NCBI GenBank assembly: GCA_965197745.1
Contig: CBDANS010000006.1
Span: 288,001-352,000 of the forward strand
DNA length: 64,000 nt
Reading direction: 5' to 3'
Source of the DNA: Opitutales bacterium
GTDB lineage: Bacteria; Verrucomicrobiota; Verrucomicrobiia; Opitutales; PNEW01
Part shown: positions 1-64,000 of the stretch, in pieces
Position numbering within the stretch: position 1 is the first letter of the stretch
Layout of the letters: each line of letters starts with the position of its first letter
Notes under the pieces: generated by a model
What the model saw: the letters and a program-made list of their open reading frames with translations, nothing else
What the model was told of the DNA's origin: nothing
The model's database searches: none
Program-made: the position numbers and the translations under genes

Positions 1-176
1 GCCTGGTAAATCTTTGCTAAATTCTCCATGGAGAGATTATCTGGATTTTCATTAGCATACCAATGGTGGTTCTTTTGAGCGATCTCCTCCATTTCAGAAT
101 AATGTTCTGCCAGGCATGCCTCTCTGAAACGAGTCAAGTCAGGCCATTTTTTCTCATCGAATTTCGTTACTGCCAT
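1..176 (-). CDS. Hypothetical protein, 5' part (runs off the window edge)
   Basis: ATG at 176 opens a frame MAVTKFDEKKWPDLTRFREACLAEHYSEMEEIAQKNHHWY... with no stop before position 1; below the ORF-track size cut-off. Confidence 0.4.
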   Translation of the reverse strand, partial: MAVTKFDEKKWPDLTRFREACLAEHYSEMEEIAQKNHHWYANENPDNLSMENLAKIYQ

Positions 177-258
177 TGTTTTAAATTTTCTGGATAACGT
201 ATTTTTAAGCAGCTTCTGCGTATCTGCCGATTGGGTTTCCTATTCTTTGATGTGCACC

Positions 259-771
259 TCATGATAGACGACCTGCATTCTTAAGCCGTTTTATAATGGC
301 TTGCTTGAGATTATCCAGATCGTCCAGACTGTGAGAGAACTTCGCTCGATTATGAATCGGGTAACCGACGTAAACATCCCCGGGAGTTCTTGGAAACAAG
401 TGCATGTGCAAGTGAGGCATTGTATTCCCGTGAATTTCGTAGTTCATCTTGATAGGCCTGATCACATCGGTCACGCCCTGAGCAACTAACATAGAATCAG
501 TCCAAAACTCTCTCTGTTCTTGGGCACTCAGATCAAAGGGATCAATAGCATGCTTCTTGTATGTCACGCAGACATATCCTGGAATTGTTACTTGTTCATC
601 GGAGACTGCCCACACCATAGAGGTTTCAGCGAGAATATGCATCCCCTTGGGCTTTGGTAATTCCGCGTATACAACGCACCCATCCTGAGAACACATGGAT
701 TTCCATTTCTCAATGTCATCTGACCAGAGATGTCCGCTCTGATTCGCTTGTATGGTTAGTTTATCGCTCAT
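259..771 (-). CDS. HIT family hydrolase
   Basis: Histidine triad PHLHMHLFPR; CxxC-like N-terminus; typical length. Confidence 0.85.
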   Translation of the reverse strand: MSDKLTIQANQSGHLWSDDIEKWKSMCSQDGCVVYAELPKPKGMHILAETSMVWAVSDEQVTIPGYVCVTYKKHAIDPFDLSAQEQREFWTDSMLVAQGVTDVIRPIKMNYEIHGNTMPHLHMHLFPRTPGDVYVGYPIHNRAKFSHSLDDLDNLKQAIIKRLKNAGRLS

Positions 772-1110
772 AGCCTTTTAGCGCGTCTACGCATCTTCAA
801 TTAGGTCACCCTATTCTTAGAATACGATTGGATCAAGAGGTTTTGTAAACGAGTAATATATTCAATAGTATTCTGAACCCTAATTAGGCCGAGGGGTATC
901 CAGGTAGACCCCATCTCCTAAGTACATTATTGAATTGAAGATTGAGAGGGATGTGTTTTTGTTAGAAACCTTCCCCTTTAAATTATACACAATAAGATTT
1001 CAGAAAAGTCAGCGTGCACCAGACTCGCACCAGACAAATAAATGCCTATTTTTTTGTTAAAAAATAAATTGTTAATACAGAATAGCTAAATAGGCATTAA
1101 AAAGATAACA

Positions 1111-2076
1111 ATGGCGAAGAAATATAAAAAATCTACGGATAAAGAAGCCGATCCTAAAAAGATTACTTTATACACTATTGATCTCAACGATGAACAAATG
1201 GAAAAACTTGAAGCTATTTGTGATCAACGGCTCTGGGCCTATTACGATGTAGATTATTCGCGATTCGCCTTCAAAGCGGTCCATGAAAAGGTAAACGTTG
1301 TCGCCTATGAGAGCGGTAAGCTGGTCATCCAGGGCAAGGGAACGGAGGATTTTGTGCGTGACACCCTGGAAGCGGAAATCACCGGAGAACCACGTCTCGG
1401 TTACGAAGAGTTTTACAACCCTAAATGGTTTGAGCCTCACGCCGGTTTAGATGAATCCGGTAAAGGTGACTTATTTGGACCCCTGATTACCTGCTGTGTT
1501 ATCGCCGATGGCGATATGGTGCGTGAATGGTTGAAAAATGACATTAAGGACAGCAAGAGAATGACAGACGCTTCCATCATCAACTTAGAAAAAATTATCC
1601 GCAAAACCCGCGGCGTGGTCATCCAGACTGCTTACTGTGGAATGGATAAATACAATCAATTGATGTCAAAACCTCACGCCAATTTAAACAGGCTCATGGC
1701 CTGGTTCCATGCACGCGCGCTCGAAGATGCTCTGAAAAAGAAGTCGGTTAAATGGGGCCTCCTTGATCAATTCAGTAAAGAACCATTGGTGCAGAAAATG
1801 ATCAAAGACGAAAGTTTTGATTTGCAAATGCAGACCAAAGCCGAGTCGGACCCGGTAGTGGCGGCTGCCTCGATTTGCGCGCGCGCAGAATTTATTCGAC
1901 AGATGAGCACCCTCTCCAAGAAGGCGGGAGAACCCTTGAAAAAGGGGGCATCCAAAGAAACCAAAAAACAGGCCGAACGCATTGTCGAAAAATCAGGACC
2001 TGATTCACTTAGGGAATTTGCCAAGCTTCATTTTAAAACCGCGCGTGAAGTGCTCGGCCTGCCCGTTACGAAATAA
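1111..2076 (+). CDS. rnhC: Ribonuclease HIII
   Basis: GLDESGKGDLFGP, KDSK, DQF and VAAASICAR motifs; N-terminal TBP-like domain (YESGKLVIQGK). Confidence 0.93.
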   Translation: MAKKYKKSTDKEADPKKITLYTIDLNDEQMEKLEAICDQRLWAYYDVDYSRFAFKAVHEKVNVVAYESGKLVIQGKGTEDFVRDTLEAEITGEPRLGYEEFYNPKWFEPHAGLDESGKGDLFGPLITCCVIADGDMVREWLKNDIKDSKRMTDASIINLEKIIRKTRGVVIQTAYCGMDKYNQLMSKPHANLNRLMAWFHARALEDALKKKSVKWGLLDQFSKEPLVQKMIKDESFDLQMQTKAESDPVVAAASICARAEFIRQMSTLSKKAGEPLKKGASKETKKQAERIVEKSGPDSLREFAKLHFKTAREVLGLPVTK

Positions 2077-2086
2077 CCGCCGAACA

Positions 2087-2114
2087 ATTGTTGATTTACG
2101 ATTGCCGATTGTCG
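2087..2114 (+). repeat. Degenerate heptamer tract (ATTGTCG-like x4)
   Basis: attgttg atttacg attgccg attgtcg. Confidence 0.75.
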
Positions 2115-2265
2115 AACGAAGAGATAGCCACTACCGGGCATGCAACTGCCGGACAATATCTTCCAGAGGCACAAGAATTTTTTTGTATCGAGAAACACAA
2201 GATGTAGAATAGATAATCCTTTAGTTCAATCGACAATCGGGTATTGTCAGTTCACCCATTACATT

Positions 2266-3081
2266 ATGAAAACAATAGCCCAACTTATAGAAGAACGTTT
2301 TGGCCTTGAAACAGGTATAGGAAAAGATATGCCGGCCGAGGGGACCGTCGCGGAAATCCTCTCGCGACGCACGCAGCGTAAATATAGAGATGAGCCGGTA
2401 TCCGATGAACTTCTGGAAGTGTTGCTGGCCTGCGCGCAGTCCGCACCGTCAAAATCGGACCTGCAGCAGTATTCGATCATCGTCGTTGACGATCCGTCTT
2501 CCCGTGAGGTTATCGGTGGATGGGAAGGTGAAGCACCAGTCTTCCTTGTCTTCTGCGCGGACATGAGACGCAATCAACAAATTGCCGCATGGCGCGGTCA
2601 TGGATACGATAACAATAACATAGATAGTTTTTTAAATGCTTCGGTTGACGCCGCCCTCGCCATGCAGAGTCTGATTCACGCGGCCGAATCTCTGGGTCTC
2701 GGGTGCTGTCCCATAAGCGCAATTAGAAACAGGATAGAGACAATATGTGAACTCGTGGGATTACCTGACGGTGTCTACCCAATTTGCGGCCTTTGTATCG
2801 GCTGGCCCGTCAACGAGCATTTTGTATCCATGCGGTTACCACCCTCTGTCGTCGTTCACCGCAATTGTTACAGTGACTCAAATTTGGAAAAAGCAGTAGA
2901 TGACTATGATCAGAGAAGGCATGAAAAATACGCGATCCCCCCGGAAAAGCAGCGTCACACAGAGAAATATGGTGTTCTTGAGCGCTGTGTCTGGTCCGAA
3001 AATGTGGCGCGTCAATTGTCGTTGCCAGAACGTCCAGAATTTAAAGACTTCCTGAATAAGCATGGCTTTGATCTCGCCTGA
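2266..3081 (+). CDS. Nitroreductase, NfsA/Frp-like NADPH-dependent flavin oxidoreductase
   Basis: RRTQRKY, AQSAPSKSDLQQYS, AAESLGLGCC and RLP motifs. Start placed at ATG 2266 because the ORF-track extension crosses repeat DNA. Confidence 0.88.
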   Translation: MKTIAQLIEERFGLETGIGKDMPAEGTVAEILSRRTQRKYRDEPVSDELLEVLLACAQSAPSKSDLQQYSIIVVDDPSSREVIGGWEGEAPVFLVFCADMRRNQQIAAWRGHGYDNNNIDSFLNASVDAALAMQSLIHAAESLGLGCCPISAIRNRIETICELVGLPDGVYPICGLCIGWPVNEHFVSMRLPPSVVVHRNCYSDSNLEKAVDDYDQRRHEKYAIPPEKQRHTEKYGVLERCVWSENVARQLSLPERPEFKDFLNKHGFDLA

Positions 3082-3107
3082 ATTAATGAGAGGTCTCATT
3101 AAAAAAG

Positions 3108-4364
3108 TCAGCTTTTGCCATAATCTCTCACAAATTGTTCCAGAAGGCCCACAGCTGTTTTTCCGCCATCTTCCAGGGTAAGTTCACTTGCCAAATTTTC
3201 AGCATTTTTCCGAAGTCGTTGATCATTTTCAATCTCCGGGACAATTTTTGGGAGCAATTCCGGCCAGCGTCGCTTACTGATGCTGTGCCCCACTTCCAGA
3301 TGTCTGGTTTCCCTGGCCCAAAAAAATTGATCGGCAATATGGGGGATAACAATACCGGGCTTTCCGGAATGCCAAACGGAAGCCGTAGTTCCTGCGCCAC
3401 CATGATGAATGACACAAGATGCATGACGGAAAAGTTGGTCGTGCGATACCTGGTCAATAACCTTAATGTTAGAGTGCTCTTTCTCGGGTGAGAGATCTAC
3501 CCAGCCTCGCTGGATGATAATTTTTCTGTTATTCGGCCAATGGCGTAAAAATCGACGCATCTTATGCTCTCGACGATCGAAGGTAACACTTCCAAAAGTA
3601 AGGACGGGCACTTCGCGGCCTGCGCAAAATGCTTCGAGATCCTCATCTAATTGGGGGTTTTCACGCGACTGCCAACGCAGGTGACCGACATATTGAAATC
3701 GTGAATCAATTTCCGCATGCGCGGGAATCAGCTTTTTGCTCACTGCCACCAGAGCAAGGTCAGCCGGAGCAAAAATAAATTGTTTAACGGGTGTCGTTAT
3801 ACCTTTTTTAATACTGGCAGCGAGGGTTTTATTTACGGTTCTGTGTATCATCATATCTGTTATTTTCCACCAGGCATAATTCCATTTACGCTGCAGCCCC
3901 TTTGGCAGGGTTCTCATTGTGGGGACACCATTGGGCGGATAGTCCGGCGATGGCACTGTCATATGACCGAAACAGACTACGGCAAAGGGAATACCGTGAC
4001 GGTCCGCTCTCACCTTAAAATGGGGGAAGAGGTAAGAACAAACATAGAGGTCGGTATCCTCTAAAGCTTTTTCCAATCTGTCTAAAGTATCTTCGATATA
4101 AGGTATTCCACTGCGGTATATAATCTCTAATTGTTTCAACGAGTGTGGAGCACGTACCAGTTTTAGCATGCACGCGGCAAAGACTTCCTTCGTCCAGTCG
4201 GGAGGTATATAGATATAGTCCAGTCCCGCGCGTTTAACTTCATCTTTAAAAAGCGGGGCCGTCGCCAGTCGGACCGAATGCCCTGATTCAAGCAGGGCTT
4301 TGCCTAAGGCGATAACCGGATATATATCACCTGTCGAACCCTGTGAGTTGAGCAATACACGCAT
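3108..4364 (-). CDS. Glycosyltransferase family 1 (sterol glucosyltransferase/rhamnosyltransferase-like)
   Basis: GSTGDIYP N-terminal motif; HHGGAGTT and PHIADQFFW motifs. Confidence 0.88.
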   Translation of the reverse strand: MRVLLNSQGSTGDIYPVIALGKALLESGHSVRLATAPLFKDEVKRAGLDYIYIPPDWTKEVFAACMLKLVRAPHSLKQLEIIYRSGIPYIEDTLDRLEKALEDTDLYVCSYLFPHFKVRADRHGIPFAVVCFGHMTVPSPDYPPNGVPTMRTLPKGLQRKWNYAWWKITDMMIHRTVNKTLAASIKKGITTPVKQFIFAPADLALVAVSKKLIPAHAEIDSRFQYVGHLRWQSRENPQLDEDLEAFCAGREVPVLTFGSVTFDRREHKMRRFLRHWPNNRKIIIQRGWVDLSPEKEHSNIKVIDQVSHDQLFRHASCVIHHGGAGTTASVWHSGKPGIVIPHIADQFFWARETRHLEVGHSISKRRWPELLPKIVPEIENDQRLRKNAENLASELTLEDGGKTAVGLLEQFVRDYGKS

Positions 4365-4370
4365 CTTTCA

Positions 4371-4405
4371 ATTCTCGAATGTCGAATGTCGATTGTCGAT
4401 TGTGG
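4371..4405 (+). repeat. Heptamer tract (A[AT]TGTCG-like x5)
   Basis: attctcg aatgtcg aatgtcg attgtcg attgtgg. Confidence 0.8.
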
Positions 4406-4479
4406 AATGAGCAGAAATAGACAGAAGATTTACACATTGATAGAAAACGGTGTAATGAAAAAGTTTACAGGCATCACGC

Positions 4480-4542
4480 GGCCACGATCAGCCGTCGCCC
4501 CGCAGTGGCGGGGCTATGGCCGACAGGCTAGCGCGTGGCCCT
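4480..4542 (-). repeat. REP type B with a 42-nt hairpin inserted in its loop
   Basis: ggccacg-a-[tcagccgtcgccccgcagtggcggggctatggccgacaggct]-agcg-cgtggcc-ct; foot degenerate. Confidence 0.85.
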
Positions 4543-4558
4543 GTTCAATTTGAAGGAT

Positions 4559-4580
4559 GTCAGGCTTCGCCCTCGGTACC
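4559..4580 (+). repeat. 22-nt dispersed element GTCGGGCTTCGCCCTCGGTACC, copy 1
   Basis: One mismatch to the copy at 8306; five copies in the window. Confidence 0.8.
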
Positions 4581-4688
4581 GATTACCGATTGGCATTTTA
4601 ATCCGTCTTATCAGAGTAATCCGCGGTATTTTTTAAAAAATGATTTTTCAACTTGAAATTGCTGAGGACAGGGGTGAACTTTAGGAAC

Positions 4689-7600
4689 ATGCCCCACGCT
4701 GATAAGGAATTCGTCCATCTCCATCTTCACACTGATTACAGTCTTCTCGATGGCGCGTGCCGTATCGACCGGCTGATGGAACAAGCGACCAATCTGGGCA
4801 TGAAATCGCTCGCTATTACGGATCACGGAAATCTTTTCGGGCTTATCGACTTTTACCAGTCAGCGAACAAATTCGGGATAAAACCGCTCCTTGGTTGCGA
4901 AGTGTATCTGGTTACGGGCAGCCGACTTGAGCATCCGGAAAGGAACCTCCACCAATACTACCACATGGGTTTATTGGCTCGCAACTATACTGGTTACCAG
5001 AATCTTACAAAATTGGTCAGCGATGCTCATATCAATGGTTTCTACTACAAACCGAGGACCGACATGGAGCAACTGGCAGCGCACGCCGAAGGTCTTATAG
5101 GGTTTACCGGTTGTTTAAGGGGGGTTGTCCCCCAAGCCCTTCTCGCCGATCGCTATGAAGAAGCACGGGAGTGGGTTGGAAGGTTCATCGATATTTTTGG
5201 CAGAGAAAACTATATCGTTGAAATACAGGATCATCAAATCCCCGAGCAGAAGAAAATTATCCCTTCACTTCTAAAACTTGCTGAGGAATTTTCGCTGACT
5301 GTGGTCTGCACCAATGATGTCCATTATGTCAAACAGAGCGATTCCACCCCGCATGATGTACTGCTCTGCATCCAGACGGGGTCGAAAGTGGAAGATGAAA
5401 AGCGCATGCGTTTTTCCAATGAATTTTTTTACCTCAAGTCGGGTGAAGAAATGGCTCAGTTATTCAATGAACGTCCCGATTCACTCAAAAGCACACTGGC
5501 GGTTGCCGAAATGTGTGATGTTAAACTGCCCTTCGGTGAAAATCACTATCCGGTATTTAATATGCCCCCGGAAATCAAGACTCGATGCGATGACAACGCA
5601 ACTTACTTAAAAGAGCTTTGCATTAAAGGATTACAAAAACGATACGGTGTTGATTACCACCATCCGCAAAATTACAAACCCCATGCGAATGAAGATCCGC
5701 AACTGGCAATAACACTTGTTGAGCGTATCAACTATGAACTGGAGGTCATCAATAAAACGGGCTACATCGATTATTATCTGATTGTTCAGGACTTCATTAA
5801 TTGGGCCTTAAGCCAGGGTATCCCCGTGGGGCCGGGGCGCGGTTCTGGAGCGGGCAGCCTGGTTGCTTATCTCACGCATATAACCGATGTAGATCCTATT
5901 CGATTCAAGCTTCTTTTCGAACGCTTCCTTAATGAAGAGCGAATTTCGCCGCCTGACTTCGATATCGACTTTTGTATGCGAAGGCGCGGTGAAGTTATTG
6001 ACTATGTACGCGGTAAGTATGGCGAAGACAGCGTAGCGAATATTATCACTTTCGGCACTTTCGGAGCTAAGATGGTGGTGCGTGACGTTGCCCGTGTGCT
6101 TAGTATTCCTTACGGCGAAGCTGATCGAATCGCCAAGATGGTGCCGGATGATCTTAAAATTACCCTCGACGAGTCGCTAATGAAAAGCACGGAGCTCCGA
6201 GAGGAGGTAGAGAATAATGAACTGGCTGCGAAAATCATCGACCACGGCAAGATTATTGAAGGCATGGTTCGTAATACAGGCACCCACGCTGCCGGCGTAA
6301 TTATCGGAGACCGCCCTCTTACGGAATACATTCCCCTTACTATGCAGGAAGGAGCCCTCACAACCCAATACCCCCAGCTTCCCGTGGAAAATCTCGGATT
6401 GCTGAAAATGGACTTCCTCGGTCTTAAAACTTTAACCGTGATTGCCGACGCCGAGGACAACGTACGTCTCACCGCGGACAAGAACTTTGATATAAACACA
6501 ATCTCGTTTGATAATAAAAAAACATTTCAATTGATAGACGATGGGAAGACAACAGGCGTATTTCAGCTGGAATCCGGTGGAATGCGTAACCTTTGCCGCC
6601 AGTTTAAAATTGCCAGTATTGATGAGATCGTCGCGCTCATCTCACTTTATCGGCCGGGACCGATGGAGTGGATTCCCGATTACATCCGAGGCAAGCATGA
6701 CCCTTCGACGATAAAGTTTCCCCACCCTCTTTTGGAGGAAATATGTCATGAAACCTATGGCGTCATGGTTTATCAGGAACAGGTTATAGAGGCGGCTAAA
6801 GTCATTGCCGGTTTTACACCGGGAAGTGCTGATATTCTGCGCCATGCTATGGGCAAAAAAAATGTTAAAGAGATGAAAAAGCAACGGGAGGTTTTTATCG
6901 AAGGCGCTTTTAAAACCCATGGCATTGAAAGAAATGAAGCCATGGAAATATTTTCTATACTCGAAAAATTTGCCGGCTACGGGTTCAATAAATCACATTC
7001 ATCTGGTTACGCTGTCCTCAGTTATCGAACTGCTTACCTTAAGGCCAATTACCCCGTGCAGTTTATGGCCGCGGCACTTTCCAGTGAACTCGGCAACTCT
7101 GACAAAGTAGCCTACTTTATCGACGAATGCTCTTCCCTCAATATACCCGTGCTTGGACCGGACATAAACTTCTCACGCGAAAACTTTACCCCCGTATTCG
7201 ATGAAGAGACTGGTAAGAGCAGCATCCGTTTCGGGCTAGCCGCGATGAAAGGGGTGGGCGACGCCGCAGCCGCTACAATTATCGAGGAGAGAACAGCCCA
7301 TGGAGACTTTTCTGATTTTTATGAATTTGTTTCACGTTTTGATTCGCGTTCTGTCAACCGTCGCGTTCTGGAGTGCCTGATAAAGTCGGGCGCTTTTGAT
7401 TACTCGGGAGATGACCGTGGTCTCCTCTTTGCCAATATCGATAGTATTATGAACGAAATGGCTGCGCTTCAACGCGACCGCGAGCGTGGACAAGAGTCAT
7501 TTTTCGAATTGCTGGACGCGGATAACGAATCTCCGGGTCTCGGATCCAACGGACACCCTCGGCACAACGGCAATGGCCGGAATGGAAAAGAAAACATAAT

Positions 7601-8276
7601 GGCGCAAAACGATAAACTAAAATATGAAAAAGAATTGCTCGGTTTTTATGTTTCAGGCCACCCTATGAGTGACTATCAGGATCTCGATTTCGCCATCGAT
7701 ACAATCAAGGATGATAATCTTATCGATCTCGAAGACCGTTCCCTTTTTCGTCTCTGTGGCGTCGTCTCAAATGTGGCGAAGAAGATTTCCCGTAGAGACA
7801 ATCGTCCCTGGGCAATCTTAACCCTGGGGACAAGACATAGCACTTATACTATCAATGTATATGCTGAATCTTATGCCCAATACAGTGATTACCTTGAAGA
7901 TGGAAACCTTATCCTTATCACCGGAATCGTATTGAAGAGAGTTGACGACGTTCGCTTGAGTGCAGATGTCATTCATCCCCTCGATACCAGCATCCCCGAT
8001 ATCATAAAAAAAATCTGCTGGGTAATAAAACCCGAATCGGATGCGGATGACTTTCTCGATAAACTCCGAAAATTTATCGACGGCAATTATGGTGAAACAC
8101 AGACACAGATCGGTATCCTCGTAAGTGATAATAAAATTATCATCGCCGACACGGCTCCTTCATTAACCTGGAAAGTTCAACCCGATATTTTTAAAGCCCT
8201 TCGTCAACATCCCGCGATTGTCCGCGTCGACATTGAAGCGCTCCCCCCCTATTCAAATATCAATCATCCGTGGTGA
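4689..8276 (+). CDS. dnaE: DNA polymerase III alpha subunit
   Basis: PHP domain ([13 protein letters not shown]), [27 protein letters not shown] and an OB fold; start at ATG 4689. Confidence 0.97.
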
Positions 8277-8305
8277 TGCCATTGTCGATTGTCGATTGGG
8301 AGTGT

Positions 8306-8327
8306 GTCGGGCTTCGCCCTCGGTACC
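8306..8327 (+). repeat. 22-nt dispersed element, copy 2, following heptamers at 8281-8298
   Basis: gtcgggcttcgccctcggtacc. Confidence 0.8.
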
Positions 8328-8374
8328 GATTGGGGGAATAGGTACAAAATAAGCAAAATACGTAAACAATACGC

Positions 8375-8449
8375 GGACGCGACAACGCGCGTCCCTCCAA
8401 CATGGATCCTGAATCATTCCTGACCGGAGAGCCACGCGTCGTCGTGGCC
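8375..8449. repeat. REP doublet (type A reverse 8375-8398, type B forward 8426-8449) upstream of RAYT
   Basis: A = GGAG-GGACGCG-cgttgt-CGCGTCC; B consensus = GGAG-GGCCACG-cgtcgt-CGTGGCC. Both are 7-bp palindromes with a GGAG foot, separated by a 27-nt spacer. Confidence 0.92.
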
Positions 8450-8501
8450 GCGATGAATTAAAGATTTAATTCATGTAATAAATAAACCGTAAATTATATT
8501 T

Positions 8502-8987
8502 ATGGTTAATAAGGAATTCCCAACACGCAAGTCTCCTGCCCATTTATCGGTCATAGAATTTACTAATCGTTCCAATATTGTATTTGTTACTGTTTGCTCA
8601 CAGGACAGAAAGAATATCTTTGCTAACAAAGAGTCTTTTTTTCTTATGCAACAAGCTTGGGATGCAGCTAATTCCTGGAAAGTGGGTCGTTATATTATCT
8701 TACCAGACCATATTCACCTATTCTGTGCACCTTCCTCAGCTATCGTAGAACCATTGACTCAATGGATCAAATATTGGAAATCTTATGTTTCCTTTAGGTG
8801 GCCAAAGCCCGAAGACCAACCGATCTGGCAAAAAGGTTACTGGGATCGACAACTCCGGAATGCCGCGAGCTATGCAGCAAAGTGGTTGTATGTGCAGAAT
8901 AATCCAATGCGTCATGGGTTAGTTGGAAATTCCAAAAATTGGCAATATAAAGGAGAAATGAATATTTTTCGCTGGCATAATGCGTAA
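8502..8987 (+). mobile_element. REP-associated tyrosine transposase (RAYT/TnpA-REP, Y1 HUH family)
   Basis: FVTVC, PDHIHL (HUH), IWQKGYWDRQLR and YVQNNPMRHGLV...WQY motifs; flanked by REPs on both sides. Confidence 0.93.
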
Positions 8988-8994
8988 ACAATAC

Positions 8995-9260
8995 GGACGC
9001 GACAACGCGCGTCCCTCCGGGAAATGCAATGTAGTATAATCGTTAATACTGGTGAGGTATTTTCCGAAAGGAACCTTTTTGGTACGTAAACACAGACTTC
9101 AATCTTAAATCATTCTTGACCGGAGGGTCACGCGTCGTCGTGGCCGCTGCCGTTATAACCTATGAATATTTTCCGAAGGCGTGATGCGTGAACAATATGG
9201 ACGCGACAACGCGCGTCCCTCCAAGAATGATACAGGCAGGAGTGGCCGCGATGAATTAAA
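8995..9260. repeat. BIME-like REP array downstream of RAYT: A 8995-9018, B 9122-9145, A 9199-9222, partial B plus flank 9242-9260
   Basis: Direct reading of the palindromes; 9242-9260 (gtggccgcgatgaattaaa) is identical to 8444-8462. Confidence 0.9.
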
Positions 9261-9304
9261 ATTATTATGTGTCTCTTGTGCTTTTTGTTGCTATCTGAAA
9301 ATGG

Positions 9305-10840
9305 TTAAAGATTTTTCTCCACGACTTTGGTCAGCGACTTGAATTCATTTTTCAAGGCTGGGTATAAGGCGCGATAGCGGGGATAAAAATCGGAATATAT
9401 TGATTGATTGGAACCAGGTTGAAATTCACCCGTTACTTTTATTGTTTTTTCACAGGCTTCCTCTACTGAATTATAAACACCCGCACCCGCACCTGCTAAC
9501 AACGCCGCCCCGAAAGCCGCACCTTCAGTAGTGTTTACGGTTACCATCGGTGAACTGAAATTATCCGCTAACATCTGCAGCCACAGTCGACTTCTCGCTC
9601 CCCCCCCGGAGGCAACAACCTGGCTCGGACTTATCCCGAGCGCGCGCATCAGTTCCAGTCCGTCGCGGAGACCATAGGTCACCCCTTCGAGTACCGCGCG
9701 CGTCATATGATCTTTTGTGTGACGCAATGTGAGACCGATAAATGCACCCTTGGCATCGGGGTCGGGGTAAGGCATACGCTCGCCTGAAAGATAGGGTAAA
9801 AAAAACAATCCCTCGGAACCCGCCGGTATTTCAGATGCTTTTTCCGTTAAGGTGTCATAGGCATCGACCCCGGTCTCTTCTTCAAGCGTTCTCTCTTCAT
9901 TACCAAGTGTGTTGCGGTACCACTGAAAACTTCCCGCCGCGGAAAGCATCACCCCCATAAGATGCCACTTCCCAGGTACTGCATGGCAAAATGCATGCAA
10001 CCTACCATTGGGTTCTACAAGGTATTGATCGGAATGCGCAAAGATTACTCCAGATGTACCCAAGGTCGCCGAAACTACTCCTTCTTTTACAATACCACAC
10101 CCTATGGCTCCCGCTGCCTGGTCGCCACCACCGGCAATAATCGGTGTGCCCTCCATTAACCCGGTCAACTTTGCGGCCTCAGCACAGACCTTTGTCGAAG
10201 CAACGGGTGATTCCGTAACTTCAGGTACCCATTCCCGCGGCACTTCGCAACCGTCGAGCATCTCATCCGACCACTGACGCTTGGATACATCGAGCAGCGA
10301 CATGCCGGATGCATCGGATACATCGGTAAAAAAATCCCCGGACAGGCGGTAGCGTATATAATCCTTGGGTAAAAGCACCTTGGCTACACGGGAATAGACT
10401 TCGGGTTCATTTTCTTTAACCCATACAATTTTTGGCGCTGTAAAACCGGCGAGGACAGGATTACCGGTTAACTCCAGCACTTTTTCTGCACCGATTTTAT
10501 TGGTAATGGATTCACACTGCGACCCCGAGCGTTGATCATTCCACATGATGCAGGGACGAAGCACCTTTCCCTCTTTATCGAGAAGGACCAATCCATGCAT
10601 CTGGCCGGTAAGACCGAGGCCGGCAATGTTGGAGGCGCCTATATTTTGCCCTTCGATTAAACGCTTGATTGACTGAATTGTCGCCTGCCACCAGTCTTCG
10701 GGATCTGATTCCGCCCATAACGGTTTAGGGGTCTGAAAATCATACTCGGGGGCTACGGTGTTCACCACCTCCCCCGACTCATCAATAAGTACCGCTTTGG
10801 CACTCGATGTGCCCACGTCAATGCCGATTAAAAAAGCCAT
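9305..10840 (-). CDS. xylB: Xylulokinase
   Basis: FGGY kinase motifs GIDVGTSS, TGQMHG, WNDQR, GGGDQAAG, LPYLSGER and GGGARS. Confidence 0.93.
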   Translation of the reverse strand: MAFLIGIDVGTSSAKAVLIDESGEVVNTVAPEYDFQTPKPLWAESDPEDWWQATIQSIKRLIEGQNIGASNIAGLGLTGQMHGLVLLDKEGKVLRPCIMWNDQRSGSQCESITNKIGAEKVLELTGNPVLAGFTAPKIVWVKENEPEVYSRVAKVLLPKDYIRYRLSGDFFTDVSDASGMSLLDVSKRQWSDEMLDGCEVPREWVPEVTESPVASTKVCAEAAKLTGLMEGTPIIAGGGDQAAGAIGCGIVKEGVVSATLGTSGVIFAHSDQYLVEPNGRLHAFCHAVPGKWHLMGVMLSAAGSFQWYRNTLGNEERTLEEETGVDAYDTLTEKASEIPAGSEGLFFLPYLSGERMPYPDPDAKGAFIGLTLRHTKDHMTRAVLEGVTYGLRDGLELMRALGISPSQVVASGGGARSRLWLQMLADNFSSPMVTVNTTEGAAFGAALLAGAGAGVYNSVEEACEKTIKVTGEFQPGSNQSIYSDFYPRYRALYPALKNEFKSLTKVVEKNL

Positions 10841-10846
10841 ACTTCA

Positions 10847-10897
10847 ATTGTCGATTGGGATATAGGATAGCCACAAGAAGCACAAAAAACACAAGAG
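10847..10897 (+). repeat. Heptamer plus GATAG plus nonamer (CACAARARR-like x3) composite repeat
   Basis: attgtcgattgg...gatag ccacaagaa gcacaaaaa acacaagag; related copies at 9271-9295, 11109-11143, 2108-2132 and 17458-17501. Confidence 0.6.
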
Positions 10898-10991
10898 AAA
10901 TCGTTATAAAGTGATTAAGATAGGGGGTGCGGATTGATTATCAGTACGCTTCTTAACCCCTGTGATTTTGAAAATATTAATGCTTTATAGC

Positions 10992-11056
10992 GGCCACGAT
11001 CAGCCGTCGCCCCGCAGTGGCGGGGCTATGGCCGACAGGCTAACGCACATCCCTCC
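10992..11056 (-). repeat. Chimeric REP (B arm, 42-nt hairpin insert, degenerate A arm and foot)
   Basis: ggccacga-[same insert as 4488-4529]-aacgcacatccctcc. Confidence 0.82.
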
Positions 11057-11179
11057 AGACATAGATTCACACTCACGCCAACTTTCCTCATAAAATCTCT
11101 TTTCTTTATCTTGTGCTTTTAATTGCTATCTCTTCAATCGACAAATCATCACTTATGCTCTAAAAAGATATGTATTAAT

Positions 11180-12673
11180 ATGAAAATAAAATTTAGTGGG
11201 AGCATCGCGCTCATTCTCTTGGCTTCGGTTATAAATCTTTCCGGAGAAAACGGTCCATCGGTTGGGATGATTATCCAGAGATCACAACAGTTGCTCATGA
11301 ACGGACAGCACGCCCAGGCAACTGAGCTGCTCACCAGTGAGATCGCCATGAGGTCAGGCCCCGGTGCCGATGCCCAGGCACAGTCAGAAAATATGCAGCT
11401 GAGGGGGCTACTGGGAGACATCTATATGGAGCTATACCAAAGCGAAAAGGCGGTAGAACAGTATGATGAAATTATCAAACTCAACCCGAATTTCGCATTT
11501 CCCTATTTTATGAAAGGTAAAGCACTGGCGACGATGCAGGGACGAACTTTAGAAGCCCTCGAGACCTATCAAATCAGTGAAAGGCTCGGGTACGCGGAGT
11601 CGGAGCTCTATTCAGGTATCGGATGGTGTTTTATGATGTTAACTGAAGAGGGCAATCTGGATGAAGCGCAATATAAGCAGTATGTCAGTCACGCGATCAG
11701 TTATTTTAAAGCAGCTATATCCAAAGATCCTGAAAACCTTTCCGCATTGGGAAATTTAGCAGATTTACAGTTCAACATTGGAAACTATGAGGGGGCGATC
11801 AAGAACTATGAAAGACTTACTAAAAATACCCCGGGGAAAGCTCCCATTCTCATTCGTATGGGAGACGCCTATATAAAGGTGGGTAAAATACCGGAAGCTA
11901 TTGAAATCCTGATAAAAGCCCAAGCTGCACTACCGAAGATCAGTGAACTTCACAATAATTTAGATAAAAGTGTGGTCATAGATTCCATGATACGCATTCA
12001 GCTGTATCTCGGCCAGGCGCTGACCTTAAAGAAGCGATTTCGGGAAGCGAAAAGAGCATTCGAGACCGTAATTGTTCTTACTGAAAGAACGGAATTAAGT
12101 ATGGCGCCCAGTGAGAAAAAGATGTTCCAGGAAAAGGCGCAAAAAGCGATCGACTTCTTCACATCTGAACCCGGATTTCAGACCTTTACGAGTAAGGGGC
12201 ACGAGAAAGCTGGAGAATTGGATTTTTCCCTCGATTACCCGAATGGTTGGTTTGCCAAGGAATCGAAAAAAACAAGCACTCTGAAAGTATTTTGGGAATA
12301 TCCTTCTTCCTATTGTGATAGCATCTCCATTGTCATACCGCCCGGACAGAATCTTGATAAACCTGATATCTCCCATGAGCGATTTTTAACCCTTTTTGAG
12401 AGTCCACGACTTTCTGGCGTTCCTTCTGGAACAATTTCTGTTCAGAAAAAATTATTAGAAGATTATAAGTACCCCGCTGGATTTGTGGATTATTTCAGGC
12501 CTTCATCGAGTAAAAAAGATGCCGGTCAGTACTCGGTCAGAAAATATATTATTTATCTCGGCAACCAGATGGTATGGGTGGTCTTTAGTTTTTATCCTGA
12601 AGAAGACATCGACAAATTTAAAGATTCGGGGCCTTGGATGGAAACGATCATCGACAGCCTGGTTCAATTGTAG
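11180..12673 (+). CDS. Secreted tetratricopeptide-repeat protein with an unknown C-terminal domain
   Basis: Signal peptide MKIKFSGSIALILLAS; several TPR-like repeats (e.g. DPENLSALGNLADLQFNIGNYEGAIKNYERL). Confidence 0.8.
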   Translation: MKIKFSGSIALILLASVINLSGENGPSVGMIIQRSQQLLMNGQHAQATELLTSEIAMRSGPGADAQAQSENMQLRGLLGDIYMELYQSEKAVEQYDEIIKLNPNFAFPYFMKGKALATMQGRTLEALETYQISERLGYAESELYSGIGWCFMMLTEEGNLDEAQYKQYVSHAISYFKAAISKDPENLSALGNLADLQFNIGNYEGAIKNYERLTKNTPGKAPILIRMGDAYIKVGKIPEAIEILIKAQAALPKISELHNNLDKSVVIDSMIRIQLYLGQALTLKKRFREAKRAFETVIVLTERTELSMAPSEKKMFQEKAQKAIDFFTSEPGFQTFTSKGHEKAGELDFSLDYPNGWFAKESKKTSTLKVFWEYPSSYCDSISIVIPPGQNLDKPDISHERFLTLFESPRLSGVPSGTISVQKKLLEDYKYPAGFVDYFRPSSSKKDAGQYSVRKYIIYLGNQMVWVVFSFYPEEDIDKFKDSGPWMETIIDSLVQL

Positions 12674-12687
12674 ATGTTCTTGGTAAC

Positions 12688-12839
12688 GGCCACGACGACG
12701 CGTGGCCCTCCAGATAGGAATGATTAAGGATCCATGTTGGAGGGACGCGCGTTGTCGCGTCCGTATTGTTTACGCATTATGCCATCGGAATATATTCATA
12801 AATTATAGCGGCAGCGGCCACGACGACGCGTGGCCCTCC
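12688..12839. repeat. BIME-like REP array: B 12688-12711, A 12739-12762, B 12816-12839
   Basis: Perfect palindromes; spacers are homologous to 8399-8425 and to the RAYT 3' end. Confidence 0.92.
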
Positions 12840-12848
12840 ATCCTATAC

Positions 12849-12876
12849 CAATCGGCAATCGACAATCGACAATCGA
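12849..12876 (-). repeat. Heptamer tract (CGACAAT orientation)
   Basis: caat cggcaat cgacaat cgacaat cga. Confidence 0.8.
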
Positions 12877-12877
12877 T

Positions 12878-15800
12878 TCACTCTTCCTTTTCCGGAGTCG
12901 GGATAGAGGGGATACTCCCGGGAGTAACTTTTTCAGAAACGTCTTCACCTGAGCGGTTGCGTATTTTCTGCGTGAAGTCGCTGAAAAGGGTATAGACTAC
13001 GGGCACGATAAGGAGAGTGAAAATGGTGCTGGTAATGAGCCCGCCGATGGCGACCACCCCGAGGGGTCGACGGCTTTCAGCCCCGGCGCCAAATCCGATA
13101 GCAATCGGAAGTATACCGGCTATCGTTGAAAAGGTGGTCATCAAGATCGGGCGCAGGCGAATTTTGCCGGAAATTTTAATCGCTTCCATCGCGCTCTTTC
13201 CCTTCGCTATCTGCTGGTTGGCAAATTCAATGAGAAGGATGGAGTTCTTCGTGGCCAGAGCAATGAGGAGGACAAACCCGATCTGACTGAAAAGGTTGAT
13301 ATTCATGGCGGGGATACGCGGAATGATTGCTGCCATTACTTTGGCAAATGTCGGGGGATCGGGCGCGTAGTTGGCCCAACCGTAGAACATTTCACCAAGA
13401 AAGTTTACCCAGCTAAGAAGATAAAGCGCCCCAAAGGCACCGAGGGCAGCTAAGGGCACGGCGACGATGACCGTTAGTGGGTGAACAAGACTTTCAAACT
13501 GTGAGGCTAGAACCATGAAAACGACGATAAGGGCAATTAACATTACCCAATAGATATCTTTTGTCGTTTCTTTCATGTTTTTCGCATCACCAGCCCAAGA
13601 GTATCGGAAACCGGCGGGCATAGTTTCATCAACCACATCCAAAGCCCTTTCAATGGCGGTACCAAGAGGTATCCCTACAGGTGAGCCCTCAACCGTCGCG
13701 GAGCGGCTTCGATTGTAATGATAAATAGTATTTGGACCGCCACCTGGTTTGAGTGTAACCACATTGCTCAATTGAATAAGCTGTCCTTCCGTATTACGTA
13801 TGTAAAGCCGCTCCACGTCGGAAGGAGTAAGGCGTGACTCGCGATCGAGCTGGACAATGACGTCGTATTCCTTACCCCCTCGCTGCACCTGGCTGAGATC
13901 CTGACCGCCGAAAAGTATCTGAAGTGTGCGTGAAAGATCCATTATGGACACCCCCAGGGCTCCTACCCTATTGCGATCAATATGTATGCGTAACTCAGGC
14001 TTATCGAGCTGAAACTGGGTGCGAACATTGCCGAGAAACCCTTCCTCGCGCAACCTGTTCGCCAACACCTTGGAATAATCATTGAGCGCATTAAGGTCAT
14101 CGTGTTGCAAGACAAGTTGAAATGATTGTCCCCAGCCACCGCTGATAGCTTTCGGCAAGATCGGTATGGAAATAGCCCCTTCCACTTCATTAAAAAAACG
14201 CGCCCCAATACCATTAGGAGCTCCCACAATATCCTGCACCGAGAGGTCGCGCTCTTTACGGTCTTTGAAGCGGACAAACATTAAACCCTGTGACGCCTTG
14301 CCCGGCCCACCCCGACCGAGAGCGACGGCGGAAAAGAATCCCCCCACCCCGGGTGTTTCATGCATGATAACTTCCATCTGCCGCACCATGCGGTCGGTGT
14401 ATTCGCTGGTCGCACCCTCAGGGGCAATGGCCAGACAGAAGAGTCTCCCCTTATCTTCTTCAGGCAGAAAGTCTTTTTCCAATTGCATGTATGTTAAGAT
14501 GCTTAGCGCTACGATAATCAGGCTCCCAATTACGACTGCTGGTCGATGCCTGAGCACCAGTGAAAGGATGCGCTCATAGTTAGTCGTAGTCTTTTCCATC
14601 CATCGCTCGAAGAGATTAAATAAGGCGCCGTGTTTTTCCCGGTTAACGGGTTTGAGCACGCGCGCTGAAATCATCGGAGTTAAAGTAAGAGCGACGAATG
14701 AGGAAATGATGACTGAACCCGAGAGCGCTATGGCAAATTCAATGAAGAGGCGTCCGGTCAGGCTGGTCTGCAGCGCCATAGGAAGAAATACGGCTGCCAG
14801 TGATAAGGTAGTTGCGATCACCGCAAAAACGATTTCCTTCATACCCTCGATTGCAGCCTGCATGGGCTTTTGCCCTTCTTCTATGTGTCGATATATATTT
14901 TCAAGGACAACAATAGAGTCGTCGACGACAACCCCGATGGTTAAAACCATCGCCATCATCGTCACAATATTAATTGAGAATCCCATGAAGTAGAGGACGG
15001 CGAAGCAGCCCATCACCGCTACGGGAATGGCGACACTGGGAATAAAAGTGGAACGTACGTTCCGCAGGAATATAAAGATGGTTATGACAACGAGAATAAA
15101 AGCGATGAAGAGGGTTCTCCAAACCTCCTCAATCGCTTTCTCCACATAGATGCTTTCGTCATAAGCAATAAAAAATTCCACACCTTCTGGAAGCCAGGGT
15201 TTGAGTCGCTCCAGCTCTGTTTTAATCCCGCTGGCCACTTCGACCGTATTTGCCTTTGACTGTTTCACGACTCCAAGGCCAACCGCAGGTTTGGAGTTGT
15301 AGCGTGCGACAGAGCGCTCGTCTTCTACACCCACTTCTGCATAGCCGATGTCCTGCAGACGAATGAGGTTGTCACGATCTTCACGGATGATGAGACGGTT
15401 AAATTCATCCACTGTTCTCAATTCTCCCAAGGTCTGGATAGCCAACTCACGCTCACGGTTTTCAACACGCCCGCTCGGCAATTCCAGGTTCTGTCGTCTA
15501 AGCGCGTTCTCGACATCCAGGACCGTAATCCCATGAGCGGTCATTTTATCTGAGTCGAGCCAGAATCGAATAGCAAAGCGTTTTTCTCCACCGAGGATGA
15601 CATTGCTGACACCACGAACGGTTTGCAGGGGATCCTTGAGGATTTCTTCACCAATATCGGAAAGTTCCAGTGTGGAGTAGCGCTCTCCAAATAGCGCAAT
15701 CCATAAAAACGGCCGGGCGTCACCATCCTGCTTTGCGACGATGGGTTCATTAATTTCTTCAGGAAGGTCTTCACGCGCGCGCGCGACCCGGTCGCGAACA

Positions 15801-16120
15801 TCCTGAGCGGCAAGGTCTATATCACGCGCGAGGACAAACTGCACAGTAATATTGCTCACCTGTTCCCGACTTTCACTGGTCAGGGTTTTGATGCCTTCGG
15901 TGGTATTGATTACCTCTTCCAGTTTTTCCGTAATCTCAGTTTCCACCACCTCCGCGCTTGCTCCGGGATACACGGTATTGACATTGACTATCGGTGGATC
16001 GATATCGGGCAGTTCCCGCACCGGCAATCGACTGATCGCGATAAGACCAAAAAGAATGAGCCCAAGATTCATCATCGAGGCGAGCACCGGTCGCTTGATG
16101 CAGATTTCAGGTAATTTCAT
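12878..16120 (-). CDS. RND efflux permease, AcrB/AcrD/AcrF family
   Basis: RPV start, GVVVDDSIVVLENI, KNSILLIEF and RLRPILMT motifs; 1080 aa. Confidence 0.95.
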   Translation of the reverse strand: MKLPEICIKRPVLASMMNLGLILFGLIAISRLPVRELPDIDPPIVNVNTVYPGASAEVVETEITEKLEEVINTTEGIKTLTSESREQVSNITVQFVLARDIDLAAQDVRDRVARAREDLPEEINEPIVAKQDGDARPFLWIALFGERYSTLELSDIGEEILKDPLQTVRGVSNVILGGEKRFAIRFWLDSDKMTAHGITVLDVENALRRQNLELPSGRVENRERELAIQTLGELRTVDEFNRLIIREDRDNLIRLQDIGYAEVGVEDERSVARYNSKPAVGLGVVKQSKANTVEVASGIKTELERLKPWLPEGVEFFIAYDESIYVEKAIEEVWRTLFIAFILVVITIFIFLRNVRSTFIPSVAIPVAVMGCFAVLYFMGFSINIVTMMAMVLTIGVVVDDSIVVLENIYRHIEEGQKPMQAAIEGMKEIVFAVIATTLSLAAVFLPMALQTSLTGRLFIEFAIALSGSVIISSFVALTLTPMISARVLKPVNREKHGALFNLFERWMEKTTTNYERILSLVLRHRPAVVIGSLIIVALSILTYMQLEKDFLPEEDKGRLFCLAIAPEGATSEYTDRMVRQMEVIMHETPGVGGFFSAVALGRGGPGKASQGLMFVRFKDRKERDLSVQDIVGAPNGIGARFFNEVEGAISIPILPKAISGGWGQSFQLVLQHDDLNALNDYSKVLANRLREEGFLGNVRTQFQLDKPELRIHIDRNRVGALGVSIMDLSRTLQILFGGQDLSQVQRGGKEYDVIVQLDRESRLTPSDVERLYIRNTEGQLIQLSNVVTLKPGGGPNTIYHYNRSRSATVEGSPVGIPLGTAIERALDVVDETMPAGFRYSWAGDAKNMKETTKDIYWVMLIALIVVFMVLASQFESLVHPLTVIVAVPLAALGAFGALYLLSWVNFLGEMFYGWANYAPDPPTFAKVMAAIIPRIPAMNINLFSQIGFVLLIALATKNSILLIEFANQQIAKGKSAMEAIKISGKIRLRPILMTTFSTIAGILPIAIGFGAGAESRRPLGVVAIGGLITSTIFTLLIVPVVYTLFSDFTQKIRNRSGEDVSEKVTPGSIPSIPTPEKEE

Positions 16121-16148
16121 GGACTTGCTGATTGGTGATTTGAATGAT

Positions 16149-16170
16149 GTCGGGCCTCGCCCTCGGTAAC
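16149..16170 (+). repeat. 22-nt dispersed element, copy 3
   Basis: gtcgggcctcgccctcggtaac. Confidence 0.75.
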
Positions 16171-16213
16171 GATAGTCTCTAGCGCTTCTCGATAACTTAT
16201 CTTCCCCTACTCC

Positions 16214-16247
16214 AGATTGCCACGTCGCGATGATCCTCGCAATGAGA
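16214..16247 (-). repeat. GTCATTGCGAG...GCAATC palindromic repeat family member
   Basis: agattgccacgtcgcgatgatcctcgcaatgaga; similar to 33435-33477 and to the reverse complement of 18777-18804. Confidence 0.65.
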
Positions 16248-16288
16248 AAGGAATAAATCGTATTTCAATCGAGAATCGCCGGCTCTTC

Positions 16289-17389
16289 TCATCCGGTGTC
16301 AAGATTAGACGAAAATTCAGGTTGCCCGGCCTCTACGGATAAAGGATTCACTAATGAACCGGGGCCTACTTTTTGATGTCCTTCGATAATCACTCGCTCA
16401 TCCACCCGCAATCCACCAGTGATTTCAACTTCACCATCAAGTCGCAAGCCGGTAGTTACATAATTTTCCTGCACGGTATTATCGCCATTCACCACCATGA
16501 CCTGCGTTTTATTACCCTGCGTAATCAAGGCTGACTCAGGAATTACGAGCGCCTCGTCTTTAACTTGCAAAACAAGTTCAAGATTACCAAACATGCCCGG
16601 CTTTAGACGTCCACTTTCGTTTTCGATAGTGGCACGGACAAAGATGGTACGCGTATCTTCATCTACTTCGGGAGCTATAAAATAAACAGTTCCGGAATAC
16701 TTTTCTTCGGAGTAAGCGGCTACCGTGATAAAAATCTCCTGATCAATGTGCAGTTCATTGAGGAAACGTTCCGGCACGCGAAAATCTGCCTTGATGGGGT
16801 TAGAGTCGACAAGGGTCGTGATAGTCTCACCTTGCGGGATAAACTGACCCGGACTCACGCGCCTGTAGCCTACTACCCCGTTAAAGGGCGCTCGCAAGAT
16901 ACTGTCCTCCAGTTGACGACGGCGAAGTTCGAGCAATGCGTTTAAAGCTGAAAACCTGGATATAGCCTGATCAAATTCCTGTTGTGAAACGGTGTTACTC
17001 TGGAGAAGACTGAGGTAGCGTTCACGATTAATTTTAGCGAGTTCAAAATTAGCTTCTGCTTCAGACACCCGAGCACGTAGCTTTTCTGTATCTAATTCAA
17101 AAATAAGATCACCCGCTTCAACTTTATCCCCTTCTTTAAAATGAATGTTTGTTACCACACCGCTGATTAAATTTTTAATTTCCACCCGCTCATTAGGCGC
17201 CAGCGTAGCGACAAGATTAATTTTATCAGAAACAGGTTTCAACTCCGGCTCTATCACGATTACGCTGACCGCGAATGCCGGGGGTTGATCTTCATCCTTA
17301 TTACCCCCACAACCAGACAAAAACACTAAAACCCCCATTGAGTATAGCGTCACAAATAGCCACTTGTGCGATGATATAAGAAATTTCAT
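16289..17389 (-). CDS. RND efflux periplasmic adaptor (membrane fusion protein), lipoprotein
   Basis: Lipobox LSGC; lipoyl and hairpin motifs (EGDKVEAGD, LRAPFNG, LKPGMF). Confidence 0.92.
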   Translation of the reverse strand: MKFLISSHKWLFVTLYSMGVLVFLSGCGGNKDEDQPPAFAVSVIVIEPELKPVSDKINLVATLAPNERVEIKNLISGVVTNIHFKEGDKVEAGDLIFELDTEKLRARVSEAEANFELAKINRERYLSLLQSNTVSQQEFDQAISRFSALNALLELRRRQLEDSILRAPFNGVVGYRRVSPGQFIPQGETITTLVDSNPIKADFRVPERFLNELHIDQEIFITVAAYSEEKYSGTVYFIAPEVDEDTRTIFVRATIENESGRLKPGMFGNLELVLQVKDEALVIPESALITQGNKTQVMVVNGDNTVQENYVTTGLRLDGEVEITGGLRVDERVIIEGHQKVGPGSLVNPLSVEAGQPEFSSNLDTG

Positions 17390-17589
17390 GATATTGTATT
17401 TAATGACGCTATAAATTGATCTTCGTTCCGAATGCGATATTCATTTGTCTATTTTCCAATGTCGATTGAAAAGATCGCCGCACATGCACAAGAGTCACAA
17501 ATATATGTAATTAAATTATTTAATAATATGAAGGGATAGATTAGTGATATTGCCCATCAAATCTGATAAACACCCATTAATCTAATACC

Positions 17590-17725
17590 GGAGTGCCACG
17601 CGCTGGCCTGTCGGCCATAGCCCCGCCACTGCGGGGCGACGGCTGATCGTGGCCGCTATTTAGAATGAATATTTTCCACTGGCATGATGCGTAAATAATA
17701 CGGACGCGACAACGCGCGTCCCTCC
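17590..17725. repeat. REP B with hairpin insert (17590-17654), RAYT-derived spacer, REP A (17702-17725)
   Basis: ggag-tgccacg-cgct-[insert, reverse complement]-t-cgtggcc ... ggacgcgacaacgcgcgtccctcc. Confidence 0.9.
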
Positions 17726-17850
17726 AATTATTTTCAGGTCAGGAGTCCAGGAACCCTTAAGGAAATGCTTTATAAGCGTATTCTATGTTTTACTTTCTTG
17801 AAAAAGCTTGTTCGTTAAGCCCTCAAGTTTAACAATTGGTGTGTCCTAAA

Positions 17851-18702
17851 ATGCAAAGCGCAATAAACAGTAATACCAGTGAGACGGTTTCCGACTGGAA
17901 CCTTTTTGGCGCTCTGGGCAGATTATATCGCTACCGCGAAATTTTACGTCAGTTAGTCATGCGCAACATAAAGTCAAGACACCAGGGAAGTTATCTGGGC
18001 AGTCTCTGGCAATTATTAAACCCCCTGCTAATGATGTCTCTCTACACCTTTGTCTTTGGATATATATTCAGGGGCACTTATCACTCTTCCCCTCAAGAAA
18101 CTACGCTCGAATACGGGCTAGGCATTTTTTTGAGCATTACCATTTATCAGTTCCTTGCAGAAATTCTCATGGTCTCACCAGGACTCTTGATCAATCATCC
18201 TAATTATGTAAAAAAAGTTGTCTTTCCCCTGGATGTATTACCGGTAGCCATTGTCGGGACAGCACTATACTATTTTCTTCTCACCCTCATCCTTGTCCTA
18301 TTGGGCATTATATTCTTAGGCCCCGGCTTGAGCCCCAATGCGCTTTGGATGCCCGTCATCCTTCTCCCTTTTTTTCTCACCGCGCTTGGCCTGGCATGGA
18401 TCTTTTCCGCAGTCGGGGTGTTCTTTCGCGATATCAATCAGCTGACAAATTTTCTCAGTCTCGCCCTCCTTTACTCGAGTGCGGTATTTTACTCATCGAA
18501 ACAAATACCCGAACCCATCTGGCAATTCCTGAAATTCAATCCGCTCATCCATACTGTTGAGTTATCCCGACAAGTCTTACTCTGGGGACAGAGTCCGGAA
18601 ATACAACCCCTCGCCTATCTTTACGGGTTCAGCATTATCTTCGTCTGGTTAGGTTATGTTGCCTTTAACAAAATGAAACCCGCTTTTGCCGATGTCATAT
18701 GA
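17851..18702 (+). CDS. wzm: ABC-2 polysaccharide exporter permease
   Basis: RHQGSYLGSLW, VKKVVFP, FFRD, NPL and terminal FADVI motifs. Confidence 0.92.
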   Translation: MQSAINSNTSETVSDWNLFGALGRLYRYREILRQLVMRNIKSRHQGSYLGSLWQLLNPLLMMSLYTFVFGYIFRGTYHSSPQETTLEYGLGIFLSITIYQFLAEILMVSPGLLINHPNYVKKVVFPLDVLPVAIVGTALYYFLLTLILVLLGIIFLGPGLSPNALWMPVILLPFFLTALGLAWIFSAVGVFFRDINQLTNFLSLALLYSSAVFYSSKQIPEPIWQFLKFNPLIHTVELSRQVLLWGQSPEIQPLAYLYGFSIIFVWLGYVAFNKMKPAFADVI

Positions 18703-18730
18703 ACAATTTTCGAATGTTGATTTGAAAGAC

Positions 18731-18752
18731 GTCGGGCTTCACCCTCGGTACC
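18731..18752 (+). repeat. 22-nt dispersed element, copy 4
   Basis: gtcgggcttcaccctcggtacc. Confidence 0.78.
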
Positions 18753-18776
18753 GATTGCCGAATTCGGATTTATATT

Positions 18777-18804
18777 GTCATTGCGAGCGGAGCGCGGCAA
18801 TCCA
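18777..18804 (+). repeat. GTCATTGCGAG...GCAATC palindromic repeat family member
   Basis: gtcattgcgagcggagcgcggcaatcca. Confidence 0.7.
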
Positions 18805-19119
18805 GGGGTAAGCCAGTAAACCGTTCATCCTTTCCTACTGAACAATACTCAGGATATGGCTACTAAACCTGCAAGGTAAAATCACGCCATCAATATTTAA
18901 GGATATAATTTAGACATCCCATGGATCACCGCAGTCGACTATGCCTCCTTCCCGATGTAAAAAAAGCAATAATAGTTGCACCTTTACAAGGCGTTAACGT
19001 TATATACGGAATTGCGGATTGATTGAATAGTCACATAAATTATTCGATTAAAAGTTTTTATCGTCACCGGCATTGGGGTACGATACGGTCACTTTAAATA
19101 TTTAAATTCCATTTAATTC

Positions 19120-20145
19120 ATGAAACGAGCGTTAATCACGGGGATTACGGGTCAAGATGGGTCCTATCTTACAGAATTACTGATCGATAAAGGATACGAA
19201 GTGCATGGACTCGTCCGTCGGACAAGCACGATGATGGAACGCACCCGGATCGATCCGATACGAGAGCGCAATGCTAGTAACGGTAATCAACTTTATCTCC
19301 ATTACGGTGACCTCACTGATTATGGGTCGCTGCTCGATCTGCTTAACATTGTTCAGCCCGATGAAATTTACAACCTTGCCGCGCAGAGCCATGTCCGTAT
19401 CAGTTTTGATACGCCTGAAAGTACGACTGATATTACAGCTACAGGGACAGTAAGATTACTCGAAGCTGTGCGCCGATCAGGTTTAATCGGTAAAACGCGC
19501 TTTTATCAGGCATCATCTTCTGAAATGTTTGGTAATGCCACAGAAGTGCCGCAGACCGAAACGACCCCCTTTCATCCACGGTCACCTTACGCTTGCGCCA
19601 AGGCTCACGCTCATTGGATAACCATTAATTATCGTGAAGCCTATGGTCTGTATGCCTGTTGTGGAATATTATTTAATCATGAATCACCGCGCCGCGGTGA
19701 AAATTTTGTTACACGAAAAATAACCCAAACGGCAGGACGCATAAAAGCGGGTCTACAGAACAAGCTTACAATGGGGAACCTGAACGCCAAAAAAGATTGG
19801 GGGTACGCCAAAGAATATGTGGAAGGAATGTGGCAGATGCTGCAACAAGATAAAGCCGATGACTACATACTGGCAACGGGTGAACCGCACAGTGTGCAAG
19901 AATTTCTAGAAGCCTCTTTCCAATCATTAGACCTCGATTGGCGCGATTATTATGAACAGGATCCAAGATTTCTGCGCCCTTCAGAAGTAGATTCCCTGAG
20001 GGGTGATTACAGTAAAGCGAATAAAATATTTGGCTGGGAACCTAAAACAAAAATGAAAGAACTGGCTAAATTAATGACGGCGCACGATTATGAACTGGCT
20101 AAGCGAGAATCGCGATCTGATAGGGATTCAAACCCTGCACATTAA
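19120..20145 (+). CDS. gmd: GDP-mannose 4,6-dehydratase
   Basis: [40 protein letters not shown] and [17 protein letters not shown]. Confidence 0.97.
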
Positions 20146-20223
20146 ATGTATAAAATGGCGTTCTTTATCCAATCGCCATACTGATTTCAGGTGTGAGTCA
20201 CTAAAGTATCATAATTATCACCA

Positions 20224-21150
20224 GTGAAGCTATCAATCGTCATCCCGACTTACAATCAAGATACCTTTATCGAAGATGCTATTAATAGCGTCCTCAAGCA
20301 GAGTGACTGTGAAATTGAACTCATTATTTTCGATGCTCTTTCCACCGACCGCACCGCCGAGATAGTTGAAAAATATAAAGGCCGCCTGACGTGGAAGCGA
20401 GAAGCTGACCACGGACAGGTAGATGCTATTCTCCAAGGTTTCAAGGAAAGCAGTGGAGATATCATTGCCTGGCTAAACTCGGATGATGCCTACTTACCGG
20501 GCATTTTTACTCGCGTCGTGAATATTTTTAAATCAGATCCTGATCTTCAATTTATATATGGCGACGCTCTGGATATAGATTCCCGGGGAAATATTCTCGG
20601 TCCCAATTTATTTACTGAAAACAGCGTTCCTCATCGATATTTATATTCACACAATTATATTGTTCAACCGACAATGTTTTTACGCCGCACGGTTCTTAAT
20701 GCCATTGCCCCAATGCGGGAAGATCTTCTATGGACCATGGATTACGAATGGTTCGGGAGAATGTACCTCGCTGGTTTGAAGGGGCATCGCCTTCCCGCTT
20801 TTATCGCTACAAATCGTGATTACGCACACACAAAAACAAATACCGGAGGTTTTGCACGCTATAGGGAAATGCTGCGTGTTCACGCCTCACGATCCGGGCC
20901 GGTATTTTTAACGCGGCGCGCCGTCCGGATTTATACTCTTGAATTTATAATTAAAATATTTCGCAATAAAAAATATTCCATTCAATGTCTGGAAAATCTG
21001 AGTCAACGATTTATCACCTGCTTGGATAAAATATTTCTCAAAACCGTAGCTCCCCGCAGAGAAAATGAGATCATTAAAAATTACCAGGCAGAAATACTTC
21101 CCCGGGGTCCGACCCTGAATGAGCAGTGGGATAATTATAGTGAATTTTAG
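20224..21150 (+). CDS. Glycosyltransferase family 2 (WfgS-like)
   Basis: SIVIPTYN, DALSTD, WLNSDD and QPTMF motifs. Confidence 0.88.
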   Translation: MKLSIVIPTYNQDTFIEDAINSVLKQSDCEIELIIFDALSTDRTAEIVEKYKGRLTWKREADHGQVDAILQGFKESSGDIIAWLNSDDAYLPGIFTRVVNIFKSDPDLQFIYGDALDIDSRGNILGPNLFTENSVPHRYLYSHNYIVQPTMFLRRTVLNAIAPMREDLLWTMDYEWFGRMYLAGLKGHRLPAFIATNRDYAHTKTNTGGFARYREMLRVHASRSGPVFLTRRAVRIYTLEFIIKIFRNKKYSIQCLENLSQRFITCLDKIFLKTVAPRRENEIIKNYQAEILPRGPTLNEQWDNYSEF

Positions 21151-21171
21151 ATTGATGCAGGATACAGGATG

Positions 21172-21211
21172 GTGAACAGTGAACAGTGAACAGTGAACAG
21201 TGAACAGTGAA
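21172..21211 (+). repeat. Perfect heptamer tandem repeat (GTGAACA)5 plus a partial unit
   Basis: Direct reading. Confidence 0.95.
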
Positions 21212-21283
21212 TAAATAAACAACAATGCAAGTAAAAATCAATAGGCTCAATCCGAAATCGAAAATCGGCATTCCGCAATGGCC

Positions 21284-22630
21284 TCAGTCCCAGTCCACAC
21301 GTGCGCGAAGATCGGCTGAACCGAAGAAAGGTGCCTGCAGACCGGGCTTACTTACACGAATAGCGGTGATACCTCCTACCCGATGGAGTTGATGTGAGGG
21401 AGCGCCATCACCGCGATCACCCAATCCAATCGCGACATCAACGAGGTATTCACCCTCACCGAGACGACCGTCCAACCAGATAGCACAGCGGTAGAGCCGA
21501 TGGGGCTCTAAATTTTTTACCACTTTCTCTATCTGTCGTGAACTTATCCCGTAGACCACCCGTTGATGGCGGTCGACAATCTGTAAACCGAGGTAAATAC
21601 CGGTAACTGTTTCCCGTGCTTGTAAATATAAGTATAAGGAGATGGCTTCACCGACAACAAAGTCCGTTCGCGTTTTAGCTTCGGCATCCTGCACCTCACA
21701 GAAAATAAATTCTGCTTCCCGCGTCCCTATTTCGTCACGGTCACTCCAATTGCGGGGTTCTGCACCCTCAGGCAAACAAATCCCATTATCTGAAGTCACC
21801 GGTTTGAGTGGTTTATAAAGATTTGCCGATGGGCGCGGGCCCTGGTTTATTTCATGGTATAAACTGACTGCACGCGAACTTTTACCAAGAAATTTAGCAC
21901 GGCCTTCGTGCAAGACAAGGGTGCGACTACACAGTGCTTTTACCGTAACGAGGTCGTGGCTTACGAGAAGTAATGTCATTCCTTTTTCCAGTCTTTCGCG
22001 GAAAAACCGAATGCATTTTGCCTGGAAAAAGATATCCCCAACGGAAAGCGCTTCATCAACTATGAATACTTCAGGTTCCACGAGCGTTTGCGTAGCAAAT
22101 GCGAGTCGTACCATCATCCCGCTGGAATATGTCTTTACCTGCCGTTCGATAAATTCCCCGATTTCTGCAAACTCCGCAACTTCATCAAACCGGACTTCAA
22201 TTTCTTTCTGGCTCAGCCCAAAGAGGGTGCCTAACATAAAGACGTTTTCACGCCCAGTGAATTCGGGATCAAAGCCCGACCCCAGTTCGAGCAGCGCTGC
22301 GATCCTCCCTTTAACGCATTTGGACCCCGATGATGAAGTGAGCGTACCAGCCAATATCTGTAAGAGCGTGCTTTTACCTGAACCATTTCTTCCAATAATG
22401 CCTAAGCTTTCCCCACGCTTAACATGTAACGAAATATCCTGCAGGGCATAAAAAGGTTTCCCTAACTGTTCCGCACGGCTGCTCAGGGTGTAAGAAAGTT
22501 TTTTCGGCAATAATGGCAAAGCAGCCAGTCGTCGCAGCAAAGGCGCTTTAATGCGAGCAGACGGGCTGTCCCAAAGGGTATATTGCTTACACACTCCCTC
22601 CATCTCTATCACTGAACCATTTTTATCCAT
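21284..22630 (-). CDS. wzt: Polysaccharide ABC exporter ATPase with a C-terminal Wzt_C domain
   Basis: GRNGSGKST, YSSGMMVRLAFA, DEALSVGD and VSHD motifs; ~170-aa beta-rich C-terminal extension. Confidence 0.93.
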   Translation of the reverse strand: MDKNGSVIEMEGVCKQYTLWDSPSARIKAPLLRRLAALPLLPKKLSYTLSSRAEQLGKPFYALQDISLHVKRGESLGIIGRNGSGKSTLLQILAGTLTSSSGSKCVKGRIAALLELGSGFDPEFTGRENVFMLGTLFGLSQKEIEVRFDEVAEFAEIGEFIERQVKTYSSGMMVRLAFATQTLVEPEVFIVDEALSVGDIFFQAKCIRFFRERLEKGMTLLLVSHDLVTVKALCSRTLVLHEGRAKFLGKSSRAVSLYHEINQGPRPSANLYKPLKPVTSDNGICLPEGAEPRNWSDRDEIGTREAEFIFCEVQDAEAKTRTDFVVGEAISLYLYLQARETVTGIYLGLQIVDRHQRVVYGISSRQIEKVVKNLEPHRLYRCAIWLDGRLGEGEYLVDVAIGLGDRGDGAPSHQLHRVGGITAIRVSKPGLQAPFFGSADLRARVDWD

Positions 22631-22801
22631 AAATGTTCACAAGTTTTACAAAATTATAAGTATTTGTCGATGGTTACCATTGCCGATTGAGGGACGGCAG
22701 ACAGGTGAGCTTCACTCACGGTCCATATTATGCTCGAATTTTTTGATTAAAAAGAACGCTCTACTTACACTATCGTATACACTCAAAACCAGGCATCCAC
22801 T

Positions 22802-23989
22802 TCATTCAAGTAAACTGGTGGCTAAGCGTTTTTCCCGTGGATTTAACTTAGTCCGTGGTTTCCGATCATTTCGACGGTGCAGCCAGAGACGATAGGTGTG
22901 AAGCCATGGTTTATACGCACGGTAACACGCCTCAAATGTTGCCCGATGGGCATGCACCAGGTTCTGAACTGAAAATCGATTGCGTTGGTCATGACCTTTT
23001 TGAATCAACCTCTGGCGCAAAGAAGTCTCATCCCAAAGCCTTTCAATAGCTGCAGCAATCGACGCTGGATTCATGGGGTCAAAATAAATAGCGGCATCGG
23101 AGGCAACTTCCGGCAAACTGGTGCGATCGGCACAGGCAATAGGCAACCCGCTATCCATAGCTTCAACCAGCGGTATTCCGAATCCATCAAATAAGGAAGG
23201 ACATACCAACATACGAGCACGGTGATAGAGCCATGATAATTCAGGGCGACTTATGCGCCCGAGATGAATTAATTTATCAGCATAATTAATCGCTTTTAAC
23301 ATGCGAAACCAATCTTCACGCCCATTTATTAAACTTCCCGTAAATATACAGGGAATATGCTTTCCTCTATCCGCCAGTTGTTTGAGCGCGGATATAAGCA
23401 TTTTATGATTTTTATGCGGCCAATTATTTGCGGGATAAAAGATAAAGGGTTCATTTTCTCCAAGTGGCCAATCCCCGGGTTGCACGGCCTCAGGCAGCTC
23501 GTCTGAACAGAGGTAAATTCGGTCAATCTTGCGCGAGGGGACACCCAACATCCGGACAAAAGTATTCTTTGAAAAATCCGAAATAGTAATTGTGCGATCT
23601 GCGAGTCTCAAAGAAATATCATAATGGTAGAGACGACTTTCAAAGTCTTCGCGGCTGAAAAATTCCGGGAAAAACCGCTCTTGTATGTCCACGAGCGTGA
23701 TTACGCAGGGTTTAGGTAATGGTCGTGGATAGAGGGAACCAATGGGACAGAAATAAATATCGAATTTGTCGAGATGATTGGCAATTTCTTCCTGGGCTTG
23801 AAGCCTGATTTCATGACTGCGACAAGAAGCTGGGAGTGTCCCCAGTAATGTTTCGTTCTGTGGAAAGCTGAATAGTATCAGGGAGTTATCAGGATAATAC
23901 TGATGCCAGTGTCGCAGGAGCGTAAGGACGTAATTGCAAACACCTCCCCCTTCTTCCACTAAAAGCCAAAGATTTATACCGATTTTCAT
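22802..23989 (-). CDS. Glycosyltransferase family 4 (MtfB-like)
   Basis: YPANNWPHKNH and PSLFDGFGIPLVEAM motifs. Confidence 0.9.
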   Translation of the reverse strand: MKIGINLWLLVEEGGGVCNYVLTLLRHWHQYYPDNSLILFSFPQNETLLGTLPASCRSHEIRLQAQEEIANHLDKFDIYFCPIGSLYPRPLPKPCVITLVDIQERFFPEFFSREDFESRLYHYDISLRLADRTITISDFSKNTFVRMLGVPSRKIDRIYLCSDELPEAVQPGDWPLGENEPFIFYPANNWPHKNHKMLISALKQLADRGKHIPCIFTGSLINGREDWFRMLKAINYADKLIHLGRISRPELSWLYHRARMLVCPSLFDGFGIPLVEAMDSGLPIACADRTSLPEVASDAAIYFDPMNPASIAAAIERLWDETSLRQRLIQKGHDQRNRFSVQNLVHAHRATFEACYRAYKPWLHTYRLWLHRRNDRKPRTKLNPREKRLATSLLE

Positions 23990-24030
23990 AAACGCTATTT
24001 ATTGATCCGGAGATAAAATATTAAAATCAA

Positions 24031-24642
24031 TCAGTTTGATTTTAATTGGGCGCAAACGAAAAAGCTGTGCATGGCGTCGGGACCGTCATCCCAGGTAATG
24101 AGTTTGCAGCCTAATTTGTCCAGTGCGTCCTTAATAATTTCAGGAGTGGGTATCCATTTATGTCCATCGAGGACAAAAGGCGAACCAGGATGCCATATAG
24201 CGCAATCTGGATGGGGTAAATAGAGAAATATATATCCGCCGAGAATAAGCCGAGCCACCCAGGTTGTCAGCGTTTCCCGCCACGCTTCGATATGTTCCAA
24301 ACAATGAGAACTGAAAACGAAATCAAGCGAATGCTCGGGATAATTGTCGAGCAGGTTATCGGATCCGGGACCGCGCCAGATGTCTACCGGTTCAGCATGG
24401 GGCAAGGGCCAGTACCCGGCACCGATATCAATGCCATGACCCGAACAGTATTTTAGCGCTTCCCGGTGTATAGCAAATGATGCTCCACCCACAGTCAAAT
24501 AATCAGGGTAAAAATTATTTTTGTATATCCACCCACCGTTGGCACGCGATACATCAGGATGCGAATGCCATTGCCGGTAAGCTTGAAAAAGATCGGGAGC
24601 ATTGGGCATTTGCTCCAAGGGTATATTTTTGTGCTCTGTCAA
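24031..24642 (-). CDS. Class I SAM-dependent methyltransferase
   Basis: GIDIGAG and DFVFSSHCLEH motifs. Confidence 0.82.
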   Translation of the reverse strand: MTEHKNIPLEQMPNAPDLFQAYRQWHSHPDVSRANGGWIYKNNFYPDYLTVGGASFAIHREALKYCSGHGIDIGAGYWPLPHAEPVDIWRGPGSDNLLDNYPEHSLDFVFSSHCLEHIEAWRETLTTWVARLILGGYIFLYLPHPDCAIWHPGSPFVLDGHKWIPTPEIIKDALDKLGCKLITWDDGPDAMHSFFVCAQLKSN

Positions 24643-24797
24643 AATTCCGACTTATGATTCGAATTTTATAAGAATCCAGCCTGTGTATGTGACTTTAGGG
24701 CAAAACATAAGATTAGCGCAAGCTGGTTTAATATCAGTAAGACCATCACTATCACTTGAAAACCGGCCCATCGATAGTTGCGTAATGTCACATCTCA

Positions 24798-26105
24798 TCA
24801 AAGCCATGAATGTATTTCTTTTGCCGCGCGATTAAGCAAATACCTCTGGCTTTCAGCATCACTAAAATCACTGGCAATTCTACCCGCGGTACGCTTCCCT
24901 AGTTCCATGGCGAAGGCCTTCCCCTTATAGGAAAAGACATGGGGCAGGAAATCCATTAAATTATGGACGAATTTTTCCGCACTGTGATTTTCTTCCAGGT
25001 ATTTTCGTCCCGCAATACCCATTGTGCGATAACGTTCAGGATTATTTATACAGTTATCAAGATGATCGTGTATATCTTTCTTTTCCATATCGGGACGAAC
25101 AAAGGCGACACATGACTCCGGCAATTGTTTAAACCAACCAGCTTTTGTAACAAGACAGGGCAGTGCATGGTTCCAGGTACGGAGAAGCGACCCCGATGCC
25201 TCCCCCCGAGTTGGATAGCGAAGATTAATCGCGAGGTCGGCTGCGTCTAAAGCTGCGTTTAATTCTTTATCAGAGACAAAACCATGGAAAGTAACCCCCT
25301 TTTTTAAATTCAGTGACTCGATAAGTGAATTGACTTCATCGAGAAATTGAATCTCGCCGTAAATATGAAGATGAAGCTTATCTTTCCGTGGAAATACCGC
25401 TAAGGACTTGAGAAGAGGAATCAATCTACGGTTCTTCCCACCGAAGTAACCAAAGCAAATTAATGAAAGTTTCGATTTCTTATCAGTTGACTTGATTTTA
25501 AAATTCAAAGGCCTGAGATTATTTTCATTAGCGTATGGCAACGGCGTATAGAGAACAGGCGCCGGATTTCTCTCTGATATGTAATCTAAATTATCAGGAT
25601 TATGAATAACGACACCGAGTGAATTGTTTAAGGCAAGCTCATAAAATGGAAAGAGGGTAATCATATCGTCTTTAGATGTCTCCCCGTTGATATATTTTAT
25701 CCCCCCTTCTAATCCTTTCGAACCATAATAAGAGCGAAGCTTCTCAAGGTATTTATAATCACTTTGTGGACGAAAAATACCTTCAAACAATTCATGTAGA
25801 TTTAAATCATGAAGTAAAATAATTCCGGAATGCTGCTGGCTGAAAAAGAAAATATCTTTGTGATAAATGCCATCGTTCCCTATATTATACAGTGTCGCGT
25901 CCGCTCTATTCAATGTTGCCCAGGACAGGTTACCCTCTTTAAATGAATAAACAGGTGCATAGCGTTCGAGTGATTTGTCCCACTCCTGTTGATAAGTCCA
26001 AAGCGTCAGGTCACAAATTCGTGAAAGGACAGGAATTATTCTCGCCGTGTAATGGGCAATATCGGTGCGTGCTGGAGGAAGAGGAGAAAACCAATTGATC
26101 TTCAT
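24798..26105 (-). CDS. Glycosyltransferase family 4
   Basis: FSPLPPARTDIAHY and NLRYPTRGEASG motifs. Confidence 0.85.
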   Translation of the reverse strand: MKINWFSPLPPARTDIAHYTARIIPVLSRICDLTLWTYQQEWDKSLERYAPVYSFKEGNLSWATLNRADATLYNIGNDGIYHKDIFFFSQQHSGIILLHDLNLHELFEGIFRPQSDYKYLEKLRSYYGSKGLEGGIKYINGETSKDDMITLFPFYELALNNSLGVVIHNPDNLDYISERNPAPVLYTPLPYANENNLRPLNFKIKSTDKKSKLSLICFGYFGGKNRRLIPLLKSLAVFPRKDKLHLHIYGEIQFLDEVNSLIESLNLKKGVTFHGFVSDKELNAALDAADLAINLRYPTRGEASGSLLRTWNHALPCLVTKAGWFKQLPESCVAFVRPDMEKKDIHDHLDNCINNPERYRTMGIAGRKYLEENHSAEKFVHNLMDFLPHVFSYKGKAFAMELGKRTAGRIASDFSDAESQRYLLNRAAKEIHSWL

Positions 26106-27148
26106 TGCAATAATGTCTGAACTACGTGTTTCCAGGATAAATTCAGCGAGTGGTATTTCTCTTTACCGAGTCGCCCAGCTTTTACCGCAAACCCGGGATC
26201 GCCCCATAGTTGGTCCAAATGTTCTCCTAACGAATCAGGAGTAGGTTGAGCGACTAATCCGTTAACTTCATGATCAACAAATTCGAGTGGCCCTCCCGAA
26301 TCACTGCAGGTAACTACCGCCTTCGAGGAAAGCATCGCTTCAAGGGTAACATAACCATAATCTTCATCCAATGGTGTAAATAATACGGCCCTCGCCCGAG
26401 CGTAGAATCTCTGTTTTTCTTCATCACTTACCCAATCGAACCAGGATATTCGATCAGCGACTTTGAGCTTTTCCGCCAAACTTTTCAAATCTCTCAAATA
26501 TTCAGGATTGATCGGGCGACCCGAAAAATAAATTTTCACTGGCTTCTTCGTGCAGGTAAGGGCGCGAATGACTAAATCGTGACGTTTGAGGACTTCTAAT
26601 CGGCTGGGATAATAAATATAATCCTCACTATCATCACAATAGAAACTCTCTGCCGAGGGCGGTGGCGGGTAAAGGGGTGGCGCAGATATACGACAGTACT
26701 TTTCCAGACGGCCGGAAACATTGGCGGAAAGTGTATGTATGCGTTTAGCTTCTAAGAGCAATTGCATTTCGAGATGTTCAATACTATGCCGTATTTTATC
26801 TCCATCGGGATAAGGGGCTAAATCATTGTTGGTATTTTCCCACAATTCAAAAGCGGAGCGGTGCTGATGTAGAATCCAGAGAACCTTATTAGGATGTTTA
26901 ATGTGATAGGCAGGAAATTTCAGACCGACGACCAAGTCAACGGGAACACCATTGCTTTCCGTAATATCGAGCATGCGGCAAGCTAAAAGATGATCGAGAA
27001 TTTCCTCCGGTGGGTACCAACGAAAAGGGATGGCGACAATTTCCGCTTGATGCCCCTCTTCCACGAAAGCATTTTTCAATGATTCAGCGAGTAATTCGGC
27101 GCCACCATAACAAAATGGCACTTGGGTTGTGGTGATAAGAATCCTCAT
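26102..27148 (-). CDS. Glycosyltransferase family 4
   Basis: GGAELL, SRLEVLKR and DEDYGYVTLEAM motifs. Confidence 0.9.
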   Translation of the reverse strand: MRILITTTQVPFCYGGAELLAESLKNAFVEEGHQAEIVAIPFRWYPPEEILDHLLACRMLDITESNGVPVDLVVGLKFPAYHIKHPNKVLWILHQHRSAFELWENTNNDLAPYPDGDKIRHSIEHLEMQLLLEAKRIHTLSANVSGRLEKYCRISAPPLYPPPPSAESFYCDDSEDYIYYPSRLEVLKRHDLVIRALTCTKKPVKIYFSGRPINPEYLRDLKSLAEKLKVADRISWFDWVSDEEKQRFYARARAVLFTPLDEDYGYVTLEAMLSSKAVVTCSDSGGPLEFVDHEVNGLVAQPTPDSLGEHLDQLWGDPGFAVKAGRLGKEKYHSLNLSWKHVVQTLLQ

Positions 27149-27187
27149 ATTAAGATACGATGGGACAGCTTCCCAAACGATCGATGC

Positions 27188-27715
27188 TTAAGCCTGGTCA
27201 GCAGGTGACGTCTCAGAAGGGGGACGCGAATTTTCTATTTTATTTATTTCTTCTTCCAATAATTTTAATTTTTTGCGCATACTGTTTATTTCAGCTTTTA
27301 ATTCTTCAGTTGCGCGCAATTCAGTATTGGATTGCATATTCGTTTCGTCATGATGGCGATAATTATTTAAATGGATAATTTCAATCTTTTGCAGGCGCTT
27401 ATCGATGCTTTTAAGCAGCTCTGAGAATCTGGACTGAACTTGAATTATCATACGATTCACTTTTCCCTGTTTTCGACGAAAACGTCGATAGAGGCTGGGC
27501 CCTTTAACCTTTGGGTGATTACTCTCTACGGCCTGGGATATAAACCCATCTATTTCTTCCCATTGTTGGTGCTTTATCATCGCTAACTCTAGATCTTCGC
27601 TAATGGGTAACAATTGGTCAAGCGGTTGGGACCTGGTTTTCCTGTCCAATTCCTTTTGCATCACAGAGTGAATGTCTGACAATTCAATTTTGCTCTGTTT
27701 TACCTCTTTATTCAT
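27188..27715 (-). CDS. Coiled-coil hypothetical protein of the polysaccharide locus
   Basis: Probable start ATG 27715 overlaps the upstream stop (ATGA); heptad-rich C-terminus. Confidence 0.65.
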   Translation of the reverse strand: MNKEVKQSKIELSDIHSVMQKELDRKTRSQPLDQLLPISEDLELAMIKHQQWEEIDGFISQAVESNHPKVKGPSLYRRFRRKQGKVNRMIIQVQSRFSELLKSIDKRLQKIEIIHLNNYRHHDETNMQSNTELRATEELKAEINSMRKKLKLLEEEINKIENSRPPSETSPADQA

Positions 27716-28890
27716 GTGCGTTTTTTCGGATTTATTAATTTCAATTTTCTTCCCGTTTTCACCCAAAAATTGCTCCTCAAGGAAGATAAGTCATGGGCCA
27801 TATTCTCTATGCGCTGCCCTAACTGTTCAATTTCTTTACGATGCTCTTCATTGATAGCTTCGATTTGCGATTGAAATTCCTTGTTCGACGCGTGAGCAGA
27901 CCTGAGCGATTCATGGGCGGCTTCGACTTCTTTCTGCGCGCGTTCGGCGTTTTCTTTCCATACATTCCGGTCTTTATCCAGCATCTCAATGAATCTTCCG
28001 AATTCTTCCGGGTTTCTATCCCAAAATTCCGGTGGCGGGCTGGACTGGACGTCCGTTATTTCCAAACCGCTCAGTTTGAAATCTAAATTTTGTTCAACCC
28101 CGGTATAGATTATCTGAGCAATAGTATCATTATTCGTGGGAAACAGGCTCATCCAATCTTTGGTTTTATGCCGCGCCAATCCCACTCTCCATTTATCAGA
28201 CCAGTTACCGGTATGCCGACGCGAAACAAAAAGCGATTCCGCATCACTGCGTGTTTTCATCCGCAATGTTTTTGCATCTCCGTAAAGCCGAGAACAGGCT
28301 AATTTCTTTTTTAAATAATGAAGGGGTTGGTTTTTTCCCATGCGCAGCCAGTATTCGTAATCGATAGCACAGTCCAATGATTCATCGAGGAGACCATACT
28401 TTTTAATTACCGTTGAACGGAAAAAAGTTGCCGGCTGGCAAATATAACAAAAATCCGCAAGTTTCGAAAAATCCCATTCTTCAGTCGGATAGGGGTAGAG
28501 CAGATGTCCGTCCTCGTCTACAATATCAGCATCACCGTAAAGGATCTCAACCTCCGGCTCCTGATCAAAAAAATCTAAAACCGCTTTAATCGCTCCAGGC
28601 ATGTAGTAGTCGTCTGAATTTATCCAGGCGATTACCTTTCCCCTTGCCTCCTGCAATCCCTTATTAACCGCACTCGCCTGGCCGCGGTCCGGTTCGCTTA
28701 TCCAAGTCGGTTGCAGCGCGTGCTTTTTAAGCAACTCGACGGTATTATCGTTACTCCCACCATCGTAAACAAGCACTTCATATTGCTCCCTCGCCAACCC
28801 CTGTTCGCCAATACTGTCGAGGCATTTTTCCAAATAAACGCCCTGCTGATACGAAGGTATGATGAATGAGATTAAAAAGTCAGTAGCCAT
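27712..28890 (-). CDS. Glycosyltransferase family 2 with a C-terminal coiled coil
   Basis: IIPSYQQ, DGGSND, WINSDD and CQPATF motifs; E/K/Q-rich helical tail ending SNFWVKTGRKL. Confidence 0.88.
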   Translation of the reverse strand: MATDFLISFIIPSYQQGVYLEKCLDSIGEQGLAREQYEVLVYDGGSNDNTVELLKKHALQPTWISEPDRGQASAVNKGLQEARGKVIAWINSDDYYMPGAIKAVLDFFDQEPEVEILYGDADIVDEDGHLLYPYPTEEWDFSKLADFCYICQPATFFRSTVIKKYGLLDESLDCAIDYEYWLRMGKNQPLHYLKKKLACSRLYGDAKTLRMKTRSDAESLFVSRRHTGNWSDKWRVGLARHKTKDWMSLFPTNNDTIAQIIYTGVEQNLDFKLSGLEITDVQSSPPPEFWDRNPEEFGRFIEMLDKDRNVWKENAERAQKEVEAAHESLRSAHASNKEFQSQIEAINEEHRKEIEQLGQRIENMAHDLSSLRSNFWVKTGRKLKLINPKKRT

Positions 28891-28957
28891 GACTTTCTTT
28901 GTGAAAGTGACGTAGTTTTTTAGCTGTGCACGGGGTAAAGGTTATTGTCACTTCCTT

Positions 28958-30874
28958 TTACTCAATTGTTATCTCTTCCACTGGTTTGGTGATTTCAACA
29001 CCGTCCTCGTTTACAAAGATTGCCGTTATGCTTTGAGAAGGCTGAGGCGTGTTGTCCGATTTGAAGTTATTCTGTGATATCAAGGATTCAAATCCGGGTG
29101 TTGTTGATCCACTCGGTGCAATAACGATAGAAGCGCCGTTTGTTTGCACCAGGTCTACCCCCGTGATACGCAATCCGGGGTTGCCGGCGGGGACGGTGAA
29201 GGAGCCCGCGGCAAACAGTAAATGCGGTTCCGCACTTCCACTGGCGTCAATGTCACCTATGGTTAAGCGTACCGCGATGGGGACCCCTCGCGCATCCACA
29301 CCTACTTTTCCTGAGCTTCCCGAAAATACCGTATTCGATAGTTGCATTCCTCCTATTCCCGAGGAGTTAATCACCTCCACGAGGGTCACGTCAGCTTCTG
29401 CATCATAGGTCTGTCCCGCGGGGAAGAGGGCCTGGTTTACGGCGTTGATCGATCCCACCGTAAATATACTGAAGAAGGTCGAGGCGTCTGTTCCATCGAT
29501 GACTACGCTGGGTTTACCACTTACGTACTCAACCTGTTGGTTGTAACGCGGTGGCAGGGACGGAGGTGAATAAGTAGCCGGGTCTAATGTTACATTAAAG
29601 GTGCCGCTGCCCGAGAACTCTACCTGGACAATGTCCTCGTCTTCATCCATGAAGGAGACGCGTGTTATCTGACCCGGTTTGGCCTGAAGTTGTATGCTCT
29701 GCCCGGTAAGCAGGACCTGATCAAAGATATTCCCATTGGGGTGCTGGATGTTCTCCCCGGCGACATCTCCCGAACCGTTAATAATAAGCGCGTTGGTTTC
29801 ACCTCCGTTTCCTCCATTACTGCCTGCACTCTGTGGGGTATAATCCAGTTTTTTATTTTCAGCATTGGAAATTACTACTTGAGAAGATTGATCTGTTATA
29901 GAGGGGCCGGAAAAAGTAACGGTATAAGTACCATTCCCCGTCACCGGGACGGAATAACCTCCGGAAGCGGCAGTCACCGCAAAAAATTCAGACCCGTCAA
30001 CTTCGACATTAATTCCACTCAACCCTTCGTCGAAATCATAAAAGTTATTTTCATTCTGATCGTCATAGGCCACACCCCTGATAAATGGAGTGGCCCCAAT
30101 AAGTTGAACCCCTAAATCATGAGTGACAACTAAAGGACCAACTGTATTTTGCCCTGAGCCATTAGTTCCTAAAACGACACCTATCCCGGCTTCCCGAAAT
30201 ACTGAGTTATGAATACTGTTCCTGTGTCCCGGGGGACTTTGCATGCCAAAAGGTCCATTACCCCAATCAATCTCAAAGGCCGCGTGCGATGAAAAAGCTG
30301 ACTGAGAAAAAGCGAAAACATTTTCGCCTAAATTCATAAAATTATAACCCTGATTTCTTGCGCGATCACCGCTGCTATCACCCGGCTCATTCGGTGGCAG
30401 TGGATCATCTGAACTAAAATGCCCTTGAAATATATTATTGAACATGTCCTGACTGTGAAGTCTCGCCGCTGTTGTCAGTTGTTCACTCATGGAAAGCGGG
30501 GGAAGGTTTTGCTCAAGGGTCATAAATTGATTTACCAATTCATTGACATCCACTCCAAAAAAATCGATGGCATTTAAAACATCAGAATCCGTAGTGTTAG
30601 CTAACCGCTGTGCTTCCGCATTGGCATCCGAACGCGCGCGATTAATCAATTCCAGAATAAGCTGTTCTTCATCCGTGGGTTGACCAATGGAATACTGCGT
30701 TTGCGCCGCGCTAATTTCCGACTTGGGTGTCGTGGCTGCAGGTTGATCATTAGTAATAACCGGGGGCGCGGGCGGGGGCGCTTTTGGTTGGGCATTACCT
30801 ATCGCGCTCGCGAAAATTATGAGGAAAGGAACTAAAATAAAAAAACGGGCCCTTATATTAAATAAGAATATCAT
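28958..30874 (-). CDS. Secreted CAP (SCP) domain protein with a shared ~276-aa C-terminal module
   Basis: Signal peptide; CAP motifs LINRAR, AARLHSQDM, GEN, PPGHRNSI and EAGIG; C-terminus paralogous to the 39877 protein. Confidence 0.85.
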   Translation of the reverse strand: MIFLFNIRARFFILVPFLIIFASAIGNAQPKAPPPAPPVITNDQPAATTPKSEISAAQTQYSIGQPTDEEQLILELINRARSDANAEAQRLANTTDSDVLNAIDFFGVDVNELVNQFMTLEQNLPPLSMSEQLTTAARLHSQDMFNNIFQGHFSSDDPLPPNEPGDSSGDRARNQGYNFMNLGENVFAFSQSAFSSHAAFEIDWGNGPFGMQSPPGHRNSIHNSVFREAGIGVVLGTNGSGQNTVGPLVVTHDLGVQLIGATPFIRGVAYDDQNENNFYDFDEGLSGINVEVDGSEFFAVTAASGGYSVPVTGNGTYTVTFSGPSITDQSSQVVISNAENKKLDYTPQSAGSNGGNGGETNALIINGSGDVAGENIQHPNGNIFDQVLLTGQSIQLQAKPGQITRVSFMDEDEDIVQVEFSGSGTFNVTLDPATYSPPSLPPRYNQQVEYVSGKPSVVIDGTDASTFFSIFTVGSINAVNQALFPAGQTYDAEADVTLVEVINSSGIGGMQLSNTVFSGSSGKVGVDARGVPIAVRLTIGDIDASGSAEPHLLFAAGSFTVPAGNPGLRITGVDLVQTNGASIVIAPSGSTTPGFESLISQNNFKSDNTPQPSQSITAIFVNEDGVEITKPVEEITIE

Positions 30875-31065
30875 ATTATAATTTCAGTTAAAATACCTAT
30901 ATCAGAGCGGAGGAATGTGGCAAGCCTACTTTAGTTCGGAGGATACGTTCAAAAGATGAGATAAAATTGAAAGCTTTATTTAACACCTTAGATCAAAATT
31001 ACGCGGAAATTCTAAGTTTGCTTCATTAATGACACTGTCTATTATCTGTAGTTTCGTTAATATAT

Positions 31066-31800
31066 ATGGAAGAAGAAAAATATTTCTTTGGGACGCGGTT
31101 AGCGCACAGATTGGATTACTATGCTTTCCTGCGCACGGGCAGCCATTTCCTGTGGAATTGTTTCACCGGTCTTTTTGATCTCGTTTTTTTTGAAAACGAA
31201 TTTGTCAATGACCCTGAAGCAAAGCAGCGCCAGGAAGAGCTTGATCCCATGGCCCTTTATGCCCTGAAACTCAGGTCGGATACGGCACCTTATCAACCCG
31301 TATGCATTAATGCCGTCCCTAACGGATTACACGGATTTCCCCAGGATGGCCCCAATCCGATTATTATTCTCATGCGTGACCCCTACGCCAGTATATACAG
31401 TTTATATCTTACTGCACGCGACCGTTGGGGATTAAAAGTTGATGATACCGTATCCTGGTTAAAGGAAAACTTTGCGCTCTACCGGAAGTTTTATGATGAA
31501 GCATTTAAACTTAATGAAGCGAATCAGGAAAAAGTACTGATCGTCCGCTATGAAGCGCTGAAAGCCGGCCCCCAGGAATTGCAAAAGATCGTAGACTTCG
31601 TGGGGGTGAGACCAAAACTGAAATCAGAATATGTTTTCTGGTGGACGCGATTTGATCGCATAACGAGGGAAGGTGAACGCACCTTTTACCGGGCGGGGGA
31701 TAACGAACTTTGGAAACAGGACAAGGCCTGGCGAGAAGCCCTGGAAAAAGCGGAAATCGACGAATTTTCTAAATTTGATTATTCCCTGAATGGCCCATGA
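31066..31800 (+). CDS. Sulfotransferase-domain protein
   Basis: 5'-PSB-like AFLRTGSHFL, 3'-PB-like LMRDPYASIYS, LIVRYEAL and FYRAG. Confidence 0.7.
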   Translation: MEEEKYFFGTRLAHRLDYYAFLRTGSHFLWNCFTGLFDLVFFENEFVNDPEAKQRQEELDPMALYALKLRSDTAPYQPVCINAVPNGLHGFPQDGPNPIIILMRDPYASIYSLYLTARDRWGLKVDDTVSWLKENFALYRKFYDEAFKLNEANQEKVLIVRYEALKAGPQELQKIVDFVGVRPKLKSEYVFWWTRFDRITREGERTFYRAGDNELWKQDKAWREALEKAEIDEFSKFDYSLNGP

Positions 31801-33310
31801 GACAAATATAGAGCAGCCCCATTCTGAATTCAAATCCGATGCCCGTTTTGAAAAAGCCGAGCGGTGTTGGTGTGGATGGAAAAGTAAAACGACAAGTAGA
31901 TTTTCTTCTGATTATTTAAAATGCGATCGTTGCGGAACCCACTATGCAAATCGCCGCATTAAACCTGAAGCCGTATCTTCATTTTATTCATACGAAAGCT
32001 ATTGGCAAAAGCGTCAGCTGAGTAAGAAACATCCAAACCTGGAAGAACGCCGGGCAATTATTGAAGAAGATGGTAGAGTAGACAAATGGATGGCGAGCAT
32101 GGGCAGGTATACCGCGTCACCTGGCACAGCCATTGAAGTGGGTTGCGCCGAAGGATCCCTCTTGCACGCATTAAATAAGTTGGGTTGGAAAACGGTTGGC
32201 ATAGAGCCCGATCCAAATACGGTGGACAAGGTGAAAGAAAAGACCGGCCTTGATGTTAGACCCGGGGTATTTCCCGATGTTGATAATTTACCGAAGACTG
32301 AACTTTTTATCGCTTGTGATGTCATTGAACACACTGGTAATCCCGTGGCATTTATAAAAGCGGCCCACCGTCAACTTAACCCGAGCGGAGTTCTTTATCT
32401 TCAATTACCATTAATCGATGAAAGTGACACCATAAATTCAATCAACCCCAACGTGTTTGATCCAGAGGAACACGCTTATATTTTTACGCGATCCGCAATC
32501 ACAACAGTTCTCAATGCCTGTGATTTCGATATACTGGAAAATGATGATTGCTGGCAACGGTTCCATGAAATCACCATTGCCAGGCGAAGAGAACGCACGG
32601 TCACAGGTCACCGCTACATAGCCAATTTGGGAGAAACATTCAGTAGAGAATACTGCGAATTCATCGACACTCTTAACGAATTAGCTGAACCGCTTGGATT
32701 GCGCACCTTTTGCAACTGGGCTAAAATCTGGGAATATCCCAGGCTTTGGTATCAGGGTTTAGATCAACTGAATTGGAAAGGCTTACATCTCCTTGATATA
32801 GGAAGTGAACAATCACCATGGCCCTGGCTGTTGGCGTTGAAAGGGGCTCGTGTAACCTTGATCGAGACAAAGTCGAACTGGGTGGAACAGTGGGAGGCAG
32901 TGCGCCAAAAACTTGAAGTCAATGTTGATTGGATAATCACCGAATCCAGCCAACTGCCCATCGAGTCGGCATCAATTGACACCGTCACCAGTTTATCCGT
33001 AATCGAACATCAGGAAAATAAAGAGACCGCAATTAATGAAATCGTGCGGGTTCTTAAACCGGGAGGTTATCTCGGTATAAGCTTTGATATTTGCGAACCG
33101 GATTATGGCATGACCTATCCCGACTGGGGAGGCACCCCACTGACGCTCTCATCATTCGAACAATTGATCTGGTTTCATCATGCCTTTGGTAACAATCAAC
33201 CCCCTGAATGGAACCGCGAGGACATAGATGGCTTTCTCGCCTGGCATCAACTTACGGCGGCCCATCACAATTATGTTACCGGTGCAGCTCTCCTTCGCAA
33301 AATACAGTGA
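31790..33310 (+). CDS. Double class I SAM methyltransferase with an N-terminal Cys cluster
   Basis: CWCG..CDRCG; IEVGCAEG/DVIEH/LNPSG and LDIGSE/SVIEH/LKPGG motifs. Confidence 0.82.
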   Translation: MAHETNIEQPHSEFKSDARFEKAERCWCGWKSKTTSRFSSDYLKCDRCGTHYANRRIKPEAVSSFYSYESYWQKRQLSKKHPNLEERRAIIEEDGRVDKWMASMGRYTASPGTAIEVGCAEGSLLHALNKLGWKTVGIEPDPNTVDKVKEKTGLDVRPGVFPDVDNLPKTELFIACDVIEHTGNPVAFIKAAHRQLNPSGVLYLQLPLIDESDTINSINPNVFDPEEHAYIFTRSAITTVLNACDFDILENDDCWQRFHEITIARRRERTVTGHRYIANLGETFSREYCEFIDTLNELAEPLGLRTFCNWAKIWEYPRLWYQGLDQLNWKGLHLLDIGSEQSPWPWLLALKGARVTLIETKSNWVEQWEAVRQKLEVNVDWIITESSQLPIESASIDTVTSLSVIEHQENKETAINEIVRVLKPGGYLGISFDICEPDYGMTYPDWGGTPLTLSSFEQLIWFHHAFGNNQPPEWNREDIDGFLAWHQLTAAHHNYVTGAALLRKIQ

Positions 33311-33434
33311 TCATAAACCCACAATCGATTTCCGATCGCTGATTGTCGATTGCGGATTTTTTTCATTTGATGTCGGGGTGTACTCGATAGCCAATTATTC
33401 CTGGCGGTTAAAATATACCTCATCCATATTACCC

Positions 33435-33477
33435 TGGATTGCCGCGTCACCCGTTACTGCGGGTTCCTCGCAATGAC
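33435..33477 (-). repeat. GTCATTGCGAG...GCAATC palindromic repeat family member
   Basis: tggattgccgcgtcacccgttactgcgggttcctcgcaatgac. Confidence 0.7.
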
Positions 33478-33566
33478 AATACAAGAACACCCTTCTCAGT
33501 CCGCAATTGCATAGTTAAGCTTTGGGTTGACCTCATTGCCAAGTTATCAGATTATTATAGACGATT

Positions 33567-34148
33567 ATGCGAGTCCGCATTCCATTCTTTCTCAGGAAGG
33601 TCCTTTTCATTACATTAATGCCAGCAGCATTACTGCAAGGTCTGGGCTATGCATTAGAATACGTTCAACCTCACGAATTACAAAATTTAACGACCAATTC
33701 TCCCTTTATTCCGTCCGGATTTAACCAGAACCAGGTAGGATCAAAAGAATACAATGCCAATGAACCCGGTTTCTCCATTAATAAATTGGATCTCCGGGGT
33801 ATTGTAGAGATCGATGGGAATTATATTTTCTGCCTTCAAGAACAGACATCGAGCAAGGCGTTCTGGATCGGCATGAATGAAAACTATGAAGGTATTAATA
33901 TCGTCGATTACGATCCTTCCAATTACACCGTAGTCGTAAGTAAATCGGGTATTGAGCAAAAGATAAAACTGGCTAAAACCATTCACCCCACAGAAATGAC
34001 GAATATCGATCAATTACCTGATACCGAGCGAAAACGAAGGAAAGATCTTTTTCAGCAACTTTCACAGATCACGAAAGATGATATGGAAGCCGTAAAAAAT
34101 AAAAAACGGCCATCAGTGCCCACTAGAAGAACCCGGGTGAGAAGATAA
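33567..34148 (+). CDS. Hypothetical exported protein
   Basis: Signal-like N-terminus; SPF..GF and LDLRGIV; basic tail; followed by a terminator. Confidence 0.65.
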   Translation: MRVRIPFFLRKVLFITLMPAALLQGLGYALEYVQPHELQNLTTNSPFIPSGFNQNQVGSKEYNANEPGFSINKLDLRGIVEIDGNYIFCLQEQTSSKAFWIGMNENYEGINIVDYDPSNYTVVVSKSGIEQKIKLAKTIHPTEMTNIDQLPDTERKRRKDLFQQLSQITKDDMEAVKNKKRPSVPTRRTRVRR

Positions 34149-34214
34149 GGGGATCCATTACCCCTCTATTACTAATCCAACAGCTTTTAAAATTTTAATT
34201 TTAATCAAATGATT

Positions 34215-34245
34215 GCCCATTTCCGGAGTCCGGGAATGGGCTTTT
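34215..34245 (+). terminator. Rho-independent terminator
   Basis: gcccatttccgg-agt-ccgggaatgggc-tttt: 12-bp stem (one G-T pair) plus a U tract. Confidence 0.7.
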
Positions 34246-34420
34246 ATATGTTCCTCTTCGTCGGTTTGACTGTATTGCTTTAATTTTAATATGTTATCCT
34301 TTGGGATAAAGACGAAGAGGCAGACGAAGACGAAGATTGTTATAATAAAAACAGAGCATCAAACCATTCAATCTTGACCCCCGGGAAGAATATTTGCGAA
34401 ATGGATGCGCCTGGATCCAG

Positions 34421-34494
34421 GCGGGCGTAGTTTAGTGGTAAAACTCCAGCCTTCCAAGCTGGTTACGGGAGTTCGATTCTCCCCGCCCGCACCA
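34421..34494 (+). tRNA. tRNA-Gly(TCC)
   Basis: Acceptor GCGGGCG/CGCCCGC; anticodon arm CCAGC-CTTCCAA-GCTGG; GTTCGA T-loop; encoded CCA. Confidence 0.96.
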
Positions 34495-34753
34495 ACCCAG
34501 TGTCAATTGGCGAACAGGTTTTTCTATCCATGGGATTTCAAGACCCCTCCAGGCACAGCTTGGTGTTCTCCCGTGCTGAAGCGTTCATAAAGCTTTATGA
34601 AGGTTCAAGATATGACCTGCGCCTTCTTATTTAAATATGAGATCGAAACAGGTTTCCTACATAGTTTTACGCAGATAAATACGTATCTTTGTTCACTATT
34701 TTTACTCTTTTCACTCGATAGAGTAAAAACGTATTTAATGAGATACTTGTAGG

Positions 34754-35233
34754 ATGTTACAAATGAAACCAACCATCAAGTTCGGATCATCTGGCTTTAC
34801 CCTCGTTGAAATGATGATCGCTGTCTCCATCATCGCGCTTTTAACATCGATTGCGATACCCGCTTATAATTATAATTCGGTAAATTTAAAATCACAAAAC
34901 GCTTCACTTTTGAATGATTACCGGACCCATGCTGAAGCTTTAATTCGCAGCGCTATGGAAAGAGGTGACTACACCTCATTTGACGGATCTGGTCCTATAC
35001 CTTCCAGTATAAGTGGATATTTACCATACACTGTGCTTAACTCACCTGTGGGCGGTCATTGGAATTGGGATCACACCGATTGGGGCATCACGGCGGGGAT
35101 AAGTCTCAGTAATGCCAGTATTGGAACTCAACGAATGTCGTCAATTGACGAACAACTCGATGACGGCGATCTTTCCACGGGAGCGTTTCGAAAAACCAAT
35201 GTTAACCGTTACACCCTTGTCATCGAGGAGTAG
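34754..35233 (+). CDS. Prepilin-type N-terminal cleavage/methylation domain protein
   Basis: GFTLVEMMIAVSIIALLTSIAIP; C-terminal IDEQLDDG motif. Confidence 0.88.
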   Translation: MLQMKPTIKFGSSGFTLVEMMIAVSIIALLTSIAIPAYNYNSVNLKSQNASLLNDYRTHAEALIRSAMERGDYTSFDGSGPIPSSISGYLPYTVLNSPVGGHWNWDHTDWGITAGISLSNASIGTQRMSSIDEQLDDGDLSTGAFRKTNVNRYTLVIEE

Positions 35234-35499
35234 GTCGATCTCTCCCCCGGAGAATTTATATAAACGGGGTAATAATTAAGCATATGGGGGAGTTGTGCCG
35301 GGCCCCCTTGAACTAATTGCCTTGAGTAGCAATTGGCGGCTTTATTTTATGGGGTAAAGCATTTTATATCATTACTGCATAATTCTGCAGCGGTGCGCTT
35401 AATTAAACTTTCAGTCAATCTGGTTTCCTTATCTATAACAGCTATGGCTTAATGGCTGAGGGTGGCCATCTCGACAATCGAAAATCGTTAAATAACTAA

Positions 35500-36489
35500 A
35501 TGAGAGTAGGGATAACAGGGGCCAATGGTTTTATAGGGAATCATTTGACAAGGCACATTGCCGCTTTGGACCACGAGGTCATCGCATTTCTTCATAGAGG
35601 CACCTCGGATGCTCTTATCGAGGATTACGCGCACAAAATATTTTGGGGTGATATCACTGATATAGAGAGTCTGCGACCCTTTACAAAGAGTTGCGATGTT
35701 CTTTTTCACCTTGCGGGTTTCAACCGGTACTGGTCCAGAGATCCGGAAATTTTTTATAAATTAAATTTCGTCGGTCCCAAAAATATTGCAAGCGCCTGTA
35801 TGTCTGAAGGAATTGAAAAACTCGTTCATATAAGCAGCTGTATTACTCTGGGTGCCTCTGAGAAACCAGAAGCTCGTGATGAAGAATCAACATTTAATTT
35901 GTCCGGTATTCGATTTATGTATGCAGAGTCGAAAAAGGCCGGGGAAGACGAAATGAAGCTTTGGGCCAAAGAGAAAGGTTTACCAGTAGTCATTGCTAAT
36001 CCCGCTTCAGCTATTGGAGAGATGGATTACGGGCCGACGCCCATAGGCGAACCCATCATAGATATCTGTAAAAAAGGGTGGCCGGTCTGGGTAGATGGCG
36101 GCGCCTGTTTTATGGATATCGAGGACCTCGTTCAAGGATTATGGCTGACGCTGGAAAAAGGTCGTGCTGGCCAACAGTACCTCTTAGCGGGTGATAATTT
36201 ATTAAATAAAGATTTCATGGCAAAAGTGGCCGACCTTGCGGGAAGAGAACATACTAAATGGCGCATTCCAAAACCCCTGATCAGCATCGTGGCGCACTAC
36301 CAGGAGTGGATGGCCAATCACATTACACACCGGGCGCCAAAAATTACGGTGGGGATGCAGGGTCTCATTGGAAAGTATTTGTACTATAATAATGCCAAGG
36401 CTAGAAAAGAGCTGGGTTTTAATCCTGGCCCCTGTGACGGAGCGATTGAAAAATCCATTCAATGGTTCACCAACAATGGGTTTATATAA
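35500..36489 (+). CDS. NAD-dependent epimerase/dehydratase (extended SDR, HpnA/DFR-like)
   Basis: TGANGFIG, FHLAG, YAESK and PTPIG motifs. Confidence 0.88.
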   Translation: MRVGITGANGFIGNHLTRHIAALDHEVIAFLHRGTSDALIEDYAHKIFWGDITDIESLRPFTKSCDVLFHLAGFNRYWSRDPEIFYKLNFVGPKNIASACMSEGIEKLVHISSCITLGASEKPEARDEESTFNLSGIRFMYAESKKAGEDEMKLWAKEKGLPVVIANPASAIGEMDYGPTPIGEPIIDICKKGWPVWVDGGACFMDIEDLVQGLWLTLEKGRAGQQYLLAGDNLLNKDFMAKVADLAGREHTKWRIPKPLISIVAHYQEWMANHITHRAPKITVGMQGLIGKYLYYNNAKARKELGFNPGPCDGAIEKSIQWFTNNGFI

Positions 36490-36491
36490 TC

Positions 36492-37496
36492 ATGCATGCT
36501 GATCTAATTACCGGGGCTACTGGATTTATCGGGCGTCATCTCAGTGAGCGATTGTTAAGGGAAGGCCGTAAATTAAAACTTTTCTGCAGACCGGAAAGTA
36601 AACATAAACTGCCCCCATTCCCCCAAGGATCGGCAGAAATTGTAATAGGGGATTTACGCATCCGCGATACAATAAATAAAGCCATGCATGGCGTTGAACG
36701 GGTCTATCATTGCGCGGGTCATGTATTGGATTGGGGCTCGCAAGAGACCTTTCATTCAACGAATGTGCAAGGCACGGAATGGCTGCTGGAAGCTTCCGTC
36801 GATAGAAAGATCAAGCGATTTGTCCACCTTAGTTCCATCGCGGTTTTTGGTGTTCCCTCACCTCCTTACTTTGACGACGAGACACCTTACAATCCCGGAA
36901 AAGACTTTTATTCTCAATCGAAAGTAGAAGGGGAAAGCCTTGCATTCAAATTTCATCGTGATCACGGATTGCCGGTAGTGGTCCTAAGGCCCTCAGTAGT
37001 ATATGGTCCCGGCAGCAGTTGGGTTGAAGAACCTGTTCGTTTAATTCGCAAGAACAGAATGTTTCTCATTGCCGGTGGTAAAGGCACCTGTCATCCGTGC
37101 TATATCGACAATTTGATTGATGCCATTATACTTGTATCGGAGCATTCGGGTGCGGTTGGTCAGGGGTATATTGTAGGGGATAACCAACCGATAACATTCG
37201 ATGAATTTTTCAATCATCTGGCTAAACTTGTCGGAGCAAAACCGGTAAACAGGTCCATCCCCCTTTTCTTATCACGCATCATGGCCTCCTTTTTTGAATG
37301 TTCACACAAGCGCTTAAAGATAGGAGACCGACCCTTCCTGACGCACACGGCCATTGATATGGTGGCAACTCAAAGCACCATGTCGATGAATAAGATATGC
37401 CGTGAACTTGACTATAAACCCGGAATCTCCATCGAACGTGGAATGGAAATTTTAAAACCGTGGTTAAATGATCCGCCTCACGGCATTTTAAGATAA
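36492..37496 (+). CDS. NAD-dependent epimerase/dehydratase (3-beta-HSD-like SDR)
   Basis: TGATGFIG, YSQSK and LRPSVVYGPG motifs; start at ATG 36492. Confidence 0.88.
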   Translation: MHADLITGATGFIGRHLSERLLREGRKLKLFCRPESKHKLPPFPQGSAEIVIGDLRIRDTINKAMHGVERVYHCAGHVLDWGSQETFHSTNVQGTEWLLEASVDRKIKRFVHLSSIAVFGVPSPPYFDDETPYNPGKDFYSQSKVEGESLAFKFHRDHGLPVVVLRPSVVYGPGSSWVEEPVRLIRKNRMFLIAGGKGTCHPCYIDNLIDAIILVSEHSGAVGQGYIVGDNQPITFDEFFNHLAKLVGAKPVNRSIPLFLSRIMASFFECSHKRLKIGDRPFLTHTAIDMVATQSTMSMNKICRELDYKPGISIERGMEILKPWLNDPPHGILR

Positions 37497-37638
37497 CTGG
37501 CCGCAGGACACGCTATTATTGATTCTCATTCAAGTGTAAAAATAGCATTTGGGGGGACACCACAACCTGATCAGCATTATCGCCCTAACAAAACGAAGCA
37601 GTCCGATAAATAATTAATATTGATCGGATACATTTCTC

Positions 37639-38901
37639 TCACCGGGCAAGGAATCTGGCGTAAAATGAGTAGACTGCAAATATATTAGCACCGATAGCCG
37701 CAAGCCAAATGAATATGTCAGTACGATTGATCAGAGCCAGAACAAGTAGAATGAAAATAAAATCACGATTAGCTAATTTATTTTCAATATTACGGCGTCT
37801 GTTTTTTGAAATACCCTCAGAACGTTCAGGTGATTTACTCTCTGAGATTGACGCGCTAAGGAAAATAAAAGAAACGAGGCTGCCCAATACTGCCAATGTC
37901 CCGAGAGCGGTAAAGTAACCTTCTCCCGTTGATTGGGATAATCCAGCACCGATTGAGAAAAAGACCGCGAAATTAACGAGACAATCACAGGTGATATCCA
38001 GCTTAGCGCCAAATGGTGTTTCACCGAAGGTCAGTCGAGCCAATTCACCGTCCACTCCATCAATCCACGTGGAAATAACCAGAACGACAGCTCCGATTAA
38101 ACTCATCCCATAGGAGCCCTGGAAAAAAAACCAAATGGAGACTAACCCAAGAAAAAAACTAACCAGAGTAATCTGGTTAGGACTTATCGATGTTCTAATT
38201 GCAAGATGGGTTAAGAGACGAGAAACACTACGTGAAAAAAGCCTGTTTATGAGGCTGTCAGTATCCAAACCACCGGACTGTATGATACGGTCATGTTGAA
38301 TCTTAAAATCGTTTTCATCGTTAATTATCGTTTCTTGTCTATCGGGCAAATAGCCTATCTTCCGGTATATATCGGCGTCACTCCCGTCTTTTTTTTCAGC
38401 GCTTTTATTTGCTGATATTTCCAATCCCTTTTTATTGAAATCCCCAATATTGTTCAGGAGAAAGTCCAAGCGCTCGGAATCCATGTCAGACACTTTCATC
38501 TGATCACTCTGTAAAGAATTACCTGTTATTGAGGTTAAAGCGTTATTGATTTCGGTTTTGTCATAGAGCACAGATCCATTTAAGACAATGATCCGCCTAT
38601 AGTTCTGAACTAAACTTTTCAGATCCCCGACTTTCGATAGCCAATCCGTTTTAATATTAATTTTCGGTTCGTTTTTAATTCGGCTGCAAAGATCATTCAA
38701 TTCCTCTTCTTGATTATAATATATAATCAAATGTTCTCCCCCACCCCGTTGAATATTAAGAATATTTCTCAAGAGAAAGGGAACACCGGCAATAGGCGTT
38801 GTATACCAGTTTCCCGTTTTATGGGTGGGTGGCGTCGGGGTAAGTAATAAGAGGATTAGCGACCCCTTATGCACGTTGGTATCGAGTTGCGGATCGGTCA
38901 T
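37639..38901 (-). CDS. CDP-alcohol phosphatidyltransferase with a degenerate N-terminal nucleotidyltransferase-like domain
   Basis: DGVDGELAR..FGAKLDITCD signature; ISPNQIT; N-terminal PIAGVPFLLRNI. Confidence 0.85.
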   Translation of the reverse strand: MTDPQLDTNVHKGSLILLLLTPTPPTHKTGNWYTTPIAGVPFLLRNILNIQRGGGEHLIIYYNQEEELNDLCSRIKNEPKINIKTDWLSKVGDLKSLVQNYRRIIVLNGSVLYDKTEINNALTSITGNSLQSDQMKVSDMDSERLDFLLNNIGDFNKKGLEISANKSAEKKDGSDADIYRKIGYLPDRQETIINDENDFKIQHDRIIQSGGLDTDSLINRLFSRSVSRLLTHLAIRTSISPNQITLVSFFLGLVSIWFFFQGSYGMSLIGAVVLVISTWIDGVDGELARLTFGETPFGAKLDITCDCLVNFAVFFSIGAGLSQSTGEGYFTALGTLAVLGSLVSFIFLSASISESKSPERSEGISKNRRRNIENKLANRDFIFILLVLALINRTDIFIWLAAIGANIFAVYSFYARFLAR

Positions 38902-39127
38902 TCTGGTCGTGTTACTGGCAAACCTTTAAAGCTCGCTTACCCCGCGTATTAATTAAGGTAACGCGCCAGGGATAATCTGTCGTTCAGCCCTCGCGTAAAT
39001 TTAGCGGACTATGCTTCGATGTGCTCAATGTAGAATGCAGTCGAGACGCAGCGTGTTTCACAATCATATATATGACGCTATCAGACTAACGAGTCATTTT
39101 TTTTCTAAGAACGATTAACTCGATATC

Positions 39128-39490
39128 TTAGGGAGCGCAGCGTTCTTTTTCAATGTATGATAACAGCTGTCTGCTTTCTTCCAGATCCGACACAATAAGC
39201 ACCAACGTTCCAGGTTTTTTTAATACATCACGGGAATGTAAAACCTGCCCAAATCCTTCATGCCATGTATCGATGAAATTGACTTCATATATACGGGTAT
39301 CCGTAACAAGATCTGCCGCTAAATAGGGAATTTTAACCGTCATATCTCCCCCACCGATTTGAAATGCTAATAATTTTGTCCACGTTGACTCACGTGCTCC
39401 TGAAAAAATCTGAAATGTATAAACATCATATGCACTGAGTGAAGAATGCCCCAACGCGATAAAGAGTAGTGTTATTAATGTACAACGCAT
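39128..39490 (-). CDS. Small exported hypothetical protein
   Basis: Signal peptide-like N-terminus; AGGAG RBS upstream. Confidence 0.6.
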   Translation of the reverse strand: MRCTLITLLFIALGHSSLSAYDVYTFQIFSGARESTWTKLLAFQIGGGDMTVKIPYLAADLVTDTRIYEVNFIDTWHEGFGQVLHSRDVLKKPGTLVLIVSDLEESRQLLSYIEKERCAP

Positions 39491-39692
39491 TTATATTTTC
39501 TCCTAATTTTTATATTTGACATTTCCTGCACTCTATTCTTCTACCACAAGGTTTCAATAGAATATAGTAGAAATTGTCGATCTTCGATTAAGATAAATAA
39601 GAAGGCTCGATCCAGATTGGACAGAATGTGATCAGTCGTTGTTTTTCCGCGCTGATGAAGTTAAATCTAATCATGTTTACCTCCCCGCTTGT

Positions 39693-39773
39693 ATTGCGAG
39701 GATCCTGCTGTTGCGGGATCCTTCGCAATGACAAAGGGATATGCGTATACGCGTACCGAGGGCGAAGCCCGAC
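39693..39773. repeat. Long hairpin of the ATTGCGAG..CGCAAT family (39693-39729) plus reverse copy 5 of the 22-nt element (39752-39773)
   Basis: attgcgaggatcctgc-tgtt-gcgggatccttcgcaat; cgtaccgagggcgaagcccgac. Confidence 0.75.
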
Positions 39774-39876
39774 ACACTCAAATGTGTGCATGCGATAATG
39801 CGGTTATACATGGGAAATGAAAATATTTCCTGCCTCAACCGCAGATCAATTATTTATCCAGCAATCTTAAATTACC

Positions 39877-42153
39877 TCACTCAATTGTAAGCTCTTCGGT
39901 CGTCACTGTGATCTCATCACCATCCTCGTTGGAAAATGTCGCATTTATGCTCTGAGTCGGTTGGGGCGTATTGTCAGACTTGAAGTTGTTTTGGGTGATC
40001 AAAGTATCGAAACCAGTAGTCGTCGATCCGCTCTCAGCGACTACAATCGAAGTACCGTTCGTCTGCTCAAGATCCCCACCCGTAATCCGTAAACCGGGGT
40101 TGCCCGCAGGTACCGTGAAGGACCCTTCTCCGAACAGGAGGTGAGGCACCGCATCGCCATCGGCATCGATGTCGCCCACCGTTAAGCGTACCGCGATCGG
40201 CACTCCGCGTGCATCCACGCCTACTTTACCAGTGCTTCCACTGAACACGGTGTTCGACAGTTGTACCCCTCCAAGTCCCGTGGAATTAATTACTTCCACG
40301 AGGGTCACGTCAGCTTGTGCGTCATATACCTGTCCTTCGGGGAACAGCGCCTGGTTAAAGGCGTTGATCCTGCCCACCGTGAAGATGCTGAAGAAGGTAT
40401 TGGCGTCAGCTCCGTCAATGACCACGCTCGGTTTGCCCGTCACGTACTCTACTGCCTGATTGTAGCGTGGGGGAATGGCCGGGGGCAGGAAGGTGGCCGG
40501 ATCGAGGGTTACGGTAAAGGTCCCATTACCTGAGAATTCTACCTGCACGATATCCTCGTTTTCATCCATGAAGGAAACGCGGGTGATCTGTCCCGGTTTA
40601 GCCTGGAGTTGGACGGACTCTCCAGTGAGTAATATCTGATCGAAGACGTTACCGTTGGCATGCTGAATGTTTTCACCTGCGATATCGCCCGAGCCGTCGA
40701 GAACCAGGGGTACAGACGGTGCTGCGACGGTGATGACCGCGGTATCGCTGTCAGCACTGCCGCCGGCATTAGTTATCTGTGCCCAGTAGTTCGTGCTCGT
40801 GGTGAGCGCACCGGTAGTTAGCGTGCTGCCGGTAGCGCCGGCAACGGGAGCGGCGGTATCACCGCTGTTGCCGGTAAACCACTGATAAGTAAGATCATCA
40901 CCACTGACCACTACAGACAATACTACCGCTGTGCCGGACTGCACTTCCTGGCTCGCGGGCTGGGTGGTAATGGAAGGACCGGTTACCGGTGGCGGTCCCT
41001 CGGAACCACTTCCGGGGGCACCAACCGGGGTAAATCCAAAATCATCAATAACATTGTGTAGAACATCCCCTTGCGTAGAGACTAAATCCAGGTTGAGATA
41101 ATGAATTTTCCCAATCCCTTCTGGTGCTCCCAACTCCGCGGCATTAAAAGATATATAATCAAAGGGTGATTCAAAAAATAAGTGACTTATATTTAATGGT
41201 ATATCTTTGGTTGAAGTGAGCAGGTTATCATTGGTGTCGAATACTTGAATTTCCCCGTCTCCTTCAAGGAATACAGCGGCGTAAAACTCAACTTTAGCGA
41301 CAGGTGTCTCAAAAGTAATAATACCTAAGCCAGTTCCTCCGAAAGATTCGTCCTCAACTCTCCAGGCACCGGGGACCAGTGGAAAATCTCCACCCCCCTG
41401 TGTTACACCATCGGGAATAGTATGATTAAAAAAACCTCCACCTGAGACAGCCGCAATGCCACCGGTAAACGTTGCGGTGTAAGGTGACTCACCGATGGTG
41501 AAAATTAATCTCGAATTGGCACTGGAAGCTCCCGGCGTTCGAAAATAAGGACTAAGACCTATATTCGCAAAATCTTCATAAACGGTATTGTTGGGTGGAC
41601 CTACAACATAGGTAAAACCAAGATCGTCAATGGCCGCTCGGCCATTTACATTGATGATTTTAATTTCGAGGACACCGTTCGTAAAGGTAAGGTCGGTATC
41701 ATCCAGTATATCCCCACTGAAGGCGACGAAACTCTGAAGCGGGGGGTTGGCGCCGGGACTGATGTTTGCCGGCAACCCTTCTATCGTCCCCCCTTCCCTT
41801 AAAAAAAATCGATTTCTATCTCTAAGCTCCATACGGCCACCACCGGTTGATTCAGCAACATAAAACTGGAGTAAATTAGCGCCTCTTTCCAAAATAACTT
41901 TTCCTTCCTGACCCGCTTCAAGGACCAACGCTTTTGTTCCCGAGTGCGCGAGGGCCGGGTCATCCACAGTCTCCAGGGTAAACCCAATAACCCGGACAGT
42001 GAAGGGCGCAACGCCCAGGGTGAAATCGGTCCCCGTGGCTGTTTCATTTTCGAAATCGAAAAAAGTTTCGAGCGATTGCGGTTGAGCAGATAGCCAACCT
42101 GTATAAACAATCAAAATCAGCAACGTGTAGAGAGTATTTGTGAATCTCATCAT
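39877..42153 (-). CDS. Large secreted protein: two N-terminal beta-rich repeats, an Ig-like domain and the shared C-terminal module
   Basis: Signal peptide from MMRFTNT (GAAGGA RBS upstream); Ig motif PSITTQPASQ..LTYQWF; C-terminus paralogous to the 28958 protein. Confidence 0.85.
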   Translation of the reverse strand: MMRFTNTLYTLLILIVYTGWLSAQPQSLETFFDFENETATGTDFTLGVAPFTVRVIGFTLETVDDPALAHSGTKALVLEAGQEGKVILERGANLLQFYVAESTGGGRMELRDRNRFFLREGGTIEGLPANISPGANPPLQSFVAFSGDILDDTDLTFTNGVLEIKIINVNGRAAIDDLGFTYVVGPPNNTVYEDFANIGLSPYFRTPGASSANSRLIFTIGESPYTATFTGGIAAVSGGGFFNHTIPDGVTQGGGDFPLVPGAWRVEDESFGGTGLGIITFETPVAKVEFYAAVFLEGDGEIQVFDTNDNLLTSTKDIPLNISHLFFESPFDYISFNAAELGAPEGIGKIHYLNLDLVSTQGDVLHNVIDDFGFTPVGAPGSGSEGPPPVTGPSITTQPASQEVQSGTAVVLSVVVSGDDLTYQWFTGNSGDTAAPVAGATGSTLTTGALTTSTNYWAQITNAGGSADSDTAVITVAAPSVPLVLDGSGDIAGENIQHANGNVFDQILLTGESVQLQAKPGQITRVSFMDENEDIVQVEFSGNGTFTVTLDPATFLPPAIPPRYNQAVEYVTGKPSVVIDGADANTFFSIFTVGRINAFNQALFPEGQVYDAQADVTLVEVINSTGLGGVQLSNTVFSGSTGKVGVDARGVPIAVRLTVGDIDADGDAVPHLLFGEGSFTVPAGNPGLRITGGDLEQTNGTSIVVAESGSTTTGFDTLITQNNFKSDNTPQPTQSINATFSNEDGDEITVTTEELTIE

Positions 42154-42482
42154 AATATTTCCTTCATTAAAAAAATGCTCGTGATCAATGAACGAGCGAT
42201 AAAATAACCACTTATATAGAGTCAATGTCAATGACGTAAAACTCGATAGGTTTACAATATAATTGAATGGGTTAATCTCTTTAAGTCAAATCGACTTTAT
42301 ATATTTAAAATGCTGATTATTAGCTTCTTATTAATTTTAATTGATTTTATTCAGCTGCTTATTTGTAAGCGGTAAACGATAAGCCACTGACCATGGAAAT
42401 GAGTTAAACAAACGTAAGAAATCTCTATTCCCCAACCCAGAAATAGCATAATATAAATATCATTCCCGGAATATTCATCATC

Positions 42483-43205
42483 ATGAATCTCTTCTTATTC
42501 AGTGATAAATTCTCCCACTTAAACATTCAACCTGATGACCCGCGCGCGGAACATATTCGCACGGTGCTTAAAATGGGGGTTGGGCAGCTATTTGATGTCG
42601 GTGTGGTCAACGGACCGCGCGGTAAAGCACGCATTATTGCGGACGGGCCGGAGGGCATGAACTTGGATATCGAATGGGGTGATGTACCACCACGGCCCTA
42701 TCCTATTACTTTAATCGTAGGACTACCACGACCTCAAACAGCGCGGAAGATCCTGCAAGAATCTACAAGTTTAGGTATTGGCGCGATCTGGTTATTCCAG
42801 GCAGAAAAAGGTGAGTCATCTTACCGCCGCAGTCGCCTCTGGAGCACGGGTGAATGGCGACGTCACCTGCACCTGGGTGCTGAACAGGCATTTACTACGC
42901 ATATACCCGATGTCCGCAATTTTGATTCACTCGTAGAATGTATTTTAAAGTTGAGCGTGCCTGGTGACCGCATTGCCCTTGATAATTACGAGGCGGATGT
43001 ACCTTTAGGTTCTTATCAAATCAAACATCCAATGAGCGCTGTGGCCATCGGTTCTGAGCGTGGGTGGTCAGCATCCGAACGGGACCATCTGCGCAATGCT
43101 GAATTCAGCTTGTATAATCTTGGCCAACGTGTGCTGCGGACAGAAACCGCATGTATCGCCGCGCTATCAATCATTCTTTCAAAATTGAGCTCAGGCTCAA
43201 CATAA
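42483..43205 (+). CDS. rsmE: 16S rRNA m3U1498 methyltransferase
   Basis: HIRTVLK, AEQ, IGSERGW and LGQRVLRTETA motifs. Confidence 0.9.
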   Translation: MNLFLFSDKFSHLNIQPDDPRAEHIRTVLKMGVGQLFDVGVVNGPRGKARIIADGPEGMNLDIEWGDVPPRPYPITLIVGLPRPQTARKILQESTSLGIGAIWLFQAEKGESSYRRSRLWSTGEWRRHLHLGAEQAFTTHIPDVRNFDSLVECILKLSVPGDRIALDNYEADVPLGSYQIKHPMSAVAIGSERGWSASERDHLRNAEFSLYNLGQRVLRTETACIAALSIILSKLSSGST

Positions 43206-43232
43206 GGTGGTAGCGCCAGAATTGATTTATAA

Positions 43233-43796
43233 TTATTGTCGCTGAAAAAAAGACACCGTGGGCTCGTGGCGTCCTCGACCTAACTTATTTACCTCTATCC
43301 AACCTTGCCCTCTAAGTTCTATTTCTCCCGGCGCTTCAAATACCAGGCGTGAAGACGCCTTTTTACTAAGACAAGACTGTGCGAGAGAAAAAATCATCTC
43401 CATGCGCCCACTAATAATCTCATAGGGGGGATCCGCGAAAATAAAATCAAATCGTTGTTTTTTAGCGGGTTGCCATTTAAAAACGTCCATCTCAATAACA
43501 TTACAAGGGGACTGTTTCATTCCGAGTGATTTACACACGGAAGTTATATTTTCCTCTAGATATTTCTTAGTCCGATGTTCTCTTTCAATAAACAGCCCCC
43601 CCGATGCTCCTCTGCTTAGCGCTTCTAAACCATAGGCACCACTTCCGGCAAAAAGATCGAGAAACTCACTCTCAAAGATAACGGGACCGAGACTGGAAAA
43701 AACCGCGTGGCGGATGCGATCCATAGCCGGTCTAATGGCATCCGACTTATTAACCCTGAGCCGAATACCTCGAGCTTCACCACCAGTAATTTTCAA
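43233..43796 (-). CDS. rsmD: 16S rRNA m2G966 methyltransferase
   Basis: MKITGGEARG, LDLFAGSGAYGLEALSRGA and FADPPY motifs. Confidence 0.9.
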   Translation of the reverse strand: MKITGGEARGIRLRVNKSDAIRPAMDRIRHAVFSSLGPVIFESEFLDLFAGSGAYGLEALSRGASGGLFIEREHRTKKYLEENITSVCKSLGMKQSPCNVIEMDVFKWQPAKKQRFDFIFADPPYEIISGRMEMIFSLAQSCLSKKASSRLVFEAPGEIELRGQGWIEVNKLGRGRHEPTVSFFQRQ

Positions 43797-43817
43797 TGCT
43801 TTTTTCTTTCTTTTGAA

Positions 43818-44303
43818 TTACTTTTCAATAATAATAAAAGTATAACGATAATTTTCATTACTGCTTTCATTTTGAGAAATTATTTTAGGGAAATAGGTTT
43901 CCCAGGCTGGGAAAAAGGCGTCCCCTTGAACCTCGTCATGAACAAGGGTGAGGTAAAGGGTGTCTGCTAAAGATATCGCCTGTTCATACACCTGCTGCCC
44001 GCCACTGATCCATATTTCACCATCAAATGCTTGCGCCTTATCTATCCCCTCTTCCAAAGATGGCGCAACAATTACTCCCTCGCTTTTCCAATCCGGATTA
44101 CGGGTCAACACGACGGTCCTGCATTCGGGGAAGGGATGATTGAATTCTTCAAAGGTTTTTCGACCGAAGATGACCGTTCCACCCTTAGTTTGTTTTAAAA
44201 AATAATCCCAGTCTTCCGGGATTTTCCAGGGCAACTTTCCCGCTCGTCCAATCACCCTGTTTACCGCGCAGGCGACGATGATGTTGAGCGGTTTCATCGA
44301 CAT
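43818..44303 (-). CDS. folA: Dihydrofolate reductase
   Basis: VIGRAGKLPWKIPED, GRKTF, GGQQVY and GDAFFP motifs. Confidence 0.95.
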   Translation of the reverse strand: MSMKPLNIIVACAVNRVIGRAGKLPWKIPEDWDYFLKQTKGGTVIFGRKTFEEFNHPFPECRTVVLTRNPDWKSEGVIVAPSLEEGIDKAQAFDGEIWISGGQQVYEQAISLADTLYLTLVHDEVQGDAFFPAWETYFPKIISQNESSNENYRYTFIIIEK

Positions 44304-44355
44304 AATTATTTACCACTATTCTGCCCATGAGCAGAATATAACCTAAACTAAAAGG

Positions 44356-44390
44356 GCTCGCATAAATGCTGTAATATAAATTATGCGAGC
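44356..44390 (-). terminator. Inverted repeat just after the ferritin-like gene (possible terminator)
   Basis: gctcgcataa / ttatgcgagc 10-bp arms with a 15-nt loop; ctttt follows on the minus strand. Confidence 0.4.
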
Positions 44391-45581
44391 TTAATTTGCC
44401 CGCCCCGTTCCTATATACTCAGCGCGTACATCCATAAGACGATTGAGATCTTCCATTAACTGGTCCCGGCTGCGTTTATCCCCGGTAATTTTCTGCACAT
44501 GTTCCAACCATTTATGACCATTACCAACATGCCGAGTCTCGTCACATATATCATAAGCTATATAATCAGAACTCTCTTCATCGTCCATGGATTTAAGCAA
44601 CTCGCGACTTCTGCGCTTAACGGGAAAAGCGTTGACTTCATCGAGAAAGACAATCATGCCCAGCCGTTCGACAAGCGACAGGCGGTCGCGGAATTCAAAA
44701 ACCCCGGTGCCGATGGGTAGATTCGCCGGATCCATACCTAATTCATTAAGGCGTTGTTTACCCATCATCGCATGCCGATATTCGTCCCAACCATGCCGCG
44801 CCATATCATAAAGGAACTCCCATTCGGCATGTTCCGGGGCATCAAATACAATACTGGCCACATTATCGCCCGCTCCGATCTCATTGAAATAATTACGGAG
44901 GACATTTTTACGCCAAGGTTCGCCGACTTCTTCTACGGGGGGTTTATCACGGCCGCGCTGGGTAATAACGCCATCCAAATGCTGTTCATGCGGGCGCTCA
45001 AAGGGCTCGCGTTGTGGAATTTTAGCGGCGGTAGCTTCGGATTGCGATTCACGGCCATCAATTCCACCCTGTGAAATAAGCATCGATGACACGGCAGCCT
45101 GCCACTCCTCGCATGCTTCTTTATGGTGTGTCGTGCGCAAATCGAATTCTGTCAACCCTTCAGCCCATCGGCATTGTTCTTCGAGGGTGGCAATATTGGC
45201 AGTTAACAATTCAACGGTGGCATCATCCAACGCGATATTGGTCGACTTATAGTGATGATGATAAGCTTCAAGGAGTGACGATTTTACCACTTTATACATA
45301 CCCGTTATATATTCGGAGGTGCTCACCGCGCGAGCTGCATAGTCGGCAACCTTGTCCAGACCTGAATTATTATCGTCGGCCAGAGGACCTGAGCGCAGCT
45401 CTTTCAGCCTGCGTCGAAGGCGATCAGCGCGTTGTGCATCCTGCCAAATATGCCTGCCCAGAGTTACCTTAATATCCCATGAAGAGGTAACCATCGCCCA
45501 TCCCGCGGAAAACCGCATCGCCGATCGCTCCAGCACTTCATATCTTTGCATTAACCGTGTATTTTCACCTATCAGTATCAT
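44391..45581 (-). CDS. Ferritin-like (DUF455-related) protein with tandem four-helix domains
   Basis: E..DEYRH..E..DETRH di-iron pattern in the C-terminal half; degenerate QDAQR pattern in the N-terminal half. Confidence 0.7.
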   Translation of the reverse strand: MILIGENTRLMQRYEVLERSAMRFSAGWAMVTSSWDIKVTLGRHIWQDAQRADRLRRRLKELRSGPLADDNNSGLDKVADYAARAVSTSEYITGMYKVVKSSLLEAYHHHYKSTNIALDDATVELLTANIATLEEQCRWAEGLTEFDLRTTHHKEACEEWQAAVSSMLISQGGIDGRESQSEATAAKIPQREPFERPHEQHLDGVITQRGRDKPPVEEVGEPWRKNVLRNYFNEIGAGDNVASIVFDAPEHAEWEFLYDMARHGWDEYRHAMMGKQRLNELGMDPANLPIGTGVFEFRDRLSLVERLGMIVFLDEVNAFPVKRRSRELLKSMDDEESSDYIAYDICDETRHVGNGHKWLEHVQKITGDKRSRDQLMEDLNRLMDVRAEYIGTGRAN

Positions 45582-45842
45582 TTTATACCCGTTTTATTTT
45601 TTGTCTTCGCTATAAAAACCTTCCGTCTAAAAAATGCTATGCCCAATATAAGAAAATTCCAATGTAAAACAACAGCCTTTTATACTATGCGCCCTTGCTT
45701 TAAGGGACATTTGAGCTCTAAAAATTTAATTGTTTATGCCAAAATACATATGATCCAGAGGATAAAACACTACAGCCGTATAAACTTTTTAGTGGCCTTG
45801 TAATGAACCGTTTCTTAATTTGAAGATTGGAAGCGAACAAAA

Positions 45843-47267
45843 ATGACCGAAATACCCAATATTCTCGCTGAACGCTACGCTTCAGATGAATTAAAAAGAA
45901 TCTGGTCATGCTCGGGTAAAATAATTCTCGAAAGGGAATTTTGGATCGCGGTGATGAAGGCGCAGCGCGATCTAGGGCTACCTATTCCAGAAGAAGCGAT
46001 AAATGCTTATGAGCTGGTGAAAGAGCAAGTGGACACCAATTTAATTCGCATACGCGAAGAAAAAACCCTTCACGATGTCAAAGCTCGAATTGAGATTTTC
46101 AACGAACTTGCCGGGCAGGAACATATCCATAAAGGATTAACCAGCCGCGATCTTACCGAGAATATCGAACAACTTCAAGTATTACGGTCTTTAGAAATTA
46201 TACGCGAAAAAGCGGTGGCCGCGCTTATCACATTGGGACAACGCGCTGAAGAATTTCGTGATCTCGTAATCACCGGGCGAACACATAATGTAGCGGCGCA
46301 ACCAACAACATTTGGCAAACGATTGTCCATGTATGGCGAAGAACTACTTTTCACCCTGGAAAGATTAGATAACCTTTTAAATATTTATCCCCTGCGCGGA
46401 CTTAAAGGGGCGGTGGGTACTCAAGTCGATCTCCTCATTCTTTTTGATGGTGACGCGGCGAAAGTCCAAACACTCGAAGAAAAAATAATGAAATACTTAG
46501 GTGCCTGCCGAATACTATCGGTAACAGGCCAGGTTTACCCGCGAAGCCTGGACTATGATGTAGTGAGCACTCTTTACCAGCTTTCATGCGCACCATCCAG
46601 CATGGCGAAGTCATTGCGATTAATGGCTGGCCACGAGCTGGTAAGCGAAGGGTTTGGAGCCGGGCAGGTTGGCTCTTCGGCCATGCCCCACAAGATGAAC
46701 AGCCGCAGTTGCGAGCGTATCAATGGATTTAATAATATTCTAAAGGGACATCTTACGATGGTCGCAGGACTGGCGGGCGATCAGTGGAATGAAGGCGATG
46801 TCTCGTGTTCGGTGGTACGTCGAGTGGTTATGCCCGACAGTTTTTTTACGACCGAAGGTCTGCTTGAAACCTTTATCTGTGTCACTAAACAAATGGAGGT
46901 TTACCCAGCCAATGTGGATAAGGAAAACCGCTATTTTCTCCCCTTCCTTGCGACAACGACGATCTTGATGGAAGCCGTGAAAAACGGTGCGGGCCGTGAA
47001 TCCGCGCACGCAGCCATTAAGGAAAAAGCGCTAAAGGCAGCAAAAGAGATTAGATCCGGTAAAATAACTGAAAATAATTTGCTTCAACAGCTCGCGGATG
47101 ATTCCCGCCTGGGTCTCGATCGAGAAAAAATCAACAGCATCATCGAGAACAGCCAGAAGTTAGTCGGATCAGCGGCAAAACAAGTGGACGCTTTTCTAAA
47201 AGAAACAGAAGCCTGGAGACTACGCTTTCCCAAAGCAGCCGAATATCGACCGGCAAATATCCTGTAG
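45843..47267 (+). CDS. purB: Adenylosuccinate lyase
   Basis: HDVKA, HKGLTSRD, GRTHNVAAQPTT and GSSAMPHKMN motifs. Confidence 0.96.
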   Translation: MTEIPNILAERYASDELKRIWSCSGKIILEREFWIAVMKAQRDLGLPIPEEAINAYELVKEQVDTNLIRIREEKTLHDVKARIEIFNELAGQEHIHKGLTSRDLTENIEQLQVLRSLEIIREKAVAALITLGQRAEEFRDLVITGRTHNVAAQPTTFGKRLSMYGEELLFTLERLDNLLNIYPLRGLKGAVGTQVDLLILFDGDAAKVQTLEEKIMKYLGACRILSVTGQVYPRSLDYDVVSTLYQLSCAPSSMAKSLRLMAGHELVSEGFGAGQVGSSAMPHKMNSRSCERINGFNNILKGHLTMVAGLAGDQWNEGDVSCSVVRRVVMPDSFFTTEGLLETFICVTKQMEVYPANVDKENRYFLPFLATTTILMEAVKNGAGRESAHAAIKEKALKAAKEIRSGKITENNLLQQLADDSRLGLDREKINSIIENSQKLVGSAAKQVDAFLKETEAWRLRFPKAAEYRPANIL

Positions 47268-47443
47268 CTGGCGTCGCCTGTCTATTTTGCTCCGCCTTCG
47301 CGAGACTGGGGCAAAGCAAGTTGTCGGTTTAGCCAGTCAGACTCCTCCAGTGATTCCTAACATTCGGCTGTCGTTTATAATTTTAGATTGCTTTGTTCAT
47401 AGCGGTTATCCAATGTGTCCTTCCCTAAAATTTTTTTATACTT

Positions 47444-48706
47444 ATGGCAGATGATTTAGAAGGTAATTGTTTAATCGCTCAGTCGGGAGGACCGACATCC
47501 GTTATCAACGCCAGCCTCGCGGGTTCTATTACGGAAGCGCTCAATCATGAATGCATTGAGGAAATTTATGGTGGACTGAATGGGATTCAGGGTATTCTTC
47601 GGGAAGAAATCGTCGACCTGGCTGAGGAATCTCAACAAAATATACGCGGTTTGCGCTACACCCCGTCTTCAGCCCTGGGCACTAGCCGCTATAAATTAAA
47701 GCGATCGCAGGATTACGAGCGCGTATTTGAAGTTTTCAAAGCACATAATATACGCTTTTTTTTCTATATTGGCGGCAACGATTCCCAAGACACTGCCTCT
47801 AAACTGTCCAAACTGACAAAAGAAAAGGGCCATGATATGCGTATCATTGGTATCCCCAAAACAGTCGACAACGATCTCACCGGCACCGATCACTGCCCGG
47901 GGTATGGGAGTGTTATAAAATATGTAGCCACAACGGTTAAAGAAATTGCTTTTGACAGTGCGTCCATGGGACAGGGTGATTTAGTAATGGTCCTTGAAGT
48001 AATGGGGCGTAACGCTGGTTGGATCGCTGCAGGTTCTTCACTCGCTAAAAGGCGTGACCATCCTCATGATCCCCCCCATCTTATCTACCTCCCGGAAGTC
48101 GCATTTTCACCGCAGAAATATATTGATGATGTTAAGCGTATTCTTAAAAGCGGTAATTATTGCTTCGTTGTTGTAGGGGAAGGATTAATTGACAGTGACG
48201 GCAACTATGTGACAGTCACTGGCGGACAGACAGATGCTTTTGGTCATAATCAGCTTGGCGGTGTCGGAGAATATCTCGGAAATCTTGCCGAGCAACACCT
48301 GGGCGTTAAAGCGCGCACGACAAAACTCGGTTACGCGCAGCGTGCAGCGGTACACTGCTCCTCCCAGGTAGACAATGATGAGGCATTTATGGCCGGACAG
48401 GCCGCTGTTCGCGCCGCAGTTGAAGGTAACACTGACAAATTTGTTACCCTTCAACGCAGCGATTCTGATCACTACAGTTGTGAAACGGGCCTCTGCGACC
48501 TAGAAGAAGTAGCTAACAATGTTAAAACTATCCCGCAAAACTGGATAAATGAAGACGGGGTCAGTCTTAATTTTCAGTACTTCAAGTACGCATTACCGCT
48601 CGTTCAAGGGGAATTGGAGATACCTTTCGAGAATGGAGTGCCCAAGTTTGTCCATTTAGGAAAATTCCGGGTAGAGAGAAAATTGCCTCCTTACACTGTA
48701 GAATAA
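47444..48706 (+). CDS. pfkA: Phosphofructokinase, probably PPi-dependent
   Basis: QSGGPTSVIN and EVMGRNAGW; GGNDS and PKTVDND carry the Asp/Lys signature of PPi-PFKs. Confidence 0.92.
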   Translation: MADDLEGNCLIAQSGGPTSVINASLAGSITEALNHECIEEIYGGLNGIQGILREEIVDLAEESQQNIRGLRYTPSSALGTSRYKLKRSQDYERVFEVFKAHNIRFFFYIGGNDSQDTASKLSKLTKEKGHDMRIIGIPKTVDNDLTGTDHCPGYGSVIKYVATTVKEIAFDSASMGQGDLVMVLEVMGRNAGWIAAGSSLAKRRDHPHDPPHLIYLPEVAFSPQKYIDDVKRILKSGNYCFVVVGEGLIDSDGNYVTVTGGQTDAFGHNQLGGVGEYLGNLAEQHLGVKARTTKLGYAQRAAVHCSSQVDNDEAFMAGQAAVRAAVEGNTDKFVTLQRSDSDHYSCETGLCDLEEVANNVKTIPQNWINEDGVSLNFQYFKYALPLVQGELEIPFENGVPKFVHLGKFRVERKLPPYTVE

Positions 48707-48763
48707 TTATCCTGCCCATTGTGTAATTTCGCGTCTTTGTCTTTATGACAGGATCGCTTCGAA

Positions 48764-48841
48764 TGGCACCCCGTAGGGGATTTGAACCCCTGTTGCAGGG
48801 ATGAGAACCCTGTGTCCTCGACCAGGCTAGACGAACGGGGC
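48764..48841 (-). tRNA. tRNA-Glu(CTC)
   Basis: Anticodon arm CAGGG-TTCTCAT-CCCTG; GTTCAAA T-loop; encoded CCA. Confidence 0.96.
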
Positions 48842-48946
48842 GTAAACCGGAGTGAATGAATTGATTGAGGCTTTAACTGTGCAGAACTAACGTTAAGGGA
48901 AAGATGATGGATAACTCCAGCACCTTTCCTCTCTAAAACAGAAAAG

Positions 48947-49024
48947 TGGCCTCCCGTAGGGGATTTGAACCCCTGTTGCAGGGATGAAAACCCTGTGTCC
49001 TGGGCCAGGCTAGACGAACGGGAG
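48947..49024 (-). tRNA. tRNA-Glu(TTC)
   Basis: Acceptor CTCCCGT/ACGGGAG; anticodon arm CAGGG-TTTTCAT-CCCTG; encoded CCA. Confidence 0.96.
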
Positions 49025-49165
49025 GCTAAAGAGAAAGGCCCAAAGATTTAGATTCTGTCAGATACGGTGCAAGCAAATTCCGAAAAATTTCTTTGTCAGT
49101 CTATATTGCAAATGATTAAACAACGCTTGGAATAAAAACCAAACATCTTCATATTTAAACGCGAA

Positions 49166-50074
49166 ATGGACATAGAAAATTTCAAAAGTGCTCTCCCGAA
49201 TGAAGCCATAGTCGAAGTGGAATCATTGCCCTGGCCTAAATCCGGATCTGGCAAGGTACGTGAGATATATGATTTGGATGATCGATTACTCATTATTGCA
49301 ACTGATCGTATTTCGGCCTTCGATGTAATATTACCTGAAGGTATTCCGGCCAAAGGGATCATCCTGACCCAGCTCAGTCTTTACTGGTTTGCGATATCTC
49401 AAGATATCATCGCGAATCATCTCGTCCCCAATCATGAAGCATCGCTAAGGGATCTACTCTCTGATTACCAGCATTTAATATCTCGCAGTATGCTCGTTAA
49501 AAAATTAAAGCCGTTGCCCGTAGAAGCGGTTGTGCGAGGATACCTGTCAGGTAGTGGATGGAAATCTTATAAAGAAAACGGTAACTTATTCGGGGAGGCA
49601 TTACCTGACGGCATTCTCGAAAGTGATCCTCTCCCCCATCCCTATTTTACACCGACGACTAAAGCGACGAGCGGTCATGACGAACCGATGACATACAATC
49701 AATGCAAAGCTATGCTCGGCGAAGCAATTATAAATACAGTTAAAGACACAAGCATGGATCTGTATGAGCTCGGTGTTAAGCGCGCAAGAAAATCGGGTAT
49801 TATCCTCGCCGATACAAAGTTTGAATTTGGCATGGATGAAAACGGCAAGCTCTATCTTATCGATGAAATTCTCACCCCGGATTCTTCGCGCTACTGGCCA
49901 CAATCCGAATATAGCTCCGGTCGCAGCCAGCCGAGTTTTGATAAGCAATATGTTCGCGATTACCTGGAAACACTCGATTGGGACAAAAAGCCCCCCGCTC
50001 CCCATCTTCCGGCAAATGTCGTTGAAGGCACACAAAAAAGATACCTGGGGGCTCTTGAAAGGCTAATAGGCTAA
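49166..50074 (+). CDS. purC: SAICAR synthetase
   Basis: [35 protein letters not shown] and FDKQYVRD motifs. Confidence 0.96.
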
Positions 50075-50156
50075 GAATTTACCATTTGCCGCTGTCTGCA
50101 CACTTGACAGCGGTATTGAGAGTGTATTTGTTTTCAACCTTTTCTATCCAGCTTTC

Positions 50157-50291
50157 ATGCAATCCACTTATCGACCATCAAAAATCAGACGGAAGCGAAA
50201 ATTCGGTTTTCGCGCACGTAAAAGTACTCGTGGCGGACGTAAGATATTAGCAGCAAGGCGTGCCAAAGGCCGGAAACGCCTTGCCAACTGA
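50157..50291 (+). CDS. rpmH: 50S ribosomal protein L34 (missing from the ORF track)
   Basis: Translated by hand: [44 protein letters not shown]; lies directly upstream of rnpA. Confidence 0.96.
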
Positions 50292-50311
50292 TCCTTAGTA
50301 CACTTTTTGCG

Positions 50312-50671
50312 ATGCGTCTTCGCAACAACGCCCGGCACCGTCTGAGGCGCACTGCCGAGTTCACTGAGGTGCGTAAAGAAGGCAGACACATCAATGCTGG
50401 ACCATTTCGTCTGCAAATTCTCAATAGCCCTATAAGAGAAAATAAAGACCCCCACGCCCGATTAGGAATTATTGCTTCAAGTAAAGTGGGTGGTGCCGTG
50501 CGACGCAATCGGGCCAAACGTATTTTCCGTGAAATCTTTCATCGCAACAAGGATTCCATAGAGGGCGATGTTGATATTGTGGTTGTCGTTCATAAAAACT
50601 ATGACCATTACAATTTTAAAGAGTTAGAGGATAAATACCTTGAAACATGCCGCAAAGCCGGAATCAATTAA
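50312..50671 (+). CDS. rnpA: Ribonuclease P protein component
   Basis: [25 protein letters not shown] (RNR motif). Confidence 0.93.
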
Positions 50672-50682
50672 CGAAATACTTA

Positions 50683-50991
50683 ATGAATTTGAAACCCATT
50701 AAAAATATTTCACGAAGGGCGCCTGTGCACATCGCGATTTATTTAGTCAAAATATACAGGTCTGTCTTTTCACCGTTAAAAAGAATTATACTAGGACCCT
50801 ATTGCGGTTGCCGTTTTCAACCGACCTGTTCCGCATATGCCATTGAGAGTCTGCGCCACCACGGTTTTATATGCGGCGGCCTCTATGCGGTGCGGCGAAT
50901 TCTTCGCTGTCATCCATTCCATGCGGGCGGCTATGATCCTGTCCCTGAAGCGAAAAGCAGGATCAATGACCGTGATAAATTTTTAGTATAG
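50683..50991 (+). CDS. yidD: Membrane protein insertion efficiency factor
   Basis: [11 protein letters not shown] and [17 protein letters not shown] motifs. Confidence 0.93.
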
Positions 50992-52836
50992 ATGGATAAA
51001 AAATACACTTTGATTGGCATTTTAATGCTTCTCGCCGCTTTTGCACTTATGCTCTTGCAGACGCAGAAGGTAAAGAAGCAGGCATGGGAGCAAGCGCAAA
51101 AAGAAGCGGAAGAGACGATCGTCGAGAGTGAAAATGGTGGGAGCAGTCCCATGGGAAGTTTATCCTCTGATAATGCACCCTCTTTTACGCAATCTTCCTC
51201 ATCTATATCCGAAGTAATCCCAGACCCGGATACATCGTTAAATCTTTCTTCTGAAAAAGACGAACCCGCCGCAGAGAGGCGCCAACCTGAAGAGGTATAC
51301 ATTCTTGAAAACGAATTTATAGGGGTAAAATTCACCAGCCTCGGCGGGGCCATAAAAGAAGTAAGTTTAAAAAAATACGCGGCAGTCAAAGGAGAAACAG
51401 ATCCCTATATTTTCAATGCATACAGTGATTTACCGGCCTTAAGTATAAGCATTATTGACGCGCAAGGACGCATTCAAAAATACGCTCCCGCTTATGAACT
51501 TTCAAACCGGGACAGAGAAAGTATCAGTTTTCATCTCAACCTCTTGCCGGGCATTGAACTTATTCGAAATTATGAGATTACCCAGGCCATGGAAGGAGCT
51601 GAACCTTACATCATCAAGCACACCACAACCTTTATAAATAATACCAATAGTGTATTTAATATTGATGAATTATTCATCAACGCGGGAACCGCGGCGCCTG
51701 ATGAAGCTGATCCTCGTGGTTTTTATTTAAATTTCGGTTATTACGATTCCGAAGACGCGGAGTTTATAAACATCCGCAAATTCAAGGGCGGTGGTTTTCT
51801 CGGGTTTTTCAAGCGTGATCCCGTGTCAGAAATTGTGCGCCGCCATGAGACCACCTGGGCCGCGGTAAAGAATCAGTTTTTTACGGGTATCCTCACCCCT
51901 GCCGAAAGTGGAATAGGAACACAGTCGCGAGCTGTTGAATATCCGGTGGTCGATAACAGCAGCCGCACGCGAGAAGGTATTACCGGGAGTATTGAGTTTG
52001 ACTTGCACAAGGTTAATCCGGGAACCGAGCGCGCACTTGAAATGGATTATTATGTAGGTCCTAAAGAATACGCCCGTATCTCTCAACTCGAACAACGCCA
52101 GGAGCTGGTCATGCAATTTGGATTTTTTGGAATTTTAAGCAAATTCATGCTTATAGTCCTTCTGGCTATCGAAAGAATGATTGGAAACTACGGTGTGGCT
52201 ATCATCCTAATGACTATTGTCATCCGTTTAATGATGTGGCCATTAACGGCAAAGTCCGCGCAGTCATCGAAAAAAATGCAGCAAATATCTGAACCGCTAC
52301 AAGCACTTCGCGATAAATATAAAGATAACCCGCAAAAGCTTCAACGCGAGACCCTCAAGTTATTTAAAGAGAATAATGTTAACCCCGCCGCAGGTTGTCT
52401 GCCCGTAGTTATTCAAATACCTATATTTATTTCATTTTTCTATATGCTGCGCACATCCTCTGAACTTCGGTTCGCGGGTTTCTTATGGATCGATGATCTT
52501 TCCAGGCCGGATACCCTCGCCATGATTGCTGGATTTCCGCTGAACATTCTTCCACTCATTATGGGGGTAACAATGTTTTATCAGATGAAGATAATGCCCA
52601 CCCCTTCGGTAGACAGCACGCAGCAGAAAATATTTAAATTGATGCCTTTTATCTTTCTTGTCTTCTGCTATACTTTTTCTTCCGGTCTTGTTCTTTACTG
52701 GACGATGTCAAACCTCATATCTATCCTCCAGCAGTTTATCACGAATCGGCAGAAAGATCCTGAACCGGTGATTAGACCCTCTGATCGAAACCGAGATAAA
52801 AGCAAAGGCAGGGGAAAGCCCAAATCTAACCGTTAG
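50992..52836 (+). CDS. yidC: Membrane protein insertase
   Basis: YVGPK, NYGVAII, NPAAGCLP..QIPIF, WIDDLS and GLVLYW motifs. Confidence 0.96.
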   Translation: MDKKYTLIGILMLLAAFALMLLQTQKVKKQAWEQAQKEAEETIVESENGGSSPMGSLSSDNAPSFTQSSSSISEVIPDPDTSLNLSSEKDEPAAERRQPEEVYILENEFIGVKFTSLGGAIKEVSLKKYAAVKGETDPYIFNAYSDLPALSISIIDAQGRIQKYAPAYELSNRDRESISFHLNLLPGIELIRNYEITQAMEGAEPYIIKHTTTFINNTNSVFNIDELFINAGTAAPDEADPRGFYLNFGYYDSEDAEFINIRKFKGGGFLGFFKRDPVSEIVRRHETTWAAVKNQFFTGILTPAESGIGTQSRAVEYPVVDNSSRTREGITGSIEFDLHKVNPGTERALEMDYYVGPKEYARISQLEQRQELVMQFGFFGILSKFMLIVLLAIERMIGNYGVAIILMTIVIRLMMWPLTAKSAQSSKKMQQISEPLQALRDKYKDNPQKLQRETLKLFKENNVNPAAGCLPVVIQIPIFISFFYMLRTSSELRFAGFLWIDDLSRPDTLAMIAGFPLNILPLIMGVTMFYQMKIMPTPSVDSTQQKIFKLMPFIFLVFCYTFSSGLVLYWTMSNLISILQQFITNRQKDPEPVIRPSDRNRDKSKGRGKPKSNR

Positions 52837-52868
52837 CTATTTTAATCGCCGTTCCATCACTTATTGCC

Positions 52869-53606
52869 ATGTCAGGACACAGCAAATGGGCTACGACAAA
52901 ACGGCATAAAGCCGCTATCGACGCCAAGCGAGGTAAGCTATTCAGCATTATAAGCAAAGAACTCTCCATTTCTGCTCGCGCGGGCGGTGGAGATCCGGAA
53001 TTTAATCCCGCTTTACGCACTATTATTAACAAGGCTAAGGCCGCTAATATGCCCTCGGACAATGTTGACCGCGCCATAAAAAAAGGCACCGGTGAACTTC
53101 CGGGCGTTAACTACGATCAACTCACCTACAAGGGATATGCGCCGGGTGGGGTTGGGATTATTGTTGAGGTCACTACCGATAACAAAAACCGAAGCGCGTC
53201 CGATGTGCGGAGCACTTTTACGAAAGCAGGGGGGAACCTCGCGGGCAGCGGCGCATTAGACTTCAATTTCCAGAAACTAGGACAGTTTTTAATTGCCATT
53301 GAAAAAATCAGTGAAGATGAGCTGATCGAAGCTGTGCTTGAAGCAGGTGCGGAAGATATAAAAGCTGAAATTGATCACTTTGAAGTTCACTGCCCCTTAA
53401 GTGATTTCGATGCTGTATCACAGGCGCTTGCTGAAGCCGGTGTTGAACCTGATTCAGCTGAAATCGCCTGGATTCCCTTAAATCTTGTCCCCGTGGGTGA
53501 AGCTGAAACTGCGAAAAAAATATTAACCCTACTCGAAACCCTTGAAGACCTCGAAGATGTCCAGCATGTATATGCCAATTATGATATCGACGACGGCCTG
53601 CTCTGA
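52869..53606 (+). CDS. yebC: YebC/PmpR family protein
   Basis: MSGHSKW, GGGDP, TDNKNR and EDVQHVYAN motifs. Confidence 0.95.
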   Translation: MSGHSKWATTKRHKAAIDAKRGKLFSIISKELSISARAGGGDPEFNPALRTIINKAKAANMPSDNVDRAIKKGTGELPGVNYDQLTYKGYAPGGVGIIVEVTTDNKNRSASDVRSTFTKAGGNLAGSGALDFNFQKLGQFLIAIEKISEDELIEAVLEAGAEDIKAEIDHFEVHCPLSDFDAVSQALAEAGVEPDSAEIAWIPLNLVPVGEAETAKKILTLLETLEDLEDVQHVYANYDIDDGLL

Positions 53607-53615
53607 TTGCTGCGA

Positions 53616-54503
53616 CTATTGAATCATCATATAGCACAAATCAGCCCATTCGCCGAGAACACGGCTTTCAGATTCGAATGTCACGGACTGTTTTCTTAAT
53701 TCCATCTCAAATTTAGCTTTAATTTTTTCTACTTCGTCAGCCAGTATTCCGCTCATCGCGAGCATACTTCCAACGCCCAACGCTTCCAGGAAATTTTTTG
53801 CGTATTTACAATGGAGATCAGCTTGTAGATTCGCAAGGATGAGATCCGCTCGAGGTTTAATTTTCAGGCCCTTTTCGAGATCGGCTTGAATAAATACAAT
53901 GCGTTCTTCCATTCCGTTCATTTCACAGTTTTCGTTGCTCACTCTTATCGCCTCGGGATCGATATCAAAACCCAATACACTTCCGAACCCACAGGCCGCC
54001 GCAGTAATTGATAAAATTCCGGAACCGCATCCGGCATCAACTACCGTTGATCTTTTCCATCTCTCAGGATATCGGAGACGAAAATCGAACAATCGTTTAG
54101 CACATAAACGCGTTGATTCGTGGCTGCCGGTACCGAAAGCCATTCCTGAATCAATGTAAATGGCCCTTTCTTCGGGTGGGATTTTTACTTTTTCCCTATC
54201 CCAGATGGGGACCCAGTGAAAATCGCATATTTTCCAATGCTTAAGATGTTTTTTATAAGCCTCTTTCCAATTATGATCTTGTAGAAAATAACATTCAACA
54301 TGCTTCGGTAATACCTCGTATTGCGCAGATAATCGAGCCCAGCATTTCCGAGCTTCCTCTTCGTTTAAAAAATAACCCCAGAGGGTATATTTTTCATGGG
54401 TTAATGGCCTGACCAGAGACCATGGGGAATGCTCCCATTCACAGAAGTAGTCTTCAAGCTGATCAGCGAGTTCAGGCTCTAATGAATATTGCACTGTGTA
54501 CAT
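53616..54503 (-). CDS. prmA: Ribosomal protein L11 methyltransferase
   Basis: GMAFGTGSHESTRLC, DAGCGSGIL, DIDP and SGIL motifs. Confidence 0.9.
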   Translation of the reverse strand: MYTVQYSLEPELADQLEDYFCEWEHSPWSLVRPLTHEKYTLWGYFLNEEEARKCWARLSAQYEVLPKHVECYFLQDHNWKEAYKKHLKHWKICDFHWVPIWDREKVKIPPEERAIYIDSGMAFGTGSHESTRLCAKRLFDFRLRYPERWKRSTVVDAGCGSGILSITAAACGFGSVLGFDIDPEAIRVSNENCEMNGMEERIVFIQADLEKGLKIKPRADLILANLQADLHCKYAKNFLEALGVGSMLAMSGILADEVEKIKAKFEMELRKQSVTFESESRVLGEWADLCYMMIQ

Positions 54504-54543
54504 GACGACGAATTAATATCCTCCCGCTCACTTAAACTTAAAA

Positions 54544-55050
54544 TTAACTGGTTGAGCGATTTATTCTTTTAATAAGTTCTGTCGTGCTATAACCGTTCAG
54601 GTAAGGCAGGAAAATAATTTCCGTTCCCGCTGATTCCAGGGCTTGCCGCTCCGATTTATTAATTGTCTCAAGTGAATAGTCACCCGCCTTAACATAGACG
54701 TCGGGTTTAATTGACAGAATTTCCGCATCAAGCCGCTCAGTATTAAAAGTAATGATTCCCTGAATACAGTTTAAGGCGGCAAGGTTATAAGCTCGTTCAG
54801 TTTCATTTTGGATGGGTCGTGTCGGGCCTTTCAGCTTTCGAATACTTTTATCACCATTGAGGGCGACCCACAGGACGTCACCAAGAGTTGCGGATGTGTT
54901 TAAGAAATAAATATGCCCGGAATGCAGAAGATCAAAACAGCCGTTGGTGAGAACAAGTTTTTTCTTTTCCCGACCAAGGCGTTCGCGTCGGTTCACCGCT
55001 TCCTCCAATGGCCACCATTTAGAGTTGAAAAGTTGCTTTTCAGCGGTCAC
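54544..55050 (-). CDS. rfaE2: D-glycero-beta-D-manno-heptose 1-phosphate adenylyltransferase (RfaE domain II)
   Basis: TNGCFDLLHSGH, LKGPTRP, KAGDY and STT motifs. Confidence 0.88.
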   Translation of the reverse strand: MTAEKQLFNSKWWPLEEAVNRRERLGREKKKLVLTNGCFDLLHSGHIYFLNTSATLGDVLWVALNGDKSIRKLKGPTRPIQNETERAYNLAALNCIQGIITFNTERLDAEILSIKPDVYVKAGDYSLETINKSERQALESAGTEIIFLPYLNGYSTTELIKRINRSTS

Positions 55051-55073
55051 GGGAAGAGAATCGTAAAATGTTT

Positions 55074-56201
55074 TTACTCAAAAAAACGTTTTGCCTTTTT
55101 TAAAAAACTCTCCCCCACCGGGTTTTCAGCATCCCCACAGGCGACAGCAAAATCTTCCAGTTTATTCCGCTGATCAGCTTTTAATTTAAGCGGCACTTCA
55201 ATTTGGACGCGCACCAGCTGGTCTCCTTTTCGGCCCGATCGCAAATTGGTCACCCCATGATCACGAAGGCGAAAGGTAGTTCCGGATTGGGTTCCCGCGG
55301 GTATTTTTAATGAGGCCTTGCCTGAGAGAGTAGGCAGGTCAATCGTGCCACCAAGCACCGCGAGAGTAAATTTAATAGGGATCTCGCAGAAAAGGTCGTC
55401 ACCATGGCGTTCAAAAATATCATGTTCCCGCAAGTGAATGACCACATAAAGGTCCCCTGATACACCTCCAAGCGAACCTGCTTCACCATTGCCTGAGGAA
55501 CGCAATTTAGATCCGGTTTCCACCCCGGGAGGAATATTCAGCTTTACTTTACTCGTTTCTGTAACACGCCCATCACCCTGGCATTTCTTACAGGGGTTTT
55601 CCATAACGACGCCAGTTCCATGACATGCCGGACAGGTTTGGCGGACACTGAAAAACCCCCGTGATGAGGTCACTTGTCCATTACCGCCACAGGTTGAACA
55701 GCCGACAGAACTGGAACCCGGTTCAGCCCCGGAACCTTCACAGCGATTACAGGCAACCGCCCGGCGGTATGAGATTTCCTTGCTTACTCCTTTAGCCGCT
55801 TCCTCGAGGCTGATTTCCAGATCATACCTGAGATCGGAACCGCGATGGGCGCCACCACGTGTCGAACTGCCCCCGCCGAAAAATTCTTCAAATATACCGC
55901 CACCACTACCAAAGACTTCTTTAAATATATCAAAGGGATCGTGAAACCCACCTGCTCCACCCCCTCTGGCAGATTGTTTATAGGCCGCGTGCCCGTATTG
56001 ATCATAAGTTGATTTTTTCTCAGGATCTTTAAGCACTTCGTAGGCTTCGGAGATCTCTTTAAAAACTTCTTCTGCTTTCGGATCATCAGGATTTTTATCC
56101 GGGTGATACTGTAACGCTTTTTTCCGATACGCTTTCTTTATATCACTGGCGGACGCATTTCGTGATACGCCGAGCAGTTCATAATAATCTTGATCTGCCA
56201 T
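55074..56201 (-). CDS. dnaJ: Chaperone DnaJ
   Basis: J domain with HPD; four CxxCxGxG repeats. Confidence 0.97.
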
Positions 56202-56203
56202 CC

Positions 56204-56848
56204 TCAGGTATCTTTCTTCGTTTTCTTATCTTTGGCTCCACTGGATACGATAACTGAAGCAGGACGGACAAGCCGATCATGTAAAAGGTAACCTTTACGG
56301 GTAACCGAAATTATTTTACCCTCTTCAAGTTTCTCACATGGTTCGTGAGCTACGCATTCATGATGGTCAGGTTGAAAGGTTTCATTTAGAGGATTGATTT
56401 CTTTCATCCCGTGTTGCTGGAGAATACTTGTAATCTGCGACATGACCATTAAGAAACCCTCAGTTACCGGTTTTGCTTCAGGATGCTGTTCCGCAGCCTC
56501 AAGACCGAGAACAAGGTTATCAAGAGCGGGTAATAAATCTTCAACGAGAGACTCGGTAGCTAATCGCCTCGTCTCCTCTTTTTCGCGAACAGCACGACGG
56601 CGATAATTTTCCAGATCGGCAACAGCGCGCAGGTAAAGGTTTTTATTTTCTTCGGCTTCCGATTGTAGCTCATTCAATTTCATCATTAAATCATCAGCTG
56701 AACGCTCAGTATTGGGAACCTTACTATCATTTACTGAACCCTCCTCCTTATCATTTTCTATATTTGGTACTGCCTTTTCTGCGGTACTCGCGCCTTTCTC
56801 ATCAGATCTGAGATCAGGAGCATCGGACTCCTTTTTATTTTTTTTCAT
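56204..56848 (-). CDS. grpE: Nucleotide exchange factor GrpE
   Basis: [16 protein letters not shown] and [13 protein letters not shown] motifs; start at ATG 56848. Confidence 0.94.
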
Positions 56849-57084
56849 GGGTAATCTTAAATTAGGACAAAATAGATAGGCGCAATATACAAAAAACAGA
56901 CGGTGCAGGTTTTTAGTCTTTCTGCAAAATTTCAAATACTTTTTTTAAATCCTACGTATTATTCTGTAATCTTATTATCCGAATTATTGAGATTTTTAAA
57001 ATGTTTTTTTCACTACTCTTTAAAGCCCACCTGTTCGTGAGGGTCGATAAGGAGTGATTCCTGCCGGTTCGAACAGGGTATACG

Positions 57085-58038
57085 CTAAGCGATAAAATTA
57101 TCGGTAATAAGAATCACTGCTTCATTTACTGCTTCAAATGTGAAAGCTCCCATGAACGGTAAGAGAATGTTGTCACCGGGTTGCAGACGGGCTGCGGACA
57201 TTTTCTCATTAAGATGACCGGAAATAAGATGCAACAGGCGTGGCTGTTCCTCCGACACAACGTTTAAATCGCTCTGCCCCGGGAGCAAAGTAATTTTGCG
57301 AATACGAAATTCAGGACAGTCAGCTATAATCTGCTCATGGGTGTCTGTATGGATGGGGTGTGGCTCAAAGTCATCGAAATTAATGCTGCGCAATGATTCT
57401 TCGATGTGAAGCGCCCTGGATTTTCCGTCATCCCCGATGCGCCCCCAATCATGAATACGATAGGTGGTATCCGAGTTTTGTTGAATCTCGAGAATGATGA
57501 CACCCCCGACGATTGCATGAATTCTGCCGCTAGGGACAAACATTGAATCTCCAGGACTTACAGAAACACGATGGAGGAGGGACTCAAGAGCATCCTCATG
57601 GAGGGCTTGTTCAAATCCTTCACGCGTTACACCATTTTTAAAACCAACGTAGAAATAGGCGTCAGGCGTTGCCGACGCAACATACCAATTTTCAGTTTTA
57701 GGCTCTGCATTATCAACGTCAGACTCGGAGCCAGGCGGGTGCACTTGCAAACTCAGGCGCTTTTGACAATCAAGCCATTTAACTATAAGGGGGAAGCGTT
57801 GGCCGCCCTGATTATCAGGGCCGAGAAGGCGTTCACCGTGTGTTTCGATAGCCGCGCCAAGCGTCAGCCCGGTGAATTCTCCGTCCTCAATCACAGACTG
57901 TGCTTCCGGGCGATCAACGATGTCCCAACTTTCTCCAATCTTCGCGTCTGCTGGCAAGGTGCGGCCAAAAAAGGTATTAAGGCCATGACCACCCCATATC
58001 CTTTTTTGAAATAAGGGCTTAAATCTAACAAAATTCAT
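57085..58038 (-). CDS. Mannose-6-phosphate isomerase, type I (cupin)
   Basis: IWGG, GESW, LSLQVHP, KTENWY and EIQQNSDTTYR motifs. Confidence 0.9.
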   Translation of the reverse strand: MNFVRFKPLFQKRIWGGHGLNTFFGRTLPADAKIGESWDIVDRPEAQSVIEDGEFTGLTLGAAIETHGERLLGPDNQGGQRFPLIVKWLDCQKRLSLQVHPPGSESDVDNAEPKTENWYVASATPDAYFYVGFKNGVTREGFEQALHEDALESLLHRVSVSPGDSMFVPSGRIHAIVGGVIILEIQQNSDTTYRIHDWGRIGDDGKSRALHIEESLRSINFDDFEPHPIHTDTHEQIIADCPEFRIRKITLLPGQSDLNVVSEEQPRLLHLISGHLNEKMSAARLQPGDNILLPFMGAFTFEAVNEAVILITDNFIA

Positions 58039-58133
58039 CAATTTTAAACGGCTGATTTTGGAGAATTGACAGGTCAAACTAGCAATATGAACTTGTATTT
58101 CAATCCTTTCCCGATAATCTTCATTACTTCGGC

Positions 58134-60746
58134 ATGGCTAGAGCAAAAAAGAAACGTTCCAAACAAAAACCGACATTTAACCCCAAGACGGCTAAAGCCA
58201 ATCCTGTATTAGGTCTGATCTATTTGATCTTGGCGATTCTAATTATAGTTTCGTTATGGGATTATCACCCATCACAGAGTCCGCAAGTCACGACTAGTGC
58301 TTATGATGATTCAATAGATTGGGAAGAGGAAGATTTCGATTTTTCAGAAGAGCCTGTAGAGGAAGAATCACTCGATTCTGGTGAAGAAATGGTGCGCGAT
58401 GAGAACGCTGTTGGTAAAATTGGCGCCAATATTGGTTTTTACTCCTTTTGGAGTCTTGGGTTTTCTGCCTGGCTGATTCCGCTCTATTTAATCTGGGCCA
58501 GTTACATGAATTTTTATAAAATGGGTGTGCTCGTTACCTGGTGGCGGTGGCTTGCCATTTTATTATGCTTAATAAGCTTTGCCGCATTCACCAATATGTT
58601 TGAGGTCGTAGTTTTCGAGAAGGAAGGCATAAACCTGCAAAAGTTTCCCCATGGATGGGGAGGGCTCGCCGGTAAAATACTATTTGAAGGTTTGCTCTAC
58701 AGAAGCCTTGGTCCCGCTGGGAGCAATCTCATTCTCCTGATCATTTTCCTCGGCTCAACAGGTTTTCTCTTACGTGATAATTTAGCCAGTATAGCTAAGA
58801 TAAAGAGGAAGATAGGGGAGTGGAAAAAATCACGGTTTGAAAGTAAAGAAGCAAGCAAAGCCAAAGCTGAGGCCGCGGCAAAAGCGGCGGCCAATGCCAA
58901 AAAAACACCTCCTTTTCCTCGACCGGGCTCTAAACGATTTACGGAGAAAACCGCCAATGAAAATGAAATGGTAGAGGGAGAAGCTCCAGCCGCAGAAGGT
59001 ATCGGTTTAATGGGAGCCGAACCCCTCATGGATGATGGTGAAGAAGCACCAATAGGAGGAGAATCCGTAGAAGAGCCAATGATGGCTTCAGATACAGCGG
59101 CCCCTGTCCAAAAGAAAGCGGGGGGTTCGTTTAAATTAGAAACCAAACCTTCTACCCCTAAACAAAGTCTCACAACGGGGCTTAAAATCATTGCTAGTGA
59201 ACCGACTAAAAAGGCCGGAACACAACTCCCTCAGAAACGGGGTGACTTTACTTTTCCCTCATTAGATCTCCTTGAATCAGAGGATGCTTCACCCATGGTC
59301 GGATTATCCGAAGAGGACCATCTGGCAACAGCTGAGGGGCTTGTTCGCACCCTCTCTGAGTTCGGAGTTACGGTAACTATGGGCGAAGTGCACACGGGCC
59401 CGGTTGTTACACGTTTCGATGTTTACCCCGCGGCAGGGGTACGGGTTGAAAAAATACTCAACCTTGATAAAAACATTGCTCTCGGTCTAAAAGCGACATC
59501 GGTTCGCATCTTAGCCCCGGTCCCGGGAAAAGGCTGTGTCGGGATCGAGGTCCCGAATCAAAACCCCTCCGCTGTCAGGATTCGTGACATTATTGAATCA
59601 GCAAATTGGGTCGATAGTAATGCTGAAATTCCCATGGCCCTGGGCAAGGAAGTCAGTGGTGTCCCTTTAGTCACCGATCTTACGAAGATGCCCCATCTGC
59701 TTATTGCAGGGGCCACAGGTTCTGGTAAAACGGTATGTATCAATTCCATTATTGCTTCTTTGCTTTACTATTCCAGTCCAGAGGACATTCGCTTTGTCAT
59801 GGTAGACCCGAAGATTGTTGAATTGCAGATCTTCAATGATTTACCCCACATGTTGATTCCGGTTGTGACCGAACCCAAGAAAGTGCCCGCGGCGCTGAAG
59901 TACCTTCTCAACGAAATGGAAAACCGTTATAAAATATTTGCCAAGCTCAGCGTTCGCAATATCTCAAGTTTTAATGCTAAACGCGCCCAGGACCTGGAGG
60001 CGGAAAAAGAGGGAATGGCTTCAGAAGATGGCGGCGATGACAGCCCCATTGAAGTCCCAAGAGATGAAGAGGTAGATATGCCTAATAAACTACCATACAT
60101 TGTCTGCATCGTGGATGAACTTGCTGATCTTATGATGGTTGCTCCTGCTGATATTGAATCCTGCATTTCGCGTTTAGCGCAACTCGCACGCGCTGCAGGT
60201 ATTCATCTTATCATCTCAACCCAGCGTCCCTCCGTAAATGTCATTACCGGGGTTATTAAAGCTAATCTTACCAGCCGAATTGCTTTTAAAGTTGCTTCAA
60301 AAGTAGACAGTCGCACTATCCTTGACCAGATGGGAGCAGATCATCTTATAGGACGGGGTGACCTGCTCTTTCTACCACCCGGGGCCCATAGTCTCATCCG
60401 GGCCCAAGGGGCTTATGTCACCGACGAAGAAATAAATAGAATTGTTGAATTCCTTAAACAAAACGGCCCTCCTGTTATCGACGAGGAATTCCAGAATCAT
60501 GTAGAAAGCAGTGGCGATGAAAAATCCCAGGGCGGTGGTGATGGTGAGGATGATGAACTATTGCCCGATGCGATGGAAGTGCTTAGAACAACCAAACGCG
60601 CCTCGACATCCATGCTTCAACGCCGCTTGCGTATAGGGTACAACCGCGCCGCTCGAATTATGGAAATTCTTGAGGACCGCGGTATCGTCGGTCCGGAAAA
60701 TGGTGCTCAACCAAGAGAAATTCTTACTGATATGGATGCGCTTTAA
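58134..60746 (+). CDS. ftsK: DNA translocase FtsK
   Basis: N-terminal TM segments, PHLLIAGATGSGKT, DELADLMM, TQRPS; gamma domain ASTSMLQRRLRIGYNRAAR. Confidence 0.96.
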   Translation: MARAKKKRSKQKPTFNPKTAKANPVLGLIYLILAILIIVSLWDYHPSQSPQVTTSAYDDSIDWEEEDFDFSEEPVEEESLDSGEEMVRDENAVGKIGANIGFYSFWSLGFSAWLIPLYLIWASYMNFYKMGVLVTWWRWLAILLCLISFAAFTNMFEVVVFEKEGINLQKFPHGWGGLAGKILFEGLLYRSLGPAGSNLILLIIFLGSTGFLLRDNLASIAKIKRKIGEWKKSRFESKEASKAKAEAAAKAAANAKKTPPFPRPGSKRFTEKTANENEMVEGEAPAAEGIGLMGAEPLMDDGEEAPIGGESVEEPMMASDTAAPVQKKAGGSFKLETKPSTPKQSLTTGLKIIASEPTKKAGTQLPQKRGDFTFPSLDLLESEDASPMVGLSEEDHLATAEGLVRTLSEFGVTVTMGEVHTGPVVTRFDVYPAAGVRVEKILNLDKNIALGLKATSVRILAPVPGKGCVGIEVPNQNPSAVRIRDIIESANWVDSNAEIPMALGKEVSGVPLVTDLTKMPHLLIAGATGSGKTVCINSIIASLLYYSSPEDIRFVMVDPKIVELQIFNDLPHMLIPVVTEPKKVPAALKYLLNEMENRYKIFAKLSVRNISSFNAKRAQDLEAEKEGMASEDGGDDSPIEVPRDEEVDMPNKLPYIVCIVDELADLMMVAPADIESCISRLAQLARAAGIHLIISTQRPSVNVITGVIKANLTSRIAFKVASKVDSRTILDQMGADHLIGRGDLLFLPPGAHSLIRAQGAYVTDEEINRIVEFLKQNGPPVIDEEFQNHVESSGDEKSQGGGDGEDDELLPDAMEVLRTTKRASTSMLQRRLRIGYNRAARIMEILEDRGIVGPENGAQPREILTDMDAL

Positions 60747-60832
60747 AAGCTTTCAATGCTGGTAATAGATATGGACCATCACACCTCTTTCATCGTTTTC
60801 CAGAAAAACTTATAAAATACCAGATAGCCATT

Positions 60833-61636
60833 ATGACCATTGGAGAAAGACTGGAAGAAGCCCGCAAGCGTAAGGGGATATCTATTCGGGAGGCTTCAGA
60901 AATCACCAAGATACGCGGTGATATTCTAAACGGATTGGAAAATAATGAGACGGAATTTATTCTGCCCGATGTTTATATTCGAGGATTTTTACGGAACTAC
61001 GCAAATTTTCTTAAGATTGACGCTGAAAATACTTTGACCGATTTCAATGCGATGCAGTTGCGCAGCAAGCAACAGATCAAGCGTGAAAGTCGTGAGTTTC
61101 TTGGACAGATGAACTTGACGGAAAAGACATCCGTTCCCGATTCTCAAGCAGCACCGGAAGATGAGCCACAGAAAATGGATTCGAATCATTTAGCTCCAAC
61201 TAATACCTATCAATCCTCTGTCGACAAGGATCTTTACTATAAAGTTGCCATGGTTTTTGGCGGCATTTTACTCCTCGTTCTCATTGTCATACTGCTCATT
61301 AATTTATTTACCTCCGATGATAAACCGGAAATCAATCCTGACTTGAGAGAGGAAATACAGACTGATGGGGGCAATGAATCATCCGGTGAAGTCAACTTGA
61401 TGGAAGAAGAGCAAATTACGCTTATCGCTCTCGATGATGTTACCGTCATTGTCGAACAACGCATCGACCGTAAAAGACTTTTCAGCGGTACTTTAGCCGA
61501 GGGTGAATCCGTACCGCTTATAAAAATCGGTCCCATAAAAATCAGTTTTACTGAAGGCGATAACCTGGTTGTTGAGAAAGACGGGAATAAATTTAAAATG
61601 GGTGTTTCAGGGATCAACAGCCGCACCCTGGAATAG
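60833..61636 (+). CDS. rodZ: RodZ-like protein (HTH, TM, periplasmic domain)
   Basis: IGERLEEARK..TKIR..VYIRGFLRNYA; single TM segment; follows ftsK. Confidence 0.85.
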   Translation: MTIGERLEEARKRKGISIREASEITKIRGDILNGLENNETEFILPDVYIRGFLRNYANFLKIDAENTLTDFNAMQLRSKQQIKRESREFLGQMNLTEKTSVPDSQAAPEDEPQKMDSNHLAPTNTYQSSVDKDLYYKVAMVFGGILLLVLIVILLINLFTSDDKPEINPDLREEIQTDGGNESSGEVNLMEEEQITLIALDDVTVIVEQRIDRKRLFSGTLAEGESVPLIKIGPIKISFTEGDNLVVEKDGNKFKMGVSGINSRTLE

Positions 61637-61722
61637 CTGAATCACTGAAAAAGTTACAGCCGCGAGGAGGGTATTTTCGAGTTATACAGCAACGCGACCC
61701 TTAACTCTAAATATACGAGGAG

Positions 61723-62331
61723 TTATTGATCTACGAGTGGGGCAAATGTGCTTTGACGCCTTTGTCCCATGGGCGTGCCAAAAATCTCGGAATAGAGAAA
61801 TGCCTTTCGCGCACTCTTGGAATCCTCAAGCATAGACGTGATTTCACGACGGAAAGTGGATTTAGAGCCCCGTTTTTTTCTCAAACTATAATCATCTCTT
61901 TGTGCTTTCCTCGTCATCGGTTGCTGCACTCTTTCCGATTCTCTGTTGGCTTCACGCAACCGCTCCATCTGGGCAGTCAGTTGTTTCTGCAAGTCAATAG
62001 CGGCAGGTGGTTCCGGTTCACGCATAGGGGTCACTCGGGGTTCGGGTGGTATAGGAATACTGAAAGGGGAACGCTGTGTCGCAGTTGGCCGATCGAAAGT
62101 CGGCATCGGAGGGGTCAATGTTGGTGAAGGTTCATCCTCCACTGTCTCCTGCTGACGCTCCGCAATTCTGCGCCTGATTTCGTCCTGTATTTTTCTTTGG
62201 CGTTCGGATTCATCAGGCGGCGTTGCGGGAGCCCCTGATTTATCATCTTCCCCTTTACCGAATAATTTGGATATACCGTAGAGGACAAAAAATATAATCG
62301 GCAGCAGGTACTCTATCCAATTAGTATCCAT
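61723..62331 (-). CDS. Membrane-anchored hypothetical protein in the nfeD-floA operon (YqfB position)
   Basis: N-terminal TM segment; C-terminal ARKAFLYSEIFGTP motif. Confidence 0.75.
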   Translation of the reverse strand: MDTNWIEYLLPIIFFVLYGISKLFGKGEDDKSGAPATPPDESERQRKIQDEIRRRIAERQQETVEDEPSPTLTPPMPTFDRPTATQRSPFSIPIPPEPRVTPMREPEPPAAIDLQKQLTAQMERLREANRESERVQQPMTRKAQRDDYSLRKKRGSKSTFRREITSMLEDSKSARKAFLYSEIFGTPMGQRRQSTFAPLVDQ

Positions 62332-62362
62332 AAGCGCGTGCGGACAGTAAGGCGTTCAATTA

Positions 62363-63400
62363 TTAAGTGGCATCACTTCCGCTATCATTATCGTCATCTT
62401 TTCCAATAGATTGGCGCATCTCGGTATCCGACTGGATATTCATCATACGATAATAATCCATAACACCCATATTGCCCCCTCTCAGGGCCTCTGCCATGGC
62501 CATGGGGACTTCGGCCTGTGCTTCAACAAGTTTGGCCCGCATCTCTTCAACTTTTGCCGTCATCTCCTGTTCAACAGCAACCGCGGCAGCGCGACGGATT
62601 TCAGCTTGTGCCTGGGCTACTTTTTTATTCGCTTCAGCTTGAGCTTCCTGCAGTTGGGCCCCAATATTCTGACCTACGTCTATATCGGCAATGTCAATGG
62701 ATAATATTTCAAAAGCCGTCCCGGTATCCAGACCGCGTTGAAGAACGTTTTTAGATATTGAATCGGGATTTTCCAGAACCCATTTGTAGGTATCAGAAGA
62801 TCCAATGGTGGTAACGATTCCTTCGCCTACACGGGCGATAATTGTCTCTTCCTGTGCGCTGCCAACATAGTGATCGAGATCACTTCGCACCGTTACCCGC
62901 GCGCGCGCTTTCACCTGGATGCCATCTTTGGCCACGCCATCGATCGTAGCACGGCCGGACTCGGGGTTGGGGCAGTCAATAACTTTCGGGTTAATTGAAG
63001 TGCGCACCGCTTCCATTACCGACTTGCCGCTTCCTTTGGTGGCAAGATCGATAGCACACGCACGATTCCAGTCTATGGAAATTCCGGCTTTCATCGAATT
63101 GATGAGTGCCTGGGTTGTTTGAATGATATCGCCGCCTGCAAGATAGTGCTGTTCGAATTCATCACTTGGGATATCGACACCGGCTTTGGCCGCGGTGATG
63201 CGCGCCTCCACAATCAAAGAGTAAGGAACCCCGCGCAATCGCATAGCTATAAGGGTGGCGATGCTGACCGGTGCGCCCGACAACCAGGCCTTCAACCACA
63301 CATTAAAGAAGGAGATGATTAGAATAAAGACCCCGAGCAGAAAGATGCCAGCGATAACGAGAACAATCTGAGGGAAGGTAATGGCGATAGGAATTTGCAT
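62363..63400 (-). CDS. floA: Flotillin-like protein FloA (YqfA family)
   Basis: [31 protein letters not shown] and [15 protein letters not shown] motifs. Confidence 0.93.
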
Positions 63401-63574
63401 AATATTAATGGATCGAGTTAGTTCGAAATTTCAGTCCTTGTTCAGCGATACTCTCGCACGCTAAAGCTTATTCATAAAGATATATTTAAAATAATGAATG
63501 GATTCAGTACTTATCTTGTCAAGTTTCCAAATAATGTAAGCGATATTTATTCATCAAACAAAGAAGCTATTTAT

Positions 63575-64000
63575 TTAGTCTACTGACGCCTTTTTTACAA
63601 CCACTTTATAGTCATCATAATTGATAACCTCTACCGGTGTCCCTTTTTCAAGCATACCACTTTTTGAAGTCGCCTCATATTCTATGCCCTCGACGAGAAT
63701 CTTGCCGGTCGGCGCCATGGTCGTGAGTGATTCTCCACTTTTGCCGATGATATTCTCCTCTGTTTGGGGTATATTACTGCTTCCCTCTACAGCCGTTCTA
63801 AGAAAAAGTTTTTCTCCTAACCGGGTTTTAGGTAATATTTTTAGTTCAAGGATTAACATGCCTATGGAAAGACCCATCGCGATAAAAAAAACAACCATCG
63901 CACTGAGCGCGCCGTGATCAATGTAAGCCATCACACAGGCGGTTAACATGAGAATGCCGCCGAGGATGGCAAGGATCCCTCCGGGCACAAATATTTCAAA
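63575..64000 (-). CDS. NfeD family protein (5' end outside the window)
   Basis: EIFVPGG hydrophobic segment; C-terminal OB fold IGKSG..LT.MAPTGKILVEG. Confidence 0.85.
   Translation of the reverse strand, partial: FEIFVPGGILAILGGILMLTACVMAYIDHGALSAMVVFFIAMGLSIGMLILELKILPKTRLGEKLFLRTAVEGSSNIPQTEENIIGKSGESLTTMAPTGKILVEGIEYEATSKSGMLEKGTPVEVINYDDYKVVVKKASVD

Follow-up and report, generated by a model that had tools for sequence, protein, structure and literature searches.

The window, a 64,000-nt stretch of an Opitutales genome, carries an intact RAYT gene (RAYT1) set between two types of REP, together with three nearby REP-B...REP-A doublets whose spacers end in a copy of the last nine codons of a RAYT gene. 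These tail-bearing spacers derive from RAYT coding sequence. The doublets are probably internally deleted copies of the RAYT cassette, one of which (unit 12) was copied to a new site. With three copies the case is small; it is a clear example and no general rule.

The RAYT1 cassette and its REPs

The RAYT1 locus comprises the following features, given in coordinates of the window.

8353–8398, plus strand: cassette remnant c0, the last 21–22 nt of tail and linker followed by a perfect REP-A at 8375–8398
8399–8425, plus strand: A-to-B linker of 27 nt, a putative right-end/left-end junction
8426–8449, plus strand: REP-B at RAYT1, a 5' GGAG foot and hairpin, one mismatch to consensus
8450–8501, plus strand: LE, the left-end inner flank, with ATGAAT 3 nt past REP-B and an AT-rich palindrome at 8453–8474
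8502–8987, plus strand: RAYT1, 161 aa, an intact Y1 HUH enzyme with no internal stop
8958–8994, plus strand: tail, the last 9 codons and stop (MNIFRWHNA*) plus a 7-nt linker; the segment that recurs
8995–9018, plus strand: REP-A at RAYT1, a hairpin and 3' CTCC foot, exact to consensus
9239–9261, plus strand: remnant c3, a REP-B minus its hairpin core plus the first 11 nt of a RAYT1-type LE

RAYT1 is a member of the RAYT family by score, by its HUH/Tyr motif and by its flanking REPs. It matches NCBIfam model NF047646 over residues 22–149 with 83.6 bits (cut-off 80), and a RAYT-clade profile aligns over positions 28–150 with TnpA-REP (PDB 4er8; E 1.6e-13). The catalytic residues H70-I71-H72 and Y130 fall in columns that are invariant or at least 90% conserved among 70 homologues. 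Identity as an IS200/IS605 insertion sequence was rejected, with scores of 18.9 for Pfam Y1_Tnp (threshold 23) and 17.3 for NCBIfam IS200 (threshold 55). No near-identical second copy of RAYT1 was found in the genome, and its paralogue RAYT2 is diverged from it (dN 0.23, dS saturated).

The repeats are REPs: short, footed, GC-rich palindromes present in many extragenic copies, far above chance. A genome-wide search gave 282 raw matches, or 209 after de-duplication, against 3 in a reversed-genome control, and 28 foot-outward doublets. REP flavour follows the paralogue, with loops CGTCGT/CGTTGT for RAYT1 and CTCCGT for RAYT2. REP-B lies 52 nt 5' of RAYT1 and REP-A 7 nt 3' of it, and REPs of these types are also present at other places in the genome. 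Within the region, REP-B is found at 8426, 9122, 12816 and 12688 (the last two on the minus strand) and in a long form at 17590–17654. REP-A is found at 8375, 8995, 9199, 12739 (minus strand) and 17702, with 24/24 positions identical at every site. Folded as single-stranded DNA, REP-B reaches -6.4 kcal/mol and REP-A -8.1 kcal/mol; for REP-A, 0 of 200 shuffles were equally stable.

The two remnants border the surviving gene. In c0, 19 of 21 positions are identical to 8975–8993 and the tail score is 16 (null maximum 9); an extra 'gc' at 8372–8373 is missing from one strain in public data. In c3, 17 of 17 positions match 8444–8460, and LE is otherwise unique genome-wide, its only other match being 17 nt at 9242–9258. 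With truncated cassettes (c0 and c3) flanking RAYT1 on both sides, the locus reads as a decayed head-to-tail array. The 27-nt A-to-B linker has a second copy at 12712–12738 on the minus strand (a 23-nt match at 95.7%), and related sequence lies at 9099–9121, 5' of a REP-B (a 20-nt match, 0 of 300 shuffles).

RAYT codons in three REP doublets

The three tail-bearing doublets are arranged as follows.

9122–9222, plus strand: unit 9, with REP-B, a 53-nt spacer (14-nt filler, tail copy at 9162–9191, linker) and REP-A
12688–12839, minus strand: unit 12 array, with REP-B 12839–12816, a 53-nt spacer, REP-A 12762–12739, a 27-nt linker and REP-B 12711–12688
17590–17725, plus strand: unit 17, with a long-form REP-B 17590–17654, a 47-nt spacer holding the tail copy at 17665–17694, and REP-A 17702–17725

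The sequences and coordinates quoted in the original prediction were all verified against the DNA. The unit 12 copy (12799–12770, minus strand) reads MNIFRWHNA* and that of unit 17 MNIFHWHDA*, and the unit 9 copy has decayed to MNIFRRRDA* (W158R, H159R, stop TGA). Scored for likeness to RAYT, the spacers of units 9, 12 and 17 reach 24, 31 and 30, respectively, values matched by 0 of 100 shuffles in each case. Of the three copies, one keeps the 7-nt linker to REP-A unchanged and the other two have one mismatch each in it. On the left, every unit matches the cassette through REP-B and the following 'gc' (2 nt). On the right, all three blocks start at 8957/8958 and run through REP-A, with 58/62, 57/61 and 57/66 positions identical. 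Units 9 and 12 additionally have in common a GCCGCT tandem duplication and the 14-nt filler, which implies common ancestry after the deletion. Between 'GTGGCCGC(T)' and ATGAAT lie 7–14 nt that have no assignable source in the cassette; the deletion was therefore not a simple two-breakpoint event. The loop of the unit 17 REP-B has been replaced by a nested element of ~47 nt. Public independent assemblies match unit 9 (in a contig over 8989–10288), unit 12 (over 12631–13051) and unit 17 (over 17575–17725) without differences, and those of the same strain type, available as contigs only, show no presence/absence polymorphism of the units. No target-site signature was seen for the tail-bearing units.

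The spacers could in principle be older than the gene tail, if the RAYT open reading frame had run on into a doublet spacer that was already there. In favour of such an extension, alignments to the NCBIfam RAYT model and to the structure of E. coli TnpA-REP stop at residue 149/150, which places the tail outside the generic family model. We compared 70 of the 101 homologues found, those left out being mostly short fragments. Their consensus C-terminus is DWPYQGELNxLxWHD and most end at WHD, with W158 conserved in 66/70, L/F156 in 68/70, N154 and H159 in 49/70 each, and D160 in 47/70. Among the 70, homologues as distant as 42% identity keep the tail, and a member of another family, at 31% identity, also has one (GEVFPLIWY). 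RAYT2 is 66% identical to RAYT1 over all 161 aa, tail included, and retains the tail before unrelated downstream sequence, its stop lying 45 nt from its REP. As the tail is the conserved C-terminus of the 70 homologues, the gene is the source of the spacers and the reading frame did not enter the spacer; an extension is scarcely tenable. Homologous RAYTs thus do not end before the MNIFRWHNA segment, and the proposed origin of the spacers in RAYT coding sequence is borne out by the RAYT2 tail, by the homologue C-termini and by the position of unit 17 at an orthologous RAYT site.

Tail copies are few and local. With the RAYT1 3' end plus REP-A as the blastn-short query against the whole 4.45-Mb genome, matches reach into the tail at four places besides the gene, and all others cover the REP-A hairpin only. 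Three are long (61 nt at 95%, E 1e-21; 62 nt at 94%, 9e-20; 61 nt at 89%, 5e-12) and the fourth, in c0, is shorter (8361–8398; 38 nt, 94.7%). When the 45 nt inside each of the 209 de-duplicated REPs were scored against the 37-nt tail, 5 (the gene and the four copies) scored 16–37 and the others at most 12, with a shuffled maximum of 9. RAYT-like spacers are present in 3 of the 26 doublets tested, the remaining 23 being unrelated, and the original view of the BIME unit in general as a RAYT derivative is not sustained. Its description of the arrays as dispersed applies locally and fails genome-wide, every copy lying within 9.4 kb of RAYT1. No similar tail-bearing doublets were found at 29 other RAYT loci of the order. 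Two genomes of a sister genus, G001 and G002, have one tail each, inside the RAYT gene, and G003 has no tail sequence.

Synteny, allele states and the origin of the doublets

Comparison with G001 and G002 places two of the units. In both genomes the orthologous MFP and ABC-2 genes flank a RAYT that is broken by stop codons and has 81–82% nucleotide identity (69–79% for neighbouring genes). Unit 17 occupies this same site and is most simply read as an in-place deletion relic. Unit 12 lies between convergent TPR and AcrB-type genes, at a junction of 13 nt in G001, ~21 nt in G002 and 196 nt here. Unit 12 is therefore inserted at a gene junction where G001 and G002 have an empty site, a single event seen across genera. 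The comparison lacks an outgroup and does not tell which of the RAYT sites came first. In G161, also of this order, two copies of a RAYT stand 7.5 kb from each other, and one of them contains a stop.

The tail copies also carry allelic information. Their ttc, CAC (His) and GAT (Asp) are states of the sister-genus RAYT genes, and His157 and Asp160 of unit 17 are found in the G001 and G002 genes. Of the two donors originally suggested, an ancestral RAYT allele fits these states; another RAYT is unneeded, as two of the three synonymous differences from unit 12 arose on the RAYT1 branch, which is still under selection. The predicted synonymous bias is not seen across all copies: third positions make up 3 of 8 variable tail sites, no excess, which is what decay of a fossil would produce. 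Differences from the gene number 3, 4 and 6 in the 37-nt fossils of the three units, and the hairpins are unchanged. At the fossil rate, zero changes in 96 hairpin nt would have P ~1e-5 by Poisson arithmetic, which indicates a constraint on the REP-A hairpins, or their homogenisation, that does not extend to the fossils. The characters conflict in part. The junction GCTAT + 5 nt + ATGAAT unites units 9, 12 and 17, and Arg157 (CGN) instead joins RAYT1 to units 9 and 12; the states att (RAYT1, units 9 and 17), aat (RAYT1 and unit 12) and cga (units 9 and 12) form a mosaic. This conflict implies either that deletion recurred at the same place or that short-patch conversion took place.

We consider it probable that the doublets arose by deletion from a cassette ordered left flank/REP-B, LE, RAYT, 7 nt, REP-A/right flank. 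Deletion would have removed nearly all of LE and codons 1–152, so that only a fossil of the last nine codons remains. Unit 17 would be a remnant at the locus where the sister genus still has its RAYT pseudogene. Units 9 and 12 would stem from one deleted cassette, with unit 12 copied into a new intergenic site. Copying may have been performed by RAYT in trans, with the two hairpins in single-stranded DNA as its substrates, a mechanism proposed for REPINs; the A-27 nt-B module would in that case represent a right-end/left-end junction.

A distinctly unlikely alternative is recurrent decay in place, in which a full cassette stood at each site and the interiors were lost independently at a deletion hotspot, for example from the ATGAAT after REP-B to the ATGAAT at codons 153–154, so that the deleted form never moved. 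Unit 17 is itself best read as an in-place relic, the LE has ATGAAT 3 nt past REP-B and the fossil also starts with ATGAAT, and Arg157 in units 9 and 12 with His157 in unit 17 is what separate deletions in different alleles would give; the two RAYT copies of G161 are likewise compatible. Against it, the GCCGCT duplication and filler of units 9 and 12 record shared ancestry after deletion, a simple ATGAAT-to-ATGAAT deletion would not account for the 7–14 nt of filler, and full cassettes would still have to be copied to three sites. Short-patch gene conversion, overwriting the right part of the spacer in ordinary REP doublets already present near the gene from the RAYT1 3' end with REP-A as anchor, would account for the local position of every copy, for identical hairpins beside variable adjoining sequence and for the mosaic among RAYT1 and units 9, 12 and 17. 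It is highly improbable given that three copies have the same sharp left boundary, at 8957/8958, and lack homology beyond it in which a tract could end, the sister-genus rather than RAYT1 allele of unit 17 at an orthologous RAYT site, and the absence of the whole unit 12 array from the sister genus.

It is possible, if rather unlikely, that the RAYT cassette is or recently was an autonomous IS200-like element hopping locally, with the birth of a REPIN in progress. The gene would have moved ~9 kb between the sister genera, leaving a deletion relic, and the surviving enzyme would have copied the deleted form through an HUH-made circular or rolling-circle intermediate. The RAYT1 locus (tail-A-27 nt-B-RAYT1-A) and unit 12 (B-spacer-A-27 nt-B) both exceed one unit and have the same junction, which would suggest such an intermediate.

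Relation to known REP and IS200-like systems

MITE-type elements derived from IS200/IS605 exist, for example the PATEs of haloarchaea, and the end hairpins of IS608 are in direct orientation. The tail-bearing units are like MITE-type derivatives in that the parent's two ends are kept and its interior, including the transposase, is missing, in being short and non-coding, and in having at least one copy at a new site. They differ in that the end hairpins are inverted, the parent is a RAYT rather than a multi-copy IS, and the three copies lie within 9.4 kb, one of them probably no transposition product. The predicted MITE-like deletion derivative is supported as to derivation from the RAYT cassette by deletion and unsupported as to MITE-like mobilisation: in place of many dispersed copies there are three full local copies and remnants, and unit 12 is the one demonstrable insertion. 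The concept of a MITE-type internal-deletion derivative appears in the available text of bioRxiv 10.1101/2021.07.10.451892 (Figure 3).

As far as the available text of Bertels & Rainey 2011 (PMC3116915 and PMC3337134) describes the REPIN-RAYT systems of Pseudomonas and enterobacteria, the present system is like them in having a Y1 HUH RAYT between inverted, GC-rich, footed hairpins, repeats that occur genome-wide as singlets and inverted doublets (here 209 REPs and 28 doublets), and a separate REP flavour for each RAYT paralogue. It is unlike them in that some doublets retain RAYT codons, the site of the RAYT differs between sister genera, the foot reads GGAG and the host belongs to the Verrucomicrobiota (Opitutales), to which the REPIN/RAYT theme is thereby extended. 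The same two papers and bioRxiv 10.1101/2021.07.10.451892, in the portions available, describe RAYTs as single-copy and non-jumping, state the origin of REPs and REPINs as an open question, regard REPIN-RAYT systems as rarely evolved, and give the origin of REPINs from REPs flanking an IS200-like ancestor as a hypothesis only ('simple duplication', 'fused'). The RAYT here is not single-copy and positionally stable, with two paralogues in the genome and an ortholog at another intergenic site in the sister genus. No report of a coding remnant in BIME linkers was found in the available parts of the REPIN/RAYT and IS200/IS605 MITE literature searched.

The doublets offer a rarely seen intermediate of REP origin: they still hold a fossil of the conserved C-terminus of the enzyme that can be dated, and they include both a relic where the orthologous gene stands and a single copy at a new site. 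The kept hairpins and decaying fossils reveal which parts are constrained, and REP-B, REP-A, B-spacer-A and the A-27 nt-B junction are substrates for RAYT biochemistry. In folding calculations unit 12 forms one long hairpin and unit 9 two separate ones, with z-scores of only -1.5 to -2.0.

E. coli REPs have a GTAG foot. The GELNxLxWHD C-terminal tail is without a counterpart in the alignment with E. coli TnpA-REP (4er8). As in the available part of the BIME description (PMC2817692), the REPs alternate in orientation and are joined by conserved linkers.

The RAYT1 cassette and copies of its 3' end

RAYT1 is a REP-associated tyrosine transposase gene (NCBIfam NF047646, 83.6 bits against a cut-off of 80). 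It falls under threshold for the IS200 models (Pfam Y1_Tnp, 18.9 vs 23; NCBIfam IS200, 17.3 vs 55), and the profile of the clade to which it belongs aligns with E. coli TnpA-REP (PDB 4er8; E 1.6e-13) over positions 28-150. The gene and the two hairpins that enclose it are listed below, together with a paralogue, RAYT2.

RAYT genes and hairpins of the cassette
8426-8449: REP-B, upstream of RAYT1; GGAG foot, then hairpin
8502-8987, plus strand: RAYT1, intact open reading frame of 161 aa
8995-9018: REP-A, 7 nt past the RAYT1 stop; hairpin, then CTCC foot
C7:1451958-1451476, elsewhere in the genome: RAYT2, the second paralogue, 66% identical to RAYT1

REP-A and REP-B are inverted, diverged versions of each other, and both are predicted to fold stably as ssDNA (-8.1 and -6.4 kcal/mol, respectively). 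Between REP-B and the start codon lies a near-perfect AT-rich palindrome (8453-8474, 20 of 22 nt paired), which may serve the cassette as an operator or promoter element and is missing from the deleted units described here.

The last 30 nt of RAYT1 (MNIFRWHNA*) and the 7-nt linker, together termed the tail, are repeated directly before REP-A at 9162-9198, 12799-12763 (minus strand) and 17665-17701, each time with a spacer of 47-53 nt between a REP-B on the left and REP-A. We refer to these doublets as units 9, 12 and 17. The copies were part of the original prediction and are borne out by two whole-genome analyses. A blastn-short search with the RAYT1 3' end recovered three tail-containing sites (61-62 nt, 89-95% identity, E 5e-12 to 1e-21) and a shorter tail remnant at 8361-8398; the remaining matches genome-wide are to the REP-A hairpin alone, without the tail. 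We also scored all REPs, which number 209 after de-duplication of 282 raw matches (a reversed-genome control gave 3). Tail-like sequence is present on the inner side of five (scores 37, 31, 29, 24 and 16); no other REP scores above 12, and shuffled sequence reaches 9 at most. The arrays had been called dispersed, which is true only locally and not genome-wide, since every copy lies within 9.4 kb.

Units 9, 12 and 17 are recovered without differences in public assemblies of other runs. In four public sequencing runs, compared as contigs only, the window strain type is exactly reproduced. An organism resembling G002, one of two sister-genus genomes (G001 and G002), co-occurs in some runs and accounts for an 8982-to-17782 joint and for variant letters between 8524 and 8562; the remaining joints fall on REP repeats. 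The contigs of the four runs gave no evidence of excision or polymorphism. No RNA data are listed, and Rfam gave no match over 7000-19000 at E up to 1.

Origin, structure and decay of the deleted units

The shared tail could in principle have arisen in the opposite direction, by extension of the RAYT reading frame into an existing spacer, and homologous RAYTs would then end before the MNIFRWHNA segment. They do not. Of 101 homologues with E no higher than 1e-10, 70 were aligned, those left out being mostly short fragments, and their consensus C-terminus is DWPYQGELNxLxWHD. The tail residues are widely kept (W158 in 66/70, L/F156 in 68/70, N154 and H159 in 49/70 each, D160 in 47/70), and most of the 70 proteins end at WHD or one residue beyond. 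A homologue with 31% identity, which belongs to a different family in the order, still has GEVFPLIWY; a metagenome scan for near relatives returned a single homologue, at 31% identity. RAYT2 retains the tail as LYVFRWHDS*, although 45 nt separate its stop from the REP that belongs to it, the loop of which differs. Conservation of the tail in the homologues, RAYT2 included, rules out extension into a spacer and indicates that the tail is ancestral coding sequence from which the intergenic copies are derived.

All three units have the same anatomy. Cassette homology stops 2 nt past REP-B on the left and, on the right, restarts with the Met153 ATG (8957/8958), with 7-14 nt of filler between the blocks that matched no cassette part. 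ATGAAT occurs 3 nt past REP-B in the left end and also begins the fossil, which suggests microhomology; plain deletion between these repeats would leave no filler. The filler is short and AT-rich and may represent the last bases of the left end before the start codon, in which case the deletion would be an in-frame ATG-to-ATG fusion. Units 9 and 12 appear to descend from one deleted cassette, because they have in common a tandem GCCGCT duplication and an identical filler. GCT follows REP-B in all three units, as in the left end of G001, and GCG in RAYT1. The characters conflict in that the junction form unites units 9, 12 and 17, and Arg157 is common to RAYT1, unit 9 and unit 12. This would mean either repeated deletion at a single position or the exchange of short conversion tracts among the copies.

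RAYT1 and unit 12 differ by three changes, all synonymous (P ~0.003 under uniform substitution). We rejected the idea that this pattern proves a second donor gene. When the changes are polarised with G001, G002 and RAYT2, ttc is ancestral and the ttt of RAYT1 derived, and the att change probably also belongs to the RAYT1 branch. Selection acts on this branch anyway, which makes synonymous changes the expected kind, and a separate donor gene need not be invoked. The tail copies themselves appear to be in neutral decay: the near-invariant Trp158 is lost in unit 9, and third positions make up 3 of the 8 variable tail sites across copies. The REP-A hairpins are identical in all five local copies; at the fossil rate, 0 changes in 96 hairpin nt has a Poisson P of ~1e-5 (hand calculation). 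The hairpins thus seem to be constrained or homogenised, and the fossils neither. Between RAYT1 and RAYT2, NG86 dS is saturated and yields no ratio.

Genomic setting of the RAYT1 array and the deleted units

From its parts, the RAYT1 locus reads as a decayed head-to-tail array.

Parts of the RAYT1 array, left to right
8353-8398: 21-nt tail remnant and REP-A
27-nt linker between the remnant's REP-A and the full cassette
Full cassette, after the 27-nt linker
103-nt stretch between RAYT1's REP-A and unit 9
Unit 9, after the 103-nt stretch
9239-9261: REP-B stump and 11 nt of left end

Within the 103-nt stretch, 9041-9068 may be a further degenerate spacer copy (filler and tail start) with no hairpins of its own; it scores 12.5, which 1.3% of 300 shuffles reach. 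The module of REP-A, 27 nt and REP-B is present again within the unit-12 insertion (23/27 nt identical by count; a 23-nt match at 95.7%), so this insertion and the RAYT1 locus each exceed one unit in length and have the same right-end/left-end junction. In G161, from another family of the order, two RAYT copies lie 7.5 kb apart (C21:41670-42134 and 49230-49694), one with an internal stop; they may represent a comparable case of a cassette duplicating locally and decaying.

G001 and G002 carry a RAYT ortholog, interrupted by stop codons, with 81-82% nucleotide identity vs 69-79% for adjacent genes. It lies between an efflux MFP gene and an ABC-2 gene, with REP-B at one end and a degenerate REP-A at the other. 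Unit 17 occupies this same intergenic region, with both sides anchored by conserved sequence, and its fossil has His157 and Asp160 as in the sister-genus genes, where RAYT1 has Arg and Asn. On the simplest reading, a RAYT copy at the MFP/ABC-2 locus would have lost its interior in place, leaving unit 17. The unit-12 array is an insertion into the otherwise conserved TPR/AcrB junction, which measures 13 nt in G001, about 21 nt in G002 and 196 nt here. The tail occurs once each in G001 and G002, within the RAYT gene, and is absent from a further comparison genome, G003 (82% complete).

RAYT1 itself is neighboured by dnaE and a xylulokinase gene, at a breakpoint common to two inversions relative to G001 and G002, and no empty site can therefore be defined for it. 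The inverted segments, each turned in place, are 3128-8328 (gene X and dnaE) and 9292-10840 (the xylulokinase gene), with breakpoints at 3081/3128, 8328/9292 and 10840/11180; the common one holds the RAYT1 array, and a long-form REP lies at 10994-11056, close to the third. In G002 (locus L022), the REP-B hairpin before the RAYT pseudogene is deleted between two AGGA(A/T)TTA repeats, and 3' of dnaE (17860-18180) a degenerate REP is followed by sequence resembling the 27-nt linker.

Generality, mobilisation and neighbouring repeats

The original prediction cast the BIME unit in general as a RAYT derivative. This is not supported, as a spacer resembling the cassette interior is found in only 3/26 REP doublets (spacers of at most 130 nt). 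A fourth spacer, at C6:728376, aligned to the RAYT1 5' end (score 16, 0/100 shuffles) and was rejected as chance, the score being explained by another abundant repeat, unrelated and bearing GGTGGA/TCCACC feet. RAYT2 has no deletion derivatives, and both its flanks are unique in the genome. At 30 RAYT loci from 201 genomes of the order, each taken with 1.5 kb on either side, no flanking repeat extends further than 11 nt into the reading frame, stop included, except in this genome; none of 40 matches across the whole of G143 starts more than 8 nt before the reading-frame end.

We infer that the deleted unit was mobilised by the RAYT enzyme. In the relevant parts of earlier accounts, an origin of REPINs from REPs flanking an IS200-like ancestor is given as a hypothesis only, and RAYTs are described as non-jumping and single-copy (PMC3116915, PMC3337134, bioRxiv 10.1101/2021.07.10.451892). 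The word 'deletion' does not occur in Nunvar et al. 2010, and in the open-access main texts searched we found no description of REP doublets that retain RAYT coding sequence. The MITE-forming step drawn in the REPIN/RAYT literature fits this case, which is a variation on that theme, clear in origin and small in scale, with a putative mechanism.

Other repeats occur alongside these elements. Long-form REPs have a nested hairpin element of some 40-47 nt in place of the 6-nt loop, as at 17598-17645, 4489-4536 (minus) and 11001-11040 (minus); REP-B of unit 17 is one. The nested element has 26 blastn-short matches genome-wide, 18 of at least 38 nt. The second abundant palindromic family, with GGTGGA...TCCACC feet (for example at C6:728422, C6:116512 and C7:1271737), frequently adjoins GGAG-footed REPs and gave 73 matches by fuzzy search, some spurious. 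Tandem short motifs of the TGTCGAT(T/A) type stand at gene ends (4380-4402, 8282-8299, 12849-12876 and 17460-17468) and at corresponding places in G001 and G002. A motif of ~25 nt (…ggcttcgccctcggtaccgatt) lies on both sides of dnaE, at 4560-4584 and 8305-8331, and is conserved 3' of dnaE in G001.
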